64,000 bases of DNA from Candidatus Limnocylindria bacterium (GCA_038227105.1 JBBRQB010000002.1:7983-71982), one strand, 5' to 3'. Shown: positions 1 through 64,000, numbered from the stretch's first letter. Translations and numbers: made by a program. Notes: generated from the letters alone by a model not told the origin.

Positions 1-967
1 CCTTCGCCGCTGCCGAGAGGCGTGAGCCCTGGATGACCACCATGCCGATCGCGCCGTAATCGAAGCGGCCCTCGAAGCCGATCCGGCCGAGCGTCGCGAA
101 CCCCACGGCGACGCCGATGCCGAGCCCGAGGTCGTGGCCGCGCTTGCGCCAGCCGGCCTCGAGCTCCGCGAAGCGCTCCTGCATGGCGACCGCCATTCGC
201 GTCGCCTGGAGCTGCGGCTCCGGGATCTCGACCGGGTCGTTGAAGAACACCATGATCCCGTCGCCGGCGAAGTGCTCGACAGTGCCCTCGTGACGGAAGA
301 TGACCTCACCCATGGCCGCCTGGTACGCGCGGAGCACCCCGAGCGCCTCCTCCGGCTCCGCGGTCTCGGAGAAGGCCGTGAACCCGCGCAGGTCCGCGAA
401 CACGACCGTGATCTCGCGGCGGTGGCCGTCCAGCAGTGCGTCGCCGCCGGTGGACATGACGAGCTCTGCGATCTGCGGCGACAGGAAACGGCGTAGCCGG
501 CCGAGGCGGCCGAGCTCGTCCACCTGCTCCTGCACACGTTGCTCGAGCGTGCGGTTCCACTCCGCGAGCTCGACCTTCTGGCGCTCGCTCTCGTCGTGGT
601 ACGTCTTCACCCGGAGCAGTGACTTCACGCGCGCGAGGAGCTCGGGTTGGTCGAAGGGCTTCGCGATGAAGTCGTCGGCGCCGGCTTCGATGGCTTTCAC
701 CTTCTCCGGGAGACCGCTCGCCGTGACCATCACGACCGGCAGGAAGCTGGTCAGCGGATCAGCACGCAGCCGGCGGCACACCTCGTAGCCGTCGATGCCG
801 GGAAGCATGATGTCGAGCAGCACGAGGTCCGGCTTCTCGGTCAGCGTCTTGAGCAGCGCCTCCTCACCGGTCAGCGCGGTCACGACCTGGTAGCCGTTCG
901 GGACGAGCACGGCCTCGAGCAGCCGCAGGTTCTGCGGGATGTCGTCGACGGCGAGGATCTTGGTCAC
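1..967 (-). CDS. Response-regulator receiver fused to class III adenylate/guanylate cyclase (5' part; 3' end beyond window start)
   Basis: Own minus-strand translation from GTG at 967: VTKILAVDDIPQNLRLLEAVL...LVLLDIMLPGIDGYEVCRRL (REC) then ...REITVVFADLRGFTAFSE...FAGDGIMVFFNDP (class III cyclase motifs). No stop before position 1. GTG overlaps the TGA of the upstream CheY gene (GTGA). Absent from ORF track because truncated. Confidence 0.75.
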   Translation of the reverse strand, partial: MTKILAVDDIPQNLRLLEAVLVPNGYQVVTALTGEEALLKTLTEKPDLVLLDIMLPGIDGYEVCRRLRADPLTSFLPVVMVTASGLPEKVKAIEAGADDFIAKPFDQPELLARVKSLLRVKTYHDESERQKVELAEWNRTLEQRVQEQVDELGRLGRLRRFLSPQIAELVMSTGGDALLDGHRREITVVFADLRGFTAFSETAEPEEALGVLRAYQAAMGEVIFRHEGTVEHFAGDGIMVFFNDPVEIPEPQLQATRMAVAMQERFAELEAGWRKRGHDLGLGIGVAVGFATLGRIGFEGRFDYGAIGMVVIQGSRLSAAAK

Positions 968-1341
968 GGCTTTGGGTCGATGTAGCTGCGGACCTGGTCA
1001 GGAAAGCTCTTCACGTCGATCGGCTTCGCGATGAATCCATCGAAGCCGGCCTTGTCGAACCGCTCACGATCGCCGGTCATCACGGATGCCGTGAGCGCCA
1101 CGGTAGGGATGTGTTTCGTCCTCTCGTCCGCGCGGATGCGCTGCATGGCCATGATCCCGTCGATCCCGGGCAGCTGGATGTCCATCAGGATGAGTGCGGG
1201 CAGATGCTCGGCGCTCATCGTTACGGCGGTCTCACCGTCGATCGCCTCGACCGTGCGGAAGCCGTGGAATCGCAGCACGTCGCGAGCGAGCTTCATGTTC
1301 TTCTCGTTGTCCTCGACGATGAGGATCAGCTCATTGGCCAT
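964..1341 (-). CDS. Single-domain CheY-like response regulator (receiver only)
   Basis: ORF track 125 aa: ILIVEDNEKNMKLARDVL...LILMDIQLPGIDG...KPIDVKSF is a typical REC fold. The ATG is adjacent to the stop of the upstream HK (1342). Confidence 0.85.
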   Translation of the reverse strand: MANELILIVEDNEKNMKLARDVLRFHGFRTVEAIDGETAVTMSAEHLPALILMDIQLPGIDGIMAMQRIRADERTKHIPTVALTASVMTGDRERFDKAGFDGFIAKPIDVKSFPDQVRSYIDPKP

Positions 1342-4300
1342 TTAGGCTCCCTTCACCACGGGCAGCGTGACGGTGAACGTACTGCCTTTGCCCGAGGTGC
1401 TCTCGACCGTGATGGTGCCACCATGCAGCTCGACCATCCGCTTGGAGAGGGCCAGCCCGAGGCCGGTGCCCTCACGAGACTTTTCGGTCTGGTGTCCGGC
1501 CTGTGTGAACTCCTCGAAGATCCGCTCTTGGTCCTCGACGGCGATGCCGATCCCGGTGTCGTGGACGGCGAGCTGGATGTGGCCGTTCTGCTGGTCGGCG
1601 CGCAGCCGAACCGTGCCCCCGTCCGGCGTGAACTTCACGGCGTTCGCCAAGAGGTTCACCACGACCTGCTTCACCTTGCGCTCGTCGGCGACGACCTCAT
1701 CGAGCGCCGGCGCCATGTCGAGCTCGAGCTTGATCCCGTGACTCTGCGCCCGCTCTCGCACGAGGGTGACCGCGTTGTTCAACGCGGCCACGAGCGAGAA
1801 CGGCGCGAGCTCCAGCTCCATGCGACCGGCCTCGATCTTGGAGAGGTCGAGGATGTCGTTGATGAGCGTCAGCAGGTGTTTGCCGGATGAACGGATGTCC
1901 TCGAGGTAATCGGCCTGCTGATCGTTCAGCTCGCCGAACATCCGCTGCAACAGCACATCGGAGAAGCCGATGACCGCGTTCAGCGGCGTGCGGAGCTCGT
2001 GTGACATGTTGGCGAGGAACTCGCTCTTGTGCTGGTTCGCCACCTCGAGCTGCGCCGATTTCTCCTGGATCTCGTTGAACAGGCGGACGTTCTCGATGGC
2101 GATGGCCGCCTGACGAGCGAAGGATTCCACGAGGTCGATCTCGCGGTCGGTGAACGGTCGCACCTCGATGCGGACCAACACCAGGACGCCGAGCACGTCG
2201 TCACCGCGCAAGAGCGGCACGCCGATGCCGGTACGCGCACCGATCGCGACCATGCCGCGCGAATCCGCGACAGTCTCATCGGCGGTGACGTCGTGGATGT
2301 GGATCGTCCGTCGCTCGCGGAACGCCCGCCCCAGGACCGACGCGGCGTAGGTGATTTCCGCGACCGGGCCCCCCGATGTGGTGGCGTCCTCCGGTCGCCT
2401 CGACGCGACCAATTTGCCATTGCCGTCACGATCGGTCTGCCGGATCCAGCCGTACTCGGCCCGGCAGAGCGCGAGCGACTTGTCGAGCACCATCTCGAAC
2501 ACCGGCTTCAGGTCGAACGCGCTCTGGCTCATTGCCGCGAGGAGCTCCGCGGTCGCGGTCTGGCGCTCGAGCGCCTCCTGCGTCTCCCTGAAGAGTCTGA
2601 CGTTCTCCATGGCGATCGCGGCCTGTGTCGCGAAGGACTCAACGAGCTCGATGTCGCGCGTGGAGAAGGGATCTACCTCGCGCCGGCCGAGCTGGATCAC
2701 GCCGATGGGCTCACCGTCCTTCAGGATCGGTATCGCCAGCCGTGTACGGACGAGTCCCGCTTGCGCGCCCGACCGCAGCTGCTCGTCGAGTAGGACATCG
2801 GGTATGTGCACGGCCCTCCGGGTCACGACCGCTCGTTCCAGGGTGCTGGTCGCGACCGCCGGATCGAGCGTGCGTCGCACGAGGTGTGTCGCCGCATCGC
2901 GTGGCCAGTCTCCGGATGACGCGTCATAGAACCATTCGCCGCCGTCGCGCTGCCAGATGACCGCATGGTCGGCGCGGCATAGTGCGAGCGATGATTCGGC
3001 GATCGTCTGTAGCACCGGCCCGATATCGAACGCCGACCGGCTGATGACATCCAGCACGCTGCTCGTCGCGGTCTGGCGCTCAAGCGCCTCCTGCGTCTCC
3101 TTGAACAGCCGCGTGTTCGCGAGCGCGATGACCGCTTGATCCGCGAAGGTCTGCACGAGCTCGATCTGCCGCTCAGAGAACCCGCGGGGCTCGCGGCGGC
3201 GCAGGACGATCGCGCCCAGCGCCCGGCCGTCGCGCATCAACGGCGCGCTCAGGATGGCCCGCTGGCCATCCCCTCGGAGCGATATCGCCTTGCTGAGCGG
3301 ATATTCGTCGGTCGCGCGAACGTCCGCTATATGGATCGTGCGGCGCTCGACGATGGCGCGACCCGTGACGGTCAGCGAATCGATCGGCGTGCTGGTGGCC
3401 ATGTCGATCGGACCAGCATGGGCGGACGCGACTGCCTGGTCCCCTTGGACGATCATCACGGTGACGTCCTCAGCGCCTGCGAACCGCGCCGCGCTCACCG
3501 CGATCGCATCAAGGACCGGCTGGATATCGGTGGGTGATGCCGAAATGACCTTGAGAATGTCGCCGATGGCCATCTGACGCTCGAGTGCCTCACCGGTCTC
3601 GTTGAACAGCCGGGCGTTCTCGATCGCGATCACCGCCTGGTCAGCGAAGGTCTCCACGAGGGCGATCTGCTCGGCGGAGAAGGAATTCGCGCTCGTTCGC
3701 CAGAGGGCGATGACGCCGATCGATCGGCCTCCCGTGATCAACGGCACCGAAAGCAGGACCTTGAAGCCGCCGAGCCGTTTGGCGTCGGCGTAGGTGTACG
3801 TCGGGTCGGCGTCGACATCGGGGATGTGGACCGTGCGTCGCTCGGTGAACGCGCGACCCGTCGCTGAACCGAGGTTGTCGGACCTGATCGGGTTCTCGCG
3901 CTGCCATTCGCGCATGACATCCGCCCGGGGACCGAACGCCGCACTCATCGCGAGGAGCTCGCCATCAGCCCGGTAGAGGAAGCCGTTCTCCGCCTCGCTG
4001 AGGCGGGTCGCATGCGAGATGACGGTGCTCAGGAGGCCCTCGAGATCGAGGGCGGAACCGCTGATCGCCTTGAGGATCTCGCTTGTCGCGGTCTGACGTT
4101 GCAGCGACTCCTTCGTTTCGTTGAAGAGCCGGACGTTATCGAGCGCGATGACCGCTTGTGACGCGAATGTCTCGACCAGCTCCACCTCCTGCTCGCTGAA
4201 TGCACCCGGCCTGATGCGCCGCAGCTGGATCGCGCCAACGGCGCGCCCATCCTTGAGGAGTGGCGCAGCGAGGAAGCCGCGATACCCATGCTCGGCCGCG

Positions 4301-6780
4301 TACGCCTTCGCCTCGCCGAATTCGGCGTCGTCGAGGTCCTCCATGTCAGGCACGTTGTACAGGCGTCCTTCGCGGATGACGCGTCCGGTCACGAATCGAT
4401 CTGACAGCGGGAACACCTGCTTGGGTACGGCGAGCTTGCCATTGGTCGCAACGAGATCCACGTCGCCGTCCGCGCGAAGGAGGGCGACCGCGGCATCATC
4501 CGCGTTGCAGAAACGCCCGGCGCTCGCCGCGATCGTGTCGAGGACCGGTTGCACGTCGGTTGGTGAGCTCGAGATCACCTGCAGGATGTCGCTGATCGCC
4601 GTCTGTCGCTCGAGCGCCCCCTTCGTCTCGTTGAAGAGGCGCACATTTTCCAGGGCGATGACGGCCTGGTCGGCGAACGCGCGAAGCAGGTCCGCGTCTC
4701 GCTCACTGAATGCACCCGCGGTCGATCGCCGCAGCGCGATGCCGCCGATCGCGGTGCCTCCACGCAACAAGGGCGTGGCGATCGTGGCGCGGAAGCCAAA
4801 GCGACGCGACGTCTCTCGTAGCGCGGGGAATTCCGGGTCATCGAGGGTGTTCGCTGAGTGGATCGTCCGGCGCTCGAGAACGGCACGGCCCATCACGCTT
4901 GCCTGATCGGCCGGCCATAGCTCGTCCGGTCCCCGCAGCGGGATCGGCCCGTGATGCGCGCGCGTGCTGAACTGACCGTCGGCGTAGAGCGCGAGGAGCG
5001 CGTCCTCGCAGCCGCAGAACCGGACCGCATTGCGCACGATCGCGTCGAGTACCGGTTGCTGCTCGGTCGGCGAGCTCGCGATGACCTGCAGGATCTCGCC
5101 GAGCGCCGTCTGGCGCTCCAGCGACTCCCTTGTTTCGTTGAAGAGCCGCACGTTCTCGATGGCGATGACCGCCTGATCGGCGAAGGTCTCCAGTAGCGCG
5201 ATCTCCTTTTGCGAGAATGGGCGTGCGACCTCCCGGCGCGCCACGATGACCCCTATCAGCTGACCGTCGCGCGCGAGCGGCACCCCGAGGAGGGTGCTGT
5301 GCGGCGGCGCCTGTCCGGTCGCCCGCCGCTGGCCGCTGTATTCACCGTCCGCCGCCGTATCCGGGATCTGCACGCTTCGTCGTTCGAGAAGCACCCGGCC
5401 GGTCAGTGTCGCGCGCGTTGGCGCGATCGGATGCTCCTGCCAGTACGCGATGAAGTCCTCCCGGTCGGGGATCGCGCCGGCGTCCGCCAATAGGTGCGCA
5501 GCGCCGCCGTCGATGCCGAGGACGTAGGCGCTGTCGGCGCCGCAGAGCTGAACAGCGTTGTGCACGACCGCGTCGAGGACCGGAGCAACGTCCTGCACCG
5601 AGCCGCTGATCACCTTCAACAGGTCGCTCGTCGCCGTCTGCCGCTCGAGCGCTTCCTTCGTCTCGTTGAACAGGCGGACGTTCTCCATCGCGATGACGGC
5701 CTGGTCAGCGAAGGTCTCGACGAGCTTCACTTCGCTCTCACTGAACGGCTGCACCCGGTTGCGGCGTAGCAGGAAGGCGCCGATCACCACGTCGTCGCGG
5801 CGCAGCGGTACGACGAGCAGCGTGCGGGTCTCGGCCATCTCCTTCGGGATCCTGCCCAATGCGATATCCGTGGCGGACGTGGCCGCGTAGTACTCGTGCA
5901 GGCGGGTATCGGCGATATGGACGGAGCGCTTCGTCTTCAGCATCTGACCCATCCCGCTTTTCGGCGAGATCGGCGTCAAGGCGGGATCGAGCTGCTCCAC
6001 GGTCGAGCTCGCGACATTGCTGCGCATGCGACCGTCGATGCGGCTCACGGTCGCGTTGTCGGCTCCACAGATCCGCGCCGCACGCCCGGCGAGCATGCGG
6101 AGGATCGCGTCCAGATCGAACGCGGACCGGCTGATCGCCCGAAGCACATCCGCGGTCGCGGACTGCTGGTCGAGCGCCTCCCTCGTTTCTTTGAGGAGCC
6201 GCGCGTTCGCCATCGCGACCGCGAGCTGATCGGCGAACGTCTCGACGAGCGCGATCGTCCCCGGTTCGAAGCCACCCGGATCGTTGCGCGAGGTCAGGAT
6301 CACCCCGATCGTCTCGCCCCCGTGACGGACCGGCACGGCGAGCCGCGTCCGACGCCGTTCGGCGTCATGTAGCTTCGGCTCGGCGAGGATCGTGTCCGCG
6401 TAGTGGAACCGTTGACCGCTGAGGGCGGCGCGACCAAAGATCGTGCCGGGATCCGCTGTCACGCGGTCGCCGGGCTTCCCCGGAGCCTGCCCGTACGTCG
6501 CGGCAAGGACGTAGCCGTCCACGTCGCGCCGGATGAATCCGCCGTTGTCGGAGCCCGCGAGGCGGACCACAGCTCTCACGACCATATCCGCGACCGTGTC
6601 GATCTCCACCGTGGGATCGGCGAGGGCCCGCATCACGGCGCTCACGGCGTCCAGCTGCTTTCGCGCGTCGTCGCGCACCGCCGCCGCCGGCTTTGTCGAC
6701 GCCGTCAGCTTCTTGAGGGGCGCGGCCTTCTGTGCGGCGACCTTCGTGACCGCTCGCTTCCTGCCCGTCCCCGACCTCAC
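1342..6780 (-). CDS. Cytoplasmic multi-GAF sensor histidine kinase (~9 tandem GAF domains + HisKA + HATPase_c)
   Basis: ORF track 1812 aa. The linker motif [23 protein letters not shown] recurs 8 times between ~165-aa GAF units. C-terminus has [17 protein letters not shown] (H-box) and [18 protein letters not shown] (G2 box). No TM segments. GTG start at 6780 is 1 bp from the divergent neighbour's ATG, so the true start may be the GTG at 6678. Confidence 0.85.
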
Positions 6781-6781
6781 G

Positions 6782-8965
6782 ATGTGCGCAAGTATCGGCG
6801 CGCCGCAATACCCTTGCGCCGCGGGAGGGTGCTTGGATATCTGGCAGATCCTGCGCGACCGGCTCGACTACGCGTCGTTCGTCCCGACCCCGCTTCCCGA
6901 CGTGGAACGCGCCGATCTCCGGCGTCGCGACGGCTCGCCCTATTCGGTGCTGAAGAACCAGCGTGGGGACAAGGGCGCGGGCCGGTATCTGCGGCTCGAT
7001 GTGGCCGATGTCCAGCTCTACGAGCTGATGGATGGACAGCGTTCGATCCAGGACATCCTCATGGCGCACGTCGAGCGCAACGGCGTCTTCGCGCTGGATC
7101 GCCTGGCGCGCCTCACGGCGCAGCTCAGGGCGAACGGCTTCTTCGGCGAGGAGCCGCCGATGCTGTACGAGAAGCTGTTCGCGCGGCGCGCGATGCGCGA
7201 TCCCATCGCGCGCGCGTCGACCTTCCTCAAGCGGCTCGTCGTGTGGGACATCGCCCGGTGGTCGAACGCCGACCGCCTCGTGGACGCGGTGTACCGGCTC
7301 GGTGGCCGGCTCGCGTTCACGCGCGTCGGTGCCGTCGCGCTCGTAGCCTTCGGTCTGTACGGGCTCTGGACCTGGTTCGGTGAGGTGCGCTCACCGCGCC
7401 ATCAGCTCGCGACGATCGACGGCTCCTACGTACTGGGCATCCTCGCGCTCGTCCTCCTGCAGGTGGCGTCGATCTCGGTGCATGAGGCCGGTCACGCCCT
7501 CGCGATCCGGCACTTCGGGAGGCGCGTCCGACGCTTCGGCGTCGCGATGTATTACCTCTTCCCGTGCTTTTACGTCGACTCGACGGACATGGTCCTCGGC
7601 ACACGCGCGCAGCGGATCGTCGTGTCCCTCGCCGGGCCGTTCGCGGGCCTGACCGTCGCGTCCGCTTGCGCGCTCGTGGCGGCGGGGCAACCCGACACGC
7701 TCACCGGAAGCCTCATGTTCAAGGCCGCGAGCCTGTTCGTCTTCCAGTTCATCTTCAATCTCCTGCCGATCCTGGAGCTCGACGGCTACCACGTGCTCAC
7801 CGACGCGCTCGACGCGCCGTTCCTGCGCCAGCGGGCGCTCGGGTTCGTGCGCGGCGCGGCATTCGTGAAGCTGCGTCGTCGCGCCACATGGTCACGTGAG
7901 GAGGTCGGCCTCGCGATCTTCGGCATCACCGCGATCGTCACGTCCCTCGCGACGCTGGTGCTGTCGATCCAGCTCTGGCGTTCACGCATCGGTGTCGCAT
8001 CTCAAGAGCTCCTCGCCATCGGACCGGCGGGGATCCTCGCGCTCGCGCTGCTGGTCCTCGTCTTCGTCGGCCCGCTCGCGGTCGCGGTCATCGCGCGGGT
8101 GACCGGCACCGTGCGCACGACCGTCAACCTCGCACGCTCCCGCAGCCGCGCTGTGACCCAGCGCGAGCAGCAGGAGCGCGTCGCGATGCTCGCTCGCGTG
8201 CGATTCCTCGCGGGACTGCCAGGCCCGGCGCTCGTTGCGCTCGCGTCGCAGCTGGACATCGAGCACGCCGATGCCGGACGGACCGTGATCACCGCGGGCA
8301 GCACCGGCGACCGCTTCTACCTCGTGCGATCGGGCTCGCTGCAGGCCGTGGCCGTCGACGGCACGGTGCTCGGGACGATCTCGGCCGGAGAGGGCTTCGG
8401 CGAGCTCGCGCTGCTCGACGGAACGCCGCGGACCGCGACGGTCCAGGCCCTCGAGGACTGCGAGCTGTGGTCGCTCGACCGGCCGCACTTCCAGCGGTGG
8501 ATCCGTGACCGGTACGAGATCGCCGCGCGCATCCGCGCCGACATCGGCGCTCGGACCGCCCTCGCGGCCCTGCCGTTCTTCCGCGATCTGGAGGGCCGCG
8601 AGCTCGACGCCACTGCCGCGCGCCTGCAGGCCCGGCGGTACGAAGACGGTGACGTCGTGATCCAGGCGGGAGAAAGTGGCGGCGGCTATTACCTGATCCG
8701 CGAGGGCACGGCCGACGTGGCCCTCCCGGACGGCCGGCACGTGCGCACCCTCGGCCCCGGCGACGGCTTCGGGGAGCTCGCGCTCATCTTCGGGACGCCG
8801 CGCACGGCGACGGTCACGGCGAAGGGCCCACTGGTCGTCGGAGTGCTCGGACGGTCTGATTTCGCGGCGCTTGTAACTGCGTCAGGCGAAACGATGGGTG
8901 AATTCCGCCGCAGGACGGGCCATTATGTCGGGGCTGGCCTTGGCGGGGCCGTTGGGGGAGCGTAG
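6782..8965 (+). CDS. M50/site-2-type intramembrane metalloprotease with N-terminal PqqD/RRE-like domain and two C-terminal cyclic-nucleotide-binding domains
   Basis: ORF track frame 6533..8965. [13 protein letters not shown] (HExxH) in a hydrophobic segment plus [12 protein letters not shown] (M50 NxxPxxxxDG motif). N-terminal [53 protein letters not shown] resembles PqqD/RRE. Two cNMP-binding units ([10 protein letters not shown]...[21 protein letters not shown] and [10 protein letters not shown]...[21 protein letters not shown]). Start uncertain: ATG 6782, TTG 6833 (after GGGAGGG) or ATG 7028. Confidence 0.8.
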
Positions 8966-9181
8966 GTGGACTGTTGGACCTGTGAGCGCCCGGCACTCGC
9001 GGCATGCCGGTTCTGTGGCCGCGGCGCCTGCCGGGAGCACGCGCGGAGCCATCCCTTCGTCCTCGACGTCTTGCGTGGCACCCGGCATCAGGGGCTGCGG
9101 GCCCTCGTCGTGGAGGACGCCGTCCATTGCGGCGTCTGCCGGCCCCGGAGCGAGCCGGTCGACATGCCCGAGCTGGAATAG
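8966..9181 (+). CDS. Small Cys-rich zinc-ribbon protein (DUF2180-like pattern)
   Basis: ORF track 71 aa: MDCWTCERPALAACRFCGRGACREHA...VHCGVCRP (CxxC x10 CxxC x4 C ... CxxC). GTG start immediately after the protease TAG (8963-8965), consistent with translational coupling. Confidence 0.55.
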   Translation: MDCWTCERPALAACRFCGRGACREHARSHPFVLDVLRGTRHQGLRALVVEDAVHCGVCRPRSEPVDMPELE

Positions 9182-9303
9182 GGGAGGCGCAGTGGGGAAC
9201 GTCATCCAGAGCACGTAGCGGGCGTGCCGGCGTGTATCGAGCGGCAGGTCCGCTCGGCGCAGGCTCCCTTCAACACACACGCGGAGAAAAAGGAGCAACG
9301 GCG

Positions 9304-10278
9304 ATGGCTAGCAAGAACCTTGGCGCGGTGATCCAGCGGGCGATCAGCGACGGGGCGTTCCGTCGCCAGCTTCAGGCCGACCCGGCCGCGGCGCTCCGCG
9401 GCTTCAACCTGACACCCGACGAGATCGCGGCGGTCCGGAGCGGCGACTCGAGCCGGCTCATGTCGCTCGGTGTCGACTCGCGGATGAGCAAAGCATTCAC
9501 CGTCGGCGGCGCGGCACTCGAGAACCCGTCGCGCGCCGCGCTGAGCGACGTCTCGGGCAACACCTCGAGCGCGCTCACGGGCGACAACACCTCGGGTGCT
9601 CGCGAGGGCCTCGCCAGCGACCAGACCACCGGTGCGCGCGCCGCATCGAGCGACGGTCAGAACTCCGGCGCTCCGGCCTCAGGAGCTCGCGCCACGATCA
9701 GCGACGGCCAGACCAGCGGCTCGGTGCACGAGGGTGCGCGGGCCAGCGTCTCGGCCCCACAGGGCGACGCGTACCGCGCCGTCAACGACCCGGACAGCAG
9801 CGGTGGCTCGCGCGCCGCGATCGGCGACCCGACGGCCGCCGGCACGCACTCGAGCATCACCGCCCCACAGGGCGACGCGTATCGCGCCGTCAACGACCCG
9901 GACAGCACCGCTGGCTCGCGCGCCGCGATCGCCGACCCGACGGCCGCCGGCACGCACTCGAGCATCACCGCCCCGCAGGGCGACGCGTACCGCGCGGTCA
10001 ACGACCCGGACAACACCAGCGGGACGCGCGAGTCGGTCTCGGCACCGCAGGGCGACGCGTACCGCCCGATCCACGACCCAGACAACGACTCGGTCGCAAG
10101 CCGGATGCAGGACACGAACACCGCCCTGCCGGGCAGCGACGTGCAGCACGACCCCGGCTTCGTCGACAGCCACAGCGCGTTCGTTCCAAGCGACTCGGCC
10201 GACGCGCAGCGCGAGCTGCTCGACGCCCAGCACCACGGCGACGCCCTTGGCGACACCGGCCACGGCATCAACTCCTAG
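9304..10278 (+). CDS. Repeat protein with N-terminal nitrile-hydratase/Nif11-like leader-type domain and 36-aa tandem repeats
   Basis: ATG 9304 preceded by AAGGAG (9290-9295). The longer ORF-track start at 9004 gives Arg-rich junk and is rejected. N-terminus MASKNLGAVIQRAISDGAFRRQLQADPAAALRGFNLTPDEIAAV matches the NHLP/Nif11 leader helix pattern. Then a Ser/Gly/Ala/Asp-rich region and repeats APQGDAYRAVNDPDSxGSRAAIxDPTAAGTHSSIT. Confidence 0.7.
   Translation: MASKNLGAVIQRAISDGAFRRQLQADPAAALRGFNLTPDEIAAVRSGDSSRLMSLGVDSRMSKAFTVGGAALENPSRAALSDVSGNTSSALTGDNTSGAREGLASDQTTGARAASSDGQNSGAPASGARATISDGQTSGSVHEGARASVSAPQGDAYRAVNDPDSSGGSRAAIGDPTAAGTHSSITAPQGDAYRAVNDPDSTAGSRAAIADPTAAGTHSSITAPQGDAYRAVNDPDNTSGTRESVSAPQGDAYRPIHDPDNDSVASRMQDTNTALPGSDVQHDPGFVDSHSAFVPSDSADAQRELLDAQHHGDALGDTGHGINS
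9754..10089 (+). repeat. Tandem in-frame 108-bp (36-aa) repeats, 2 full + 2 partial copies, inside the 9304..10278 CDS
   Basis: DNA unit gccccacagggcgacgcgtaccgcgccgtcaacgacccggacagc... recurs at 9754, 9862, 9970 and 10042 (the last two truncated). Confidence 0.85.
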
Positions 10279-10307
10279 ACCAGCGCGCACCCTCCACGTC
10301 CGCGGAA

Positions 10308-10340
10308 GCGGCCCCCTCACCGGGGCCGCTTTCGTTTGCT
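10308..10340. terminator. Intrinsic terminator hairpin between convergent genes
   Basis: GCGGCCCC-ctcacc-GGGGCCGC followed by tttcgtttgct. Sits between the repeat-protein stop (10278) and the CRP-gene stop (10342). Confidence 0.7.
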
Positions 10341-10341
10341 C

Positions 10342-11013
10342 CTAGTAGCGGATGTCGCCCTGCAGGACGGCGCGGTCCTTCAGGGCGAGGTTGCGGCGGC
10401 CGATCTTGATCGCGCCGCGCTTCTCGAGGTCGGCGAGGACGCGGTTCACCGACACGCGGGTCGCTCCGACGAAGCCGGCGAGATCCTCCTGGGTCATGTC
10501 GATCTGATCCGTGCCCGAGGCTTCCGCGAGATCCAGCAGGCACTTCGCGACCCTCCCCGGGAGGTCCAGGAACACGAGGTCTTCCACGTGGCCGGTGCTC
10601 CGGCGGACGGTCTTCACCAGGAGCGCCAGCATCCGGCGCATCGCGTCAGGGTTCCGCTCGAGCGTCCCGATGAATTCCTGCCGCGCGAGTGCCAGCGTGT
10701 GGGTCTCGGTGATCGCCGTCACCGTGGCGGATCGCGGGCCGTCGTCGAACAGCGCGAGCTCGCCGAAGACGTCACCGCCGCGCTCGAGCGCGACCACGAC
10801 CTCGCGGCCCTGCTCGTCCGGCACGCTGACCTTCACGGTGCCCGAGGTGATCAGGAAGACCTGCCCGGCCGGGTCGTCGTTGTGGAAGATGACCTCGTCC
10901 CGTGCGAAGTGCCGCGGGCGCATCTTGCCGGCCAAGGCCAGCCGGTCCGCTGGGCTGAGACAGGCGAAGAGCGGGCTTTCACCCAGGTAGTCGGCGACCG
11001 CAGCGGTATCCAC
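10342..11013 (-). CDS. CRP/FNR family transcriptional regulator (cNMP-binding + HTH)
   Basis: ORF track 223 aa: FHNDDPAGQVFLITSGTVKV...GDVFGELALFDDGPRSATVTAITE (cNMP-binding) and C-terminal EDLAGFVGATRVSVNRVLADLEKRG (HTH). GTG start. Confidence 0.9.
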   Translation of the reverse strand: MDTAAVADYLGESPLFACLSPADRLALAGKMRPRHFARDEVIFHNDDPAGQVFLITSGTVKVSVPDEQGREVVVALERGGDVFGELALFDDGPRSATVTAITETHTLALARQEFIGTLERNPDAMRRMLALLVKTVRRSTGHVEDLVFLDLPGRVAKCLLDLAEASGTDQIDMTQEDLAGFVGATRVSVNRVLADLEKRGAIKIGRRNLALKDRAVLQGDIRY

Positions 11014-11160
11014 GTGCGCTGAATAGTGCGTCTGGGGTCAAGGCATCGCCTGACGCACTCAGACCGTTACACGGAGCAATGGCCGAGCGCGTCCCAGCGA
11101 GCGGTACCGCTTGGGCGCCGCCGCGATGCTGCCATCAACGAAACGCGAATGGGGGCCGAC

Positions 11161-11313
11161 ATGAACACGTTCCTCAAGGACCTCGGTGAGGCGCTCGCGT
11201 GGATCTGGATGACGCCGGACGGGGCCTGTCTGCTGCTCGACGGTCGCCGCGAGGGTGCCTACGCGGTGGTCGACATCTCGCTCGCAACGCAGCCGGCGCG
11301 CATCGCCGCGTAG
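11161..11313 (+). CDS. Possible small ORF (50 aa) in the CRP / LLM intergenic region
   Basis: MNTFLKDLGEALAWIWMTPDGACLLLDGRREGAYAVVDISLATQPARIAA (alternative ATG at 11149). No recognisable family. Weak. Confidence 0.25.
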   Translation: MNTFLKDLGEALAWIWMTPDGACLLLDGRREGAYAVVDISLATQPARIAA

Positions 11314-11343
11314 ACCGCCTCGCGCCCCGCTATGGGTGAGAGC

Positions 11344-12282
11344 TCACCGCTGGCCAGCGAGCTCCAGGAACCGCGGCTTCACCTCGGTCATCGTCCGTTC
11401 GATCGTCTCGCGGTCGTAGGGCGGGGACATCCCGAACAGGAAGCCTTTCACGCCGATCCGGTGGTACTCGACGAGCTTCTTCGCGATCTCGTCCGGTGAC
11501 CCCAGGACCGCCGGCCGGTTCGGCGCCTCGACCTTGTTCCGCGTCGCGACCTCGCGCATGCGCTTGTCGACGTCGTTGAGGTCGTCGCGGACAAGGATGC
11601 CGCCGCCGCCGGTCGGGGCGATCTCGTTGTAGTCGCGGCCCACGTCCGCGCAGTGCTTCTTCAGCACCTCGAGTTTGTGCTTGATCACATCGGGTGTGCC
11701 GAAGCCGTGCCACCAGTCGGCGTAGCGCGCGGTGATCTTCAGCGTTACCTGCTCGCCGCCACCGCCGATGAGGATCGGCAGGCGCTTCTGGACCGGGCGG
11801 GTACCCAGCGTCGCGTCCTCGAGCTGGTAGTACTTGCCGTGGTACGTCATCGTGCCCTCGTCGAGCAGGACGCGGTTGATGCGTGTCGCCTCACGTAGCT
11901 TCGCGAGCCGGATCGCGGGCGTGTCGAAGTCGATCCCATACATCTTGTGCTCGTGCTCGTTCCAGGCCGCGCCGATGCCGAGCACCGCGCGGCCGTGGCT
12001 GATGTTGTCGAGGGTCGATGCCATGTTCGCGAGCACGGCGGGGTAGCGATACGTGTTTCCACTGACGAGCATCCCGATGAGCGGCTTCGTGGTGATCGCC
12101 GCGAGTGCGGGCAGGATCTGCCAGCCCTCGAGGTTCGGCCCCGTGATGTCGCCCATCAGCGGCACGAAGTGGTCCCAGGTCATGAGGACGTCCCACCCGG
12201 CCTGCTCGGCGAGGAGCGCGGCGTCGCGCATCTCGTCCCAGGTCGTGTACTGCGGATGGAGCTGAAGACCGAAGAACGTCAT
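11344..12282 (-). CDS. LLM-class F420-dependent oxidoreductase (luciferase-like monooxygenase family)
   Basis: ORF track 312 aa: MTFFGLQLHPQYTTWDE...DVLMTWDHFVPL...ILIGGGGE are typical LLM motifs. Confidence 0.85.
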   Translation of the reverse strand: MTFFGLQLHPQYTTWDEMRDAALLAEQAGWDVLMTWDHFVPLMGDITGPNLEGWQILPALAAITTKPLIGMLVSGNTYRYPAVLANMASTLDNISHGRAVLGIGAAWNEHEHKMYGIDFDTPAIRLAKLREATRINRVLLDEGTMTYHGKYYQLEDATLGTRPVQKRLPILIGGGGEQVTLKITARYADWWHGFGTPDVIKHKLEVLKKHCADVGRDYNEIAPTGGGGILVRDDLNDVDKRMREVATRNKVEAPNRPAVLGSPDEIAKKLVEYHRIGVKGFLFGMSPPYDRETIERTMTEVKPRFLELAGQR

Positions 12283-12302
12283 GAGCTGCCTCCGAGCGTA
12301 TA

Positions 12303-13658
12303 GTGCGGACTCCGATGGCGCTCACGAAGGATCGCACCGACGTCGCCCAGGTCCTCGCCGACACGAAAAAGCACGTCCTCGTCAACTGGTCGGCGCAGGG
12401 AAATAGTTCGCCGCTCGTCATCACCGGGGCCGAGGGCGTGTGGCTCCACTCGGGTGACCGCCGGATCCTCGATTTCAGCTCCGAGCTGGTGAACTCCAAC
12501 CTCGGGCACGGCCATCCACGTGTGGTCCGCGCGATCCAGGAGCAGGCGGCGATCCTCAACTACGTCACGCCGGCGTTCACGACCGAGGCGCAAGCGACCC
12601 TCGCGCGCATGCTCGCGGACGTGACGCCCGGCGACCTGACCCGGACGATCTTCACGACGGGCGGCACCGAGGCCAACGAGAACGCCATCAAGCTCGCTCG
12701 CCTCGCGACCGGCCGGCACAAGATCCTCACCCAGTGGCGCAGCTTCCATGGCCAGACGCAGGGCGCGATGACGCTCGGCGGCGACAACCGTCGTTGGGCC
12801 AATGAGCCCGGCATCACCGGCGTGGTCCATTTCCTGAATCCCGATCCCTACCGCTCGCTCTTCGGCGACGACGCGCAGAAGGCGCTCGCGCACGTCGAGG
12901 AGGTCATCTGGTACGAGGGTCCGCAGTACATCGCGGCGATCCTGGTGGAGCCGATCGTCGGCACATCTGGCCTGCTCGTGCCGCCGGATGGATTCCTTCA
13001 GGGCCTGCGGACCCTATGCGACAAGCACGGCATCCTCCTCGTGTTCGACGAGGTCATGACCGGGTTCGGCCGGACCGGGAAGTGGTTCGCCGCGGAGCAC
13101 TGGAACGTGGCGCCGGACATCATGACCTTCGCGAAGGGCGTGACCTCGGGCTACGTCCCGCTCGGCGGCGCGATCGTGAACGAGCGCGTCGCGAAGCACT
13201 TCGACCAGAACGTCTACTGGGGCGGGTTGACCTACAGCGGTCACGCCCTCGCGTGCGCCGCCGGCATCGCGACGCTTGAGACGTACGAGAGCGAGGGATT
13301 GATCGGGAACTCCGACAAGATGGGCGACCTCCTCGGCCGCGAGCTCAAGGCGCTCGCCCAGAAGCATCCGTCGATCGGCGACGTCCGCGGGCGCGGACTC
13401 TTCTGGGGTATCGAGCTCGTGAAGGACCGCGGCACCAAGGAGATGCTCGAGCAGTGGAACGGTCCCTCGAGCGCGCTCGCGAACGCGCTCAAGGCCGCGC
13501 TGTTCAAGCGCGACGTGTATGTCTTCTGCCGCTGGAACATGCTGTTCGTCGCGCCTCCGCTCATCGTGACCGAAGACGAGCTGCGCATCGGCATCCGCGC
13601 CATCGATGAAGCGCTCGAGATCGCCGACCGCTACGCCAGCACGGGGAAGCTCGAATAG
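12303..13658 (+). CDS. Class III (omega-) aminotransferase, PLP-dependent
   Basis: ORF track 451 aa: SELVNSNLGHGHPRVVRAIQEQ...LVFDEVMTGFGRTGKWFA...TFAKGVTSGYVPLG (class III signature; the GFGRTG region). Confidence 0.85.
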   Translation: MRTPMALTKDRTDVAQVLADTKKHVLVNWSAQGNSSPLVITGAEGVWLHSGDRRILDFSSELVNSNLGHGHPRVVRAIQEQAAILNYVTPAFTTEAQATLARMLADVTPGDLTRTIFTTGGTEANENAIKLARLATGRHKILTQWRSFHGQTQGAMTLGGDNRRWANEPGITGVVHFLNPDPYRSLFGDDAQKALAHVEEVIWYEGPQYIAAILVEPIVGTSGLLVPPDGFLQGLRTLCDKHGILLVFDEVMTGFGRTGKWFAAEHWNVAPDIMTFAKGVTSGYVPLGGAIVNERVAKHFDQNVYWGGLTYSGHALACAAGIATLETYESEGLIGNSDKMGDLLGRELKALAQKHPSIGDVRGRGLFWGIELVKDRGTKEMLEQWNGPSSALANALKAALFKRDVYVFCRWNMLFVAPPLIVTEDELRIGIRAIDEALEIADRYASTGKLE

Positions 13659-13744
13659 CCGCCAGCGCCTCGCGGGTCCACTGGGGCATCAACCTGCCGG
13701 CACAGCACACCACCTGGCCCGAGCTCCGGGACACCGCGCTCCTC

Positions 13745-14611
13745 GTGGACCGCCTCGGCTTCGACTCGCTCTTCACCTGGGACCACTTCGTGCCGCTCGA
13801 CGGCGATCCGAAGGGACCGATGTTCGAGGCCTGGGAGCTGCTGGCAGCGTGGGCGGCGGTGACGAAGACGGTGCGCCTGGGGACGCTCGTCACCGGAAAC
13901 ACGTACCGGCACCCGCCCGTGCTCGCGAAAATGGCGGCGACGTTGGATCACGTGTCCGAGGGCCGCGCGATCCTCGGCCTCGGCGCCGCATGGCACGAGG
14001 CCGAGCACGCGATGTACGGCATCCCGTTCCCGAGCACGGGTGGCCGCCTCGCGCGGATGGACGAGGCTGCGCGCGTGCTCCGAATGCTGCTCGATGACCG
14101 CTCCTCCTCCTTTGAGGGCAAGCACTACCGGTTGAAGGACGCGGTCGCCGAGCCGAAGCCGGTGCAGAAGCGCCTGCCGATCCTCATCGGCGGTGGCGGC
14201 GAGCAGAAGACCCTACGGACCGTCGCGCGCTATGCCGACTACTGGCACGGCCACGGTGACCCCGCGGTGATCCGGCACAAGCTCGACGTGCTCGCGGCGC
14301 ACTGCGCCGAGATCGGGCGCGACGTCGCGGAGATCACGCCGCTCACGACGGTCCGGCCGGACCTGATCCTGCGTGACCGGAGGGCCGACGTCGAGGCGCA
14401 GCTCGAGCGCGTCCGGGTCCGCTCCCGCGCCACGGAGCCGCTCGCGATGAATGAGATCCACACGGTCGACGCGCTCGTGGAACGCTGCGCCGCGCTTTGG
14501 GCCGCAGGAGCACGCGGCTTCATCCTGTACGTCAAGGCGCCGTTCGACCACGAGACGATCGAGCGCATCGCGAACGAGGCCCGGCCGCGGCTCGAGGAGG
14601 TGATCGCATGA
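13745..14611 (+). CDS. LLM-class F420-dependent oxidoreductase (second paralog); N-terminus probably extends upstream
   Basis: ORF track 288 aa from GTG 13745. In-frame upstream translation (~13673..13744) RVHWGINLPAQHTTWPELRDTALLVDRL aligns with the N-terminus of the first LLM (MTFFGLQLHPQYTTWDEMRDAALLAEQ) but holds no ATG/GTG/TTG. Confidence 0.8.
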   Translation: MDRLGFDSLFTWDHFVPLDGDPKGPMFEAWELLAAWAAVTKTVRLGTLVTGNTYRHPPVLAKMAATLDHVSEGRAILGLGAAWHEAEHAMYGIPFPSTGGRLARMDEAARVLRMLLDDRSSSFEGKHYRLKDAVAEPKPVQKRLPILIGGGGEQKTLRTVARYADYWHGHGDPAVIRHKLDVLAAHCAEIGRDVAEITPLTTVRPDLILRDRRADVEAQLERVRVRSRATEPLAMNEIHTVDALVERCAALWAAGARGFILYVKAPFDHETIERIANEARPRLEEVIA

Positions 14612-15825
14612 CGACCGCCGTTCGCGCGACCACGCTCATCGACGGAACGGGCGCGGACCCGTCGCGCGGACGGTTCATCGTCATCGAGGATGGCGTGATC
14701 ACCAGGGTCGCCTCGGACGCGCCGAAGGGCGCCGAGATCATCGACACGGGTGATCTGACGATCCTTCCCGGGCTCATCGACTGCCACGTCCATCTCGCCG
14801 TAAGCCAGTGGAACCTGGAGCAGCGCCTATCGACCCCGAACAGTCTGAACGTCGCCATGGCTCTGGTGAACTCGCGCACGACCCTCGAGGCAGGCTTCAC
14901 GACGGTTCGCGACGCGGGCTTCACGACGCGCGGTGTGAAGATGGCCGTCGACCGCGGGATCTTTCCGGGGCCCCGCATGCGCATCGCGGTCGCGCCTCTC
15001 TCGCAGACGGGCGGTCATGGTGACTCGGTGATGCCATCCGGGGTGAACACCTGGCCCGCTGATCCCGAGAGGCCCTACGGCGTCGTCGACGGCGTGGACA
15101 GCGCGCGGCGCGTGACCCGCGAAATGCTGCGCGCCGGCGCGGACCAGATCAAGGTCATGACCTCAGGTGGGGTCATGTCCCCGAACGACGAGCCGACGGC
15201 GACCGGGTTCTCGCCCGAGGAGATCGCGGCCATCGTGTACGAGGCGCACGCCGCGGGCAAGACGGTGATGTCGCATGCGCAAGCGACCCAGGGCATCAAG
15301 AACGCCGTGTTCGCGGGCATCGAGTCGATCGAGCACGGCATCTACCTCGACGAGGAGGCGTGCGCGGAAATGAAGAGACGCGGCACGTACCTCGTGGCCA
15401 CGCTCATCGCGCCCATGTGGGTGCTTCGCCGCGCGGAGAAGGATCCGTCAGCGGTGCCGCCGTATGCGGTGCGAAAGTCCAAGGAGGTCATCGATGCCCA
15501 TCGGCAGTCGTTCCGGATGGCCGTCGAGTCCGGCGTCAAGATCGCTATGGGCACCGACACTGGTGTGGGGCCGCACGGCACGAACGCCGAGGAGCTCGCG
15601 GTCATGGTCGAGAACGGGATGACCCCGATGCAGGCGATCGTGGCCACGACGAAGACCGCCGCGGAGTGTGCGCGCGTCGACACGCTCGTCGGCACCATCG
15701 CGGCCGGCAAGCGCGCCGACATCATCGGCGTACGCGGCGATCCGCTCGCGAACATCGGCCTGTTCAAGGACCCGGCGTCCGTCGCGTTCGTGATGAAGGA
15801 CGGCGCTATTCACAAGCGGCCGTGA
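14608..15825 (+). CDS. Metal-dependent amidohydrolase family protein
   Basis: ATG 14608 overlaps the LLM stop (ATGA) and follows GAGGAGG. MTTAVRATTLIDGTGADPSRGRFIVIEDGVITRV...LPGLIDCHVHL...AHAAGKTVMSHA...ESIEHG (amidohydrolase HxH/His/Asp motifs). Confidence 0.8.
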   Translation: MTTAVRATTLIDGTGADPSRGRFIVIEDGVITRVASDAPKGAEIIDTGDLTILPGLIDCHVHLAVSQWNLEQRLSTPNSLNVAMALVNSRTTLEAGFTTVRDAGFTTRGVKMAVDRGIFPGPRMRIAVAPLSQTGGHGDSVMPSGVNTWPADPERPYGVVDGVDSARRVTREMLRAGADQIKVMTSGGVMSPNDEPTATGFSPEEIAAIVYEAHAAGKTVMSHAQATQGIKNAVFAGIESIEHGIYLDEEACAEMKRRGTYLVATLIAPMWVLRRAEKDPSAVPPYAVRKSKEVIDAHRQSFRMAVESGVKIAMGTDTGVGPHGTNAEELAVMVENGMTPMQAIVATTKTAAECARVDTLVGTIAAGKRADIIGVRGDPLANIGLFKDPASVAFVMKDGAIHKRP

Positions 15826-16844
15826 AGAAGTGGGAGCCGCCCGCCGGCTGGAAGCGGGTCACGACGCTCGAGACGCACGCGGCGGGCGAGCCGCTGCGCA
15901 TCGTCACCGGTGGCCTCGATCCGATCCCGGGAAAGACGATCCTCGAGAAGCGCCGCTACGCGCGCGAGCATCTCGACGGGCTGCGCCGGTCGATCGTGTT
16001 CGAGCCGCGCGGCCATGCAGACATGTACGGCGCGATCCTCACCGAGCCCGTCACGCCCGACGGCGATCTTGGTGTGCTGTTCATGCACAACGAGGGCTGG
16101 AGCACGATGTGCGGTCACGGCATCATCGCGCTCACCACGGCGCTCCTGGAGACGGGTGAGCGCGCGGGCGATGTCATCCGCTACGACGCACCGCCCGGCC
16201 GCGTGACCGCGACGGCCGTCCGAGACGGCGACCGGGTCCGTGAGGTCGCGTTCGAGAATGTGCCCTCGTTCGCCGCCGCGCTGGATGAGACAGTGCGGGT
16301 GGAGGGCATCGGTGAGGTCCGGTACGACCTCGCCTTCGGTGGCGCCTTCTACGCCTTCGTCGACGCCGACGCGCTCGGCGTGCCGCTCGACGCGAGCGGC
16401 TTCCGCCACTGCATCGAGGTGGGGATGCGGATCAAGCGTGCGGTGATGGCGAACCGCGAGGTGCGGCACCCCGAGGCACCTGACTCCGCCGACCTCTCCT
16501 TCCTCTACGGGACGATCCTCACCGGCCGGGCGCACGAGCCGGGCGCCGACTCACGGAACGTGTGCGTGTTCGCCGAGGGCGAGGTGGACCGCTCGCCGAC
16601 GGGCACCGGCGTGAGCGCCCGCGTCGCCATCGAGCACGCCCGCGGAAGGCTGCGCGACGGTGCGACGTTCACCGTGGAGAGCATCATCGGGACCCGCTTC
16701 CGCGGTCGCGTGCTGCGGGAGGCGAAGGTCGGGCCACACGCCGCGGTCGTCTCGGAGGTCGCGGGCTCGGCGTGGGTCGTCGGGCGCTCGGAGCTCTGGA
16801 TCGCGCCGAACGATCCGCTTCGCGAAGGGTTCGTCCTTCGCTAG
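15822..16844 (+). CDS. Proline-racemase-family enzyme with Cys/Thr catalytic pair (trans-3-hydroxy-L-proline dehydratase type)
   Basis: GTG 15822 overlaps the amidohydrolase TGA. GHADMYGAIL, MHNEGWSTMCGHG (first catalytic Cys) and DRSPTGTGVSAR (Thr where racemases/epimerases have the second Cys). Confidence 0.75.
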   Translation: MKKWEPPAGWKRVTTLETHAAGEPLRIVTGGLDPIPGKTILEKRRYAREHLDGLRRSIVFEPRGHADMYGAILTEPVTPDGDLGVLFMHNEGWSTMCGHGIIALTTALLETGERAGDVIRYDAPPGRVTATAVRDGDRVREVAFENVPSFAAALDETVRVEGIGEVRYDLAFGGAFYAFVDADALGVPLDASGFRHCIEVGMRIKRAVMANREVRHPEAPDSADLSFLYGTILTGRAHEPGADSRNVCVFAEGEVDRSPTGTGVSARVAIEHARGRLRDGATFTVESIIGTRFRGRVLREAKVGPHAAVVSEVAGSAWVVGRSELWIAPNDPLREGFVLR

Positions 16845-17347
16845 ACGGGGATCAGGTGCCCGCTCTCCAAGAAGTAGGCCCAGCCGTCCATGTCGGGCGG
16901 CGCGATCCCGAGCTGAGTCAGGATGGCTGCGATCTGCGCGCGATGCTCGGTGCCGTGGTTGACCGCCTGCAGCATGAAGAGCGCTACGGGGATCCACCAG
17001 GTGCCCGGCGGGTCATTGCCGGTCACCTGGACCCTCCGATCCTGGTCGCCGCGCATCGCGGATCGCTCGAGCTCCGCGTTGCCGCGGTCGAGCCGCGCTG
17101 CGAGGGCCTCGAAGCCAGGGAACGGATCCTCCGGAAGACGCTCGGGCCGTTCCGTGTCCAGGAGCCGCGCCGTGTAGCTCACCTGGCCGTTCGCGAGATG
17201 GACGAGGGTGCGGCCGATGCTTCCGTACGTACCGGTCGCCGTCGCCCCCAGCTGCTCGGGCGTGAGCGTCCGGCAGGCCTCGAGCAGCCGCTGATTCATC
17301 ATCGTGTTGTGCTTGAAGAACTCGACCAGCAGCTCCGGGGTGTTCAC
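16841..17347 (-). CDS. DinB/YfiT-like (DinB_2) family protein, possibly mycothiol-dependent
   Basis: ORF track 168 aa: LLVEFFKHNTMMNQRLLEACRTLTPEQL...GSIGRTLVHLANGQ...HGTEHRAQI fits a DinB-like four-helix pattern. Confidence 0.6.
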   Translation of the reverse strand: MNTPELLVEFFKHNTMMNQRLLEACRTLTPEQLGATATGTYGSIGRTLVHLANGQVSYTARLLDTERPERLPEDPFPGFEALAARLDRGNAELERSAMRGDQDRRVQVTGNDPPGTWWIPVALFMLQAVNHGTEHRAQIAAILTQLGIAPPDMDGWAYFLESGHLIPV

Positions 17348-18363
17348 CCTGTCCCCCCCGCGAGCGCCGTGAGCCCCTTGAGCTTGGGGATGATGTCCTT
17401 CCCGTAGGCCTCGAGCTGTTCCTCCTCATCGCCGCTCATCAGGTAGAGGTTGAACTGCGTCATGCCGGCCTCCGCGAGCGCGTGGAGCTTCTCGATCTGC
17501 TCGCTCACGTCGCCCGTCACGCAGAAGCGATCCACCGACTCGTCGTCCACAAAGCCGGCGTTCGACGATCCGGACTCGGCGTGGTGCTTGTAGTCGTAGC
17601 CCGGCCGGTCGCGCACGTAGCGCGTGAGGTCCGCCGGCAGCCCCTGCTCGCCGTACCGGCGGACGAGGTCCACCACGTGGTTGCTCACGAGGGCGGGGAA
17701 CCAACGGACCCGCTCGCGGACGTCACTCTTCCGCCCGATATGCGCGGGCGCCGCGACCATCACCTGCACATCCTGCGGATCGCGCGTGGCCGCGCGCGCA
17801 CCGTCGCGGAGCAGCCCCACGCACCACCCGACCAGGCTCGGGTCGGCGAGCTGGATCACGGCGCCGTCGGCGATGCGGCCGGTGACCGCGAGCGCCTTCG
17901 GGCCGTACCCCGCGATCCACACCGGCAGGTCGTAGGGCTCGGCCCAATCGAACACGAGATCGGTGCCGTCGTACGTCACCGTGCGGCCCTCACAGAGATC
18001 GCGGATCGCGACGGTCGCCGCCTCGAGATCGTCGAGCGTGGTCGGCTTCTTCCCGAGGACGCGGCGCGCCGAATCGCCGCGGCCGATGCCGAGGTCCATG
18101 CGGCCCTTCGAGAGGATCTGGAGCACCGCGAGCGCGCTCGCGGTGACCGAGGGCTCGCGGGTCGCGGGGTTCGTGACGCAGGTCCCGAGCCGGAGCTTCG
18201 TGCTGTTCTGCGCCATCAGCGTCAGCAGCACGTACGGCTCCTTCCAGAGGACGTGGCTGTCGAAGACCCAGCCGTGCGTGAAGCCCGCGTGCTCGGCGAG
18301 CTTCGTCAGCGAGACGACGCGCTCGAGCGAGTGGTCCGGCTTGAGCGTGAACCCGAAGTCCAT
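17344..18363 (-). CDS. LLM-class F420-dependent oxidoreductase (third paralog, Mer/FGD-like)
   Basis: ORF track 339 aa: MDFGFTLKPDHSLERVVSLTKLAEHAGFTHGWVFDSHVLW...IAGYGPKAL...CVTGDVSEQIEKL. Confidence 0.8.
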   Translation of the reverse strand: MDFGFTLKPDHSLERVVSLTKLAEHAGFTHGWVFDSHVLWKEPYVLLTLMAQNSTKLRLGTCVTNPATREPSVTASALAVLQILSKGRMDLGIGRGDSARRVLGKKPTTLDDLEAATVAIRDLCEGRTVTYDGTDLVFDWAEPYDLPVWIAGYGPKALAVTGRIADGAVIQLADPSLVGWCVGLLRDGARAATRDPQDVQVMVAAPAHIGRKSDVRERVRWFPALVSNHVVDLVRRYGEQGLPADLTRYVRDRPGYDYKHHAESGSSNAGFVDDESVDRFCVTGDVSEQIEKLHALAEAGMTQFNLYLMSGDEEEQLEAYGKDIIPKLKGLTALAGGTG

Positions 18364-18375
18364 GAGGCGCTGAGT

Positions 18376-18807
18376 TTAGGGAGAGTCGTCCCCGGCGGGC
18401 GGGTCAGCTGCGCTCCACGCCACCGTCCGCTCCGCCGTGACCTTGACGACGAGGTTGTCGAACAACGGGAGGTCGTCGTACTGCGGGTACTTGGCCGTCA
18501 GCAGGATGAGCGCCTCATCGCGCTCCTGCCCGTCCGCGAGGAGCTCGGCGGGTCCCTCGACCAGCACGTACGCGAGCTGCCGCCAATCCTCGCTCCAGCG
18601 ATCGACGACGAACGCCGCGCGCCCGGTGTCGATGACGTTGCGCACGCGACGAAGCAGCGTCGTGCGCTTGGGCTTCGAGTCGATCGCCGAATACAGCACC
18701 GGCGGCACCCACGCGAAGCACACCGGGACCACATGCGGTCGGCCATCGCCGCTCGCGGTCGCCAGATGGCCGACGCGCGCCGTCGCGAGCAGATCGTTGT
18801 CGCGCAT
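18376..18807 (-). CDS. PPOX-class (pyridoxamine 5'-phosphate oxidase-like) F420-dependent enzyme
   Basis: ORF track 143 aa: ARVGHLATASGDGRPHVVPVCFAW...AAFVVDRWSEDWRQLAYVLVEG (split-barrel FMN/F420-binding pattern). Confidence 0.7.
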   Translation of the reverse strand: MRDNDLLATARVGHLATASGDGRPHVVPVCFAWVPPVLYSAIDSKPKRTTLLRRVRNVIDTGRAAFVVDRWSEDWRQLAYVLVEGPAELLADGQERDEALILLTAKYPQYDDLPLFDNLVVKVTAERTVAWSAADPPAGDDSP

Positions 18808-18836
18808 CGCGCCACGCTATCAGCGACACTTCGGAC

Positions 18837-19592
18837 ATGCCCAACGTCACGCTCATCCCCATCGATGGACTTCCCGAGATCAAGCCGGGCGATGATCTCG
18901 TCGCGATGCTGCTTGCCGCGCTGAAGGCATCGGGTGGATCGCTCCAGCAGGGCGACGTGCTCGCGCTCGCACAGAAGGTCGTGTCGAAAGCCGAGGGCCG
19001 GATCCGCAAGCTCGCCGACGTCGTCGCCGGCCCGGAGGCCGAACGTATGGCCGCGGAGTCGGGCAAAGACGCCAAGAGCCTTCAGGTAGTGCTGGACGAG
19101 ACCGCGCGGATCGTCCGCTGGCAGCGTGGCGTTCTCATCGTCGAAACGAAGCACGGCTTCGTCTGTGCGAACGCGGGCGTGGATCACTCGAACGCCGGCG
19201 CGCCGGACACGTTGATCCTTCTGCCGGTGGATCCCGATGGATCGGCCAGGCGCATCCGGGAGCGGATCAAGGGCGAGGCGGGGGTCGACGTGCCGGTCAT
19301 CATCACCGACACGTTCGGGCGGGCCTGGCGCGAAGGTCACGTGAACGTCGCGATCGGCATCAGCGGCCTGCCCGCCCTGCGCCGCTACATCGGCGAGTTC
19401 GACCCCGACGGCTACGAGATGCGCGTGACCGAGATCGCCATCGCGGACGAGATCGCGGCCGCGACCGAGCTCGTGATGGGGAAGCTCGACCGCCGGCCCG
19501 CTGCCATCGTGCGCGGTCTGCCGCTGCCCGCCGACGGCAGCGAGACCGCACATACGTACGTGCGACCGCACGACCGGGACATGTTCCGCTAG
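18837..19592 (+). CDS. cofE: Coenzyme F420-0:L-glutamate ligase
   Basis: ORF track 251 aa: VLALAQKVVSKAEGR...GFVCANAGVDHSNAGAPDTLILLP...ITDTFGRAWREG are CofE/FbiB N-domain motifs. Confidence 0.8.
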   Translation: MPNVTLIPIDGLPEIKPGDDLVAMLLAALKASGGSLQQGDVLALAQKVVSKAEGRIRKLADVVAGPEAERMAAESGKDAKSLQVVLDETARIVRWQRGVLIVETKHGFVCANAGVDHSNAGAPDTLILLPVDPDGSARRIRERIKGEAGVDVPVIITDTFGRAWREGHVNVAIGISGLPALRRYIGEFDPDGYEMRVTEIAIADEIAAATELVMGKLDRRPAAIVRGLPLPADGSETAHTYVRPHDRDMFR

Positions 19593-19765
19593 CAGTACCG
19601 TTCCCTCAGCGTTCACCTCTCGCGCGCCGATCCACACGAGGCGTCGATATGGGCTCAGCGTTTCATCGAACGAGCGGACAGCGGACAGTTGCACGCCGCT
19701 CGCCCCTCGTTGTCACTGACTGGAGACTTCCCCTCGACCCACCGCTGACTCGATAGTGCGAAGGC

Positions 19766-20725
19766 ATGGGAAGGGTCGCGCGCGCGACGCTGGTCGCGCT
19801 GCTTTCGCTCGCCGCGCTCGCGCAACCGCTCGCCATCAGGGCTGCTGCGGACACGGTCGCATACCCGGGCATGGCCTGGCTGCCTGCCGCGACTGGCAAC
19901 TACGACGTCGGCCGTCGCGGTAGCCCGGTCAGCTTCATCGTGATCCACGACACCGAGATCAACTACGTGTCCACGCTGCGGGCGTTCCAGAATCCGGCCT
20001 CGCGGCGGAGCGCGCACTACGTGATCAGCGGCAACGGCGCGGTGACGCAGATGGTCCCGGAGTCCGATACCGCCTGGCACGCGGGCAACTACGCCTACAA
20101 CCTGCGGTCCATCGGTATCGAGCACGAGCTCGATCGGGTGACCAACCCGTTCTTCACCGAGGCCGAGTACCAGGCGTCGGCCGCACTGGTCTGCGCGATC
20201 GCGTCGCGCTACGGGATCCAGATCGACCGGGCCCACATCTTCGGCCACAGCGAAGTCCCGCTCGCCACGCATACCGACCCCGGACCGACGTGGAACTGGC
20301 CGCACTACATGTGGCTGTTGTCCCAGTGCGCGGATCCGCACAGCATGCTGTCGAGCTTCCACTCCGCGTTCGCTGGACAGTCGGTGCCTGACGCCATCGC
20401 CGCGGGCACGGTCGGGAACGTGACGCTCACGATCCGGAACACGGGCACGCGAGCGTGGGTGCGCGGCACTGCGACCGAGGCGCGGCTGGGGATCCCGCGC
20501 GACGATCGGGTCTACGCGACCGCGGTGACACCCGCGGTCTGGCTCATGCCGACGCGGCCCGCGGCCCAGACCGAGGCGGTCGTGCCGCCCGGCAGTGTCG
20601 CCACGTTCACGTTCCCGGTCGGCGGGTCGCGCGCCGGCGTCTACCGGATCCCGCTGCGCCCCGTGATCGATGGTCTCCTCTGGCTCGAAGACCAGGGCAT
20701 GTTCGTCGATGTGACCGTCCGCTAG
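19766..20725 (+). CDS. Secreted N-acetylmuramoyl-L-alanine amidase (Amidase_2/PGRP fold) with C-terminal extra domain
   Basis: ORF track 319 aa: signal peptide MGRVARATLVALLSLAALAQPLAIRAAAD, then FIVIHDTE...HYVISGNGAVTQMVPESDTAWHAGN...IFGHSE (zinc amidase motifs). GAAGG precedes the ATG. Confidence 0.85.
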   Translation: MGRVARATLVALLSLAALAQPLAIRAAADTVAYPGMAWLPAATGNYDVGRRGSPVSFIVIHDTEINYVSTLRAFQNPASRRSAHYVISGNGAVTQMVPESDTAWHAGNYAYNLRSIGIEHELDRVTNPFFTEAEYQASAALVCAIASRYGIQIDRAHIFGHSEVPLATHTDPGPTWNWPHYMWLLSQCADPHSMLSSFHSAFAGQSVPDAIAAGTVGNVTLTIRNTGTRAWVRGTATEARLGIPRDDRVYATAVTPAVWLMPTRPAAQTEAVVPPGSVATFTFPVGGSRAGVYRIPLRPVIDGLLWLEDQGMFVDVTVR

Positions 20726-20731
20726 ATACCA

Positions 20732-20763
20732 GGAGACCCCGACCATCGTCAGCCGGGGTCTCC
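20732..20763. terminator. Hairpin between convergent genes
   Basis: GGAGACCCC-gaccatcgtcagcc-GGGGTCTCC, directly after the amidase TAG (20723-20725) and before the zinc-ribbon gene stop (20790). Weak T-tract. Confidence 0.5.
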
Positions 20764-20789
20764 TCGTCGTTCGTGGGGGTCGGACGGCT

Positions 20790-21134
20790 CTAGTAGCGGG
20801 CTCCGCGCGAGGCCGACGGCCGGACCTGCTCGAAGCACGAGCTGCAGTAGACCGGCTTGTCGCCGCGGGGCTGGAACGGAACGCGCGCCTCACCGCCGCA
20901 GTTGCTGCACGTCGCGGTGAAGAACTCGCGCGGGCCACCCATGCCACGGCCGCCACCGGCGGCGTCGCCACCACTCGCGCCGCCGCCGGACGACCGGCGC
21001 GCCGCGCGGCACGACGGGCAACGGCCCGGCTCGTTCACGAGACCGCGGGACTGGTAGAACTCCTGCTCCCCGCCGGTCCAGATGAATTCCTGACTGCAGT
21101 CCTTGCAGGTCAGGGTCTTGTCAGAGAAGCTCAC
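20790..21134 (-). CDS. Double zinc-ribbon protein with Gly-rich linker
   Basis: ORF track frame 20790..21320, trimmed to in-frame GTG (V63) preceded by AAGGGAGGA. VSFSDKTLTCKDCSQEF...GRCPSCRAARRSSGGGASGGDAAGGGRGMGG...ATCSNCGGEARVPF...VYCSSCFEQ (two CxxC...CxxC units). Confidence 0.6.
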   Translation of the reverse strand: MSFSDKTLTCKDCSQEFIWTGGEQEFYQSRGLVNEPGRCPSCRAARRSSGGGASGGDAAGGGRGMGGPREFFTATCSNCGGEARVPFQPRGDKPVYCSSCFEQVRPSASRGARY

Positions 21135-21231
21135 AGTGAAGCTTCCTCCCTTTCTGTGCTGGCTCTCGAGCCTCGCTCGGTCTCGGGAGGACTGCCTCAC
21201 TCGACGCTCGCGTTGGGGACTCTTGCAGCCG

Positions 21232-21798
21232 CTACCCTCCTGTGGAGGGCGGGGAGAAAGTAGCAGAGGGGCTGTCGGGCGAAAAGACCTCGCCCAGCCA
21301 ATCGTCGTACCACTGGCCACTGCGGAAGACGTAGCGCTTCATGAGGCCCATCTGCGTGTAGCCGGCCTTCTCGTTGCCGCGCCGGCTTCCCCGGTTGCGG
21401 AGCGAGATCCAGTTGTGGACGCGCCGCAGGCCGAGCTCCCGCCACGCGAACTCCGTCCGGAGGCGGATCGCCTCGCTCGCGATGCCCTTGCCGTAGAGGT
21501 CGTGGCGGCCGATGAAGATGCCGCTCTCGCCATCACGGGCGATCCAGTCGATCCCGAAGATCCCGGTGAAGCCGACGGTCTCGTCGCCGTACGCGATCGA
21601 CCACGTGATGCTCGTGGTCGAGTCGGCGTCCTTCTTGTGGCGCTCCTCGAACGCCTCATCCCGGACGTCGGCGATGCGGCCGCCCCAGAAACGCGACGTC
21701 TCGGGCTCCAGCATCCAGCGCACGAACGTCTTGTGATCCTCGAGCGTCGGCGTGCGCAGCGAGATGCCGTTCGCGCCGACGATCCTGGGTCCGAACAT
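21232..21798 (-). CDS. GNAT family N-acetyltransferase (RimJ/RimL-like)
   Basis: ORF track frame 21232..21864, start at ATG M23 (MFGPRIVGANGISLRTPTLEDHKTFVRWM...). ...GFTGIFGIDWIARDGESGIFIGRHDLYGKGIASEAIRL is an acetyl-CoA-binding motif. Its start lies 2 nt after the upstream GNAT's TAG. Confidence 0.8.
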   Translation of the reverse strand: MFGPRIVGANGISLRTPTLEDHKTFVRWMLEPETSRFWGGRIADVRDEAFEERHKKDADSTTSITWSIAYGDETVGFTGIFGIDWIARDGESGIFIGRHDLYGKGIASEAIRLRTEFAWRELGLRRVHNWISLRNRGSRRGNEKAGYTQMGLMKRYVFRSGQWYDDWLGEVFSPDSPSATFSPPSTGG

Positions 21799-21800
21799 CT

Positions 21801-22415
21801 CTAGAGGGCCTTTTCGTCGCCGAGCGGCGGATACTCGCGCTCGTTCGGCCAGCGCTCGTTCCAAGTCGGGAGCTCCATCTGGTAGAGGTACTGATCGACG
21901 TACGCGCCGTCACGGTAGTAGACGGCATGCCCATGGCCGAAACGCTCGTAGCCGAGCTTCTCGAGGATGCGCTGTCGCCCGATGTCATCCGCGGCGATGC
22001 CGTCGACGACCGCCATGCGGAGGTTCATGAAGTCGAAGATCCAGCGGTGCAGCGCGAGCGCGGCGTCCCAGCCGTACCCCTTGCGCTCGTGATCCGGATC
22101 GATGACCAGCTGATGGAGGATCACCTTGTCCGAGTGCGGCGCACCCTCGAAGCTGAGACGGACATAGCCGGCCAGCGAGTCACCGGCACCGCCGGCGCCG
22201 CCAGCATCAATGGACCACAGCACCGACGTCTTCTCCTTCGCCTGCTCGGCCCAACGCTCCTTCCAGGTCTCCGTCGCGGCCGGCTCGTGCCAGCGGCCGA
22301 TCGGTCCGGCGCGGCGGACACGCATGTCGGCCGCCCAGCGCTTGTGCGCATCGAGGTCCGCGTCCCTTGGCAGGCGCAGCGTCGTCTTCGTGCCGCGCAC
22401 CACTCCACCGAACAT
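21801..22415 (-). CDS. GNAT family N-acetyltransferase (second, tandem)
   Basis: ORF track 204 aa: ...VILHQLVIDPDHERKGYGWDAALALHRWIFDFMNLRMAVVDG... Confidence 0.75.
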   Translation of the reverse strand: MFGGVVRGTKTTLRLPRDADLDAHKRWAADMRVRRAGPIGRWHEPAATETWKERWAEQAKEKTSVLWSIDAGGAGGAGDSLAGYVRLSFEGAPHSDKVILHQLVIDPDHERKGYGWDAALALHRWIFDFMNLRMAVVDGIAADDIGRQRILEKLGYERFGHGHAVYYRDGAYVDQYLYQMELPTWNERWPNEREYPPLGDEKAL

Positions 22416-22424
22416 GCGGCGAGT

Positions 22425-23834
22425 CTACGAAGTCGCGGCAGCGGGGAGATGGATCGCGAACTCGGCGCCGCCGCCCGGCGCGTTGCGCGCCTGGATCGAG
22501 CCACCGTGCGCCTGCGCGATCGCCTGCGCGATCGCGAGGCCGAGACCCGCACCGCTGCGGGCTTGCGCGTTGTCACCGCGCCAGAACCGCGAGAAAAGCC
22601 GGCGCTCGGTCCCCGGCAGCAGGCCGGTCCCCTGATCGCGGACCCGCACCACGACCTCGCCCTGCTGCTGCTCGCCATCGACGCTCACCGTGGCGCCGCG
22701 GGGCGAGTGCTTCACCGCGTTGTCCAGCACGTTGATGAAGAGCTGCGAGAGCCGGTCGGGATCGCCGATGACCGGCAGCGCGTCGGCATGGACGTCGAAC
22801 GCGACGCCCGCCTCTCTTGCCTGGACGTCCAGCGCGGCGACCGCGCCGCGGAGCAGCTCCGAGGCGCCGACGGATTCGCGCGCGAGCAGCTGCACGCCGG
22901 CCTCGAGCTTCGCGACCTGCAGAAGTCCCTCGACCATCCGAACGAGACGGCGCGATTCACGCTGGATGATCTCCGCGGCGCGCGGGATGCCCTCGTCGCG
23001 CGCTTCGCCGTCGACGATCGCCTGCGCGAACCCGTGGATCGACGTCAGCGGCGTTCGCAGCTCGTGCGAGATGTCGGCGAGGAACGCCTGCTCGCTCGCG
23101 CGCGCCCGCTCGATCTCGATAGCCATCTCGTTGAACGCCGCACCGAGCTCGCGCACCTCGTACGGCCCGGCGACCGTGACGCGCGCGCGGTGGTCGGTCG
23201 CGAACGCGCGGACCCCGCCGACAAGCCGCCGCAGCGGCCGCGTGATGGTGCGCGAGAGCAGACCGGCGACGACGAGCGCGAAACCGGCGGAGATGACGCC
23301 GGCGATCACGAGCGACGGCAGGAGCGCCCGGATCACGTCCGCGTACACGGCGCGCGGCCGCGCGACGACGACGAAGCCCTGGCCGCCCGCGCCGAGCGAC
23401 GGGGTGCGCAGCTGCTGCTGCGCGAAGATCCAGACCACTCCGCTCGTATCGGTGAACTGTCCGATCCCCGTCGCGTCGGGCAGCGGCAGCCGGGTGTTGA
23501 GGAGCGTGCCTTCGGTGTCGATGAGCACCCGTCGTTGCGCGTTATTCGTCTGCGGGTTGCTGCCGGGGCTCACGATCAAGAGGCGAGCGTTGGCTGACTG
23601 GACCTGATCCTCGATCGACTGGAGGGCGTCGCGCGGTGCCTGTCCGTTCCGAACCGCCGTCTGGATCGCGGTCTGCAGCGGTGCCGCCAGCTCCTGGAGG
23701 CGGATGTGGGCGACATCGTTCTCGTACTTGAAGAGGAGGCCGCCGATCGCGAGCCCCGCCACGATCAGACCGACCGATACGACCGCGAGGTAGGAGAGGA
23801 ACAGACGGCCGCCGACGCCGCGGAACGGTCTCAC
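22425..23834 (-). CDS. Sensor histidine kinase (TM, HAMP, HisKA, HATPase_c)
   Basis: ORF track frame 22425..24422, trimmed to GTG (V197) that overlaps the RR stop (GTGA). MRPFRGVGGRLFLSYLAVVSVGLIVAGLAIGG (TM)...[20 protein letters not shown] (H-box)...GAGLGLAIAQAIAQAHGG (G2). The upstream part of the long ORF is antisense to the RR. Confidence 0.85.
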   Translation of the reverse strand: MRPFRGVGGRLFLSYLAVVSVGLIVAGLAIGGLLFKYENDVAHIRLQELAAPLQTAIQTAVRNGQAPRDALQSIEDQVQSANARLLIVSPGSNPQTNNAQRRVLIDTEGTLLNTRLPLPDATGIGQFTDTSGVVWIFAQQQLRTPSLGAGGQGFVVVARPRAVYADVIRALLPSLVIAGVISAGFALVVAGLLSRTITRPLRRLVGGVRAFATDHRARVTVAGPYEVRELGAAFNEMAIEIERARASEQAFLADISHELRTPLTSIHGFAQAIVDGEARDEGIPRAAEIIQRESRRLVRMVEGLLQVAKLEAGVQLLARESVGASELLRGAVAALDVQAREAGVAFDVHADALPVIGDPDRLSQLFINVLDNAVKHSPRGATVSVDGEQQQGEVVVRVRDQGTGLLPGTERRLFSRFWRGDNAQARSGAGLGLAIAQAIAQAHGGSIQARNAPGGGAEFAIHLPAAATS

Positions 23835-24517
23835 GTGCTCGACCCCGGTGGCACCAGCTTGTAGCCAACGCCCCAGACAGTCTCGATCTTCGCGTTCATC
23901 CCGCTCAGCTTGTCGCGCAGCTGCTTCACGTGGACATCGACCGTGCGCGTCTCGCCGGGATACGCGAAGCCCCACACGTTCTCGAGGAGCTTGTCGCGCG
24001 TCAGCACGATGCCCGGCTGGCGGCAGAACGCCTGCAGCAGCTCGAACTCCTTGGCGCGCAGCGAGACCGGCAGCCCGGCGACCACGACCTCGTGGCGGGC
24101 GGGATCGAGCGTGAGGTTGCCGATCTCGAGTGGTCGTGTGCCGCTGCTGCCCGTTGCGCGCCGGATGACCGCATGGACGCGGGCCACGAGCTCGCGCGGG
24201 TTGAACGGCTTGGTGAGGTAATCGTCGAGCCCCGCGTCGAGGCCGGCGACCTTCTGGACGTCCTCGGCTCGCGCGGTCAGTGCGATGACCGGCGAGTCGT
24301 GCAGGCGCCGCAGCTCCGCGAAGAGGGCGAGGCCGTCGGCGTCGGGGAGGCCGAGATCGAGGATCACGCACGCGGGTGCCGCCTGCGCGAACGCGACGCG
24401 CGCCGCGGCAGCGGTCGGGCACAGCTCCACGACGAAGCCGGCATTCTTCAGATACAGGCTGACGAGCTCGGCGACCGAGCCATCATCCTCGACGACAACG
24501 ACGCGCGTCCCGCTCAT
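23831..24517 (-). CDS. OmpR/PhoB-family response regulator
   Basis: ORF track frame 23831..25603, trimmed to ATG 24517. MSGTRVVVVEDDGSVAELVSLYLKNAGF...VILDLGLPDADG...YLTKPFNPRELVARV (REC) plus C-terminal winged helix LTRDKLLENVWG...VDVHVKQLRDKL. Confidence 0.9.
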   Translation of the reverse strand: MSGTRVVVVEDDGSVAELVSLYLKNAGFVVELCPTAAAARVAFAQAAPACVILDLGLPDADGLALFAELRRLHDSPVIALTARAEDVQKVAGLDAGLDDYLTKPFNPRELVARVHAVIRRATGSSGTRPLEIGNLTLDPARHEVVVAGLPVSLRAKEFELLQAFCRQPGIVLTRDKLLENVWGFAYPGETRTVDVHVKQLRDKLSGMNAKIETVWGVGYKLVPPGSST

Positions 24518-24541
24518 CCTTCGAATGCTAGTGTCCGCGCG

Positions 24542-25363
24542 TTGCCTGAACGCCCGCTCGTCCTCGCGACGATCCTCGCGCACCCGGACGACGAGACGTT
24601 CGGTGTCGGCGGCACTCTCATCAGATACACCGACGCCGGCATCCTGTGTCACAGCCTCTCCCTGACCCGCGGCGAGGCCGGCCAGAGCGGGGTCGCCGGC
24701 GCCCCGCCGATCGTGCCGGAGCGCCTGGGCCAGATCCGCGCGGCCGAGCTCGCGGAGTCCGGCCGGCGCATGGGCATCGCGTCGACGACCGCATTCACGT
24801 ATCCCGATGGCAAGCTCGCGGACGCGCCGGCCGATGACGTCATCCGCGACATCGTCCGCTGGCTCCGCTCGGCGCGTCCGGATGTCGTCATCACCTGGGG
24901 GCCGGACGGCGGCTATGGGCATTCGGATCACATCGCGGCCGGGGAGCTGGCCCTGCGCGCGATCGCGCTCGCCGGTGTTGCACGGCACGAGCCTGAGCTG
25001 GGGGAGCACGTCCACGTGCGGCGCGGCTACCGGATGGTCGCAGCCGCCGAGCTGTTCGACCGTCTGCGCGAGCTCACTCCCGACTTCGCGGCGTACATGG
25101 ATACGCTGCCGGTCAAACCGATGCGCTGGGAGCGGGCGACCCTCGGCGCCGCGATCGACATCCGTGCTGTCGCCGATCGGAAGTGGCACGCGATGCTCGC
25201 GCACGCCACACAGCAGCAGGACCTCGATCGCTTCGCGGGCCTGCGCGATCAGATCGATTTCATCGGGAGCGAGGAGACGTTCATCCGGGCATTCCCGGAT
25301 CCCGGTGGTCCGCCGCTCGAGACCGACCTCTTTGCCGCGTTGCGGGAGCCGGCTACGCCGTAA
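24542..25363 (+). CDS. PIG-L/LmbE-family deacetylase (MshB/Mca-like)
   Basis: ORF track frame 23930..25363, trimmed to TTG 24542. (M)PERPLVLATILAHPDDETFGVGGTL...VITWGPDGGYGHSDH (LmbE zinc motifs HPDDE / HxDH). Confidence 0.75.
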   Translation: MPERPLVLATILAHPDDETFGVGGTLIRYTDAGILCHSLSLTRGEAGQSGVAGAPPIVPERLGQIRAAELAESGRRMGIASTTAFTYPDGKLADAPADDVIRDIVRWLRSARPDVVITWGPDGGYGHSDHIAAGELALRAIALAGVARHEPELGEHVHVRRGYRMVAAAELFDRLRELTPDFAAYMDTLPVKPMRWERATLGAAIDIRAVADRKWHAMLAHATQQQDLDRFAGLRDQIDFIGSEETFIRAFPDPGGPPLETDLFAALREPATP

Positions 25364-26051
25364 CGACCGCCAGGGGATGCATGAGCGCGTCGGCGACCGC
25401 ATGGACCTGATTGGCCGACGCGACCCAGCGCGGCGAGCGGTCCCTGATCTCGTGCGCGAGCGCGCTGATGCCGCACACGACCGGCACGGTCGAGCTCGCG
25501 CAGTCGTTACCCGACCCGCGCTCGAGCAGCACGTACGCATCGACGGTCGTCCGGATGTGCCCGCCGCCTGAGATGTCGCTGCGCACGCGCGCAGCATGAT
25601 CACGTGCGCGTCGCGATGGCGACACCGCGAGGTGATGCATCCCCTGCGGCTCGACGCGGTGCCAGCCGTCGCGGTAGCAACCGAAGTGCGCGTCCTCGCT
25701 GAGCGGTTCGATCACGAAGATGCCGGACGGTCCGACGACGACGAGCGGGACGACATCGGATCCGTCGTGCGGGGTGTACTCGGTCAGCACGACGTACTCG
25801 GGGCCGAGCTCGTGCATCAGTCCGCCCGCGACCCGCTCAGCGAGCTGCCCGCCGCTTCGCGCGCCGAACGCGCGCGCACACTCGCGGATGGCGAGGATCA
25901 GCGGCGGGATCATGAGCACAGCGCTGTACGGTCCGGCCAGCTCGTTCGCCACGGCAGCAGTGCCGAGCGAGAGCGCCAGCCAGAAGCACGCGGCGCGCAG
26001 ATTGCGGCGCCAGCGCACGGGTCGTGTCGCCCTGGAAGCAAGGATCGCCAC
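25353..26051 (-). CDS. NERD (nuclease-related domain) protein with N-terminal TM helices
   Basis: ORF track 232 aa: two hydrophobic helices (LRAACFWLALSLGTAAVA, VLMIPPLILAI), then ...YVVLTEYTPHDGSDVVPLVVVGPSGIFVIE..., a typical NERD core. Confidence 0.6.
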   Translation of the reverse strand: MAILASRATRPVRWRRNLRAACFWLALSLGTAAVANELAGPYSAVLMIPPLILAIRECARAFGARSGGQLAERVAGGLMHELGPEYVVLTEYTPHDGSDVVPLVVVGPSGIFVIEPLSEDAHFGCYRDGWHRVEPQGMHHLAVSPSRRARDHAARVRSDISGGGHIRTTVDAYVLLERGSGNDCASSTVPVVCGISALAHEIRDRSPRWVASANQVHAVADALMHPLAVVTA

Positions 26052-26170
26052 TCCCCTCGGAGCCCTCCTGCATTCGCCGGTGAGACGGATGCGGGCTGAT
26101 GGTCGTCCGTTCCGGTAACGACCACAAGTAGGACAGAGGTCCTACCCGCCGCCCCGCTAGCCTCAGCGGC

Positions 26171-27202
26171 ATGACCCTCCGCTCCGAGATCGCCGAGCAG
26201 CCTGCCGTCATCCAGCGGCTCCTCGAGGCCGGCTGGCCCGAGGCCCGGACGCTGTCCCGGCCGCTCGCGGCGGCGGAGCACCTGACGATCGCCGCCCGCG
26301 GCTCGTCCGACAACGCGGCCACCTACGGGAAGTACCTCTTCGAGAGCCTCGCCGGCATCGTCACGGCGCTCGCGGCGCCGTCGCTCGTGACGCGCTACCG
26401 CACGCCGCCGAGCTTCGCTCGGGGTGCCGTGATCGGGATCTCGCAATCCGGCGCGGCCCCCGACGTGGCGGCGGTCGTCGCCGAGGCGCGGGCGGTACGC
26501 GCGCCCACGATCGCCATCACCAACAGCGCGCGGAGCCTCCTCGCGCGCACCGCGCAGGAGACGTTCCTCCTGCGCGCGGGCGTCGAGCGTTCGATCGCCG
26601 CCACGAAGACGTACACGGCGACATGCGTCGCGCTCGCGCTCCTCGCGGCGAATGCCGCGGAGTCGCGCGGCCGCAGCGCCCTGTCGCTCGCGGGACTCGT
26701 TGACAGCGTGACCGAGGCCGAGGCGATGGAGCGGGACGCCGACCGCATCGCGCGCAAGATCGGGCGCGCCCGCACGATCGTCGTGCTCGGGCGCGGCTAC
26801 GAGTACGCGACCGCGCTCGAAGCGGCGTTGAAGGTGAAGGAGCTCGCCGGCGTGTGGGCCGAGCCATACTCGAGCGCGGACTTCGCGCACGGTCCGATCG
26901 CGCTGCTCGAGCCCGGGATCCCGGTCGTCCTCTTCGCGGCGCGTGGCGCCGCGAAGCACGAGGCACGCGCGATGGCACGGACGCTGAGCGGAAGGGGCGC
27001 GAAGGTCTACGCGGTGACGAACGATGCGGGGGTCGCCGAGCTGGCCGACGATGCGGTGCTGCTGCGCTCGCCGCTGTCGGAGGCGCTGACCCCGATCAGC
27101 TTCGCCGTCGTGGCGCAGCTCGTCGCGCTGTCGCTCGCGCGCCGGCGCGGCCGCGACGTGGAGCGCCCGCGCGGGCTTTCGAAGGTGACCCGGACGCGCT
27201 AG
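26171..27202 (+). CDS. Tandem SIS-domain sugar-phosphate isomerase/deglycase (GlmS C-terminal / AgaS / FrlB-like)
   Basis: ORF track 343 aa: HLTIAARGSSDNAATYGKYLFE...GISQSGAAPD (SIS 1)...IVVLGRGYEYATALEAALKVKEL...ADFAHGP (SIS 2). C-terminus DVERPRGLSKVTRTR resembles the GlmS end. Confidence 0.8.
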   Translation: MTLRSEIAEQPAVIQRLLEAGWPEARTLSRPLAAAEHLTIAARGSSDNAATYGKYLFESLAGIVTALAAPSLVTRYRTPPSFARGAVIGISQSGAAPDVAAVVAEARAVRAPTIAITNSARSLLARTAQETFLLRAGVERSIAATKTYTATCVALALLAANAAESRGRSALSLAGLVDSVTEAEAMERDADRIARKIGRARTIVVLGRGYEYATALEAALKVKELAGVWAEPYSSADFAHGPIALLEPGIPVVLFAARGAAKHEARAMARTLSGRGAKVYAVTNDAGVAELADDAVLLRSPLSEALTPISFAVVAQLVALSLARRRGRDVERPRGLSKVTRTR

Positions 27203-27548
27203 CGCGCGCCTTCGTTTTCCGCACCGGTTTGGTCGCGTCCTTGGATGACGTGCGCGCGGCGGCGGCTTTGCCGCCGCCGCGCGAAGCCCCTTCGACGACG
27301 AAGTCGACCCGGAGCTCGTAGCCGTAGACCGTCGCAAGACGGGCCAGCGAGCGGAGTGACGGCAGGTAGCGGGGATCTTCCATGCGGCGCAGCTGCGTTT
27401 GTGAGGTCCCGAGCTTGCGCGCGGCGGCACGCTCCGAGAGCCCGGCCGAGCGCCGGAGCTCGCTCACCGAGCGCGCGACGGCGCTCGCGAGTGGATCGGA
27501 CGGCACCTGCACCGTCGCCTGGGCTGCGTCGCGCTGTGTGTCCCGCAC
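27096..27548 (-). CDS. XRE-family HTH regulator with Lys/Ala/Arg-rich C-terminal tail
   Basis: ORF track 150 aa: LRRSAGLSERAAARKLGTSQTQLRRMEDPRYLPSLRSLARLATVYGYEL (HTH_XRE) then GGGKAAAARTSSKDATKPVRKTKARASASGSPSKARAGAPRRGRAG... The tail is antisense to the last ~107 bp of the SIS gene. Confidence 0.55.
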   Translation of the reverse strand: MRDTQRDAAQATVQVPSDPLASAVARSVSELRRSAGLSERAAARKLGTSQTQLRRMEDPRYLPSLRSLARLATVYGYELRVDFVVEGASRGGGKAAAARTSSKDATKPVRKTKARASASGSPSKARAGAPRRGRAGARATARRAAPRRRS

Positions 27549-27620
27549 CCGTAGATGGTATCGGCCAGCGGATGCACTGCGTACATAGGACGAACGTACT
27601 GTGGACGACGTTCGGAGTCG

Positions 27621-28559
27621 TTACCGATCCGCTTCCGCCGCGAACGCGTCGATCACGTCGCGCTTGTCCGGGTCGTAGGCGAACAGGATGACGCCCTCAC
27701 AGCCGGCGTCCCGCGCCGCGCGCACCTGCTCGCGCACCAGATCGCGTTTTCCGGCGTACGCCATCAACCCGCCCCACATCGCGGTCGCCGGCGCGCTGTC
27801 TCGTGCGGCGCCAAGGAGCCGGCGCACCTCGGCGGTATCGGTCCGGTACGCCATCGGGCAGACCAGGTCGATGAGCCGTTCGGCCGCCCAGTCCGGCCAG
27901 CGCTGGAGCACGCGGTCCCGGGCCACCGGCGGATCGGGGAAGACCGCGGCCGAGATCACGATGCCGGGCCGGGCGGCGCGCACGCGTCGCGTCGTCTCGC
28001 GCACGAGCTCCGTGATCGCGGCGTGATCGCCGGGCGACGCCGCGTACGTCACCTGCGGGTAGCGGATGTAGTCGTGATGGAAGCCCTCGACGGGATAGCG
28101 CGTCACGATGTCCTCGAACACCGCGATCGTGTGGGCCCGCGCCGCTGCGTTCGTCGGGTCGATGTAGATGCCCTCCCAGTCCGAGCCGCCTGCGGGATCG
28201 AGGTACGTCACGCCGTCCGGCCGGAGCAGCCAGTCCGGATGCGCGTTGACGATGTGGCGACGAGAGCGTGGCAGCGCCTTTTCGGGGCTGGACCAGACGA
28301 AGGTGCCGTTCGCCCAGGCGTGGATCCGCACGCCGACGACCGCGCCGCCGCGCACGAGGTGCGCGAGTGGATCGAGCGTCGGATCCGCGAGGCCCTCCGC
28401 CCGCGGCTCGAGCTCGCTCGTGTAATAAGAGTCGCCGCGGCCGCGCACCTGCACGACGAGGTCGCGGATGTTCCAGCCGACGCTCTGGGCGAGCAGGTCT
28501 TCGATCGCCTCCCGCGTCGTGATGCGGTCGCGCACCACCCAGAGCGCCTTCGTCAGCAT
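27621..28559 (-). CDS. Glycoside-hydrolase-like family 10 (GHL10/DUF4015) TIM-barrel protein
   Basis: ORF track 312 aa: ...GVRIHAWANGTFVWSS...EGFHHDYIRYP...DLVCPMAY..., a GHL10-type pattern. Confidence 0.6.
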   Translation of the reverse strand: MLTKALWVVRDRITTREAIEDLLAQSVGWNIRDLVVQVRGRGDSYYTSELEPRAEGLADPTLDPLAHLVRGGAVVGVRIHAWANGTFVWSSPEKALPRSRRHIVNAHPDWLLRPDGVTYLDPAGGSDWEGIYIDPTNAAARAHTIAVFEDIVTRYPVEGFHHDYIRYPQVTYAASPGDHAAITELVRETTRRVRAARPGIVISAAVFPDPPVARDRVLQRWPDWAAERLIDLVCPMAYRTDTAEVRRLLGAARDSAPATAMWGGLMAYAGKRDLVREQVRAARDAGCEGVILFAYDPDKRDVIDAFAAEADR

Positions 28560-29323
28560 CAGGCGAGGTCCCGATACGTCGCGAGCCGGATGCCGTTCCG
28601 CTCGATGGCCGCGCGGATCTTCCGATCAGTGAGGGTCGCGAGCTCCGTCACGCGCAGCGCTGCATACGCCGACGAGCGCTCGAGCTCCGCGTCCGGCTCG
28701 CCGGGGTGACAACCGAGCTCGGTCACGCCATCGCCGATGCCGGCGAGGATGCGCTCGAGCGTCGCGACGTCGACGTGCCCGTCGTGCTGGAAGTCGCGGC
28801 GGTAGTGGTCGACGGTCGTCACGCCCGCCGCGCGAAGCCGGTCGCGCTGCGCGTCGTCGTGCGGCCGCACCGCGGCGCCGGTCTCCTGCGCGAGCGAAGC
28901 GATCGCCCACTCAAGGTCGGGCTCGTCGTGGAGCCAGTGATGCGTGTCGAGGTGTGTCGGCGCCCGACCGATCAGCTCGGCCGCGCGGGCGTGTTGCGCG
29001 CGGTACTCGATGAGCGCCTCGTCGCGCTGTGCGCGGCCCGTCCCCAGGAACGCGGCGGGCAGTCGCGGGAACGAGCCGTCGGGCTCGACGAGCGAGGGGA
29101 TGCGCTTCGGGTCCGTGACCGGTCGCGCGTAGGTCAGCGTCAGGTGCACGCCGACATCGAGCGAAGGTGTCGCGCGCGCGATGCGCGCGGCATCCTCGGC
29201 CGCGGGTGCGCTGACCATGATCGTCGTCGCGGTGACGATCCCGTCGCGGTGCGCGCGCAGCACGCCGGTGTTGATGCCCGTTGCGCGGCCGAAGTCATCG
29301 GCGTTGACGATGAGACGTTTCAT
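28559..29323 (-). CDS. ChbG/YdjC-family carbohydrate deacetylase
   Basis: ORF track frame 28559..29641, trimmed to ATG 29323. MKRLIVNADDFGRATGINTGVLRAHRDGIVTATTIMV...LDVGVHLTLT...THLDTHHWLH (YdjC metal-binding motifs). Confidence 0.8.
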   Translation of the reverse strand: MKRLIVNADDFGRATGINTGVLRAHRDGIVTATTIMVSAPAAEDAARIARATPSLDVGVHLTLTYARPVTDPKRIPSLVEPDGSFPRLPAAFLGTGRAQRDEALIEYRAQHARAAELIGRAPTHLDTHHWLHDEPDLEWAIASLAQETGAAVRPHDDAQRDRLRAAGVTTVDHYRRDFQHDGHVDVATLERILAGIGDGVTELGCHPGEPDAELERSSAYAALRVTELATLTDRKIRAAIERNGIRLATYRDLA

Positions 29324-30129
29324 GGCGCCTCGATCGCGCGCCTGACGCTCCACCCCGCGGACTCGAGCTTCGCGGTCGCGGCGTGCTCGTCGAGCCGGAG
29401 CTCGTCCTGGACCATCCGGACCGCGCGAGCGCGCAGCTTCGCGTTCGTCGGTCGCAGATCGATCATCAGATCGCCCTTGGTCCGGCCGGACCGGATCATC
29501 GCCGCGGTCGACAGCATGTTGAGCACGAGCTTCGTCGCGGTGCCCGCCTTGAGCCGGCTCGATCCGGCGAGCACCTCGGGACCGACATCGACGACGATCG
29601 GGATCTCGGTGACGGTCACGAGCGGCGATCCGGCGACGCACGTGATGCCCACTGTCGTCGCGCCAACGGCACCCGCGGCCCGCACCGCCGCGACGACGTA
29701 GCGTGCCGATCCGCCGGCGGAGATGCCCACGACGACGTCACCTGGTCTGGTCACGCGGACGACGTCGCGTTCGCCGGACAGCGGATCGTCCTCCGCGCCC
29801 TCGACGGACGTACGCAGAGCTTCGTCACCTCCCGCGATGATCCCCTCCACGAGGTCGGGCTCGACCCCGAACGTCGGTGGGGCCTCGCTCGCGTCCAGCA
29901 CGCCGAGCCGGCCGCTGGTCCCGGCGCCGACGTAGCGCAGCCGGCCGCCACGTGTGAACGCGGCAGCGATCGCGTCGGCCGCGCGCTCGATCGCGGGAAG
30001 CGCGAGGCGGACCGCGGCCGCGACGGTCGCGTCCTCGTCGTTCATGAGCTCGAGGATCTCGCGGCTCGACATCGTCGCGAGCATCGAGGCCCTCGGGTTG
30101 CGCGACTCGGTGCGCGGGACGCCGGTCAT
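29320..30129 (-). CDS. murQ: N-acetylmuramic acid 6-phosphate etherase
   Basis: ORF track 269 aa: TESRNPRASMLATMSSREILELMNDED...YVGAGTSGRLGVLDASE...SRLKAGTATKLVLNM follows the MurQ consensus throughout. Confidence 0.9.
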   Translation of the reverse strand: MTGVPRTESRNPRASMLATMSSREILELMNDEDATVAAAVRLALPAIERAADAIAAAFTRGGRLRYVGAGTSGRLGVLDASEAPPTFGVEPDLVEGIIAGGDEALRTSVEGAEDDPLSGERDVVRVTRPGDVVVGISAGGSARYVVAAVRAAGAVGATTVGITCVAGSPLVTVTEIPIVVDVGPEVLAGSSRLKAGTATKLVLNMLSTAAMIRSGRTKGDLMIDLRPTNAKLRARAVRMVQDELRLDEHAATAKLESAGWSVRRAIEAP

Positions 30130-31034
30130 GCAGCGCCCCAGGCGAGCTTCATCGCGAGCCGGGCGGCGCCCATCGCCGGCTCCTCGCCGACGGGCTCGAC
30201 CGCGGCGCGTGGGAGGACGCCGAGGAGCTCGAGCCGCACCGCCTTCTCGAGCGGCCGGACATTCTCGAATGCGCCACCGGCGAGGTACACCGGCCCGCCC
30301 TCGAGCAGGAGCGCACGCGCGACGGTGGCGGCCATCTCCGCGAGGTGCCGCGCGCCACGCTGGACGATGTTCACCGCGATCGCGTCGCCCTCGGCGTAGG
30401 CGCGGGCGACGGCGCGCGTGGCGGCCTGGATCGCGGGCGGCGGGTGCGGCTTTCCGTAGAGCAGCGGCAGCACGCCGTTGAAGTCCGCGGCGCCGAGATC
30501 CTCGAACAGGTGGCGCGTGATCCGCGTCGGCGAGCCCCGGCCGTCGTGGTCGTACGAGGCAGCGCGAAGGCCCTCGGCACCGAGCCAGAACGCGGAGCCC
30601 TCGTCACCGACGAGGTAGCCCCACCCACCGCAGCGGTCCTCCAGGCCCTGGTCATTGCGTCCGTAGGCGATGGACCCGGTGCCGGAGATGAGCACCACGC
30701 CGCATCCGGTCGGGTTGCCCGCGTAGAGCGCAGCGAGCGCGTCGTGGGTCACGTCCACCGCGACCTCCGGCCCAACGAGCCCGACGAGGATCGAGCGGCC
30801 CTTCGCGCGGTCCGCGTCCCGTTCGCCGCCGGAGCAGGAGAGGACGATCGCGTCGGGCTCGCGTCCCGCGAGCGCCTCCTGGAGCGCTGCCGCGATCGAG
30901 CCCTGCGGGTCCGGGCTCGACAGCAGGTTGCCGCCGCCGCCCGCGCCGCGACCGACGATCTCGCCGGCGCGCGTCACGGCGAAGGCGCGCGTCTTCGTGC
31001 CGCCTGCGTCGATACCAACGACGAGATCCTTCAT
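30126..31034 (-). CDS. BadF/BadG/BcrA/BcrD-type ATPase, probable N-acetylglucosamine (or MurNAc) kinase
   Basis: ORF track 302 aa: MKDLVVGIDAGGTKTRAFAV...LISGTGSIAYG...GGWGYLVGDEGSAFWLG (sugar-kinase/ASKHA motifs). Confidence 0.75.
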   Translation of the reverse strand: MKDLVVGIDAGGTKTRAFAVTRAGEIVGRGAGGGGNLLSSPDPQGSIAAALQEALAGREPDAIVLSCSGGERDADRAKGRSILVGLVGPEVAVDVTHDALAALYAGNPTGCGVVLISGTGSIAYGRNDQGLEDRCGGWGYLVGDEGSAFWLGAEGLRAASYDHDGRGSPTRITRHLFEDLGAADFNGVLPLLYGKPHPPPAIQAATRAVARAYAEGDAIAVNIVQRGARHLAEMAATVARALLLEGGPVYLAGGAFENVRPLEKAVRLELLGVLPRAAVEPVGEEPAMGAARLAMKLAWGAA

Positions 31035-31052
31035 GCCGCGAAGTATGGACGG

Positions 31053-32144
31053 CTAGGGCGCGTGGACGGATCCGGCGGAGACAGCGCGCGACGCGCCGGT
31101 GCACCGCGGCAGCGTGTTCGGCTCGCCGCGCAGCCGGTAGGCACCGAGGATCGCGAACGCGACCGCCTCGCGTGCCTCGGCCGGGATGCCGAGCTCGTCG
31201 GTCAGCCGGATGCGGAGCTTCGTGCGCGCGGCGAGGCGCTCGACGAGCGTCACATTGCGTGCGCCGCCACCGGCGATCACGAGCTCGCGCCACGGGCCTC
31301 CGTCGAGCGCGCGCGCGATGGATTCGACCGTGATCGCGGTCGCCGTGGCGATCGCGTCGTCGAGCGATCCGCCCGCGGCCTTCACGTCGGCGTGGAGCTG
31401 CTGCGCGAACGGCGCGCCGAACTCCTCGCGCCCGGTGGACTTTGGACCTGTGCGCGCGAAGTACGGATGGCCGAGCGCGCTCGCGAGCACCGCGGCGTTC
31501 GGCGTGCCGCGCCTCGCGGCCGCGCCGTCGCGATCGAGCTCGTTGCCGCCCTTGCGCGCGAGCTGGTCGATGACCATGTTCCCGGGGCCCGTGTCGAACG
31601 CGACGACGTCCGAGGCTGCGGCGGTCGGCAGCAGCGTGACGTTCGCGATGCCGCCGATGTTGAGGATCGCGCGCGGCGTGCCGTCGGCGAAGAGGAGGTG
31701 ATCGGCGAACGGGACGAGCGGCGCTCCCTGGCCGCCGAGCGCGACGTCGGCGCTGCGGAAATCGTCGATCGCCGGCACGCCCGTCTGCAGGGCGACGCGC
31801 GAGGCGTCGCCGATCTGCAGCGTCGCGTGCTCGGCGGGGAAGTGCGCGATGGTCTGCCCGTGGACCGCGATGGCTGTCGGCGTGCGCCCGATCAGGGCGA
31901 TGAGCTCACGCGCGATGGAGGCGTACGCGTCGCCGAGCGCGGCGTGGAGCGTCGCGATGTCATGCGCGGGCAGGGGCGCGCCCGAGCCCGCGGCGATGAT
32001 GCGGTAGCGCAGCGCGTCGGGATGGTCGCGCGCGACGTGGGCGAGCAGCCGGATCGCCGGCCGGGGCTGCTGATCACCGATCTCGATCGCCGCGGCGTCC
32101 ATGCCGTCGGCGGAGGTGCCGGACATGATGCCGATCGCGATCAC
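31053..32144 (-). CDS. anmK: Anhydro-N-acetylmuramic acid kinase
   Basis: ORF track frame 31053..32780, trimmed to GTG 32144 (overlaps the upstream gene's TGA as GTGA; alternative ATG 32126). VIAIGIMSGTSADGMDAAAIEI...FDTGPGNMVIDQLA...RELVIAGGGARN (AnmK motifs). Confidence 0.85.
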   Translation of the reverse strand: MIAIGIMSGTSADGMDAAAIEIGDQQPRPAIRLLAHVARDHPDALRYRIIAAGSGAPLPAHDIATLHAALGDAYASIARELIALIGRTPTAIAVHGQTIAHFPAEHATLQIGDASRVALQTGVPAIDDFRSADVALGGQGAPLVPFADHLLFADGTPRAILNIGGIANVTLLPTAAASDVVAFDTGPGNMVIDQLARKGGNELDRDGAAARRGTPNAAVLASALGHPYFARTGPKSTGREEFGAPFAQQLHADVKAAGGSLDDAIATATAITVESIARALDGGPWRELVIAGGGARNVTLVERLAARTKLRIRLTDELGIPAEAREAVAFAILGAYRLRGEPNTLPRCTGASRAVSAGSVHAP

Positions 32145-33106
32145 GATGCGGCCGCCTGGTGGACCGCGATGCGGAACTTGTACATCGCGTCGTCGTTCGC
32201 GCGGCCGAAGTACACCCGGTTCGTCAGCAGCACGACCGTGAGGTCCGTCGTCGGGTCGATCCACAGCGACGTACCGGTGAAACCGGTGTGGCCGTAGCTG
32301 TCGAGGCTCCAGCTGTCGCTCGTCATCGGTCCGTTCGGCGCGCGGAGCGCCAGCCCGAGACCGCGCCGCACGTTGTCGCCGCGCACGTGCTCCGCGCGTG
32401 ATCGCGCGGCGAGCGCGTTCCCGATGACCGCGCCGTCGCGATACACGCGCGCGATCGCCGCGACGTCGGCCGCCGTGCCGAAGAGACCGGCGTGGCCGGC
32501 GATCCCGCCCATCGCGTGGGCATTCTCGTCGTGCACGCTTCCGCGGATGCGCCCGCGGCCGAGCGTCACGTCGAGCTCCGTCGCGACGCAGGCGAGCGGG
32601 TCGCGCGGACGGTAGGCGAGCGTCTCGGCCTCGAGCGGGCCGATCACGCGCTCCGTCACGAGCGTGTCGAACGGGGCGCCGCCGGCCCGGGCGAGCCCGG
32701 CGGTCAGCATGATGAAGCCGAGATCGCTGTACCTGTACGTTCCGAGGTCCTGCGCGAGCGGCTCCTGCGCGGCACGCCACGCCGCCTCGTCGATCGAGCG
32801 GACCTCCTCATGCAGGGGGAGCCACCATCTGAGGCCTGCCGTGTGGGTCAGGACGTGGAACAGCGTGACGTCGTCCTTGCGCCCGCCGTGGAAATCGGGC
32901 ACGAGCTCGCGGAAAGGCGTCTCGAGCGTGAGCTCGCGCTCGCGCACCAGCGACAGCAGCAGCGCCGTCGTCGAGAGCTTCGTCAGCGACGCGAGATCGA
33001 AGATCGCGGCGGGCGTGCACGGCGCATCAGCCCCCGCGGTGTCGTCCGGGCAGAGGGTCCCGGCGGCGTACGTCTCGGCGTTGCCCTTCCGCTCGACGCG
33101 CACCAC
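32141..33106 (-). CDS. Beta-lactamase-fold serine hydrolase (class C / esterase-like)
   Basis: ORF track 321 aa: AAIFDLASLTKLSTTALLL (SxxK)...YSDLGFIML (YxN-like)...GHTGFTGTSLWIDP (KTG-like HTG). Confidence 0.75.
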   Translation of the reverse strand: MVRVERKGNAETYAAGTLCPDDTAGADAPCTPAAIFDLASLTKLSTTALLLSLVRERELTLETPFRELVPDFHGGRKDDVTLFHVLTHTAGLRWWLPLHEEVRSIDEAAWRAAQEPLAQDLGTYRYSDLGFIMLTAGLARAGGAPFDTLVTERVIGPLEAETLAYRPRDPLACVATELDVTLGRGRIRGSVHDENAHAMGGIAGHAGLFGTAADVAAIARVYRDGAVIGNALAARSRAEHVRGDNVRRGLGLALRAPNGPMTSDSWSLDSYGHTGFTGTSLWIDPTTDLTVVLLTNRVYFGRANDDAMYKFRIAVHQAAAS

Positions 33107-33165
33107 GCACGCGGTGAAGAGCGTGCCCGCGGCCGCGTCGACGACCGCCTTGACCGTGTCGAGGC

Positions 33166-34860
33166 TCAGAGGTTCTTCATCCCGTCACCGATACGGTAGA
33201 CACCTGGCACCTCGACCGGCAGCGTGCCCGACGGCGCGCGCGCTCCGGACAGGACATCGGCGAGCGCGCGAAGGGTCGGCTCGCGGCCCGTGTACGCGCA
33301 GACGTAGCCGCTGACGCCCGGAGCGCTCAGGATGTCGTACGGCGAGCGAAGCGACACGAGCACCGTCGGCCTCACAGCCTGGAGCGCCTTGGCGAGTGCC
33401 GCCTGCTGCGGATACGAGAAGAGGTCCGCCGACCCGAGTACGGCGACGTCGGCGGCGCGTGCGCTCGCGACGGCGCGGTCGATGTCCGCCTGCGTCGGCG
33501 CGAGCGTGATCGTCTGCGCGGTGACGTTCGGCAGGCGCTGCGCGAGCACCGCGCCGAGCGTCGGCTGATCGGTCACGAGTGCGATGTCGGGGTTCTGCGG
33601 CGACGCGACGAAGATGCGGCCGCGGAGCGGCAGGCCACCGGCGCGGAGCACCGTGATCGACAGGCGCGCGAGCTCGTCGGCAGTCGCGCGGTCCGCGTCG
33701 CCGCCTGCGGTGCCCGTCGACGCGGCAGCGTCGAGGATGCCGAACTGCTCCTTGAGCGCGAGGATGCGCGCGACCGACTGGCCCGACCGCGCGAGCAGCG
33801 GGGCATCGGCCGTGATGCCCCGGGTCAGCTTGTCGTGCGCGTCGGTCTGCGCCGACTCGTCGAAGCGGAACAGCAGGAAGTCCGCGCCCGCAACGAACGC
33901 GTCATAGCCCGCCTGTGCCTCGCTGCGCGTCTGGGTCAGCGCGCCCATCTCGAGATCGTCGGTCACGAGCAGTCCGGTGAAGCCGAGCTCGGTCCGAACG
34001 AGGTCGGTCATCACGCGCCGTGACAGCGTCACCGGCAGGTCCGGCGCCGGATCGAGTGCCGGGATCCGGATGTGCGCGCTCATGATCGCGGGCGTTCCCG
34101 CGGCGATCGCCGCTTTGAACGGGACGAGCTCCACGGCATCGAGCCGCGCGCGAGTCACGTCGAGAAGCGGCAGACCGGTGTGCGAGTCGGTGGTGGTCGC
34201 ACCGTGACCGGGGAAGTGCTTCACGCACGACAGCAGCTTCGCGTCGATGAACGCCTGCGTCGCGACGCGGACGAGCGCGGCGACGCGCTGCGGATCCGAC
34301 CCGAACGAGCGGTTGAGGATGATCGGATTGCGCGGCTCGTTGTTCACGTCGGCGTCGGGCGCGAGCTCGAAGTTCACGCCGAGCGCGCGGAGGTCCCGCG
34401 CCGTGATGGCGGCGGCCTTGCGCACGCTGTCCGCCGGATCCGGCGTGGCTGCGAGGGCCATGTTGCCCGGCAGTACCGTGGCGCCCCTGCTGATGCGCAC
34501 CACCGCGCCGCCTTCCTGGTCGATCGAGAAGAACAACGGGACGGTCTTCGCCTCGGCCGCGATGCGCGAGAGCTCCGCGACGAGCGTCTTGAGCTTCGCC
34601 GCGTCGCCGTCGAAGTTCTCCGAATACAGGATGAACCCGCCGACGCCGCGGCCACGGATCATCGCCTCGAGCGCAGGTGTGATCTTGGTGCCGTGGAATG
34701 CCACGCTCATCATCTGGCCCGCGCGCGCGGCGATGGACATCGATGCGAGGAGCATGTCTACCCGCGATGCGTTGATGGTGCCGAGCGGCATGGTGCGGTC
34801 CGGTGCGCACGCCGCGACAGCCGCCCCGGCTGCTGACAGGAGAAGCCGGCGCCGGTTCAC
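33166..34860 (-). CDS. nagZ: Glycoside hydrolase family 3 beta-N-acetylhexosaminidase (NagZ-like), exported lipoprotein type
   Basis: ORF track 564 aa: MNRRRLLLSAAGAAVAAC (Tat/lipobox-like), then FSIDQEGGAVVRI...KHFPGHGATTTDSHTGLP...LLVTDDLEMGAL (GH3 N-domain motifs). Confidence 0.85.
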   Translation of the reverse strand: MNRRRLLLSAAGAAVAACAPDRTMPLGTINASRVDMLLASMSIAARAGQMMSVAFHGTKITPALEAMIRGRGVGGFILYSENFDGDAAKLKTLVAELSRIAAEAKTVPLFFSIDQEGGAVVRISRGATVLPGNMALAATPDPADSVRKAAAITARDLRALGVNFELAPDADVNNEPRNPIILNRSFGSDPQRVAALVRVATQAFIDAKLLSCVKHFPGHGATTTDSHTGLPLLDVTRARLDAVELVPFKAAIAAGTPAIMSAHIRIPALDPAPDLPVTLSRRVMTDLVRTELGFTGLLVTDDLEMGALTQTRSEAQAGYDAFVAGADFLLFRFDESAQTDAHDKLTRGITADAPLLARSGQSVARILALKEQFGILDAAASTGTAGGDADRATADELARLSITVLRAGGLPLRGRIFVASPQNPDIALVTDQPTLGAVLAQRLPNVTAQTITLAPTQADIDRAVASARAADVAVLGSADLFSYPQQAALAKALQAVRPTVLVSLRSPYDILSAPGVSGYVCAYTGREPTLRALADVLSGARAPSGTLPVEVPGVYRIGDGMKNL

Positions 34861-36335
34861 GAGAGGCGGACCGGCAGCCTGCCCCGCGCTTCGGCGCGCC
34901 CACTGAGGACATCGGCGAGCGCCTCGAGCGACACCGGCACGTCGCCGTACGTGAGCAGCGCCGGCACGGTGGGCACGAGCGAGGCGTCGTACGGGCTGCG
35001 CAGCGCGCAGAGGACGCCGCCGTCACGCAGGAGCGACCGCGCACGGTCAGCCTGCGCCGCATCGAAGGACGCGCTCGAGGTGCACACGACGAGCGGCCCG
35101 TCGCCCTGCGGCGCCGAGCCGTCGGTCGAGAACGCGACGCGCGGGCCGAGCCGCTCGCGGAGCAGGTGCTCGAGCCGAGCCTCCGGATCGGCGAGCTCCT
35201 CGACCGGCGATCGCCGCTGGGCGGCGAAGGTCACGACCCGCAGCGGTCCGCCCAGTGGCGGGAGCGCCGGTCCGGCGGCGGTGATCGCGGCGCGCGCGAT
35301 CTCCAGCGCCAGCGCGCGACCCGGCCCGTCGTCGAACGGGCCTACCGGGACTGCGATGCCGTAGCGATCGCGGAACCCGGCCGCGCGGCCGATCGCTTCG
35401 GCCAACCGCGCCGGCGGCACGCCGAGGGCCAGCTGCTCCTGGGCATCGAGCTGCCGCCCGAGCCCCGTCGTCACCATGACCGCGTCGATGCCGGCATTCA
35501 CGGCGCGCGCGAGGACACGCTCGGGCGTCTCGACCTGCGTGAGCCCGGACATGTCCAGCGCGTCGGTGATCGCGAGCCCACCGAATCCGAGCTCGCCGCG
35601 CAGCAGGTCGCGAACGATCCGCGGCGACAGCGTCGCGATGCTGTCCTCGTCGAGCGCGGGGTAGCGGATGTGCGCGGACATGACGCTCGCCGCGCCCGCC
35701 CCGACGGCGGCGCGGAACGGGACAAGCTCGCGCGCCTCCAGCGCGGCGCGGTCGGCGCGCACGTCCACGGTCGTGTGGTGCGTGTCATAGGAGGAGGCGC
35801 CGTGGCCCGGGAAATGTTTCGCCGAGGTCGCGACGCCGGCACCCTCCGACCCGCGGACCCACGCGGCCACGAAACGCGCGACCTGTTGCGGGTCGTCGCC
35901 GAAAGATCGTGTGCCGATGACCGGATTGCGCGGCTCGACGTTGATGTCGCAGACCGGCGCGTGATTCACCCCGATGCCGTCCGCGCGCAGTCCAAGCGCG
36001 ACCGCGCGCGCGGCGCGCTCGGCGTTGAGCGGATCGCCGCTCGCGCCGATGGCCATCGCGCTCGGGAACACCGCGCCGTAGCCGATCCGGACGACGCTGC
36101 CGCCCTCCTGATCCACGCCGACCGGGACCGGCGGAAGCCCGCCGCGCCGCGCCGCGGCAGCTGCCTCGCGCAGCATCGCGCGGACCTGATCGCGTGATCT
36201 GACGTTGCCGCGATACGCGAAGAGCACGAGCCCGCCGATCTGGCCGCGCCCGATCGCCTCGAGGAGCTCCCCGGGGACCGCGGGACCATCGAATCCGGCC
36301 CAGACCAGTGCGCCCGAGGACAGCCTCGCTCCCAC
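34857..36335 (-). CDS. nagZ: Glycoside hydrolase family 3 beta-N-acetylhexosaminidase (second NagZ paralog, no signal peptide)
   Basis: ORF track 492 aa: VGVDQEGGSVVRI...KHFPGHGASSYDTHHTTVDV...LAITDALDMSGL. Confidence 0.85.
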   Translation of the reverse strand: MGARLSSGALVWAGFDGPAVPGELLEAIGRGQIGGLVLFAYRGNVRSRDQVRAMLREAAAAARRGGLPPVPVGVDQEGGSVVRIGYGAVFPSAMAIGASGDPLNAERAARAVALGLRADGIGVNHAPVCDINVEPRNPVIGTRSFGDDPQQVARFVAAWVRGSEGAGVATSAKHFPGHGASSYDTHHTTVDVRADRAALEARELVPFRAAVGAGAASVMSAHIRYPALDEDSIATLSPRIVRDLLRGELGFGGLAITDALDMSGLTQVETPERVLARAVNAGIDAVMVTTGLGRQLDAQEQLALGVPPARLAEAIGRAAGFRDRYGIAVPVGPFDDGPGRALALEIARAAITAAGPALPPLGGPLRVVTFAAQRRSPVEELADPEARLEHLLRERLGPRVAFSTDGSAPQGDGPLVVCTSSASFDAAQADRARSLLRDGGVLCALRSPYDASLVPTVPALLTYGDVPVSLEALADVLSGRAEARGRLPVRLS

Positions 36336-36344
36336 CTGTCGAGC

Positions 36345-36899
36345 CTAGGTGGTCATCGCCTCCGCCGCCGTCGCGACGCGATCGCATGCGCTGCGGAGCG
36401 CGTCGATCTCCTGGTCGTCGAACTTCTCACCGAAGATCGTGCCGATGGCGCGGACGACGTTGGGCGTCGCGCGCTTGAATGCATGCCGGCCTTCGGGGGT
36501 CAGCACGATCAGCTGGCCGCGCCGGTCCGTCTCGCAGGCGTGCCGTTCGATGTAGCCGCGCTCGACCAGCCGGTCGATCAAGCGGGTGAGGCCGCTCTTC
36601 GTGAGGAGGACGCGTTCGGCAAGGTCGGTCGGCCGGATGCCTTCACGGGGCGCGCCGGCAATGTTCACCAGAACGTCGTACTCAGAGTGGCAGACCCCGG
36701 TCGCGGCCAGGGCGACCTCCATCGCGGCGGCCGATGCCGAACCGGCGCGCAGGAACGCCCGCCAGGCCCGGAGCTCCGGATCGGAGGCCCGGCGACCCCG
36801 TTCGTCCTTCTCCTGCTTCTGGGTGGGGGAGGAATAAGTTGTATCTGCAACATGTTCCCGCACAACAAGAGCATACGCTGGTCCCAAGGGGCCGAGCAA
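36345..36899 (-). CDS. MarR-family transcriptional regulator
   Basis: ORF track 184 aa: SEYDVLVNIAGAPREGIRPTDLAERVLLTKSGLTRLIDRLVERGYIER (winged HTH). The TTG start at 36899 runs through a low-GC promoter-like stretch shared with yceI, so the start is probably internal (e.g. GTG ~36863). Confidence 0.75.
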   Translation of the reverse strand: MLGPLGPAYALVVREHVADTTYSSPTQKQEKDERGRRASDPELRAWRAFLRAGSASAAAMEVALAATGVCHSEYDVLVNIAGAPREGIRPTDLAERVLLTKSGLTRLIDRLVERGYIERHACETDRRGQLIVLTPEGRHAFKRATPNVVRAIGTIFGEKFDDQEIDALRSACDRVATAAEAMTT

Positions 36900-36913
36900 G
36901 CAGGAGGCTTTTC

Positions 36914-37456
36914 ATGAAGTGGCAGATCGACCCGTCGCACACGAGCATCGGTGCGAAGGTCAAGCACATGGTGGTGTCCACCGTCCGCGGCAGCTTCGCC
37001 GGGGCGACGGGGACCATCGATTTCGACCCGGCGTCGCCGGAGACCGGCAGCATCGAGCTGCGGATCCCCGCGTCGTCGATCGACACCGGTGACGAGAAGC
37101 GCGACGGGCATCTCCGCTCCGCGGACTTCCTCGACGCCGAGATGTTCCCCGAGATCGTGTTCAAGAGCACGAAGGTCAAGCTCTCGGGCAAGGACCAGTT
37201 CACCGTCGAGGGCGACCTCACCATCCGCGGAACCACCAAGCCCGCGACCGTGAGCGTCGAGCTCGCCGGCATCATCGAGGATCCCCGCGCCGGTCAGCGC
37301 GCCGCGTTCGACGCGACCGCATCCTTCGACCGCACGCAATGGGGCCTCGTCTGGAACATGCCGGTCCCCGGTGGCCTGCTCGTCAGCGAGAAGATCACGC
37401 TCGAGGCCAGCGTCGCCGCCACCCCCGCGGCCGTGGCCGTCGCCGCAGCTGCGTAA
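36914..37456 (+). CDS. YceI-family protein
   Basis: ATG 36914 preceded by AGGAGG. MKWQIDPSHTSIGAKVKHMVVSTVRGSFAGATGTIDFDP...KRDGHLRSADFLDAEMFPEIVFKSTKV is the YceI signature. Confidence 0.85.
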   Translation: MKWQIDPSHTSIGAKVKHMVVSTVRGSFAGATGTIDFDPASPETGSIELRIPASSIDTGDEKRDGHLRSADFLDAEMFPEIVFKSTKVKLSGKDQFTVEGDLTIRGTTKPATVSVELAGIIEDPRAGQRAAFDATASFDRTQWGLVWNMPVPGGLLVSEKITLEASVAATPAAVAVAAAA

Positions 37457-37469
37457 CGTTTAAAGGGCG

Positions 37470-37862
37470 CTAGACAGACCGGCGGCGCGCGCGGAAGCGG
37501 GAGATCGCAAGCTCCCCGAGCGCGCGTCGCCGGGCACGGCGTGGCTCCTTCTCGAGGACGATGCGCCGGATCTGTGCCGACGACGGCACGATCGGCGCGA
37601 TGCGCCGGCGACTTCGCGGACCGGCGATGCGCCCTTCGAGCGCATCGATCACATCTTTCACTCGCTCATCGATCTCGTGGATGTCGAGCGCCCGGTCACC
37701 CAGTACCAGGGAGATCCTGATCTCCAGGAGATCGCTGTCCCGATACCCCACGCCTCGCCTGGTCTGCACGTCCAGCACCGCCCCATGCACGCGCCGCCGC
37801 CACTCGTTGCGCGGTCGCGCGTAGGCGGGGAGCGGGACCGTGATCGAGAACCGTCGAGCCAC
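37470..37862 (-). CDS. Possible RusA-like Holliday-junction resolvase (orphan)
   Basis: ORF track 130 aa: MARRFSITVPLPAYARPRNEW...LDIHEIDERVKDVIDALEG resembles RusA (SITLPxPP ... DxDNxxKxxxDAL) with imperfect catalytic motif. Confidence 0.4.
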   Translation of the reverse strand: MARRFSITVPLPAYARPRNEWRRRVHGAVLDVQTRRGVGYRDSDLLEIRISLVLGDRALDIHEIDERVKDVIDALEGRIAGPRSRRRIAPIVPSSAQIRRIVLEKEPRRARRRALGELAISRFRARRRSV

Positions 37863-37871
37863 GCGGGCAGC

Positions 37872-39425
37872 CTAACCCCGGGTGACGAGGACCTCGACCG
37901 AGTCCCAGCCGGTGGCGCCGCTCGGGAAGGGCGGGCGCCGGATCTGCGTCTCGAGCGCGCCGGTCTTGTCGGTCGTGCGCGCGACGATCTGGTACTTGTT
38001 CGGCCCCGGCGGCACCCAGTCCAGCTTCCAGCGGACCCAGCTCAGCGGGCCGAGCGCCGGCTCGAGCTCGGCCGCGATGAAGGTCTTTCCGCCGTCGGTC
38101 GACACGTCGACCTTCGCGACGCCCCGCGCGCCCGCGAACGCGATGCCCGCGATCTCGATCGGCCCGGCGCCCATCTTGGCGGAGCGGCTCGGCGTGTCGA
38201 TTCGGGTATTCGTGTTCACGACGGCGATGTCCGACCAGCCGCGCTCCATCCAGTAGCCGAGGAAGTCGAACGTGACGCATTCGATCGAGCGGACCCACTT
38301 CACGTTCTTCATGCCGTAGATGTTCGGTACGAGCAGCCGCGCGGGATAGCCATGGTCGAGCGGGATCGTCACGCCGTTCATGAGGTACGCGACGATCGTG
38401 TCAGCCTCCATTGCCTTCTCGAGGCGGATCGAGTCGGTGTATCCGTCGATCGACGTGAGCTTCACGTCGTACGTTTCGGGCTTCGGCTTCGCGCGCGCGA
38501 GCAGGTCGCGCAGCGGCACGCCCGTCCATAGCGCCGTCGAGATGAGCTCGCCGCCCACCTCGTTGCTGATGCACTCGAGCGTCTTCAGCTGCTCGACGGC
38601 CTCGAGATCGAGCAGCTGGTCGTACGTGAGCGAGAACGGCGTCTCGACCGAGCCACCGATGTCGAGCTGCCAGCGCGTGATGTCGGCGGTCGGCTTGATG
38701 AGCGTCGTGTCCACGGTGTAGTGATCGGCGTTATCGGTCACGCGTGGCGTGAGCGCGGCGATCGACTCGAACGTCGGGAGCGCGGCCGGCGGGCTGACCT
38801 TCGAGCGGAGCCGACGCGCGATGAACGGGATGCCCTCCGCGCGCTTGGCGACCGCGCGGATCGCGGCACCGCCGCCGAGCGAGCCGAGCGCGACGACCGC
38901 CGCTACGGCTCCCGCGCCATAGAGGACGCGGCGGCGTGAGGGCGAGCGCACCTCCGTGGACCGCGCGGGCTGGTAGGTCGCCACGCCGGACAGGAGCTGG
39001 AGCGCGACGAAGTACGTCGCCGCGCCGATCCCGCTTGTCAGCAGGACGGAGCTGAGATCCACCGACGCGGGCGCGAAGAGCTGGCCGAGCACGATCGTCG
39101 CGACCCAGGGAAGTGCCCCGAAAAGGAGGACGGTCCGGTCACGCCGCTTCGGATCCACGGTCATCGCGCCGGTGGCGGCACCGGAGGCGAGGAAGAGCGC
39201 GATGACCCCCGCGACCAGGAGCCGCTTGGCCCAGTGCTGGAGCAGCCCGATGAGCGGGACGACGATCGCTCCGGGGAGCACCTCGATGAAGGCCTGGCCG
39301 AGCGCGTCGGGAGCGAACGCGAAGCCCGCGACGCTCGCAAGGAAGGCGATGTCGAGCGCGAAGAACATCGAGAGCGCGCCGACGAGGACCCCGGTACGCA
39401 CGCGATGATCGAGCTGCGGTCTCAC
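37872..39425 (-). CDS. Sulfite-oxidase-family molybdopterin oxidoreductase fused to an N-terminal multi-TM domain
   Basis: ORF track frame 37872..39536, trimmed to GTG 39425 to clear the divergent peptidase start. N-terminal ~200 aa has 4-5 hydrophobic helices. C-terminal LKTLECISNEVGG...VPLRDLL...HGYPARLLVPNIYGMKNVKWVRSIE are Moco-binding motifs. Confidence 0.75.
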   Translation of the reverse strand: MRPQLDHRVRTGVLVGALSMFFALDIAFLASVAGFAFAPDALGQAFIEVLPGAIVVPLIGLLQHWAKRLLVAGVIALFLASGAATGAMTVDPKRRDRTVLLFGALPWVATIVLGQLFAPASVDLSSVLLTSGIGAATYFVALQLLSGVATYQPARSTEVRSPSRRRVLYGAGAVAAVVALGSLGGGAAIRAVAKRAEGIPFIARRLRSKVSPPAALPTFESIAALTPRVTDNADHYTVDTTLIKPTADITRWQLDIGGSVETPFSLTYDQLLDLEAVEQLKTLECISNEVGGELISTALWTGVPLRDLLARAKPKPETYDVKLTSIDGYTDSIRLEKAMEADTIVAYLMNGVTIPLDHGYPARLLVPNIYGMKNVKWVRSIECVTFDFLGYWMERGWSDIAVVNTNTRIDTPSRSAKMGAGPIEIAGIAFAGARGVAKVDVSTDGGKTFIAAELEPALGPLSWVRWKLDWVPPGPNKYQIVARTTDKTGALETQIRRPPFPSGATGWDSVEVLVTRG

Positions 39426-39447
39426 GGCGACCCTCGGGTCCTCATGT

Positions 39448-41460
39448 ATGGCACGATACGCCGCCGTGCCCCGAACGCCGCCTCCACTGACCGCCGACGA
39501 CCTCGCCGCATTCGCGTTCGTGAGCGAAGCGTCCATCTCGCTGGACGGGACGCGCGTCGCGTACGCGGTGCGGCGGATGGATCTCGACGCGAACCGCTAC
39601 CGCGCCGCGATCCACGTCGGCGCCGCGGACGGCGGCGGGCCGGCCGCGCAGTGGACCGACGGATCCGCCGACGATGCGTCGCCGCGCTGGTCGCCCGACG
39701 GCATGCGCCTCGCATTCCTGAGCGACCGCGGCGAGGTGCCCGCGGGGAAGAAGCGCGCACCGAAGAACGTCTTCGTCGTCGAGTCCGCAACGGCGGCGCC
39801 GCGCGCGCTCTCGACGTTCGCGGACGATTGTGCCGACCCTGCATGGCTGCCCGATGGCTCCGGTGTCGTCGCCACGGTGAAGGACGCAGGCGAGGCGCAG
39901 CCCGACGACGCGCCGAAGGTCTATGACCGCCTCCGCTACAAGTCGGATGACGCGGGGCTGTTCGATCTGCGGCGCAAGCACCTGTGGGTCGTTCCGGCGC
40001 GCTCCGGTGCGGCGCGCAAGCTGACCGACGGCGACTGGGACGACACGCAGCCCGCGGTCTCACCCGATGGCTCGGCTGTCGCCTTCACCTCGAATCGAAG
40101 CGCGGACCGTGACCGCAACACCGTCAGCGACATCTGGGTCGTGCCGGTCGCGGGCGGCGACGCCTGGCGGGTGACGACGGAGCGGGGGCAGTACACGAAC
40201 GCATCGTGGTCCCCGGACGGGAAGACGGTGACCTGCCTCGGAACCGCCGAGGCGATCGGCGCGGGCGCGCGGAACACCCGCGTGTGGCGCTTCCCGCTCC
40301 GGCCGGAGGCGGGCGGTGCGGGGGATGACCTCCTCGGCTCGTGGGATCGGACGACGGGCTCGCGCGTCATGAGCGACGTCCGTGGCGAGCCGCCTGCGCT
40401 CGCACCGGCGTGGACGCCGGACGGGTCGCGCATCCTCTTCATCGGCTCGGACCAGGGCACGGCGAACCTGTACTCGGTCAAGGCGAACGGTGGCGACGTC
40501 CGCGCCGAGACCGCCGGCGAGCATCAGCTCGTTTCGGCATCGCTCGATCTCGCCGGCCGCTGCTTCGCCGGCGTGATCGCGACGGCGACGTCACCGGGCG
40601 AGGTCGTGACCGGATCGCCCGGCGGGCCGGTCAAGGTCATCACGAGCCTGAACGCCGCGCTGCTCGGCTCGCGCTACATCGCCACCCCTGAGCGCGTCGA
40701 GTACACCGGAGCGGATGGCTGGACGATCGAAGGTTGGATCCTCAAGCCGGCGGGATTCGATCCAATGATGCGGTGGCCGCTGGTCCTCGAGATCCATGGC
40801 GGCCCGCACGGCGCCTACGGCCACGCGTTCTTCCACGAGTTCCAGGTCCTCGCCGGCCGCGGGTACGCCGTCCTCTACACGAACCCGCGCGGCAGCCACG
40901 CGTATGGCGACGCGTTCGTGCGCGCGTGTGTCGGCGACTGGGGCGGGAAGGATTACGAGGACCTCATGGCCGGCGTCGACCATGCGCTCGGCCTTGGCTG
41001 GGTCGACCCGGACCGGCTCTACGTGACCGGCGGGAGCTACGGCGGCTTCATGACGAACTGGATCGTCGGCCACACCGATCGGTTCGCGGCCGCCGTCACA
41101 CAGCGCAGCATCAGCAACAACGTGAGCGCGTTCGGAACGAGCGACATCGGTTGGCATTTCTGGGAGCACGAGATGGGCGGGGCGACGCCGTGGCGCGATG
41201 GACACAAGCTCGTCGACCGGTCGCCTATGACGTACATCACCAACGTGGACACGCCGCTCCTGATCCTGCATGCCGAGAAGGACTACCGCTGCCCGATCGA
41301 GCAGGCCGAGCAGTTCTTCGTCGGGCTGAAGGTGCTCGGCAAGGAAGCGGTGTTCGTCCGCTTCCAGGAGGACACGCACGAGCTCACGCGCGGCGGCAAG
41401 CCGAAGAACCGCATCGATCACGCCAGACGCATCGCCGACTGGTTCGATGCCCACCCCTGA
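39448..41460 (+). CDS. S9 family peptidase (acylaminoacyl-peptidase / prolyl oligopeptidase type) with N-terminal beta-propeller
   Basis: ORF track 670 aa: repeated WSPDG/VSPDG/WTPDG propeller blades, then VTGGSYGGFMTNW (GxSxGG nucleophile) ...DYRCP..., ...HE... Confidence 0.85.
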   Translation: MARYAAVPRTPPPLTADDLAAFAFVSEASISLDGTRVAYAVRRMDLDANRYRAAIHVGAADGGGPAAQWTDGSADDASPRWSPDGMRLAFLSDRGEVPAGKKRAPKNVFVVESATAAPRALSTFADDCADPAWLPDGSGVVATVKDAGEAQPDDAPKVYDRLRYKSDDAGLFDLRRKHLWVVPARSGAARKLTDGDWDDTQPAVSPDGSAVAFTSNRSADRDRNTVSDIWVVPVAGGDAWRVTTERGQYTNASWSPDGKTVTCLGTAEAIGAGARNTRVWRFPLRPEAGGAGDDLLGSWDRTTGSRVMSDVRGEPPALAPAWTPDGSRILFIGSDQGTANLYSVKANGGDVRAETAGEHQLVSASLDLAGRCFAGVIATATSPGEVVTGSPGGPVKVITSLNAALLGSRYIATPERVEYTGADGWTIEGWILKPAGFDPMMRWPLVLEIHGGPHGAYGHAFFHEFQVLAGRGYAVLYTNPRGSHAYGDAFVRACVGDWGGKDYEDLMAGVDHALGLGWVDPDRLYVTGGSYGGFMTNWIVGHTDRFAAAVTQRSISNNVSAFGTSDIGWHFWEHEMGGATPWRDGHKLVDRSPMTYITNVDTPLLILHAEKDYRCPIEQAEQFFVGLKVLGKEAVFVRFQEDTHELTRGGKPKNRIDHARRIADWFDAHP

Positions 41461-41998
41461 CCTGCGGATCCGGCGCGGCGTCATCGAAGATGCTCCCGAG
41501 GCGTCGCGCCTGCATGCCGAGACCTGGCGCACCTCCTATCGCGGGCTCGTCCCCGACGCGCTCCTCGACGGCCTCGCACCCACACGGTGGGAGATCGGCT
41601 GGCGCCGTAGCTTCGAGTCGATGGATCCGACGCGCGCGGTGCATATCGCCGAGATCGATGGGCGCATCGTGGGCTTCGCCGGCGCTGGCCGGGCACGCGC
41701 CAGCGCGCCGCCCGGCTACGTCGGCGAGGTCTACTCCCTCTACGTGCATCCGACCTGTCAAGGGCAGGGGATCGGCCGCGTCCTGTTGGAGGCGGCGGCC
41801 ACCGGGCTCAGCGAGCGTGGCCTCGTACCGATCGTCATCTGGACGCTGTTCGACAACCCCGGCTCGCGTGGCTTCTACGCGTCACGCGGCGGCGTGGTCG
41901 TGGGTGAGAAGCGCGAGCCGTTCGACGGCTACGAGCTGCATGAGGTGGCGTTCGGGTGGACGGATCCCGCGCCGCTGCTGACCGGCCCAGCGGACTAA
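41447..41998 (+). CDS. GNAT family N-acetyltransferase
   Basis: ORF track 183 aa: ...VHPTCQGQGIGRVLLEAAATGLSERG... is an acetyl-CoA-binding motif. Confidence 0.75.
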   Translation: MPTPDLRIRRGVIEDAPEASRLHAETWRTSYRGLVPDALLDGLAPTRWEIGWRRSFESMDPTRAVHIAEIDGRIVGFAGAGRARASAPPGYVGEVYSLYVHPTCQGQGIGRVLLEAAATGLSERGLVPIVIWTLFDNPGSRGFYASRGGVVVGEKREPFDGYELHEVAFGWTDPAPLLTGPAD

Positions 41999-42396
41999 GG
42001 CTGCTGCGGCCCCAGGTCCAGGTCCTTCGGTGCCTCGTCCGGCAGGATCCATCTGATGTACCCGTAGCCCGTCTCCACGTGCTGCAGGTTCGCGGCATCG
42101 GTCGCGGCCGTGAAGGCGCGCTCAAAGCCGGCACGATCCTGGGTCTCGATCGCAGCGAAGATCGGTACCAGCATCTCGGTCTCGTAGCGCGCGAGCCGCT
42201 CCTGGTATTTGGGGCGGATGACCCCGAGACGGCGTTGCAGCGAGCGGACCCGCCGGCCGTAGAACGCCGCGAGCGGCCAGTTCCCACCCCGGACCGCGTA
42301 CGCGCACTTCCACCACGAATTCCCGACGAGCACCATGAGATCGGCCGTGCCTGGCAGGCCGGTCGCGATCAGCTCCGGTGAAAGCTCGTCGGTCAC
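41995..42396 (-). CDS. Hypothetical protein
   Basis: C-terminal ~130 aa of ORF 41995..42693 (…MVLVGNSWWKCAYAVRGGNWPLAAFYGRRVRS…IRWILPDEAPKD) looks protein-like. The N-terminal part is low-complexity and overlaps the divergent + gene. Start placed at in-frame GTG (V100); alternative ATG at 42336. Confidence 0.35.
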   Translation of the reverse strand: MTDELSPELIATGLPGTADLMVLVGNSWWKCAYAVRGGNWPLAAFYGRRVRSLQRRLGVIRPKYQERLARYETEMLVPIFAAIETQDRAGFERAFTAATDAANLQHVETGYGYIRWILPDEAPKDLDLGPQQP

Positions 42397-42633
42397 GGCA
42401 CTATTGAACGCGATGGCGCACGAACACGGAGATCCGGTGACCGCGTGGCGCCTCTTCTGGTCGAGCGAGCTTCCGTTCCACCGGCGGCTCGTCGCGGTGG
42501 CCCGCAACATGGGGCGGCGGGTCGTCACGCCGCCGCACGACTGCTGTGGCCGGCCGGGCGAGCCGGGCTGCTGACGCCCCGCTCCGGCGGACGGTCGTCC
42601 GCCTGACGCGCATCCCCAGTACCATCGACCCCA

Positions 42634-43134
42634 ATGAAAGAGCTCCTCGAAGGCCGCCGCTTCGGCTTCGCGTTGCGTCCGCAGCTCGGGCACGTCGCCG
42701 CCGGCCTCGGCATCGCCGTGGCCCTGCTCGACCTGATGGCCTGGTTCGGCTGGGGCGTGCGCGACACGAACGGCTACGTCGTGGCCGCGTACTGGGTCGC
42801 CGTCACGACGGCCATCGTCGCGCTGCTCGCGACGGTCACCGCGTTCGTCGAGTCACGTGACGCCGCGGACGAAGACCGCGCGCTGTCGCGGCTCGACCTG
42901 CTCGCCGCATTTGTCGCGCTGCTGTTGTACGCGGTCTCCTGTGTGTTCCGCCTCGCCGATCAGACCGCTCCCGCGGCCGGTCCGGCCGCGGTCGTGTCCG
43001 CGCTCGCCGGGCTCATCGTGCTGCTCGTCGACGGCGTGATCGCCTCGACGCTGTACGCGAGCCGCGAGTGGGAGGTGCTGGATGAAGAGGACTACGAGCC
43101 CCGCCGGCATCAGAAGCGGCGCCGCGTCTCCTAA
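42634..43134 (+). CDS. Small integral membrane protein (4 predicted TM helices)
   Basis: ORF track 166 aa with hydrophobic segments (GLGIAVALLDLMAWFGW; VVAAYWVAVTTAIVALLATVTAFV; LLAAFVALLLYAVSCVF; VVSALAGLIVLLVDGVIAS) and a charged C-tail. Confidence 0.55.
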   Translation: MKELLEGRRFGFALRPQLGHVAAGLGIAVALLDLMAWFGWGVRDTNGYVVAAYWVAVTTAIVALLATVTAFVESRDAADEDRALSRLDLLAAFVALLLYAVSCVFRLADQTAPAAGPAAVVSALAGLIVLLVDGVIASTLYASREWEVLDEEDYEPRRHQKRRRVS

Positions 43135-43937
43135 ACAGCCGCGCCGGTCAGGAAGAACAACACCCGCGCGCTGACCTCGCCCGAGAGCACGCAGCCGAGA
43201 CCCACGTACAGGAGCCCGGTCGACGCCTGCGTGTTCATGCGCGCCGTCCACCATGCCGCGAGCGCGACGGCGAGCGTCATGAAGATGCCGACGCCGATGC
43301 GCAGGCCAGCCGCGACGACGAACGCGATCTCCGTGTTCAGCGTCAGCTCGCCACGCGCGATCGACACGAGCACCAGGCCGAGCTGCAGCAGGACCGCGGC
43401 CACGAGCACGAGCGATGCACGCTGCAGCGGCTCCGTCGAGAGCTTCGGCGTGACGAGGTACCAGTGGCCGAGGAGCATCGCCGCATCCGCACCGCCGAGG
43501 GCGAGCGCGCCGAGCGGGAGCGCGAGCAGCGCGAAGAGGTCGAACGGCGAGGCCGACGGCCGCGCGATCGCGGCGATCACGAGGTCGAACACGCCGGCGA
43601 GCACCGTGATGATCCCGACCGCTTCGCGAACGGCGCGCCACGGGAGGAATGAGACGACGAGCTGGGCGACGACGAGCACGATCACGACGACGAGGACCTG
43701 CGCGAAGGTGCTCAGCACCGCGACATCGAGCCCGACTCTTGGATCGCGCGGGATCGTTGGGATGAGCACGCCCGCGAACGCGATCGCGCCTGCATTCACG
43801 AACGCCGTCAGCTTGAGGAAGCCCGTCGGGGCGCTGCCGGTGCGATCGAGGTACCACATCAGGAATGAACCGCCGATGGCGAGCTCGATCATCAGCACGC
43901 AGAGGACCAGCGGGAGCGTCGCGAGCGTGTTGGGCAC
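43131..43937 (-). CDS. Integral membrane protein (multi-TM, unknown family)
   Basis: ORF track frame 43131..44072, trimmed to GTG 43937 just downstream of the upstream gene's TAG (43940-43942). Almost entirely hydrophobic helices. Confidence 0.5.
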   Translation of the reverse strand: MPNTLATLPLVLCVLMIELAIGGSFLMWYLDRTGSAPTGFLKLTAFVNAGAIAFAGVLIPTIPRDPRVGLDVAVLSTFAQVLVVVIVLVVAQLVVSFLPWRAVREAVGIITVLAGVFDLVIAAIARPSASPFDLFALLALPLGALALGGADAAMLLGHWYLVTPKLSTEPLQRASLVLVAAVLLQLGLVLVSIARGELTLNTEIAFVVAAGLRIGVGIFMTLAVALAAWWTARMNTQASTGLLYVGLGCVLSGEVSARVLFFLTGAAV

Positions 43938-43939
43938 CC

Positions 43940-44701
43940 CTAGTCGAACAGGTCGCCGGACCGCGGCGCGTTCGCCGTGCGGTCGATCGCGAGATGGAAG
44001 TACTCCTTGCCCTGACGCCGCTTGAGCAGCTCGTAGAAGAAGTCGCGGTCCTTGTGCTGCGTCTTGTGGCACTCGAAGGCCGCGGCCTTGCGCGCCTCGA
44101 ACGCCGAGACGTCGATCACATGCGTCGGCGTGACCGCTCCGAACGCCGCCGGCGCAGCGGCGACATACGGCGTCGCGCTGAAAAAGAGCCGGCGTGCGAC
44201 ATGGGGATCCCCGCGCTCAGGGTACTGGTCGGCGAGCGCGGCGCGGGCGAAGCCACGTGCGGCGAAGTACGACGCCGAGCGATGATCGTCGTGCTCGCTG
44301 CCGGCGCCCTCGGGGCCGAACGTGCACACGATGTCGGGCCGCACGTCGCGGATCGCGCCGACGATGTCGGCCGTGATGACGTCGGCTGGCGCGTCCTTCA
44401 GCCCACCGTCGGGATAGCGCAGGAGACGCGACCACTGGAAGCCGACGAATTCGACCGCCGCCGCCCATTCCGTCGCGCGCTCAGTGCCCAGCTCGAGCTT
44501 CGACCACGAGCCGAAGTCCTTGCCGAGCCAGAGCCCGGCATCGCCGCGGGTGAGGGTGAGCAGCGCGATGGTGTGACCGGCCGCCGCGAGCTGCATGGGC
44601 GTGCCGGACACGAACGATTCGTCGTCGGGATGCGCGTAGATGAAGAGTGCGGTGCCGATGTGGGACAGCGTACCGTTCTGCGCATGACGAGCGAGCCGCA
44701 C
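43940..44701 (-). CDS. PIG-L/LmbE-family deacetylase (second paralog)
   Basis: C-terminal 253 aa of the 777-aa ORF 43940..46273: VRLARHAQNGTLSHIGTALFIYAHPDDESFVSG...VCTFGPEGAGSEHDDH (HPDDE/HxDH). The rest of the long ORF is antisense to the UbiE-like and ACAD genes and is rejected. The GTG 44701 start overlaps the divergent UbiE/MenG-like start by 18 bp, so one of the two starts is uncertain. Confidence 0.7.
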   Translation of the reverse strand: MRLARHAQNGTLSHIGTALFIYAHPDDESFVSGTPMQLAAAGHTIALLTLTRGDAGLWLGKDFGSWSKLELGTERATEWAAAVEFVGFQWSRLLRYPDGGLKDAPADVITADIVGAIRDVRPDIVCTFGPEGAGSEHDDHRSASYFAARGFARAALADQYPERGDPHVARRLFFSATPYVAAAPAAFGAVTPTHVIDVSAFEARKAAAFECHKTQHKDRDFFYELLKRRQGKEYFHLAIDRTANAPRSGDLFD

Positions 44702-45379
44702 GACCGCGAGATCGCGGCGATGTTCGACCGCATCGCAGCCCGCTATGACTTCCTCAACCGGGTCCTGTCGTTCGGGACCGACATCGGCTGGCGCAAGCGG
44801 GCCATCGGACGCGCGGGGATCCAGCGCGGCCATGCGGTCCTCGATATCGGCGCCGGCACCGGCGACCTCTCGTTCGCGGCCGCCGATCGCGGCGCTGACG
44901 TGCTCGCCGTCGACCTCTCTGCCGGGATGCTCGCGGTGCTCGCCCGCCGGGCCACGTCGGAGCAGCGCGCGCGGATCCGGGCGCTGGTCGGCAACGCGGA
45001 AGCGCTCCCGCTGCCCGATCGCAGCATCGATCGCCTCGTCACGGGCTTCACCGTCCGCAACGTCCACGATCTGCCACGGGCGTTCGCCGAGTTCAGGCGC
45101 GTGCTCCGGCCCGGTGGCCGTGCGGTCATCCTGGAGCTGTCGCACCCGCGGAGCGCGGCGTTCGCCGGCCTCTACTCCTTCTATTTCGACCGGATCGCAC
45201 CCCTGGTCGCGGCGCTTCTTGGTGGCGACCGCGAGGCGTATCGCTACCTGCCGCGCTCGCTGCGGCCATTCCCCAGGCCGGAGCGTCTTGCCGACCTGCT
45301 GCGGGACGCGGGGTTCAGAGACGTGCGTTTTGAGCGCCTGACCTTCGGGATCGCGGCCATCCACGTCGCCGAGGTCTAG
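44684..45379 (+). CDS. ubiE: UbiE/MenG-type SAM-dependent methyltransferase (demethylmenaquinone methyltransferase-like)
   Basis: ORF track frame 43865..45379, trimmed to ATG 44684. MTSEPHDREIAAMFDRIAARYDFLNRVLSFG...VLDIGAGTGDL...LRPGGRAVILELS is the UbiE consensus. Confidence 0.8.
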   Translation: MTSEPHDREIAAMFDRIAARYDFLNRVLSFGTDIGWRKRAIGRAGIQRGHAVLDIGAGTGDLSFAAADRGADVLAVDLSAGMLAVLARRATSEQRARIRALVGNAEALPLPDRSIDRLVTGFTVRNVHDLPRAFAEFRRVLRPGGRAVILELSHPRSAAFAGLYSFYFDRIAPLVAALLGGDREAYRYLPRSLRPFPRPERLADLLRDAGFRDVRFERLTFGIAAIHVAEV

Positions 45380-45388
45380 GCTGCCCGC

Positions 45389-46537
45389 GTGAACGCCGAC
45401 CTGCCCGAGGAGCTCCTCCTTCTCAAGCGCACCGTGCGCGAGTTCGTCGAAGGCAGGCTGCAGCCGATCGAGGAGCAGGTCGAGCGCGAGGACAAGATCC
45501 CGGACGCTGTCATGAAGGAGATGGGCGCACTCGGGTTCTTCGGCCTGCCGTTCCCCGAGCAGTACGGTGGCGTCGGAGCCGGTGACCTCGGGTACTGCCT
45601 GGCCCTCGAAGAATTCGGCCGGACGAGCGCCGCCTTCTCGAATCTCATTGGCGCGCACACCTCGATCGGCTCGATGTCCATCTATCTCGGCGGTACCGAG
45701 GACCAGAAGCAGCGCTACCTCCCGGATCTCACGACCGGCCGCAAGATCGCGGCGTTCTCGCTTACCGAGCCATCGAGCGGCTCGGACGCGGCGTCGATCC
45801 AGACGAGTGCCGTGAAGAAGGGCGACCGCTGGATCCTGAACGGCACGAAGATCTGGGTGACGAACGGACCGATCGCGGACGTCGTCGTCGTGTACGCGGC
45901 GAACGACCGGGCCCTCGGGGCGCGCGGGGGGATCACCGCATTCATCGTCGAGAAGGGCTTCAGCGGTTTCCGCGTGGGCCGCGTCGACGAGAAGATGGGC
46001 CTCCACGGCAGCTACACCGGCGAGCTCGTGTTCGAGGACTGCCTGGTCCCTGAGGAGAATGTGCTCGGTGGCACGCCGGGTACCGGGTTCAAGACGGCGC
46101 TCGGCGCGCTGGATATCGGCCGGGTGTCGCTCTCTGCGGGTGCCGTCGGCTCGAGTCAGTACCTCCTCGAGCTTGCGATCGCGCACGCCAAGCGCCGGGT
46201 CCAGTTCGGCAAGCCGATCGCGGCGAACCAGGCGATCCAGTGGATGCTCGCGGATTCTGCGGTCGAGATCCACGCCGCGCGGCTCATGGTCTACGACGCG
46301 GCAACGAAGCTCGACGCCGGGAAGCGTGCCTCGACGGAGGCTGCGATGGTGAAGGTCTACGCGTCGGAGCTAGCGGGCCGGGTCGTCGACCGGGTGCTCC
46401 AGGTCTTCGGCGGAATGGGCTACATGAAGGGCTCCCCGGTCGAACGGGCGTACCGGGACGCGCGCATCCTTCGCATCTACGAAGGCACGAGCGAGGTCCA
46501 GCGGATGATCATCGCGGAGGAATTGCTCAAAGCGTAG
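45389..46537 (+). CDS. Acyl-CoA dehydrogenase
   Basis: ORF track 382 aa: ...AFSLTEPSSGSDAASIQT...YEGTSEVQRMIIAEELLK are ACAD motifs. Confidence 0.9.
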   Translation: MNADLPEELLLLKRTVREFVEGRLQPIEEQVEREDKIPDAVMKEMGALGFFGLPFPEQYGGVGAGDLGYCLALEEFGRTSAAFSNLIGAHTSIGSMSIYLGGTEDQKQRYLPDLTTGRKIAAFSLTEPSSGSDAASIQTSAVKKGDRWILNGTKIWVTNGPIADVVVVYAANDRALGARGGITAFIVEKGFSGFRVGRVDEKMGLHGSYTGELVFEDCLVPEENVLGGTPGTGFKTALGALDIGRVSLSAGAVGSSQYLLELAIAHAKRRVQFGKPIAANQAIQWMLADSAVEIHAARLMVYDAATKLDAGKRASTEAAMVKVYASELAGRVVDRVLQVFGGMGYMKGSPVERAYRDARILRIYEGTSEVQRMIIAEELLKA

Positions 46538-46552
46538 CCAACGGGGGAGGTT

Positions 46553-48286
46553 TTGGGGATGGCGCAGCGGATCGCGGTCACGCCACGCACGCTTACCTTG
46601 TCACCGAAGCACGCGCGGAACTACGACAAGGACGTGCCGGCCTCGCTCGAGTACCCGCGGGTGCCGCTCCACGCGTTCCTCGATCAGGCGGCCGAGCTCT
46701 ATCCCGCATCGACCGCGACGATCTTCTTCAACGCGAAGAAGTCGTACGCGACGCTGCTGAAGGACGCGACGCGTTTCTCGGCCGGGCTGCGATCCCTGGG
46801 CGTGAAGCAGGGCGACCGGGTCGCGATCGATCTCCCGAACACCCCGCAGTTCCTCATCGCGTTCTTTGGCGCGCTGCGCATCGGCGCGGTCGTCGTGCCG
46901 TGCAACCCGCTGTACACGCCGCCCGAGCTGCGGCACCAGCTTGCCGATTCGGGCGCGGAGACGATCGTCGTCCTCTCGAAGGGCTACCCCGTCGTAAAGG
47001 CCGCCCGCGAGGGCACGAAGATCCGCAACGTCATCGTGACGAACATCAAGGAGGAGATGCCGCCGGTCCTGCGGACGCTCTTCACGCTCGCCAAGGAGAA
47101 GAAGGACGGCCACCGCGTCCCGTTCGACGGTGACCCGGGCGCGATCGCGTTCCAGAAGGTGCTGTCGCTCGGCGGCGACGATTCCGCGGCGACCGTCGGA
47201 GCCGATGAGGTCGCCGTCCTCCAGTACACCGGCGGCACGACCGGCACCTCCAAGGGCGCGATGCTCTCGCACCGCGCGCTCGTCGCGAACGCGATCCAGT
47301 GCACGGCCTGGTTCGGCCAGGCGATGCGGCCTGGCAAGGACTCCGTCATGGGCGTCATGCCGCTCTTCCACGTCTATGGCCTCACGACGGTCATGAATTT
47401 CGCCGTGCTGACGGCGGGCGCGATCATCCTGGAGCCGCAGCTCGATCTGGAGCACGTGTTCAAGGACATCCAGCGTCACAAGCCCAAGCTCTTCCACGGC
47501 GCTCCGCGCATCTACAACGCGATCAACAACTCGCCACTCGCGAAGAAGTACGACCTCCGCTCGATCGTCGCCTGCATCTCGGGCTCGGCGCCGCTGCTGA
47601 TGGAGACCTCACGGAAGTTCCGCGAGCTGACGGGCGCGAATCTCGTCGAAGGCTATGGCCTGACCGAGGCATCCCCGGTCACGCACTGCAATCCGGTGTT
47701 CGACACCACGAAGAACCGCTTCGGGACCATCGGCCTCGCGTTCCCGGACACCGAGACCCGGCTCGTCGACATCGAGACCGGCGAGAAGGACGTCGCGCCC
47801 GGCGAGGCGGGGGAGCTGCTCATCCGCGGCCCGCAGCTGATGGACGGCTACTACGACCGGCCGGACGAGACCGCGCTCAGCCTCAAGGACGGGTGGCTCC
47901 ACACCGGCGATATCGCGACCATCGACGACGACGGCTACGTCGCGATCGTCGACCGCAAGAAGGAGATGATCATCGTCTCCGGCTTCAACGTGTATCCGCG
48001 CGAGGTCGAAGAGGCACTCGCGAAGCACTCCGCCGTGCTCGAAGCCGCGGCCATCGGCGTGCCGCACGCGATCAAGGGTGAAGAGGTCAAGGCGTTCGTC
48101 GTCCTCAAGCCGGGGCAGGCCGCGACCGCGGAGGAGCTCATGAACTTCTGCCGCGACCAGCTCGCGCCATTCAAGGTCCCGCGGGCCGTCGAGTTCCGCG
48201 ACACATTGCCCAAGACGCTCATCGGGAAGGTCCTCAGGCGGCAGCTCGCCGAGGAGGACAAGAAGAAGCGCTCCACCGCGGCGTGA
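46553..48286 (+). CDS. Long-chain fatty-acid--CoA ligase (AMP-binding, FadD-like)
   Basis: ORF track 577 aa: LQYTGGTTGTSKGAMLSHRAL (AMP-binding motif I)...EGYGLTEASP...WLHTGDIATIDDDGYVAIVDRKK. Confidence 0.9.
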   Translation: MGMAQRIAVTPRTLTLSPKHARNYDKDVPASLEYPRVPLHAFLDQAAELYPASTATIFFNAKKSYATLLKDATRFSAGLRSLGVKQGDRVAIDLPNTPQFLIAFFGALRIGAVVVPCNPLYTPPELRHQLADSGAETIVVLSKGYPVVKAAREGTKIRNVIVTNIKEEMPPVLRTLFTLAKEKKDGHRVPFDGDPGAIAFQKVLSLGGDDSAATVGADEVAVLQYTGGTTGTSKGAMLSHRALVANAIQCTAWFGQAMRPGKDSVMGVMPLFHVYGLTTVMNFAVLTAGAIILEPQLDLEHVFKDIQRHKPKLFHGAPRIYNAINNSPLAKKYDLRSIVACISGSAPLLMETSRKFRELTGANLVEGYGLTEASPVTHCNPVFDTTKNRFGTIGLAFPDTETRLVDIETGEKDVAPGEAGELLIRGPQLMDGYYDRPDETALSLKDGWLHTGDIATIDDDGYVAIVDRKKEMIIVSGFNVYPREVEEALAKHSAVLEAAAIGVPHAIKGEEVKAFVVLKPGQAATAEELMNFCRDQLAPFKVPRAVEFRDTLPKTLIGKVLRRQLAEEDKKKRSTAA

Positions 48287-50178
48287 TCGCATACCGCGAG
48301 CGCGCGACCCTGGTGACGGTCTGCGGCACCTTCGTGCCCGAGGGGAGCCCGGGCGTCATCGCCGACGCGATCCTCGCCGAGCTCGCGGCCATCGGACGGC
48401 CGAAGCTCCTCGCCGACCTGCGTCTCTTCTTGATGCTGATCGACTCGCGCCTCGCGAACCTCGCGCTCGTCGGCCGGCCGGTCCGCTTCAGCGAGCTCAG
48501 CCAGTCCGCGCGCGAAACGTACCTCCGCCGGTGGGCCGACTCGCGCATCCCACTGCTCCGCAGCGGGTTCCAGGCGGTCAAGCGTCTCGCGCTCTATATC
48601 GGGTACTCGCATCGCGATGCGGGCGCGGCGGCGTTGCTCCCGGAGACGGGGTACGTCGCGCCCGATCCGCTCCCACTGCCGGGCGTGCCGCTCGCGATCC
48701 GGTCAGTCGCGGTGCGTGACCTCGACACCCTGGAGTGCGACGTGTGCGTCGTCGGCTCGGGCGCGGGTGGCGCCGTCGCCGCGTTCGAGGCGGCGAAGGC
48801 CGGCCGCTCGGTCGTCGTCCTCGAGCGCGGTCCGGCCTGGACCGAGGCCGACCTCGTCCCGCGCGAGGCCGAGGGCACCGCGCGGCTCTTCTGGGATCGC
48901 GGTCTCGCCGCGACCGAGGACCTGGGGGTCGTCCTCTTCGCCGGCAGCGCCCTCGGGGGTGGCACGGTCGTCAACTGGATGACGTCGCTGCGGATCCCCG
49001 ACGACGTTCGTGAGGAGTGGGAATCCCTCGGCGCGGACGGAATGGGCAGCGAGCTCGACGGGCACTACGACGCCGTCGCGCAGCGGAGCGACGTCAACAC
49101 CGATGAGAGCCTGCGCAACGCGCAGAACAGTGCGCTCGCGCGTGGCCTCGATGCGCTCGGCAAGCCGTGGTCGGTCATTCCGCGCAACGCTCGCGGCTGC
49201 GGTGACTGCGGGCATTGCGGCTACGGCTGCCGCGCCGGCGCGAAGCGCTCGACCGCGCGGACCTTCCTCACCGATGCGGTCGCGCTCGGCACGCGGGTCG
49301 TCACCGATTGCGACGCGCGGACGATCACGACGATCAACGGCGCGGTCACCGGTGTGACGGCGCTCGCCGGCGGGCGCGCCATCACGGTGCGCGCACCACT
49401 CGTCGTGCTCGCCGGCGGAGCGATCGGCACGCCGGCGCTGCTCCTCCGGTCCGCGCTCGGCGGTCCGCTTGCCGGACGCCGTCTCTTTCTGCACCCGGTG
49501 CCGGCGGTCTTCGCGCGCTACGCGGACCCGATCCGGATGTGGTCCGGCGTGCCCCAGAGCGTGGTGTCCGACGCGTTCGCGCGTCTCGATGGCGCGTACG
49601 GCTTCCGGCTCGAGGTGCCGCCGGTCCTGCCAGGCGTCGCGGCCGCGGGCGTCGTCTGGCGTTCCGCCGAGCAGCATCGCGGAACGATGCGCTCCATCGA
49701 CCGGTTCGCCGCATTCATCCCGATCGTGCGCGACCGCGAGCCCGGTCGTGTTCACGTCGATCGGGATGGCGAGGCGCTCGTGTCGTACCAGGTCAGCGGC
49801 GTGGACCGCGCGATGTGTGTCCGAGCGATCGTCGAGACGGCGAAGGTGCACCTCGCGGCCGGTGCGCGCGAGGTGCAGACGCTCCACACCCGGCCGCTCC
49901 TGCTCGAGCCGGGCGGCGACATCGCGGCTTTCGCGGCGGCGGTGGAACGACGGGGCGTCGCGCCGAACACCGTCGGGATGTTCAGCGCGCACCAGATGGG
50001 TACCGCCGGGATGGGGGGCGCGCGGGATTCCGTGGCGGATCCTGACGGCGCGGTGCGTGGGGTGCGCGGTCTGCACGTGGCGGACGCGAGCGCGTTCCCG
50101 AACGCGTCGGGTGTGAATCCGATGCTCACGGTCATGGCCCTCGCACGCCGCAACGCGCGGCGCATGCTCGCGGGCTAG
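48283..50178 (+). CDS. GMC-family FAD-dependent oxidoreductase with N-terminal extension
   Basis: ORF track 631 aa: CDVCVVGSGAGGAVAAFEAAKAGRSVVVLERG (Rossmann FAD) ...GLHVADASAFPNASGVNPMLTVMALA (GMC C-terminal motif). ATG overlaps the FadD stop (ATGA). Confidence 0.85.
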   Translation: MIAYRERATLVTVCGTFVPEGSPGVIADAILAELAAIGRPKLLADLRLFLMLIDSRLANLALVGRPVRFSELSQSARETYLRRWADSRIPLLRSGFQAVKRLALYIGYSHRDAGAAALLPETGYVAPDPLPLPGVPLAIRSVAVRDLDTLECDVCVVGSGAGGAVAAFEAAKAGRSVVVLERGPAWTEADLVPREAEGTARLFWDRGLAATEDLGVVLFAGSALGGGTVVNWMTSLRIPDDVREEWESLGADGMGSELDGHYDAVAQRSDVNTDESLRNAQNSALARGLDALGKPWSVIPRNARGCGDCGHCGYGCRAGAKRSTARTFLTDAVALGTRVVTDCDARTITTINGAVTGVTALAGGRAITVRAPLVVLAGGAIGTPALLLRSALGGPLAGRRLFLHPVPAVFARYADPIRMWSGVPQSVVSDAFARLDGAYGFRLEVPPVLPGVAAAGVVWRSAEQHRGTMRSIDRFAAFIPIVRDREPGRVHVDRDGEALVSYQVSGVDRAMCVRAIVETAKVHLAAGAREVQTLHTRPLLLEPGGDIAAFAAAVERRGVAPNTVGMFSAHQMGTAGMGGARDSVADPDGAVRGVRGLHVADASAFPNASGVNPMLTVMALARRNARRMLAG

Positions 50179-51218
50179 GCGGGCTCTTTCAGTATCGCGG
50201 CCATCCGGTCGTCGTACGAGTTGAAGAACTTGGTCATCATCCGCGACGCCGCAAGACCGCGTACCTTGCCGGCGAGCCCCTTCGGCTCGTCCCAGAAGAT
50301 CGCGCTGTCGACGCGCGCTCCCGCCCCCTCGTGCACGACGCGGTCGGTGCGGTATATGCGCCCCACGAACGGGAAGTCGCACGTGAGCGTCAGCTCCGAT
50401 GGCTGCTCCGCGGCGAGCACGCGAAAGACCGTCGTCCGATTCCCGCCGTGCTCGCAGTGGTACTCCGCGCCGAGGAGCGTGCCGCGCGCGCCGTCCTCGA
50501 ACGTGATCTTCGGAACCTGCATGATCCGCCGTCGCGCGACCGGATCCGTCATGAGGTGCCACACCCGCTCCGGCGGGGCATCGTACCGTCGCGAGCGCCG
50601 CGCCTTCGCCTCTGCGTCGGTGACCTGCACTCGCTCTTCGTGCAGGGCGTATTCGCGCACCGGCGCCAGGTCCAGATATGCGGCCGGGATGTCGCCGAGG
50701 TCGTAGTGCTGCGGCGCGGCGATATAGCCGGTACGCGCGCTCGCCGGCCACGCGCCCGAGGCGGCGTCCGTCGCGAGGAGGTACTCACGGAGCGGCACCG
50801 TGTTCTTCAGCAGGCGGTGCACGAGGTTCACGTCCGTCCCATGTAGCTGCGTCACGCCGGCGACGACCTGCTTCGAGTACGTGCCGCGATGGACGACGAA
50901 CTTGAGACCGAGGCCGCCGATCATCTGGCAGGCCTGACATGGGCACGTCGTGGCGGCGCGCATGTCACGCAGCCGGCGGTGGAACGTCGCGAACGTCTCG
51001 CGCAGCCAGTCCGTGACCTCGACACCGGTCCGCTCGGTCGTGCAACAGAGCGCGTCGCCCTCGACCTGATCGACGCTGAGCTTTCCGCCGAAGCTCTTGG
51101 CGATGTTCTCGATGAGCTCGGCCAGGATCTCGCGGGAGTGTTCGTGCTCGGTCCCGGAGACGAACGCGGTGTACCCGGAGATATCGGCCATGACGAGGAG
51201 ACCCTCGAGGGGCGGCAT
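50175..51218 (-). CDS. DUF2652-like protein (nucleotidyl-cyclase-like N-domain + SRPBCC-like C-domain)
   Basis: ORF track frame 50175..51680, trimmed to ATG 51218. MPPLEGLLVMADISGYTAFVSGTEHEHSREILAELI is a class III cyclase-like fold. The C-terminal ~150 aa are START/SRPBCC-like. Confidence 0.55.
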   Translation of the reverse strand: MPPLEGLLVMADISGYTAFVSGTEHEHSREILAELIENIAKSFGGKLSVDQVEGDALCCTTERTGVEVTDWLRETFATFHRRLRDMRAATTCPCQACQMIGGLGLKFVVHRGTYSKQVVAGVTQLHGTDVNLVHRLLKNTVPLREYLLATDAASGAWPASARTGYIAAPQHYDLGDIPAAYLDLAPVREYALHEERVQVTDAEAKARRSRRYDAPPERVWHLMTDPVARRRIMQVPKITFEDGARGTLLGAEYHCEHGGNRTTVFRVLAAEQPSELTLTCDFPFVGRIYRTDRVVHEGAGARVDSAIFWDEPKGLAGKVRGLAASRMMTKFFNSYDDRMAAILKEPA

Positions 51219-51254
51219 GGGCACGATTATCGGTCGAAGCCCTACGGTACGTCG

Positions 51255-52181
51255 ATGCCCAGGGTGACACCGACGATCATCTCGAGCGGCAATGGGCGCG
51301 GCGCGCTGCCGACCGGGATCAGGATCCTCAAGAGGGGCGGCAGCGCCCTCGACGCGGTCGAGGCCTGCGCTCGGATCGTCGAGGCTGATCCGACCGACAA
51401 GACCGTGGGCCTCGGCGGTCTGCCCAACGTGCTCGGCGATGTGGAGCTCGATGCCTCCATCGTTGACGGCACCACCCACCAGGCGGGATCCGTCGCCTCG
51501 CTCAGGGGGTTCCTCCATCCGATCACCGTCGCGCGCGCGGTGATGGAGCAGCTCCCGCATGTGATGCTCGTCGGTGCCGGCGCCGCGCGCTTCGCGCGCG
51601 AGATCGGGGCCGAGGAGGCGGAGCTCCTCACGCCTGAGGCTCGCGCGGAGTGGGTCGCGGCGCTCAGGGACGCGAAGCACACGCCGGCCTCCATCGCGAA
51701 GGCGACGGCGCTCGCTCCTGTCGTGTGGACGACGGTGGCCGAGCGTGGCACGGTGAACTTCATCGCCATCGACGAGAACGGCAATGTCGCCTCAGCGGTC
51801 TCGACCAGCGGGTGGGGGTTCAAGTACCCGGGCCGGGTCGGCGACTCGCCGATCATCGGCGCCGGCCACTACTCCGATTCGCGCTACGGCGGTGCCGCCT
51901 GCACCGGATTTGGCGAGCTCGCGCTCCGCAACGTGACGACGAAGACCGCCGTGGACCGGCTCGCGCGTGGCGCGACCGCCGCCCTGGTCGCCGCGGATGC
52001 GATCGCGGACGCGAACGCGCTCGAGAGCCCGGGCCTGCGCCTGAACATCGTCGTCCTCGCCGCCGATGGCGAGCACGCCGCGGCCACGACGAAACGGAAC
52101 GTGCAGTACGCGTACCAGACGACCGGTATGACGCGGCCGGCAGTGAAGCAACGGACGATCATCCGGCGGCGATCGACGTGA
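51255..52181 (+). CDS. Ntn-hydrolase of the asparaginase-2 / isoaspartyl peptidase / glycosylasparaginase family
   Basis: ORF track frame 50889..52181, trimmed to ATG 51255. ...GTVNFIAIDENGNVASAVSTSGWGFKYPGRVGDSPIIGAG (autocleavage site Thr in TSG context; GxGD). Confidence 0.8.
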   Translation: MPRVTPTIISSGNGRGALPTGIRILKRGGSALDAVEACARIVEADPTDKTVGLGGLPNVLGDVELDASIVDGTTHQAGSVASLRGFLHPITVARAVMEQLPHVMLVGAGAARFAREIGAEEAELLTPEARAEWVAALRDAKHTPASIAKATALAPVVWTTVAERGTVNFIAIDENGNVASAVSTSGWGFKYPGRVGDSPIIGAGHYSDSRYGGAACTGFGELALRNVTTKTAVDRLARGATAALVAADAIADANALESPGLRLNIVVLAADGEHAAATTKRNVQYAYQTTGMTRPAVKQRTIIRRRST

Positions 52182-52816
52182 GCCGTCGGTGGATCGCGTT
52201 CTCCGCCTACGCGAACGCGGTGTGCGCGCTCGCGCAGATCATGACCTCGGGCGGCGACCCTGCGGCGAACGGCGTCGCCGGCCTCCTGAACAACGCGTTC
52301 GGCGTGCTGTGGGCAGGTAGCTTCGTCCCGCTCGCGTGGGCCTTCTACCGCGCGTGTCGCGGGCACGCGGACATCGTGAGCGCCGCCGTCTTCCTGTTCG
52401 GCCTCGCCGGATTCGGCGCGGCCGCCTTCCTTGAGATCGCGAAGGCGGTCGGCAACATCTCCTTCGAGCAGTACACGGTGGCGTACTACCCGGCGCTCGG
52501 CGCGATCGGCGTCTGGCTCGTCATGGCCGAGGGCATCGCGCTGCTCGAGACCGACCTGCCGCGCGGCCCGCTCGTGTACGGCGCGGTCAGCGGCGCGCTG
52601 TGGTTCTTCGCGAACGTGCTGTTCGGGGCCGGCGGGCTGCCGTCGGCCGCGACCGCCACCGGGCCGACCAACGACGCGACCGATGGCGGGATCCTCCTGC
52701 TGGAGACCGCGCTGCTCATGCAGCCGTTCTGGGGCCTGTGGCTCGGACGCGCGCTCCTCGCGCCGCCGCCCACTCCCGCGACCGGCCGCCCGAGTGGCAC
52801 CCGCACCGGTCTCTAA
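52178..52816 (+). CDS. Integral membrane protein (unknown family)
   Basis: ORF track frame 51650..52816, trimmed to GTG 52178 that overlaps the upstream TGA (GTGA). Five hydrophobic helices; Pro/Thr-rich C-tail. Confidence 0.5.
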   Translation: MSRRWIAFSAYANAVCALAQIMTSGGDPAANGVAGLLNNAFGVLWAGSFVPLAWAFYRACRGHADIVSAAVFLFGLAGFGAAAFLEIAKAVGNISFEQYTVAYYPALGAIGVWLVMAEGIALLETDLPRGPLVYGAVSGALWFFANVLFGAGGLPSAATATGPTNDATDGGILLLETALLMQPFWGLWLGRALLAPPPTPATGRPSGTRTGL

Positions 52817-53556
52817 GGGCCGAAGCTCCGCCAAAGCAGGTTCGCGACGCTCAGCACCAGCAGCACGACGATGAGCTGCCGGAACCGCTGCTGGTCGAGG
52901 CGCCCGCGGAAAAAGATACCCACCATCAGCGCGAGCAGCGTCGGTACGAGACCGAGCAGACCGATGGCGAGGATGTCCGGCGTGTAGAGGCCCAGCAGCG
53001 AGTAGCCGGCGAGCTGGATCAGCGCATTGAGCTCGAAGATCGCGGCCAGCACGACGACGTACTCGTGGCGGTCCATCTTCCGCGCGTGGAAGAACGAGCC
53101 GATGAGCGGGCTCGCGATCGAGGTCGTTCCCTGGAGCACACCTCCGACAAAGCCGACCGCCGGCCCGAGCACGCGCGCCCGTGTCGCGCCGGGGTCGTCG
53201 CCGATCAGGCGATCACCCCGCGCGAGGAAGATGACGACCATGGTCGCGATGAGGATCGCGAAGGTCTTCTGATCGAGAAGCGCGAGGAGATTGACCCCGA
53301 TCACGGTCCCGACCGCGCTCGCGGCGATGATCGGCGCGATGCCGCGCAGGACGCCGAGCCGTTTCCACCCCTGCAGCAGGAGCACTGAATTCGCGGCGAA
53401 GATCGGGATGGTCACGATCACCACCGCGGCCTTCGGGCCGAACACGCCGGCGAGGATCGGTGTCGCCACGAGCGGCAGTCCCATGCCGGTGATGCCCTTC
53501 GCGAAGCCCGCGAACGCGAGGCCGACGATGAGGATCAGGAGATCGCCTGTGCCCAT
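52813..53556 (-). CDS. TSUP-family (TauE/SafE, DUF81) anion exporter
   Basis: ORF track frame 52813..53955, trimmed to ATG 53556. LILIVGLAFAGFAKGITGMGLPLVATPILAG...GFVGGVLQGTTSIASPLIGSFF is the duplicated 4-TM TauE signature. Confidence 0.8.
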   Translation of the reverse strand: MGTGDLLILIVGLAFAGFAKGITGMGLPLVATPILAGVFGPKAAVVIVTIPIFAANSVLLLQGWKRLGVLRGIAPIIAASAVGTVIGVNLLALLDQKTFAILIATMVVIFLARGDRLIGDDPGATRARVLGPAVGFVGGVLQGTTSIASPLIGSFFHARKMDRHEYVVVLAAIFELNALIQLAGYSLLGLYTPDILAIGLLGLVPTLLALMVGIFFRGRLDQQRFRQLIVVLLVLSVANLLWRSFGP

Positions 53557-54890
53557 GCGCGCTCTCCGACGAGCGCCCTCCAATCGACATCGTGCAGGCG
53601 CGCGCTGTCGCGGAGCTCGCGTCCGACCTTCGCGACCGGGCGTCCTTCGGCACGCACGATGTCGGCGGTGTGATCGAAGCCGGCACCGTGCACGAGTGCC
53701 GACCCGACCCCGTAGACGTCGACAGGCACGCCGAGCTGCTCGAAGCGCGCGATCTTGTCCCGGTCGAAGCCGCCAGATGCCACGATCCGCACGTGTCCGT
53801 AACCGGCGGCGTCGAGCGCCTGGCGGAGGATCTGGATGAGGCGGGGCGTGACCCCGCGGATCTCGTCCTTGCCCGCGACGCCGTCGCTCGTCTCGATCTC
53901 GCGCAGGATCGACGTGTCGATCAGCGACTCGCTCGTGTCGACGCGGACGCCCCACAGCCGCTGCCCGAGCGCGTGCGCCACGCCCAGCGACGTGTTCACC
54001 ACGTCGTTCTGGAAGTCGACGAGGCTCGTCACGTTCACGTGGCCTTCGGGCGTACCCGATGCGGTGAGGTGACCGATCGCCTCGCTGGTGCGGTTGATGT
54101 ACTCATCGAACTTCAGCGTGGCGACTGTCGTGTCGCCGCCATACACGGCGATGAGCGCGTGCGGAACGGTGCCGAGTCCGGTCGAGCCCCACCACTCGCC
54201 CTGCTCGTCCGTCGACACGCCGGTCGCGCCGCCAACATAGGCCGCGTAGCCCGCTCCGGCCTGCGCCTCGTGAGCCTGATGGCGCGCGCCGAACATGATC
54301 ACGGGCTTCCCGTTCGCGGCCGTGACGACGTCGCGGGTATTCGTCGCGACGCGCGTGCCCTCCGCGAGCGCACCGAGGTACAGCGTCTCGAGATGCGCGA
54401 ACAAGGCGTACTCGCCTTCGATGATCATCACCGGCTCGCCCGGCTGTGCGGTCTCGCCGTCGTGCAGCGAGCTCACCTTCAGGTCACGCCATCCGGGCTC
54501 CCACAGCGACGCGAGCTCGAGCGACAGCTCGAAGACCTCGCGTGCGAGCGGCGCGTAGGCGTCCCAACCGCCGCTCGCGGGCAAGGCGGACCAGTGCGCG
54601 TACGCGCGCCGCTCCGCGTCGAGATAGTGCGCGAACAGCGCGTCGCTCTTCTTCCGGTCGCGGTACCGTCCCGTGCCGGTGTGGAGGATCGCGAGCGTGT
54701 GGTCGGTGCCGACGATGACCGCCGACGGGTGCTTCTGGAAGACCTGCATCGTGACGCGATCGCGGCGGCCGTCCTTCTCGAGGATGAGCTTCGTGCGCGC
54801 GAAGTAGATGTCGCTCTTGTAGCCGGCGCGGATCTTCTCGACCGGCAGCCGGAACGTCTCCGGCCGGAGCCGGTCGGCGACGATCACCAC
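53535..54890 (-). CDS. Nicotinate phosphoribosyltransferase family protein
   Basis: ORF track 451 aa: YKSDIYFARTKLIL...IMFGARHQ...VDVYGVGSAL are NAPRTase motifs. GTG start overlaps the SDR TGA. Confidence 0.75.
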   Translation of the reverse strand: MVIVADRLRPETFRLPVEKIRAGYKSDIYFARTKLILEKDGRRDRVTMQVFQKHPSAVIVGTDHTLAILHTGTGRYRDRKKSDALFAHYLDAERRAYAHWSALPASGGWDAYAPLAREVFELSLELASLWEPGWRDLKVSSLHDGETAQPGEPVMIIEGEYALFAHLETLYLGALAEGTRVATNTRDVVTAANGKPVIMFGARHQAHEAQAGAGYAAYVGGATGVSTDEQGEWWGSTGLGTVPHALIAVYGGDTTVATLKFDEYINRTSEAIGHLTASGTPEGHVNVTSLVDFQNDVVNTSLGVAHALGQRLWGVRVDTSESLIDTSILREIETSDGVAGKDEIRGVTPRLIQILRQALDAAGYGHVRIVASGGFDRDKIARFEQLGVPVDVYGVGSALVHGAGFDHTADIVRAEGRPVAKVGRELRDSARLHDVDWRALVGERAWAQAIS

Positions 54891-55675
54891 ATGCTCGTGA
54901 GCATGCCGCCGTCGACCTGCAAACTGACACCGGTGATGTACGAGGCCCTGGGGGAGGCGAGGAAGACGGCGGCCGCGGCGAACTCATCCGGCCGGCCGTA
55001 GCGGCCGAGCGGGATGGCGCCGCCCTTCTCGAAGCGCTCCTGGATCTTCTCGATCGTGACGCCCTCGCGCTTGGCGGTATCGGCGTCGAGCTGGGCGATG
55101 CGCTCGGTCGAGATGCGCCCCGGCTGGATCGCGTTCACGCGGATCCCGTCCGGGGCAAGCTCGGTGGAAAGCGTCTTCAGCAGACCGTGGACCGCTGCGC
55201 GCAGGCCGTTCGAGAGGATGAGCGTCCCGTACGCCGGCGATCCCGGCTGACGGACCGACGTGGACGTGGAGAACACGATCGAGCCCTTCGACGTCCGGAG
55301 CTCCGGCAGTGCGAGGCGGGTGAGCCGCACTGCGGAAAGGAGCGTGAGCTCGAAGGCCCTCTGCCACGCTGCGTCGTCGAGGTCCGCGAACGTCCCGGGC
55401 GTCGGACCACCCGCGTTCACGATGAGGATGTCGATGCCGCCGAGTGCCTGGACCGCGCCCTCGACGAACGCCGTGCAGCCAGCCTCGGTGCTCACGTCCG
55501 CCGCGATGCCCTTTTCGGCGCCGATCTCGTTCGCGACCTGCTCGATGCGCTCACGCTCGCGCGAGCAGATCACGACGCGTGCCTGCTCGGCGATGAATTC
55601 GGCTGCGATCGCCCGCCCGAGGCCTTTGCTCGCCGCGGCAACGAGGACGCGCTTGCCCGCGAGGCCGAGATCCAC
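54884..55675 (-). CDS. SDR-family oxidoreductase
   Basis: ORF track frame 54884..55723, trimmed to GTG 55675. (M)DLGLAGKRVLVAAASKGLGRAIAAEF (TGxxxGxG-like)...NAGGP...STSVRQPGSPAYGTLILSNGLRA (YxxxK region). Confidence 0.8.
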   Translation of the reverse strand: MDLGLAGKRVLVAAASKGLGRAIAAEFIAEQARVVICSRERERIEQVANEIGAEKGIAADVSTEAGCTAFVEGAVQALGGIDILIVNAGGPTPGTFADLDDAAWQRAFELTLLSAVRLTRLALPELRTSKGSIVFSTSTSVRQPGSPAYGTLILSNGLRAAVHGLLKTLSTELAPDGIRVNAIQPGRISTERIAQLDADTAKREGVTIEKIQERFEKGGAIPLGRYGRPDEFAAAAVFLASPRASYITGVSLQVDGGMLTSMW

Positions 55676-55677
55676 CG

Positions 55678-55887
55678 CTACTTCGGCCCGGCGGGCCTGG
55701 CGTTCATCGCGAAGCGCGCCCACACGACGCTGAGCACGGCGAGCCCGAAGAACAGGAGCGCGTGCTTGACGTGGGAGCCGGTCGGATCGTCGCCGACGAA
55801 CGGATGGCTCGGTCCCGGCACCAGGTAGAAGACCGCGATGAGGAGGCAGATGACGGCGACCGCGAGCGGAAGAGCAGCCCGGTTCAT
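55678..55887 (-). CDS. Small membrane protein (2 TM helices)
   Basis: ORF track 69 aa. ATG preceded by AAGGAG, 1 nt after the uppP stop; stop adjacent to the SDR start. Confidence 0.5.
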   Translation of the reverse strand: MNRAALPLAVAVICLLIAVFYLVPGPSHPFVGDDPTGSHVKHALLFFGLAVLSVVWARFAMNARPAGPK

Positions 55888-55888
55888 T

Positions 55889-56728
55889 TCAGCTCCTTAG
55901 GCCAAGGATGATGAGCGACAGCACGCCGAATGCCCAGCAGTAGTACGCGAACGGATCGAGGCGACCGACCTTGAAGTAGCGCATGAGGAAGGTCACGCTC
56001 AGCCAGGCCGTGATCCCGGCCACGACGGCACCGGCAAGTGCCTGGCCAAGCATGGCCTGACCATCCGGACCGAACAGGAGCGGCACTTCGAGCAGGCCCG
56101 CCCCGAGGATGATCGGCGTCGCGAGCAGGAACGAGAACCTCGCCGAGGTCTCGTGGTCGAGACCGGCCGCGAGCCCGGCGACCATGGTCGCGCCGCTCCG
56201 CGAGATCCCCGGGAAGAGCGCCGCCGACTGCGCCGCGCCGATCAGCACCGCCTGGCGCCAGCTCAGGATAGCGATCGTGCTGCCTTCGCGCGCGCGCTGC
56301 CGGCGGACCCGCTCACCGATGAACAGCACGAAACCGTTGACGATGAGGAACGCCGCGGCGATCGCCGGGGCGGCGAACAGCACCTTCAGCTGCTTTTCGA
56401 AGAAGAGACCGATGACCGCGGCCGGGACGGTCCCGAGCACGACCATCCAGGCGATGTGCTCCTCGGGGTCGTCGCTCAGCTTTCCGCGCACGACGCTCCG
56501 CAAGAGTGCGCGGATGATCGAGACCCACTCGCGCCAGAAGAAGGTGAAGAGCGCGACGGCAGTCCCGAGATGGAGCATGACGACGAACGGCAAGAAGGTG
56601 TGCGAGCTCTGGTCGATCTTCCAGCCGATGAGCGCCGGGATGATCACGGTGTGACCGAGCGAGCTGACCGGAAAGAGCTCGGAGAATCCCTGCAGTGCCG
56701 CGAGGAGCAGCGCTTCGACGAGGCTCAT
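55889..56728 (-). CDS. uppP: Undecaprenyl-diphosphate phosphatase
   Basis: ORF track 279 aa: MSLVEALLLAALQGFSELFPVSSLGHTVII...SRSGATM is the UppP/BacA consensus. Confidence 0.9.
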   Translation of the reverse strand: MSLVEALLLAALQGFSELFPVSSLGHTVIIPALIGWKIDQSSHTFLPFVVMLHLGTAVALFTFFWREWVSIIRALLRSVVRGKLSDDPEEHIAWMVVLGTVPAAVIGLFFEKQLKVLFAAPAIAAAFLIVNGFVLFIGERVRRQRAREGSTIAILSWRQAVLIGAAQSAALFPGISRSGATMVAGLAAGLDHETSARFSFLLATPIILGAGLLEVPLLFGPDGQAMLGQALAGAVVAGITAWLSVTFLMRYFKVGRLDPFAYYCWAFGVLSLIILGLRS

Positions 56729-57475
56729 TTACCTCATGGTCGCACGGGCGGCCCGGAGCGCGTCGTGGGCCTCGCGCTCGTGTCCGAGCACCACGTCGAG
56801 CGCCTTCGCGATGCCGCGCCGGTGGCCCGGGTCGATGAAGCGCATCGCGACCGACGGATCGAATGGCTTCGTGCCGAGCTTGTCGAGGGCCTCCACCACA
56901 TAGCCGTACGACTCCGCCGCGCGCAGCAGGTCGCCGCCCGGCGTCGAGAAGAGTGACCGGAGACCTCGGAGGAAGCGACCCGCGGCGCGGCGCTTGTCGG
57001 CGAGCACGATGCGCATCGCGTGGTCCGCGAACGCCGCCGTCCCCGCGTGCTTCGCGTCCGCCCAGCGTGCGTCGTCACGGATGGCTGCGGCCCAACCGGT
57101 CAGCGCGGAGTCCGACGCGGCCGCGCGTCCGAGGCCGGCGTCGAGCCCGGCTTTCGCGACGGTCGGTCGATCGGGCTCGCTCCGCTCTCGGTCCAGGAAC
57201 ATCGGCCCGCCGTGTTCGGCGTCCACGAAGTCCGGCCAGCCGATCTCGCTTGGCTTGTCGCCCTTGTCGAAGAACGTCCGCACGAGGAACCGGTCCGGGT
57301 CGCTGTAGCCGACGATGAGCCCGAACTCAGGTGGCCCCACCGCGCCTCGGATGAGCGGCGGCAGCTTGCCGTCGATGGCCTCGCGGATCCGCGCGCCAAC
57401 GAGCTCGCGCATGTCGTCGTCGTATGGAGGCGGGACGTCGTCGAGCCGCACGCCTGCGGCATGTGCCGCGAGCAC
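56729..57475 (-). CDS. Hypothetical protein (possibly BtrH_N/DUF4872-like); N-terminus likely extends upstream
   Basis: ORF track 248 aa from GTG 57475. The same frame stays open for ~200 bp upstream to the pmbA TAG and encodes a plausible peptide ...RFGEGHECSFPAALSVATKTEYDWLLGCSGAAFDVTIDLAGFDPL. Confidence 0.5.
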   Translation of the reverse strand: MLAAHAAGVRLDDVPPPYDDDMRELVGARIREAIDGKLPPLIRGAVGPPEFGLIVGYSDPDRFLVRTFFDKGDKPSEIGWPDFVDAEHGGPMFLDRERSEPDRPTVAKAGLDAGLGRAAASDSALTGWAAAIRDDARWADAKHAGTAAFADHAMRIVLADKRRAAGRFLRGLRSLFSTPGGDLLRAAESYGYVVEALDKLGTKPFDPSVAMRFIDPGHRRGIAKALDVVLGHEREAHDALRAARATMR

Positions 57476-57682
57476 CCGCGTCTCGGGATCGCGTGGGGTC
57501 GCCGCGAGCGGATCGAAGCCCGCAAGGTCGATGGTGACGTCGAACGCGGCGCCCGAGCAGCCCAGCAGCCAGTCGTACTCCGTCTTCGTCGCGACCGAGA
57601 GCGCCGCGGGAAAGCTGCACTCGTGACCCTCGCCGAAGCGGAGCGGTCCGATGTCGCGCAGCAGCTTGGTCAGGGCACCGGC

Positions 57683-59035
57683 CTACGCCCCACCGATGGA
57701 CAGCTCGGAGATGACGAACGTCGGGCTCCCGATACCCGATGAGCCGAACACGAGGTCGTTCGCGACACCGGTGATCGACGACAGGAGGGTCGTGAGGTTC
57801 CCCGCGATCGTGATGCCCTGGACCGGATAGAGCCGCTCGCCGCGCTCGAGGTAATCGCCCGTCGCACCGAGCGAGAACTCGCCCGAGATGGGGTCGATCG
57901 TGTGAAGATTCAGCAGCGACGTGATCCGCAGCGACCGGTCGAGGCCGCGTACGAGCTCGTCCGGTCCCGTCGCACCGGCCGCCAGGTGGAAGTTCGCCGC
58001 CCCGATGCGGCTCGGTGCGGCGTACGAGCCGCGCCGTGCGTTGCCCGTCGGCGCTTGCTCCATCTTCTTCGACGTCTTGAGCGACGAAAGGTAGCCGCGC
58101 AGCACGCCACCCTCGACGAGCGTCTGCGTCGTCGTCGCGACACCCTCGCCGTCGAACGGCGCGCTACGCAGTGCGCCCGGCGTTCGCGCGTCGTCGACGA
58201 TCGTCACGTGATCGCTGGCGATGGCCGTACCGGTCTTCCCGGCGAACAGGCTCTTGCCCTTGATCACCGCGTCCGCGGAGAAGAGTGGGATGATCGCGCT
58301 CAGCAGCGACATGCCCATGAACGGATCGAGCACGATCGGGAGCTTCTGGGTCTTGAACGGCTTCGCCCCGAGCTTGCCGACCGCGCGCTCCGCGGCGACG
58401 CGGCCCACGGCGTCCGGATCGACGAGCCTGAACTGCCGCTTCGCCTCGCCGTGGTAGCCGATCTGCCGTTCGTCCCCGTCGGTCGCGACCGCGGACGTCC
58501 CGACGCTGAAGTACGTCTCCCGGTACGAGCCGCGGACGTCGGCCGTCGTCGCGACGATCGTGGCGAGCGATCCGTCGCTGTAGGTCGTCTTCCGGAATCC
58601 GCTGATCCGCTTGTCCACAGCCTTCGCCGCCAGCTCGACCGCGAGCGCGACCACGGTGCGCTGCGCGACGGAGCGGTCGTCGATCCCGGTCTCGTAGAGC
58701 TCGAGGTCCGGGCTATCGACCTTCTTCGTCGCGATGGAGACGTCGGGATCGGGCTCGGTGACCGATGCGATGTCCCGCGCTGACGTCACGCACTCTTCGA
58801 TGCCCGCCGTCGAGAGGTCGCTCGTGTACGCGAACCCGACGTGCCCGCCGCGGAGCACGCGGACGCCGATGCCGCGCTCGCCTCGCGTGATGGCGTTCTC
58901 GACGGCGCCGTCGCGGACCTCGACCGATGTCGACTGGCCGTCCCGCAGGAAGACCTCTCCACCATCGACGCGCAGACCCGTGATCGATGCGATCGCCCGA
59001 TCCACGACCGCATCGTCCGTCAGTCGCTCACTCAT
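57683..59035 (-). CDS. pmbA: TldE/PmbA-family metalloprotease
   Basis: ORF track frame 57683..59257, trimmed to ATG 59035 (ATGA overlap with the tldD stop). MSERLTDDAVVDRAIA... Confidence 0.85.
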   Translation of the reverse strand: MSERLTDDAVVDRAIASITGLRVDGGEVFLRDGQSTSVEVRDGAVENAITRGERGIGVRVLRGGHVGFAYTSDLSTAGIEECVTSARDIASVTEPDPDVSIATKKVDSPDLELYETGIDDRSVAQRTVVALAVELAAKAVDKRISGFRKTTYSDGSLATIVATTADVRGSYRETYFSVGTSAVATDGDERQIGYHGEAKRQFRLVDPDAVGRVAAERAVGKLGAKPFKTQKLPIVLDPFMGMSLLSAIIPLFSADAVIKGKSLFAGKTGTAIASDHVTIVDDARTPGALRSAPFDGEGVATTTQTLVEGGVLRGYLSSLKTSKKMEQAPTGNARRGSYAAPSRIGAANFHLAAGATGPDELVRGLDRSLRITSLLNLHTIDPISGEFSLGATGDYLERGERLYPVQGITIAGNLTTLLSSITGVANDLVFGSSGIGSPTFVISELSIGGA

Positions 59036-60459
59036 GCGGGTTGTGCGACCTTGCCGCCGACCACGACGCTCGGGATGCGGAGCGTCGGCTGCGCATCGGC
59101 GACCGGCGCGCCCTGCCCGTCCTTGCCGCAGGTGCCGACGGAATAGCCGAGGTCCCAGCCGACCATGTCGATCTCGCTCATGAGCTTCGGGCCCTGGCCG
59201 ACGAGCGTCGCGCCGCGGAGCGGCTCGGCCTGCTTGCCGTCGCGGATCCGGTAGCACTCGGTGATCTCGAAGGCGAAGTTGCCGCTCACCACATCTACCT
59301 GGCCGCCGCCCATGCCCTTGACGAAGATCCCATCCGTGACCGACGCGAGGATCTCCGCCGGATCGGACGTCCCGCGCGCGATCATCGTGGTCGTCATCCG
59401 ACAGATCGGCAGGTGGCGGAACGATTCACGCCGCCCGTTCCCGCTCTCCGCGATCCCGAGCTTCTTCGCGTGCTTCTTGTCGCTGAGGTATGTCTTCAGG
59501 ATCCCCTTGTCGATGAGCACCGTGCGATGCGTCTGGGTGCCCTCGTCGTCCATCGCCGCGGTGCCCCGCGTGCCGGGGTCGGTCCCATCGTCGAGCACCG
59601 TGATCAGCTCGCTCGCGACCTTCTCCCCGAGGCGCCCCGAGTACACCGACATCCCCTTGAGATTCAGGTCTGCCTCGAGCCCGTGGCCGACCGACTCGTG
59701 GATCAGCGTGCCGCCGGCCTCGCTCGAGAGCACGACCGTGTATGTGCCGGCCGGCGCGGGCTCGGCGGCGACGTTCTGGACCGCGAGCCGCGCCGCGGTG
59801 CGCGCGGTCTCGAGGACCGCCTCCTCGGTGAGCATTTCGAAACCCTCGGTGCCGGCCTTTGCCTTGTAGCCGGACTCGAGGATCTCGCCCTGCTTCGCCG
59901 TTACGAGCACGCCGAACACGAGACGGGTGCGCGTGTCCGTCCGGAAGCGGCCCTCGCTGTTCGCGACGACCACGTCCTGCACGCTCTCCCGGTACAGCAC
60001 GGTGACCTGATGGACGCGGGGGTCGAAGGCCCGCGCCTCCCGGTTGGCGAGCTTCATGAGCTCGACCTTGCGCTCGATCGCCACGGTCCGTGGATCGGTC
60101 GCGACGGTCGAGGGGCGGGGAAGTGTGTCGGCGGAGATCGCGGTGACCTCGCGCGTGCCGCCGTCGCCGGCGATGGCAGCGGCGGCGCGGCCGGCGATCG
60201 CGAGCAGGTCGTCGCCGTCGTTCACGTTTCCGTTGGCGTACACCCCCCGATCACCCGCCGTCACGCGGATGCCGGCGCCCTGATCGACGCCGGTGATGGC
60301 GTCCTCGAGCTTGTTGTCGTCGAGCGTGAGCGTCACCACGTTGTGCCGCTCCCAGAAGAGCTCCGCCCACTCGCCGCCGCGCGAGAGCGCGGTGCGAAGT
60401 GCGCGGTCGGCCGCCTTCTCCGTGACGGTCATGGTGCGAGGCAGCGTGAGAGTAGACAT
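59032..60459 (-). CDS. tldD: TldD-family metalloprotease
   Basis: ORF track 475 aa: LIHESVGHGLEAD (HExxxH motif) ...GGQVDVVSGNFAFE. Confidence 0.9.
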   Translation of the reverse strand: MSTLTLPRTMTVTEKAADRALRTALSRGGEWAELFWERHNVVTLTLDDNKLEDAITGVDQGAGIRVTAGDRGVYANGNVNDGDDLLAIAGRAAAAIAGDGGTREVTAISADTLPRPSTVATDPRTVAIERKVELMKLANREARAFDPRVHQVTVLYRESVQDVVVANSEGRFRTDTRTRLVFGVLVTAKQGEILESGYKAKAGTEGFEMLTEEAVLETARTAARLAVQNVAAEPAPAGTYTVVLSSEAGGTLIHESVGHGLEADLNLKGMSVYSGRLGEKVASELITVLDDGTDPGTRGTAAMDDEGTQTHRTVLIDKGILKTYLSDKKHAKKLGIAESGNGRRESFRHLPICRMTTTMIARGTSDPAEILASVTDGIFVKGMGGGQVDVVSGNFAFEITECYRIRDGKQAEPLRGATLVGQGPKLMSEIDMVGWDLGYSVGTCGKDGQGAPVADAQPTLRIPSVVVGGKVAQPA

Positions 60460-60491
60460 GGGCTCGCTCCTCCCCCTAGAAGACGCCGAGT

Positions 60492-60908
60492 CTAGCCAGA
60501 GTCGTCGCCGACGAGCGTGACGGTCACCTGACGGCGCCGCGGGCCGTCGAACTCCGCGAAGTAGATGCCTTGCCAGCGGCCCAGCGCGAGCTTCCCGCTG
60601 CGGACCGCGACGGTCACGGCGGTGCCGACCAGGATGGACTTGATGTGCGCAGGCGAGTTGCCCTCGGCATGCCGGTAGTCTCTAGCGTCGGGCACGAGCC
60701 GCGTGAGGGTCGCGAGCACGTCACGCTGCACGTCCGGATCGGCGTTCTCGTTGATGCAGATGCCCGCGGTCGTGTGCGCGACCGTGACCGTGCAGATGCC
60801 CTCGCCGATCCCCGATCCCTCCACGACCCCCGCCACCTGCGACGTGATGTCTATCGTTTCCGCCCTCGACCTGGTCTCGATCCGAAGCTCGTGGTGCAGG
60901 ACGGTCAC
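60492..60908 (-). CDS. YjbQ/UPF0047 family secondary thiamine-phosphate synthase-like protein
   Basis: ORF track 138 aa: ...DITSQVAGVV...GICTVTVAHTTAGICINENADPDV...HIKSIL... is the YjbQ pattern. Confidence 0.75.
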   Translation of the reverse strand: MTVLHHELRIETRSRAETIDITSQVAGVVEGSGIGEGICTVTVAHTTAGICINENADPDVQRDVLATLTRLVPDARDYRHAEGNSPAHIKSILVGTAVTVAVRSGKLALGRWQGIYFAEFDGPRRRQVTVTLVGDDSG

Positions 60909-61879
60909 GCGTGCGCTGGCCCTGGGGCGTGCTCCGCGATGATCCGCGACAGCACCGAGGGCGATGCGTTGCCGCCGCTGACGACCAGCACCGTTCGTCC
61001 GCGCGCCATCACCACGCCGGAGCGCACCGCCGCGAGCGTGGCCGCGCCTGATGGCTCGACGAGGAGCGAGAGGTGCTCGAGGTAGTCGTACGTGGCCGAC
61101 TCGATGGCCGTATCGGTCACGGTGACCATGTCGTCCACGTACTTCCTGATGAGATCGACGTTGAGCTGGCTCGTGCTCTTGGCGACGAGCTTGTCGGCGA
61201 CGCTGTGCGGGTGATCCAGCACCACCGGGTGGCCCGCGGCGCGGGAACGCCGGACGGCATCAGCGCCCTCCGGTTCGACGCCGATCATGCGGACGGACGG
61301 CAAGCGCTCCTTCAACGCGAGCGCCGCGCCCGCGAGGAGACCGCCACCGCCGACGCCCACCAGGACCGTGTCGACGTCGGGCACGTCGTCGAAGATCTCG
61401 AGCCCGATCGTGCCCTGACCGGCCACGATGAGCGGGTCGGCGTACGGATGGACGAACGTCTTGCCCTGCGTGCGCTCGATCTCGTGCGCGAGCGCGAGCG
61501 TGTCGTCGTAGAGCTCACCCGACAGGAGCACCAGGGCGCCGTACGCGCGGCACACGCCGACGGTCGTCTCGGACACGCCGTTCGGCATGACGACGGTCGC
61601 GGGCGCGCCGAGCCGCCAGGCTGCGTACGACACGCCCTGCGCATGGCTTCCCGCGGATGCCGCGACCACGCCGCGCGCGCGAGCAGCGTCGTCGAGCGAC
61701 GCGATCTTGTTGAGCGCGCCGCGCACTTTGAACGTGCGCGTGGGCTTGAAGGTCTCGATCTTCAGCAGGATCTCGGCGCCGAGCAGCTGCGATAGATAGG
61801 GGGAGCGCTCGATGGGCGCCCTGGGGAGGTAACGATCGACGACCACGCGCGCGGCAATGACATCGTCGAGGTCGACCAT
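60905..61879 (-). CDS. Threonine ammonia-lyase (short-form threonine dehydratase), PLP-dependent
   Basis: ORF track frame 60905..62770, trimmed to ATG 61879. ...LLKIETFKPTRTFKVRGALNKI (PLP-Lys)...GVGGGGLLAGAA. Confidence 0.85.
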   Translation of the reverse strand: MVDLDDVIAARVVVDRYLPRAPIERSPYLSQLLGAEILLKIETFKPTRTFKVRGALNKIASLDDAARARGVVAASAGSHAQGVSYAAWRLGAPATVVMPNGVSETTVGVCRAYGALVLLSGELYDDTLALAHEIERTQGKTFVHPYADPLIVAGQGTIGLEIFDDVPDVDTVLVGVGGGGLLAGAALALKERLPSVRMIGVEPEGADAVRRSRAAGHPVVLDHPHSVADKLVAKSTSQLNVDLIRKYVDDMVTVTDTAIESATYDYLEHLSLLVEPSGAATLAAVRSGVVMARGRTVLVVSGGNASPSVLSRIIAEHAPGPAHA

Positions 61880-61900
61880 CGCCGCGACGATACTTCCAAC

Positions 61901-62734
61901 ATGCCAACCCGCGGCGCGGCCCGATGGCGTGCGACGGAGCGACTGCGCTCCGCCGGAGTGCCCGCGGCCGCTCTCGATGCGGATCTGCTGCTCGCCGACG
62001 TGCTCAAGGTGTCGAAGGAGATGCTCGTCGCACATCCGGAGGTCGAGCTCACCGCAGTGGAGTCGGATCGGATCGACGCGCTGGTCGAGCGGCGCTCCGC
62101 CGGGGTCCCGGTCGCGTACCTGCGCGGGTTCAAGGAGTTCTACGGCTTGCGTTTCGCGGTCGACGAGCGCGTGCTGGTGCCGCGACCGGAGACCGAGATC
62201 CTCGTCGATGCTGTGCGCGAGCACGTGGCCGGCCGCGCGCTGACGGTCGTGGACGTCGGGACCGGGTCCGGCGCGATCGCGGTCGCGCTGGCAGTGAGTG
62301 AGCCGCAGCTGCGCCTCATCGCGACCGACGTATCGCGGGACGCGCTCACGGTCGCACAGACGAACGCGGCTGCGAACGGTGCGCGGGTCGAGCTGCGAGT
62401 TGGAGATCTCCTCGCGCCGATCGCCGAGACGGTCGATGTCGTCGCGGCCAACCTTCCGTACCTGCGCGACGACGACCTCGAGGACCTGACCGGCGATCGC
62501 GCGTCGCTTGCCCACGAGCCGCGACTCGCGACGGTGGCGGGTCCCGACGGCCTCGCCCTCGCGCGACGCGCCATCGCGGATCTGCCGCGGGTGCTGTCGC
62601 CTGACGGCGCGGCGTTCTTCGAGTGCGATCCGCCCCAGGTCGGCGCGCTGCGCGTGCTCCTCGAGCCGCTCGGGACGGTCGACGTGCTGCGCGACCTCGC
62701 CGGGCTGGAGCGGGTGGTCCGCCTGCGGCGGTAG
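61901..62734 (+). CDS. prmC: Release-factor glutamine N5-methyltransferase
   Basis: ORF track 277 aa: VVDVGTGSGAIAVALA...VVAANLPYL (NPPY-type motif). Confidence 0.85.
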   Translation: MPTRGAARWRATERLRSAGVPAAALDADLLLADVLKVSKEMLVAHPEVELTAVESDRIDALVERRSAGVPVAYLRGFKEFYGLRFAVDERVLVPRPETEILVDAVREHVAGRALTVVDVGTGSGAIAVALAVSEPQLRLIATDVSRDALTVAQTNAAANGARVELRVGDLLAPIAETVDVVAANLPYLRDDDLEDLTGDRASLAHEPRLATVAGPDGLALARRAIADLPRVLSPDGAAFFECDPPQVGALRVLLEPLGTVDVLRDLAGLERVVRLRR

Positions 62735-62740
62735 CGGGAG

Positions 62741-63379
62741 GTGGGTCCCGCCGGCGAGCCCGCCTATCATCGGCGGATGAAGACCCGCCTCCTACCGGCC
62801 GATGCGCCAGGGGCGGTGGAAGAGGCCGCGACCGCGCTCGAGAACGGGGAGCTCGTCGCGTTCCCCACGGACACCGTCTATGGCCTCGCCGCCGGTCATG
62901 ACCATCTCCGCAAGCTCTACGTGGCCAAGGATCGGCCGAAGGACAAGCGGATCCCGATCCTGCTGTCCGACGTGACCAATCTCGAAGCGAGCGCGATGGT
63001 CACGCCCGCTGCGCGCGCGCTCGCCGCCCGGTTCTGGCCGGGCCCGCTCACGATCGTGCTCGTCGCGCCGCGCCGCGGGAAGATCGCGTTCCGCGTCCCG
63101 GCGAACGATGTCGCGCGCCGGCTCATCGCCGCGAGCGGCGGTGGCCTCCCGGTCACGAGCGCGAACCGCTCGGGCCAGCCGGACTCGACGACCGCGCAAC
63201 GCGTGCTGGAACAGCTCGACGGCCGAGTGTCCATCGTCCTCGATGGGGGAACGACCGCCGGGACCATCCCTTCCACGATCGTCGACTGCACCACGGATCA
63301 GATCACCGTCCTGCGTGAGGGCTCGATCACGCGCGCGCAGCTCGAAGATGCGTTGCTCGGCATCGAGACGTATTCGTGA
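62741..63379 (+). CDS. tsaC: L-threonylcarbamoyladenylate synthase (YrdC/Sua5 family)
   Basis: ORF track 212 aa: LENGELVAFPTDTVYGLAAG...RFWPGPLTIVL...LPVTSANRSGQ. Confidence 0.85.
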   Translation: MGPAGEPAYHRRMKTRLLPADAPGAVEEAATALENGELVAFPTDTVYGLAAGHDHLRKLYVAKDRPKDKRIPILLSDVTNLEASAMVTPAARALAARFWPGPLTIVLVAPRRGKIAFRVPANDVARRLIAASGGGLPVTSANRSGQPDSTTAQRVLEQLDGRVSIVLDGGTTAGTIPSTIVDCTTDQITVLREGSITRAQLEDALLGIETYS

Positions 63380-63819
63380 GGATCGGCATCGCGGCCGATC
63401 ACGCCGGCGTCGACCTGCGGGATCAGCTCGCGCACCACCTCCGGCTCAAGGGTCATGAGGTGGACGACCTGTCGCCCGAGAACGACCCGGAGGATGACTA
63501 CCCGCTCATCGTCGAGCCGCTGGCGCGCGCGGTCGCGTCCGGCCGGTACACCCGCGCCATCTTCTGTTGCGGCTCGGGTATCGGACCCGCGGTCGCGGCG
63601 AACAAGATCCCCGGCGTTCGCGCCGCGGTCGTCGAGCACGAATGGTCCGCGCGCGACGCGGTCGAGCACATCGACCTCAACCTGCTCACACTCGGGGAGC
63701 GGGTCATCGGCATCGAGATCGCGAAGGCCATCGTCGACGCCTACCTCGCCGCCGAGGTGCAGGGCGGACGTCACGAGCGCAGGCGAACGCAGATCGAGAA
63801 GCTGGAGAAGAGCACATGA
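63376..63819 (+). CDS. rpiB: Ribose-5-phosphate isomerase B (RpiB/LacAB family)
   Basis: ORF track 147 aa: [18 protein letters not shown]...[17 protein letters not shown]... Confidence 0.85.
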
Positions 63820-64000
63820 GCGAGATCGAGAAGGTCGATCCCGAGGTGTATGCGGCGATCGAAGGCGAGCGGCGCCGTCAGGTGGACAAGATCGAGCTCA
63901 TCGCTTCTGAGAACTACACGAGTCAGGCGGTCATGGACGCCGTCGGCAGCGTGCTCACGAACAAATACGCCGAGGGCTACCCCGGGCACCGTTACTACGG
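63816..64000 (+). CDS. glyA: Serine hydroxymethyltransferase (5' part; continues past window end)
   Basis: Own translation from ATG 63816 (ATGA overlap with the rpiB stop): [61 protein letters not shown] is the GlyA N-terminus. Confidence 0.85.

Follow-up and report, generated by a model that had tools for sequence, protein, structure and literature searches.

A conserved operon of Candidatus Limnocylindria that probably serves peptidoglycan-sugar salvage

Introduction

What is the function of a compact string of amino-sugar genes in Candidatus Limnocylindria, an uncultured soil lineage of Chloroflexota with small genomes (mean 2.39 Mb; PMC10608941)? An earlier note on the 64-kb stretch of DNA analysed here (the window) read it as a salvage locus for MurNAc and anhydro-MurNAc with one exported and one cytoplasmic NagZ paralogue, and considered its accessory enzymes not standard. 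The locus is probably an operon for peptidoglycan-sugar salvage, kept across Candidatus Limnocylindria. The majority of the pathway steps are textbook ones, and YdjC and the signal-less GHL10 are without a described role in such a pathway. The unusual points are a GHL10 protein without an export signal, YdjC in place of a missing NagA, and the absence of a nearby transporter.

Results

Layout of the locus

ORF calling together with Pfam and NCBIfam profile searches placed 11 genes, identified at the family level; most NCBIfam equivalog cutoffs are missed by the proteins of the locus.

36345..36899, minus strand: MarR-family regulator (PF12802, MarR_2, E 6.6e-15)
34857..36335, minus strand: NagZ-B, GH3 beta-N-acetylglucosaminidase, 492 aa (PF00933, E 5.9e-67)
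33166..34860, minus strand: NagZ-A, two-domain GH3 beta-N-acetylglucosaminidase, 564 aa (PF00933, E 1.3e-71, plus PF01915, GH3_C)
32141..33169, minus strand: beta-lactamase-fold serine hydrolase, PBP4B(YfeW)/AmiE type, 342 aa (PF00144, E 2.5e-43)
31053..32144, minus strand: anhydro-N-acetylmuramic acid kinase AnmK, 363 aa (PF03702, E 7e-91, full length)
30126..31034, minus strand: BadF/BcrAD-family sugar kinase, 302 aa (PF01869, E 8e-32)
29320..30129, minus strand: MurNAc-6-phosphate etherase MurQ, 269 aa (NF003915, 335 bits, cutoff 168)
28559..29323, minus strand: YdjC/ChbG-family metal-dependent sugar N-deacetylase, 254 aa (PF04794, E 3.7e-58)
27621..28559, minus strand: GHL10 TIM-barrel glycosidase-like protein, 312 aa, last operon gene (PF02638, 67.5 bits, cutoff 27.9)
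27096..27548, minus strand: XRE-family HTH protein (HTH_31 and HTH_3)
26171..27202, plus strand: tandem-SIS phosphosugar isomerase/deaminase, 343 aa (two SIS stretches, Pfam)

The minus-strand string runs from 36899 to 27621 in the order MarR, NagZ-B, NagZ-A, beta-lactamase-fold hydrolase, AnmK, BadF/MurK-like kinase, MurQ, YdjC and GHL10; beyond it lie the XRE gene and then the convergent tandem-SIS gene on the opposite strand. Its junctions are start/stop overlaps of 4 nt or 1 nt, save two short gaps: 9 nt separate MarR from the first enzyme gene, and seven of the eight enzyme-gene junctions are overlaps, the remaining one being an 18-nt gap. The overlaps claimed in the earlier note were verified in the sequence, GTGA at the hydrolase/AnmK junction and ATGA at the kinase/MurQ and MurQ/YdjC junctions, and a further GTGA lies at the NagZ-B/NagZ-A junction (NagZ-A starts at GTG 34860). 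GHL10 and the SIS gene, described there as adjacent, do neighbour the other genes, but GHL10 is really the final gene of the string, its start overlapping the YdjC stop by 1 nt (TGATG), and the SIS gene is convergent on the other strand. The hydrolase gene starts at CTG 33169, not at 33106, and so overlaps the NagZ-A stop (CTGA); in orthologues this position reads GTGA, TTGA or ATGA, and the CTG start adds 21 conserved residues. Consensus scans found no promoter or terminator besides one terminator-like hairpin (27195-27208) at the end of the SIS gene.

The enzymes

Both GH3 proteins bear the NagZ signature (KHFPGHGx4D(S/T)H), in keeping with the salvage locus proposed earlier, and are 37% identical over their full length. 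NagZ-B, with its signature KHFPGHGASSYDTH at residue 173 and 30% identity to E. coli NagZ, has no signal peptide and is predicted to be cytoplasmic; its top NCBIfam family is beta-N-acetylhexosaminidase (168.8 bits, cutoff 207). NagZ-A bears a Tat-like lipoprotein signal, VNRRRLLLSAAGAAVAAC, with an RRxFL motif and an A-A-C lipobox. The motif and the lipobox Cys are kept in essentially all NagZ-A orthologues with the N-terminus on the contig, and such a signal is kept on NagZ-A only. In the PDB, NagZ-A is related to 6k5j, a GH3 N-acetylglucosaminidase with two domains (E 4e-89), and to 3bmx, the lipoprotein YbbD/NagZ of B. subtilis (E 1.6e-57).

AnmK scores 379.7 bits against NF007148 (cutoff 387). 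MurQ scores 295 against TIGR00274 (cutoff 302) and keeps the DASE and VEGAED motifs, with a C-terminus about 30 residues short of that of E. coli MurQ. The sole NCBIfam match of the BadF-type kinase is NagK_SO3507 (98 bits, cutoff 370); it has a PDB relative, 8zo3, that is a MurNAc/GlcNAc kinase, and resembles a broad-range archaeal hexokinase and the Shewanella NagK family to the same degree. We propose that it is a MurNAc and/or GlcNAc 6-kinase, MurK/NagK-like.

The beta-lactamase-fold protein, which has no signal peptide, has PBP4B as its top NCBIfam family (79.5 bits, far under the cutoff of 385) and AmpH as its second. It contains the motifs SLTK(61), YSD(147) and HTG(294) and shares with E. 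coli YfeW, to which it is 28% identical (E 2e-24), a VHDEnA...GG(I/V)xGHAGLF block. The role suggested earlier, peptide-stem or D-Ala processing, can be refined: the enzyme is most likely a MurNAc-L-Ala (muropeptide) amidase, because it belongs to the PBP4B/YfeW-AmiE group and AmiE, likewise of PF00144, is part of the murR regulon (PMC10653849).

YdjC scores 192.9 bits against the ChbG equivalog (cutoff 227), its best matches are chitin disaccharide deacetylases, and it aligns with the DD pair, two His and CHP His of ChbG (residues as in PMC9402603). ChbG, its closest characterised relative, acts on a disaccharide and not on GlcNAc-6-P (PMC9402603); assigning GlcNAc-6-P to YdjC, in the role of NagA, is tentative and speculative, and of the two readings still live, one is the earlier idea of deacetylated amino sugars. 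A search for E. coli NagA gave no homologue in the 64-kb window or in related loci totalling about 1.1 Mb, and the sole Amidohydro_1 gene that the window holds resembles an Xaa-Pro dipeptidase; a nagA gene may lie elsewhere in the genome. Nearby lies another putative deacetylase, a candidate alternative for a deacetylation step.

24542..25363, plus strand: PIG-L/LmbE-family GlcNAc-type de-N-acetylase, syntenic neighbour (PF02585, E 1.1e-30)

It starts at TTG 24542, occurs in 25 of 61 loci, and has MshB (95.7 bits) and BshB as its best NCBIfam families, both under cutoff.

The GHL10 enzymes Cwp19 and DigH cleave peptidoglycan glycans (PMC6016235, PMC12288456). The protein encoded here has no signal peptide and is only 22% identical to DigH over 186 residues; in its subfamily the F-D-D-Y-F-Y-P of Cwp19 and DigH is replaced by H-D-Y-I-R-Y-P, and the proposed catalytic Arg132 of Cwp19 by Phe (PMC5765458), so its chemistry may differ. 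The protein itself has N-G-T-F where they have N-P-Y-R, and its motif is nearer to that of an uncharacterised DUF4015 structure (4s1a), and its model has Cwp19 as top structural neighbour, with the PgaB hydrolase domain among the next. Its substrate assignment is, like that of YdjC, speculative, and held with less than even confidence.

The SIS protein looks, from its sequence relatives, like a NagB-II-type GlcN-6-P deaminase, a standard downstream step. Its NCBIfam scores all fall below cutoff (GlmS isomerase domain 236, NagB_SO3506 180.6 with a cutoff of 430, GlmD 80 bits), and in the PDB it is related to 3fj1 (E 5.7e-45) and to 8eol, the NagB-II structure (E 3.5e-36); this resemblance speaks against the earlier view of a second, non-standard SIS enzyme. 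More broadly, GHL10, the beta-lactamase-fold hydrolase and the SIS protein are expected partners rather than non-standard accessories, because the DigH/Cwp19, YfeW/AmiE and NagB-II families fit.

Pfam searches of the window found no transporter or permease domain and no cytoplasmic AmpD-type amidase, and homologues of E. coli classical NagB, MurP and MurR were absent from the window and from about 1.1 Mb of related loci. The beta-lactamase-fold enzyme, YdjC and the NagB-II-like SIS protein are candidates for the AmpD, NagA and NagB steps. A secreted Amidase_2 gene (19766), once suggested to supply the muropeptide-cleaving step, lies within a 1.2-kb segment that is missing there in the four closest relatives compared and was found in 0 of 80 related loci, which disfavours that suggestion.

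Conservation

The earlier note named a lack of co-conservation as grounds for rejecting its reading, and the result goes the other way: the locus is strongly co-conserved, with the full set present in 30 of the 32 species-level Limnocylindria genomes that have 8 kb or more of flank. In these 30, NagZ-B, the hydrolase, AnmK, the kinase, MurQ, YdjC and GHL10 follow in order, down to about 50-70% protein identity; five of these 30 loci, complete in all else, lack NagZ-A. YdjC lies upstream of GHL10 in 54 of 54 loci, adjacent or, in 17 of them, with one URO-D-like gene between, and the SIS gene lies downstream of the operon in 48 of 49. Two genomes (L059 and L063) keep NagZ-B, NagZ-A, YdjC, GHL10 and SIS and lack the hydrolase, AnmK, kinase and MurQ genes, carrying instead genes for a GH20 hexosaminidase and for an ABC transporter of the Opp/Dpp type with an SBP_bac_5 protein, so the link of the YdjC-GHL10 pair to MurNAc is not strict. 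GH20 genes flank four more loci. In 14 Acidobacteria loci a GHL10 homologue directly follows a gene for a fusion of NamZ with a PBP4B-like beta-lactamase domain, an independent cross-phylum linkage.

Discussion

Comparison with known systems

In the B. subtilis operon murQ-murR-murP-amiE-nagZ-namZ, NagZ, AmiE and NamZ digest sequentially (PMC8054146, PMC5061867). The Limnocylindria locus likewise combines MurQ, a two-domain lipoprotein-type GH3 NagZ, a beta-lactamase-fold (PF00144) putative MurNAc-L-Ala amidase and a putative MurNAc-GlcNAc-cleaving glycosidase, and GlcNAc, peptide and MurNAc would similarly be taken off glycan ends in sequence. B. subtilis secretes all three hydrolases and takes up MurNAc through the PTS MurP, whereas here just one NagZ is exported, the locus is without a PTS or an RpiR-type MurR, GHL10 stands in the position of NamZ (GH171), and the set is enlarged by AnmK, a MurK-like kinase, a second NagZ and YdjC. 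The beta-lactamase-fold protein here is signal-less, unlike the secreted AmiE of B. subtilis, a point counted against the pathway proposed below.

With the cytoplasmic recycling route of E. coli (AmpG, NagZ, AmpD, AnmK, MurQ, NagA) the locus shares a cytoplasmic NagZ (30-32% identity), AnmK (38%, E 1.5e-57), MurQ (48%, E 1e-75) and a YfeW/PBP4B homologue (28-33%) genetically linked to murQ, as in the E. coli order murQ-murP-yfeW (PMC5061867). The E. coli genes are scattered, while those of Limnocylindria stand in one operon, with no MurP, NagA, classical NagB or MurR homologue in the window or related loci. A BcrAD/BadFG-family kinase beside murQ recalls MurK of Clostridium acetobutylicum and of Tannerella forsythia, with its murT-murK-murQ cluster (PMC5790795), and so implies a PTS-independent supply of free MurNAc; unlike in Tannerella, there is no MurT-type transporter. 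DigH (E. coli YddW) and Cwp19 (C. difficile) are both exported, in contrast to the signal-less GHL10 of 312 aa (PMC12288456, PMC6016235, PMC5765458). As in E. coli ChbG-ChbF, YdjC (37% identity to ChbG, E 2e-43) sits beside a glycosidase in an amino-sugar operon (PMC9402603), but the chb partner is a GH4 phospho-glucosidase with PTS uptake, and here it is GHL10 with no PTS. As with Shewanella oneidensis NagK (SO3507) and NagB-II (SO3506), a BadF-type kinase and a tandem-SIS protein replace ROK-type NagK and classical NagB; the Shewanella families NF046058 and NF046059 are the best or near-best NCBIfam matches, far under their cutoffs (98 vs 370; 180.6 vs 430). The Shewanella cluster includes NagA, which is missing at the Limnocylindria locus.

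A proposed pathway and its alternatives

Outside the membrane, the Tat-exported lipoprotein NagZ-A would clip terminal GlcNAc off released wall fragments, which would be imported via a transporter encoded outside the window. Cytoplasmic NagZ-B would then take off GlcNAc, the AmiE/PBP4B-like serine hydrolase would free MurNAc or anhydro-MurNAc of its stem peptide, and the signal-less GHL10 might cleave leftover MurNAc-GlcNAc bonds in peptide-free oligosaccharides, as an analogue of NamZ, which works outside the B. subtilis cell. AnmK would convert anhydro-MurNAc to MurNAc-6-P, with the MurK-like kinase phosphorylating free MurNAc and/or GlcNAc, and MurQ would yield GlcNAc-6-P and D-lactate from MurNAc-6-P. 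YdjC might deacetylate in NagA's stead to give GlcN-6-P, which the convergent NagB-II-like SIS protein would turn into fructose-6-P and which could also feed wall synthesis. The two NagZ, amidase, kinase, etherase and deaminase steps are those that we infer from family and operon precedent.

A different account treats the two GH3 genes, YdjC, GHL10 and SIS as a general catabolic module for GlcNAc oligosaccharides, say chitooligosaccharides or glycans that are partly deacetylated, into which the hydrolase, AnmK, kinase and MurQ genes were inserted as a MurNAc module; YdjC would deacetylate an imported disaccharide once and GHL10 would hydrolyse the GlcN-containing product. Such deacetylation before cleavage matches E. 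coli ChbG-ChbF and Thermococcales Dac-GlmA, chbF being annotated 'monoacetylchitobiose-6-phosphate hydrolase' and adjoining chbG, and the chitin-disaccharide matches of YdjC, its translational coupling to GHL10 and invariant upstream position, and the PgaB domain (acting on partly deacetylated PNAG) among the GHL10 neighbours all suit it, as do the two genomes that keep the core without MurNAc genes and add GH20 and the ABC system, and the four further loci beside GH20 genes. We nonetheless consider it rather unlikely, if with an appreciable chance: 30 of 32 genomes have the MurNAc genes within the string and in translational coupling with it, the sole characterised GHL10 enzymes target peptidoglycan, the Acidobacteria homologue has its linkage with NamZ and a PBP4B-like domain, not with chitinases, and the window holds no chitinase or chitin-binding gene.

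It is improbable that the beta-lactamase-fold protein is no amidase and instead trims stem peptides or D-Ala, or is an esterase, with an AmpD/Amidase_2 enzyme elsewhere removing the peptide. Its best NCBIfam families, its SxxK, YxD and HTG motifs, typical of acyl-serine DD-peptidases, and the secreted Amidase_2 gene 11 kb away would fit such a role; however, AmiE of B. subtilis, also PF00144, is a proven MurNAc-L-Ala amidase encoded in a murQ operon (PMC8054146, PMC10653849), Acidobacteria fuse this fold to the exo-muramidase NamZ, as would suit an amidase working at glycan ends, the protein here, having no signal peptide, cannot reach the wall, and the Amidase_2 segment is missing at that site in the relatives compared. 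That the genes are mere chance neighbours, or products of genome compaction with no shared pathway, is very improbable and close to refuted: Limnocylindria genomes are small, overlaps of unrelated genes occur and the scans gave only the SIS-end hairpin, but 30 of 32 genomes keep the order, down to about 50-70% protein identity, six of the eight enzymes come from families already linked to peptidoglycan sugar salvage, and there are seven start/stop overlaps.

Regulators and neighbours

Divergent from the SIS gene lies a further gene, syntenic in 44 of 61 loci and without a Pfam or NCBIfam match.

25353..26051, minus strand: conserved neighbour, about 221-232 aa, with a hydrophobic N-terminus

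The XRE gene lies on the same strand as the operon, 72 nt downstream of GHL10, and 54 of the 61 related loci have it; the stretch coding for its basic C-terminal tail runs into the 3' end of the opposite-strand SIS gene. The MarR gene, with a divergent YceI gene, occurs in only 11 of the 61 and is therefore subclade-specific; its start is either TTG 36899 or GTG 36863, the public gene call.

Gene organization and corrected starts

Raw ORF lists for the window were noisy because its G+C content is about 70%; coding frames were chosen by third-position G+C, and Pfam and NCBIfam then gave a clean gene map. Every gene of the MurNAc/anhydro-MurNAc recycling locus described in the earlier note was recovered in its place by Pfam, NCBIfam and the ORF map. 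The minus strand is listed here from 36899 to 27096, followed by the tandem-SIS gene that converges on the XRE gene:

36345-36899 (-), MarR regulator
34857-36335 (-), GH3 protein of 492 aa (GH3B, or NagZ-B), predicted cytoplasmic
33166-34860 (-), GH3 protein of 564 aa (GH3A, or NagZ-A), with lipoprotein signal
32141-33169 (-), β-lactamase-fold protein
31053-32144 (-), AnmK
30126-31034 (-), BadF/BcrAD kinase
29320-30129 (-), MurQ
28559-29323 (-), YdjC
27621-28559 (-), GHL10 protein
27096-27548 (-), XRE regulator
26171-27202 (+), tandem-SIS protein

On the minus strand, GTGA overlaps join the two GH3 genes to each other and the β-lactamase-fold gene to anmK, ATGA overlaps join the kinase gene to murQ and murQ to ydjC, and gaps of 18 nt and 9 nt lie before the kinase gene and after marR. 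The junction of ydjC with the GHL10 gene reads TGATG. The GHL10 gene had been described as merely adjacent; it does lie beside the other genes, but this junction makes it the last cistron of the string and more than a neighbor. None of the proteins of the string has a membrane-spanning segment, and scans for consensus promoters and terminators and an Rfam search returned nothing relevant. A terminator-like hairpin lies at 27195-27208, and the basic low-complexity C-terminal tail of XRE (27096-27202) is encoded opposite the final ~107 nt of the convergent SIS gene.

The public gene call for GH3A (541 aa in the related locus L001) would imply a cytoplasmic enzyme. The 23 codons before its ATG encode V/M-N/K-R-R-x-F/L-L...A-A-C, which reads as a twin-arginine motif of the Tat type with a lipobox after it, and this upstream signal is shared by essentially all orthologues that have their N-terminus on the contig. 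Its conservation rules out the cytoplasmic form and points to an exported lipoprotein starting at GTG 34860. For the β-lactamase-fold gene, the first canonical start (GTG 33106) was dropped, as it would lose 21 residues, LSLDTVKAVVDAAAGTLFTAC, that are conserved in relatives and homologous to the fold's first helix in Acidobacteria homologues. Orthologues start with a GTG, TTG or ATG overlapping the upstream TGA, while this genome and its subclade have a CTG (CTGA, 33166-33169, minus strand). This comparison therefore places the gene at 33169-32141, encoding 342 aa, translationally coupled to GH3A and without a signal peptide. The CTGA junction suggests a termination-reinitiation coupling that may be tolerant of CTG.

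Conservation across related loci

Two contigs assembled from public sequencing runs carry the locus in identical form, and Chloroflexota MAGs supply the closest named homologues. A scan of a genome collection with an alignment of GHL10 homologues gave 80 loci, onto which the window proteins were mapped by tblastn. Sixty-one of these belong to the Limnocylindria type, with GHL10 identities of 52-95%, and the other 19 come from Acidobacteriota and one Eisenbacteria MAG (31-37%). The latter group was reached by this alignment-based scan and not by the homologue lists, in which the best 120 listed matches were all Limnocylindria-type orthologues, with identities of at least 71% for GHL10 and at least 74% for YdjC.

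Of the Limnocylindria-type loci, 32 extend at least 8 kb upstream of GHL10; in 30 of them GH3B, the β-lactamase-fold protein, AnmK, the kinase, MurQ and YdjC occur in the same order, and 25 of these 30 also have GH3A. The genes that had been read as one recycling locus are thus co-conserved. YdjC precedes GHL10 in 54 of 54 loci, the SIS gene is downstream in 48 of 49, and XRE is found in 54 of 61; MarR, together with a divergent YceI gene, is present in only 11. Two loci, L059 and L063 (e.g. L063:5981-19773), keep GH3B-GH3A-YdjC-GHL10 and the convergent SIS gene without the β-lactamase-fold protein, AnmK, kinase and MurQ, and have in addition a GH20 hexosaminidase and five genes for an Opp/Dpp-type ABC transporter.

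Several further features of these loci were observed. GH20 genes also flank L024, L028, L037 and L038. A 324-aa URO-D/MtaA-like gene (PF01208, E 1.2e-25), with no obvious role in amino-sugar metabolism, lies between ydjC and the GHL10 gene in 17 Limnocylindria loci (L019-L023, L027, L029, L031, L036, L039, L045, L048, L051, L054, L060 and others; e.g. L022:9028-10002). An unannotatable protein of ~221-232 aa with a hydrophobic N-terminus (25353-26051, minus strand) is syntenic in 44 of 61 loci. Limnocylindria-type loci of 70-81% identity were also found on contigs filed as Saccharimonadales, Udaeobacter, Myxococcota, Bathyarchaeia and Acidiferrales MAGs (L014, L018, L034, L036, L042); these are most likely mis-binned.

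MurQ, AnmK, the NagZ pair, the kinase and the SIS protein

MurQ is assigned by orthologue mapping and curated models: it is 48% identical to E. coli MurQ, passes NF003915 (335.4 bits; cutoff 168) and NF009222 (307; cutoff 255), and falls just under TIGR00274 (295.4; cutoff 302). Its DASE (residue 79) and VEGAED (residue 109) motifs align with those of E. coli, which we take to hold the catalytic glutamates E83 and E114. AnmK matches PF03702 over residues 3-361 of 363 (E 7e-91) and is 38% identical to E. coli AnmK, with its best NCBIfam equivalog marginally under cutoff (379.7 bits versus 387).

GH3B and GH3A are 37% identical over their full length and 30-32% identical to E. coli NagZ. Both contain KHFPGHGx4D(S/T)H (at residues 173 and 214, respectively), a form of the NagZ-specific KH(F/I)PG(H/L)Gx4D(S/T)H Asp-His motif known from work on B. 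subtilis NagZ. In the PDB, the nearest relatives are GH3 N-acetylglucosaminidases, YbbD among them, and those of GH3A are two-domain enzymes including the B. subtilis lipoprotein YbbD/NagZ. The single-domain NagZ equivalog of NCBIfam was missed (168 versus 207), as expected for two-domain forms.

The kinase, whose gene overlaps murQ, belongs to PF01869 (E 8e-32), the Pfam family of the MurK enzymes, which are encoded beside murQ in Tannerella (PMC5790795). It is related to the MurNAc/GlcNAc kinase 8zo3 (E 5.6e-31), with similarity just as high to the broad-range archaeal hexokinase 2e2n and to NagK_SO3507, and its only NCBIfam match is the Shewanella-type NagK. The SIS protein has two SIS stretches in 343 aa and no glutaminase domain, aligns to GlmS residues 256-596, and matches the NagB-II structure 8eol (E 3.5e-36), scoring below cutoff against the Shewanella NagB-II equivalog (180.6 versus 430 bits). 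It is the natural step following GlcNAc-6-P deacetylation.

The β-lactamase-fold protein

The β-lactamase-fold protein, encoded in the same operon as murQ, matches PF00144 (E 2.5e-43) with SLTK, YSD and HTG present. Its best NCBIfam family is that of E. coli YfeW/PBP4B, to which it is 28% identical (E 2e-24); its score of 79.5 bits against NF002968 (PBP4B), with a cutoff of 385, marks it as a distant relative rather than an orthologue. This kinship leaves room for a DD-peptidase, although we consider that unlikely. The best-supported reading is a putative amidase, by analogy with B. subtilis AmiE, a MurNAc-L-Ala exo-amidase of the murQ operon that is also a PF00144 member (PMC10653849, PMC8054146). 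AmiE is a secreted exo-amidase (PMC8054146), whereas the present protein has no secretion signal, its N-terminus being the fold's first helix in all orthologues. The yfeW gene is third in the E. coli murQ-murP-yfeW operon (PMC5061867). With YfeW and AmiE as precedents, this seemingly unusual hydrolase is better seen as a recurrent partner of MurQ. A candidate cytoplasmic AmiE/PBP4B-type amidase may in turn help explain the unexplained place of yfeW in the E. coli operon.

The GHL10 protein

The GHL10 protein is a member of the Pfam GHL10 family and has a Cwp19-like TIM-barrel fold. C. difficile Cwp19 cuts MurNAc-GlcNAc bonds, giving lytic transglycosylase products as well as hydrolytic products at peptide-free MurNAc (PMC6016235), and E. 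coli DigH (YddW) hydrolyses denuded glycan strands (PMC12288456). The proposed active site of Cwp19 comprises F-D-D-Y (Asp196/Tyr197) and Arg132 (PMC5765458). In the GHL10 protein the strand-4 motif is H-D-Y-I-R-Y-P versus F-D-D-Y-F-Y-P; an ungapped alignment pairs D163 with Asp195 and puts Y164 in place of Asp196, while moving the register by one residue would pair D163-Y164 with Asp196-Tyr197. Opposite Arg132 stands the invariant F87, a Phe where the catalytic Arg has been proposed. No export signal or hydrophobic segment was found (maximum 19-residue Kyte-Doolittle hydropathy 0.98), and all Limnocylindria orthologues are signal-less, with the first barrel strand at their N-terminus. In contrast, DigH (a lipoprotein), Cwp19 (an S-layer protein) and the Acidobacteria homologues are exported. 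What is new here is the signal-less form together with the H-D-Y-I-R-Y-P motif and Phe for Arg132.

In 14 Acidobacteria loci (L064-L075, L081, L082; e.g. L073:7322-11161), the exported GHL10 homologue directly follows a gene fusing a PBP4B-like β-lactamase domain to the exo-muramidase NamZ. This linkage gives independent support, from another phylum, for a peptidoglycan role of GHL10. A frameshift seems to have split the fusion gene of L073 (7322-8080 and 7914-9815).

YdjC and the deacetylation step

MurQ makes a product of no use unless a GlcNAc-6-P deacetylase acts on it. E. coli NagA, NagB, MurP, MurR, NagC and ChbF gave no tblastn match in either the window or the related loci (~1.1 Mb), and the only Amidohydro_1 gene of the window (14608-15825) was rejected as NagA because it is Xaa-Pro-dipeptidase-like. 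YdjC (PF04794, E 3.7e-58) shares 37% identity with E. coli ChbG and retains all five active-site residues, with D9-D10, H60, H128 and the His of CHP aligning; the metal/catalytic residues of K. pneumoniae ChbG are D10, D11, H61, H125 and H206 (PMC9402603). Its score against the chitin disaccharide deacetylase equivalog NF002559 is below cutoff (192.9 versus 227 bits), and no ChbF or PTS homologue was detected by tblastn in the window or related loci. A tblastn search of plasmids with YdjC, aimed at YdjC-MurQ linkage in cultured organisms, was of no help, as the listed matches lay in chb operons or were annotated HpnK. No paper mentioning YdjC with MurQ or AnmK was found in the literature searched.

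Two tentative readings of YdjC follow. In one, YdjC would replace NagA. In the other, it would deacetylate a disaccharide so that the translationally coupled GHL10 could cleave it; E. coli provides a precedent in ChbG acting for ChbF, and this reading gains weight from L059 and L063, where the GH3 pair, YdjC, GHL10 and SIS genes persist without the four MurNAc genes and GH20 and the Opp/Dpp-type transporter are found instead. A PIG-L/MshB-like de-N-acetylase (24542-25363, plus strand), syntenic in 25 of 61 loci, is a further candidate for the deacetylation step.

Absent components and the Amidase_2 gene

Within the 64-kb window, Pfam revealed no transporter of any kind, and neither an RpiR-type MurR nor a cytoplasmic AmpD-type amidase was present. 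The Pseudomonas-type AmgK-MurU-MupP route was likewise not represented, with no APH-type kinase, nucleotidyltransferase or HAD phosphatase domain among the window genes. The description of the locus as near-complete went too far: no transporter was found in the window and no NagA in the window or related loci, leaving uptake and deacetylation without an assigned gene.

The Amidase_2/AmpD-like gene (19766-20725, plus strand), which has a signal peptide, had been proposed to supply the muropeptide-cleaving step. The ~1.2-kb segment around it (19592-20789) is lacking at this position in each of the four nearest relatives that were compared. In L003 (92% nucleotide identity) just 56 bp separate 20790 from 19591, in L010 ~60 bp do so, and L004 and L016 have unrelated sequence there. 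The segment appears to have been inserted in this strain or deleted in the relatives; the gene is found in none of the 80 loci and should not be counted as a member of the system.

Proposed pathway and significance

Starting from the observed family-level identities, operon structure, localization signals and conservation, and from substrates that we infer for GHL10, YdjC, the kinase and the β-lactamase-fold enzyme, a route may be drawn. The lipoprotein NagZ-A would trim GlcNAc from wall fragments outside the membrane, and a permease not found in the window would import them. Inside the cell, NagZ-B would take off GlcNAc, the AmiE/PBP4B-like hydrolase would strip the stem peptide, and GHL10 would cut the remaining MurNAc-GlcNAc bonds. 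AnmK would then take anhydro-MurNAc ends and the MurK-like kinase free MurNAc and GlcNAc, MurQ would yield GlcNAc-6-P, this would be deacetylated by YdjC, PIG-L or an unseen NagA, and the SIS enzyme would deaminate GlcN-6-P. Such a route would move the NagZ-AmiE-NamZ logic of B. subtilis into the cytoplasm and join it to the AnmK-MurQ branch of E. coli.

We put forward only tentatively the full proposal, that Limnocylindria dismantle imported peptidoglycan oligosaccharides by a fully intracellular exo-lytic route, with a cytoplasmic GHL10-subfamily N-acetylmuramidase of the H-D-Y-I-R-Y-P type replacing NamZ and a YdjC deacetylase either replacing NagA (GlcNAc-6-P to GlcN-6-P) or deacetylating the disaccharide for GHL10. 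If true, the GHL10 muramidase and YdjC deacetylase activities would be ones not yet described, the route would be a third variant of MurNAc salvage beside those of E. coli and Pseudomonas, and a large uncharacterised GHL10/DUF4015-like clade would gain its first functions. The pathway type is known, and six of its eight enzymes have direct precedents; the literature searched did not describe this set of genes, their packing into a single operon in an uncultured class of the Chloroflexota, a GHL10 subfamily without signals, or YdjC in the place of NagA. No established view is overturned, and a specialist in cell-wall recycling would not be surprised, yet the locus is a good source of enzyme-function hypotheses, offering as testable candidates a non-NagA GlcNAc-6-P (or disaccharide) deacetylase and an intracellular representative of GHL10, a family that has hardly been characterised.

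Soils hold much organic nitrogen and carbon in the form of peptidoglycan and its amino sugars, and the Limnocylindria (formerly Ellin6529) are an abundant, uncultured group with small genomes. That a nine-gene operon is kept despite small genomes suggests that wall-sugar salvage, from their own wall or from dead neighbors, matters for their lifestyle.

Other genes of the window

An undecaprenyl-diphosphatase (BacA/UppP) gene at 55889-56728 (minus strand) is consistent with a peptidoglycan-walled organism. F420-related genes occupy 11344-19592, with an F420-0:gamma-glutamyl ligase (18837-19592), three luciferase-like oxidoreductases and a PNPOx-like protein, and adjoin a proline racemase, a class-III aminotransferase and the Xaa-Pro-dipeptidase-like amidohydrolase. 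A cyclic-nucleotide and two-component signalling cluster at 2-11013 includes two response regulators, one of them with a cyclase domain, a Crp-family regulator, a histidine kinase of 1812 aa with nine GAF domains (1342-6780) and a cNMP-binding M50 peptidase (6533-8965).
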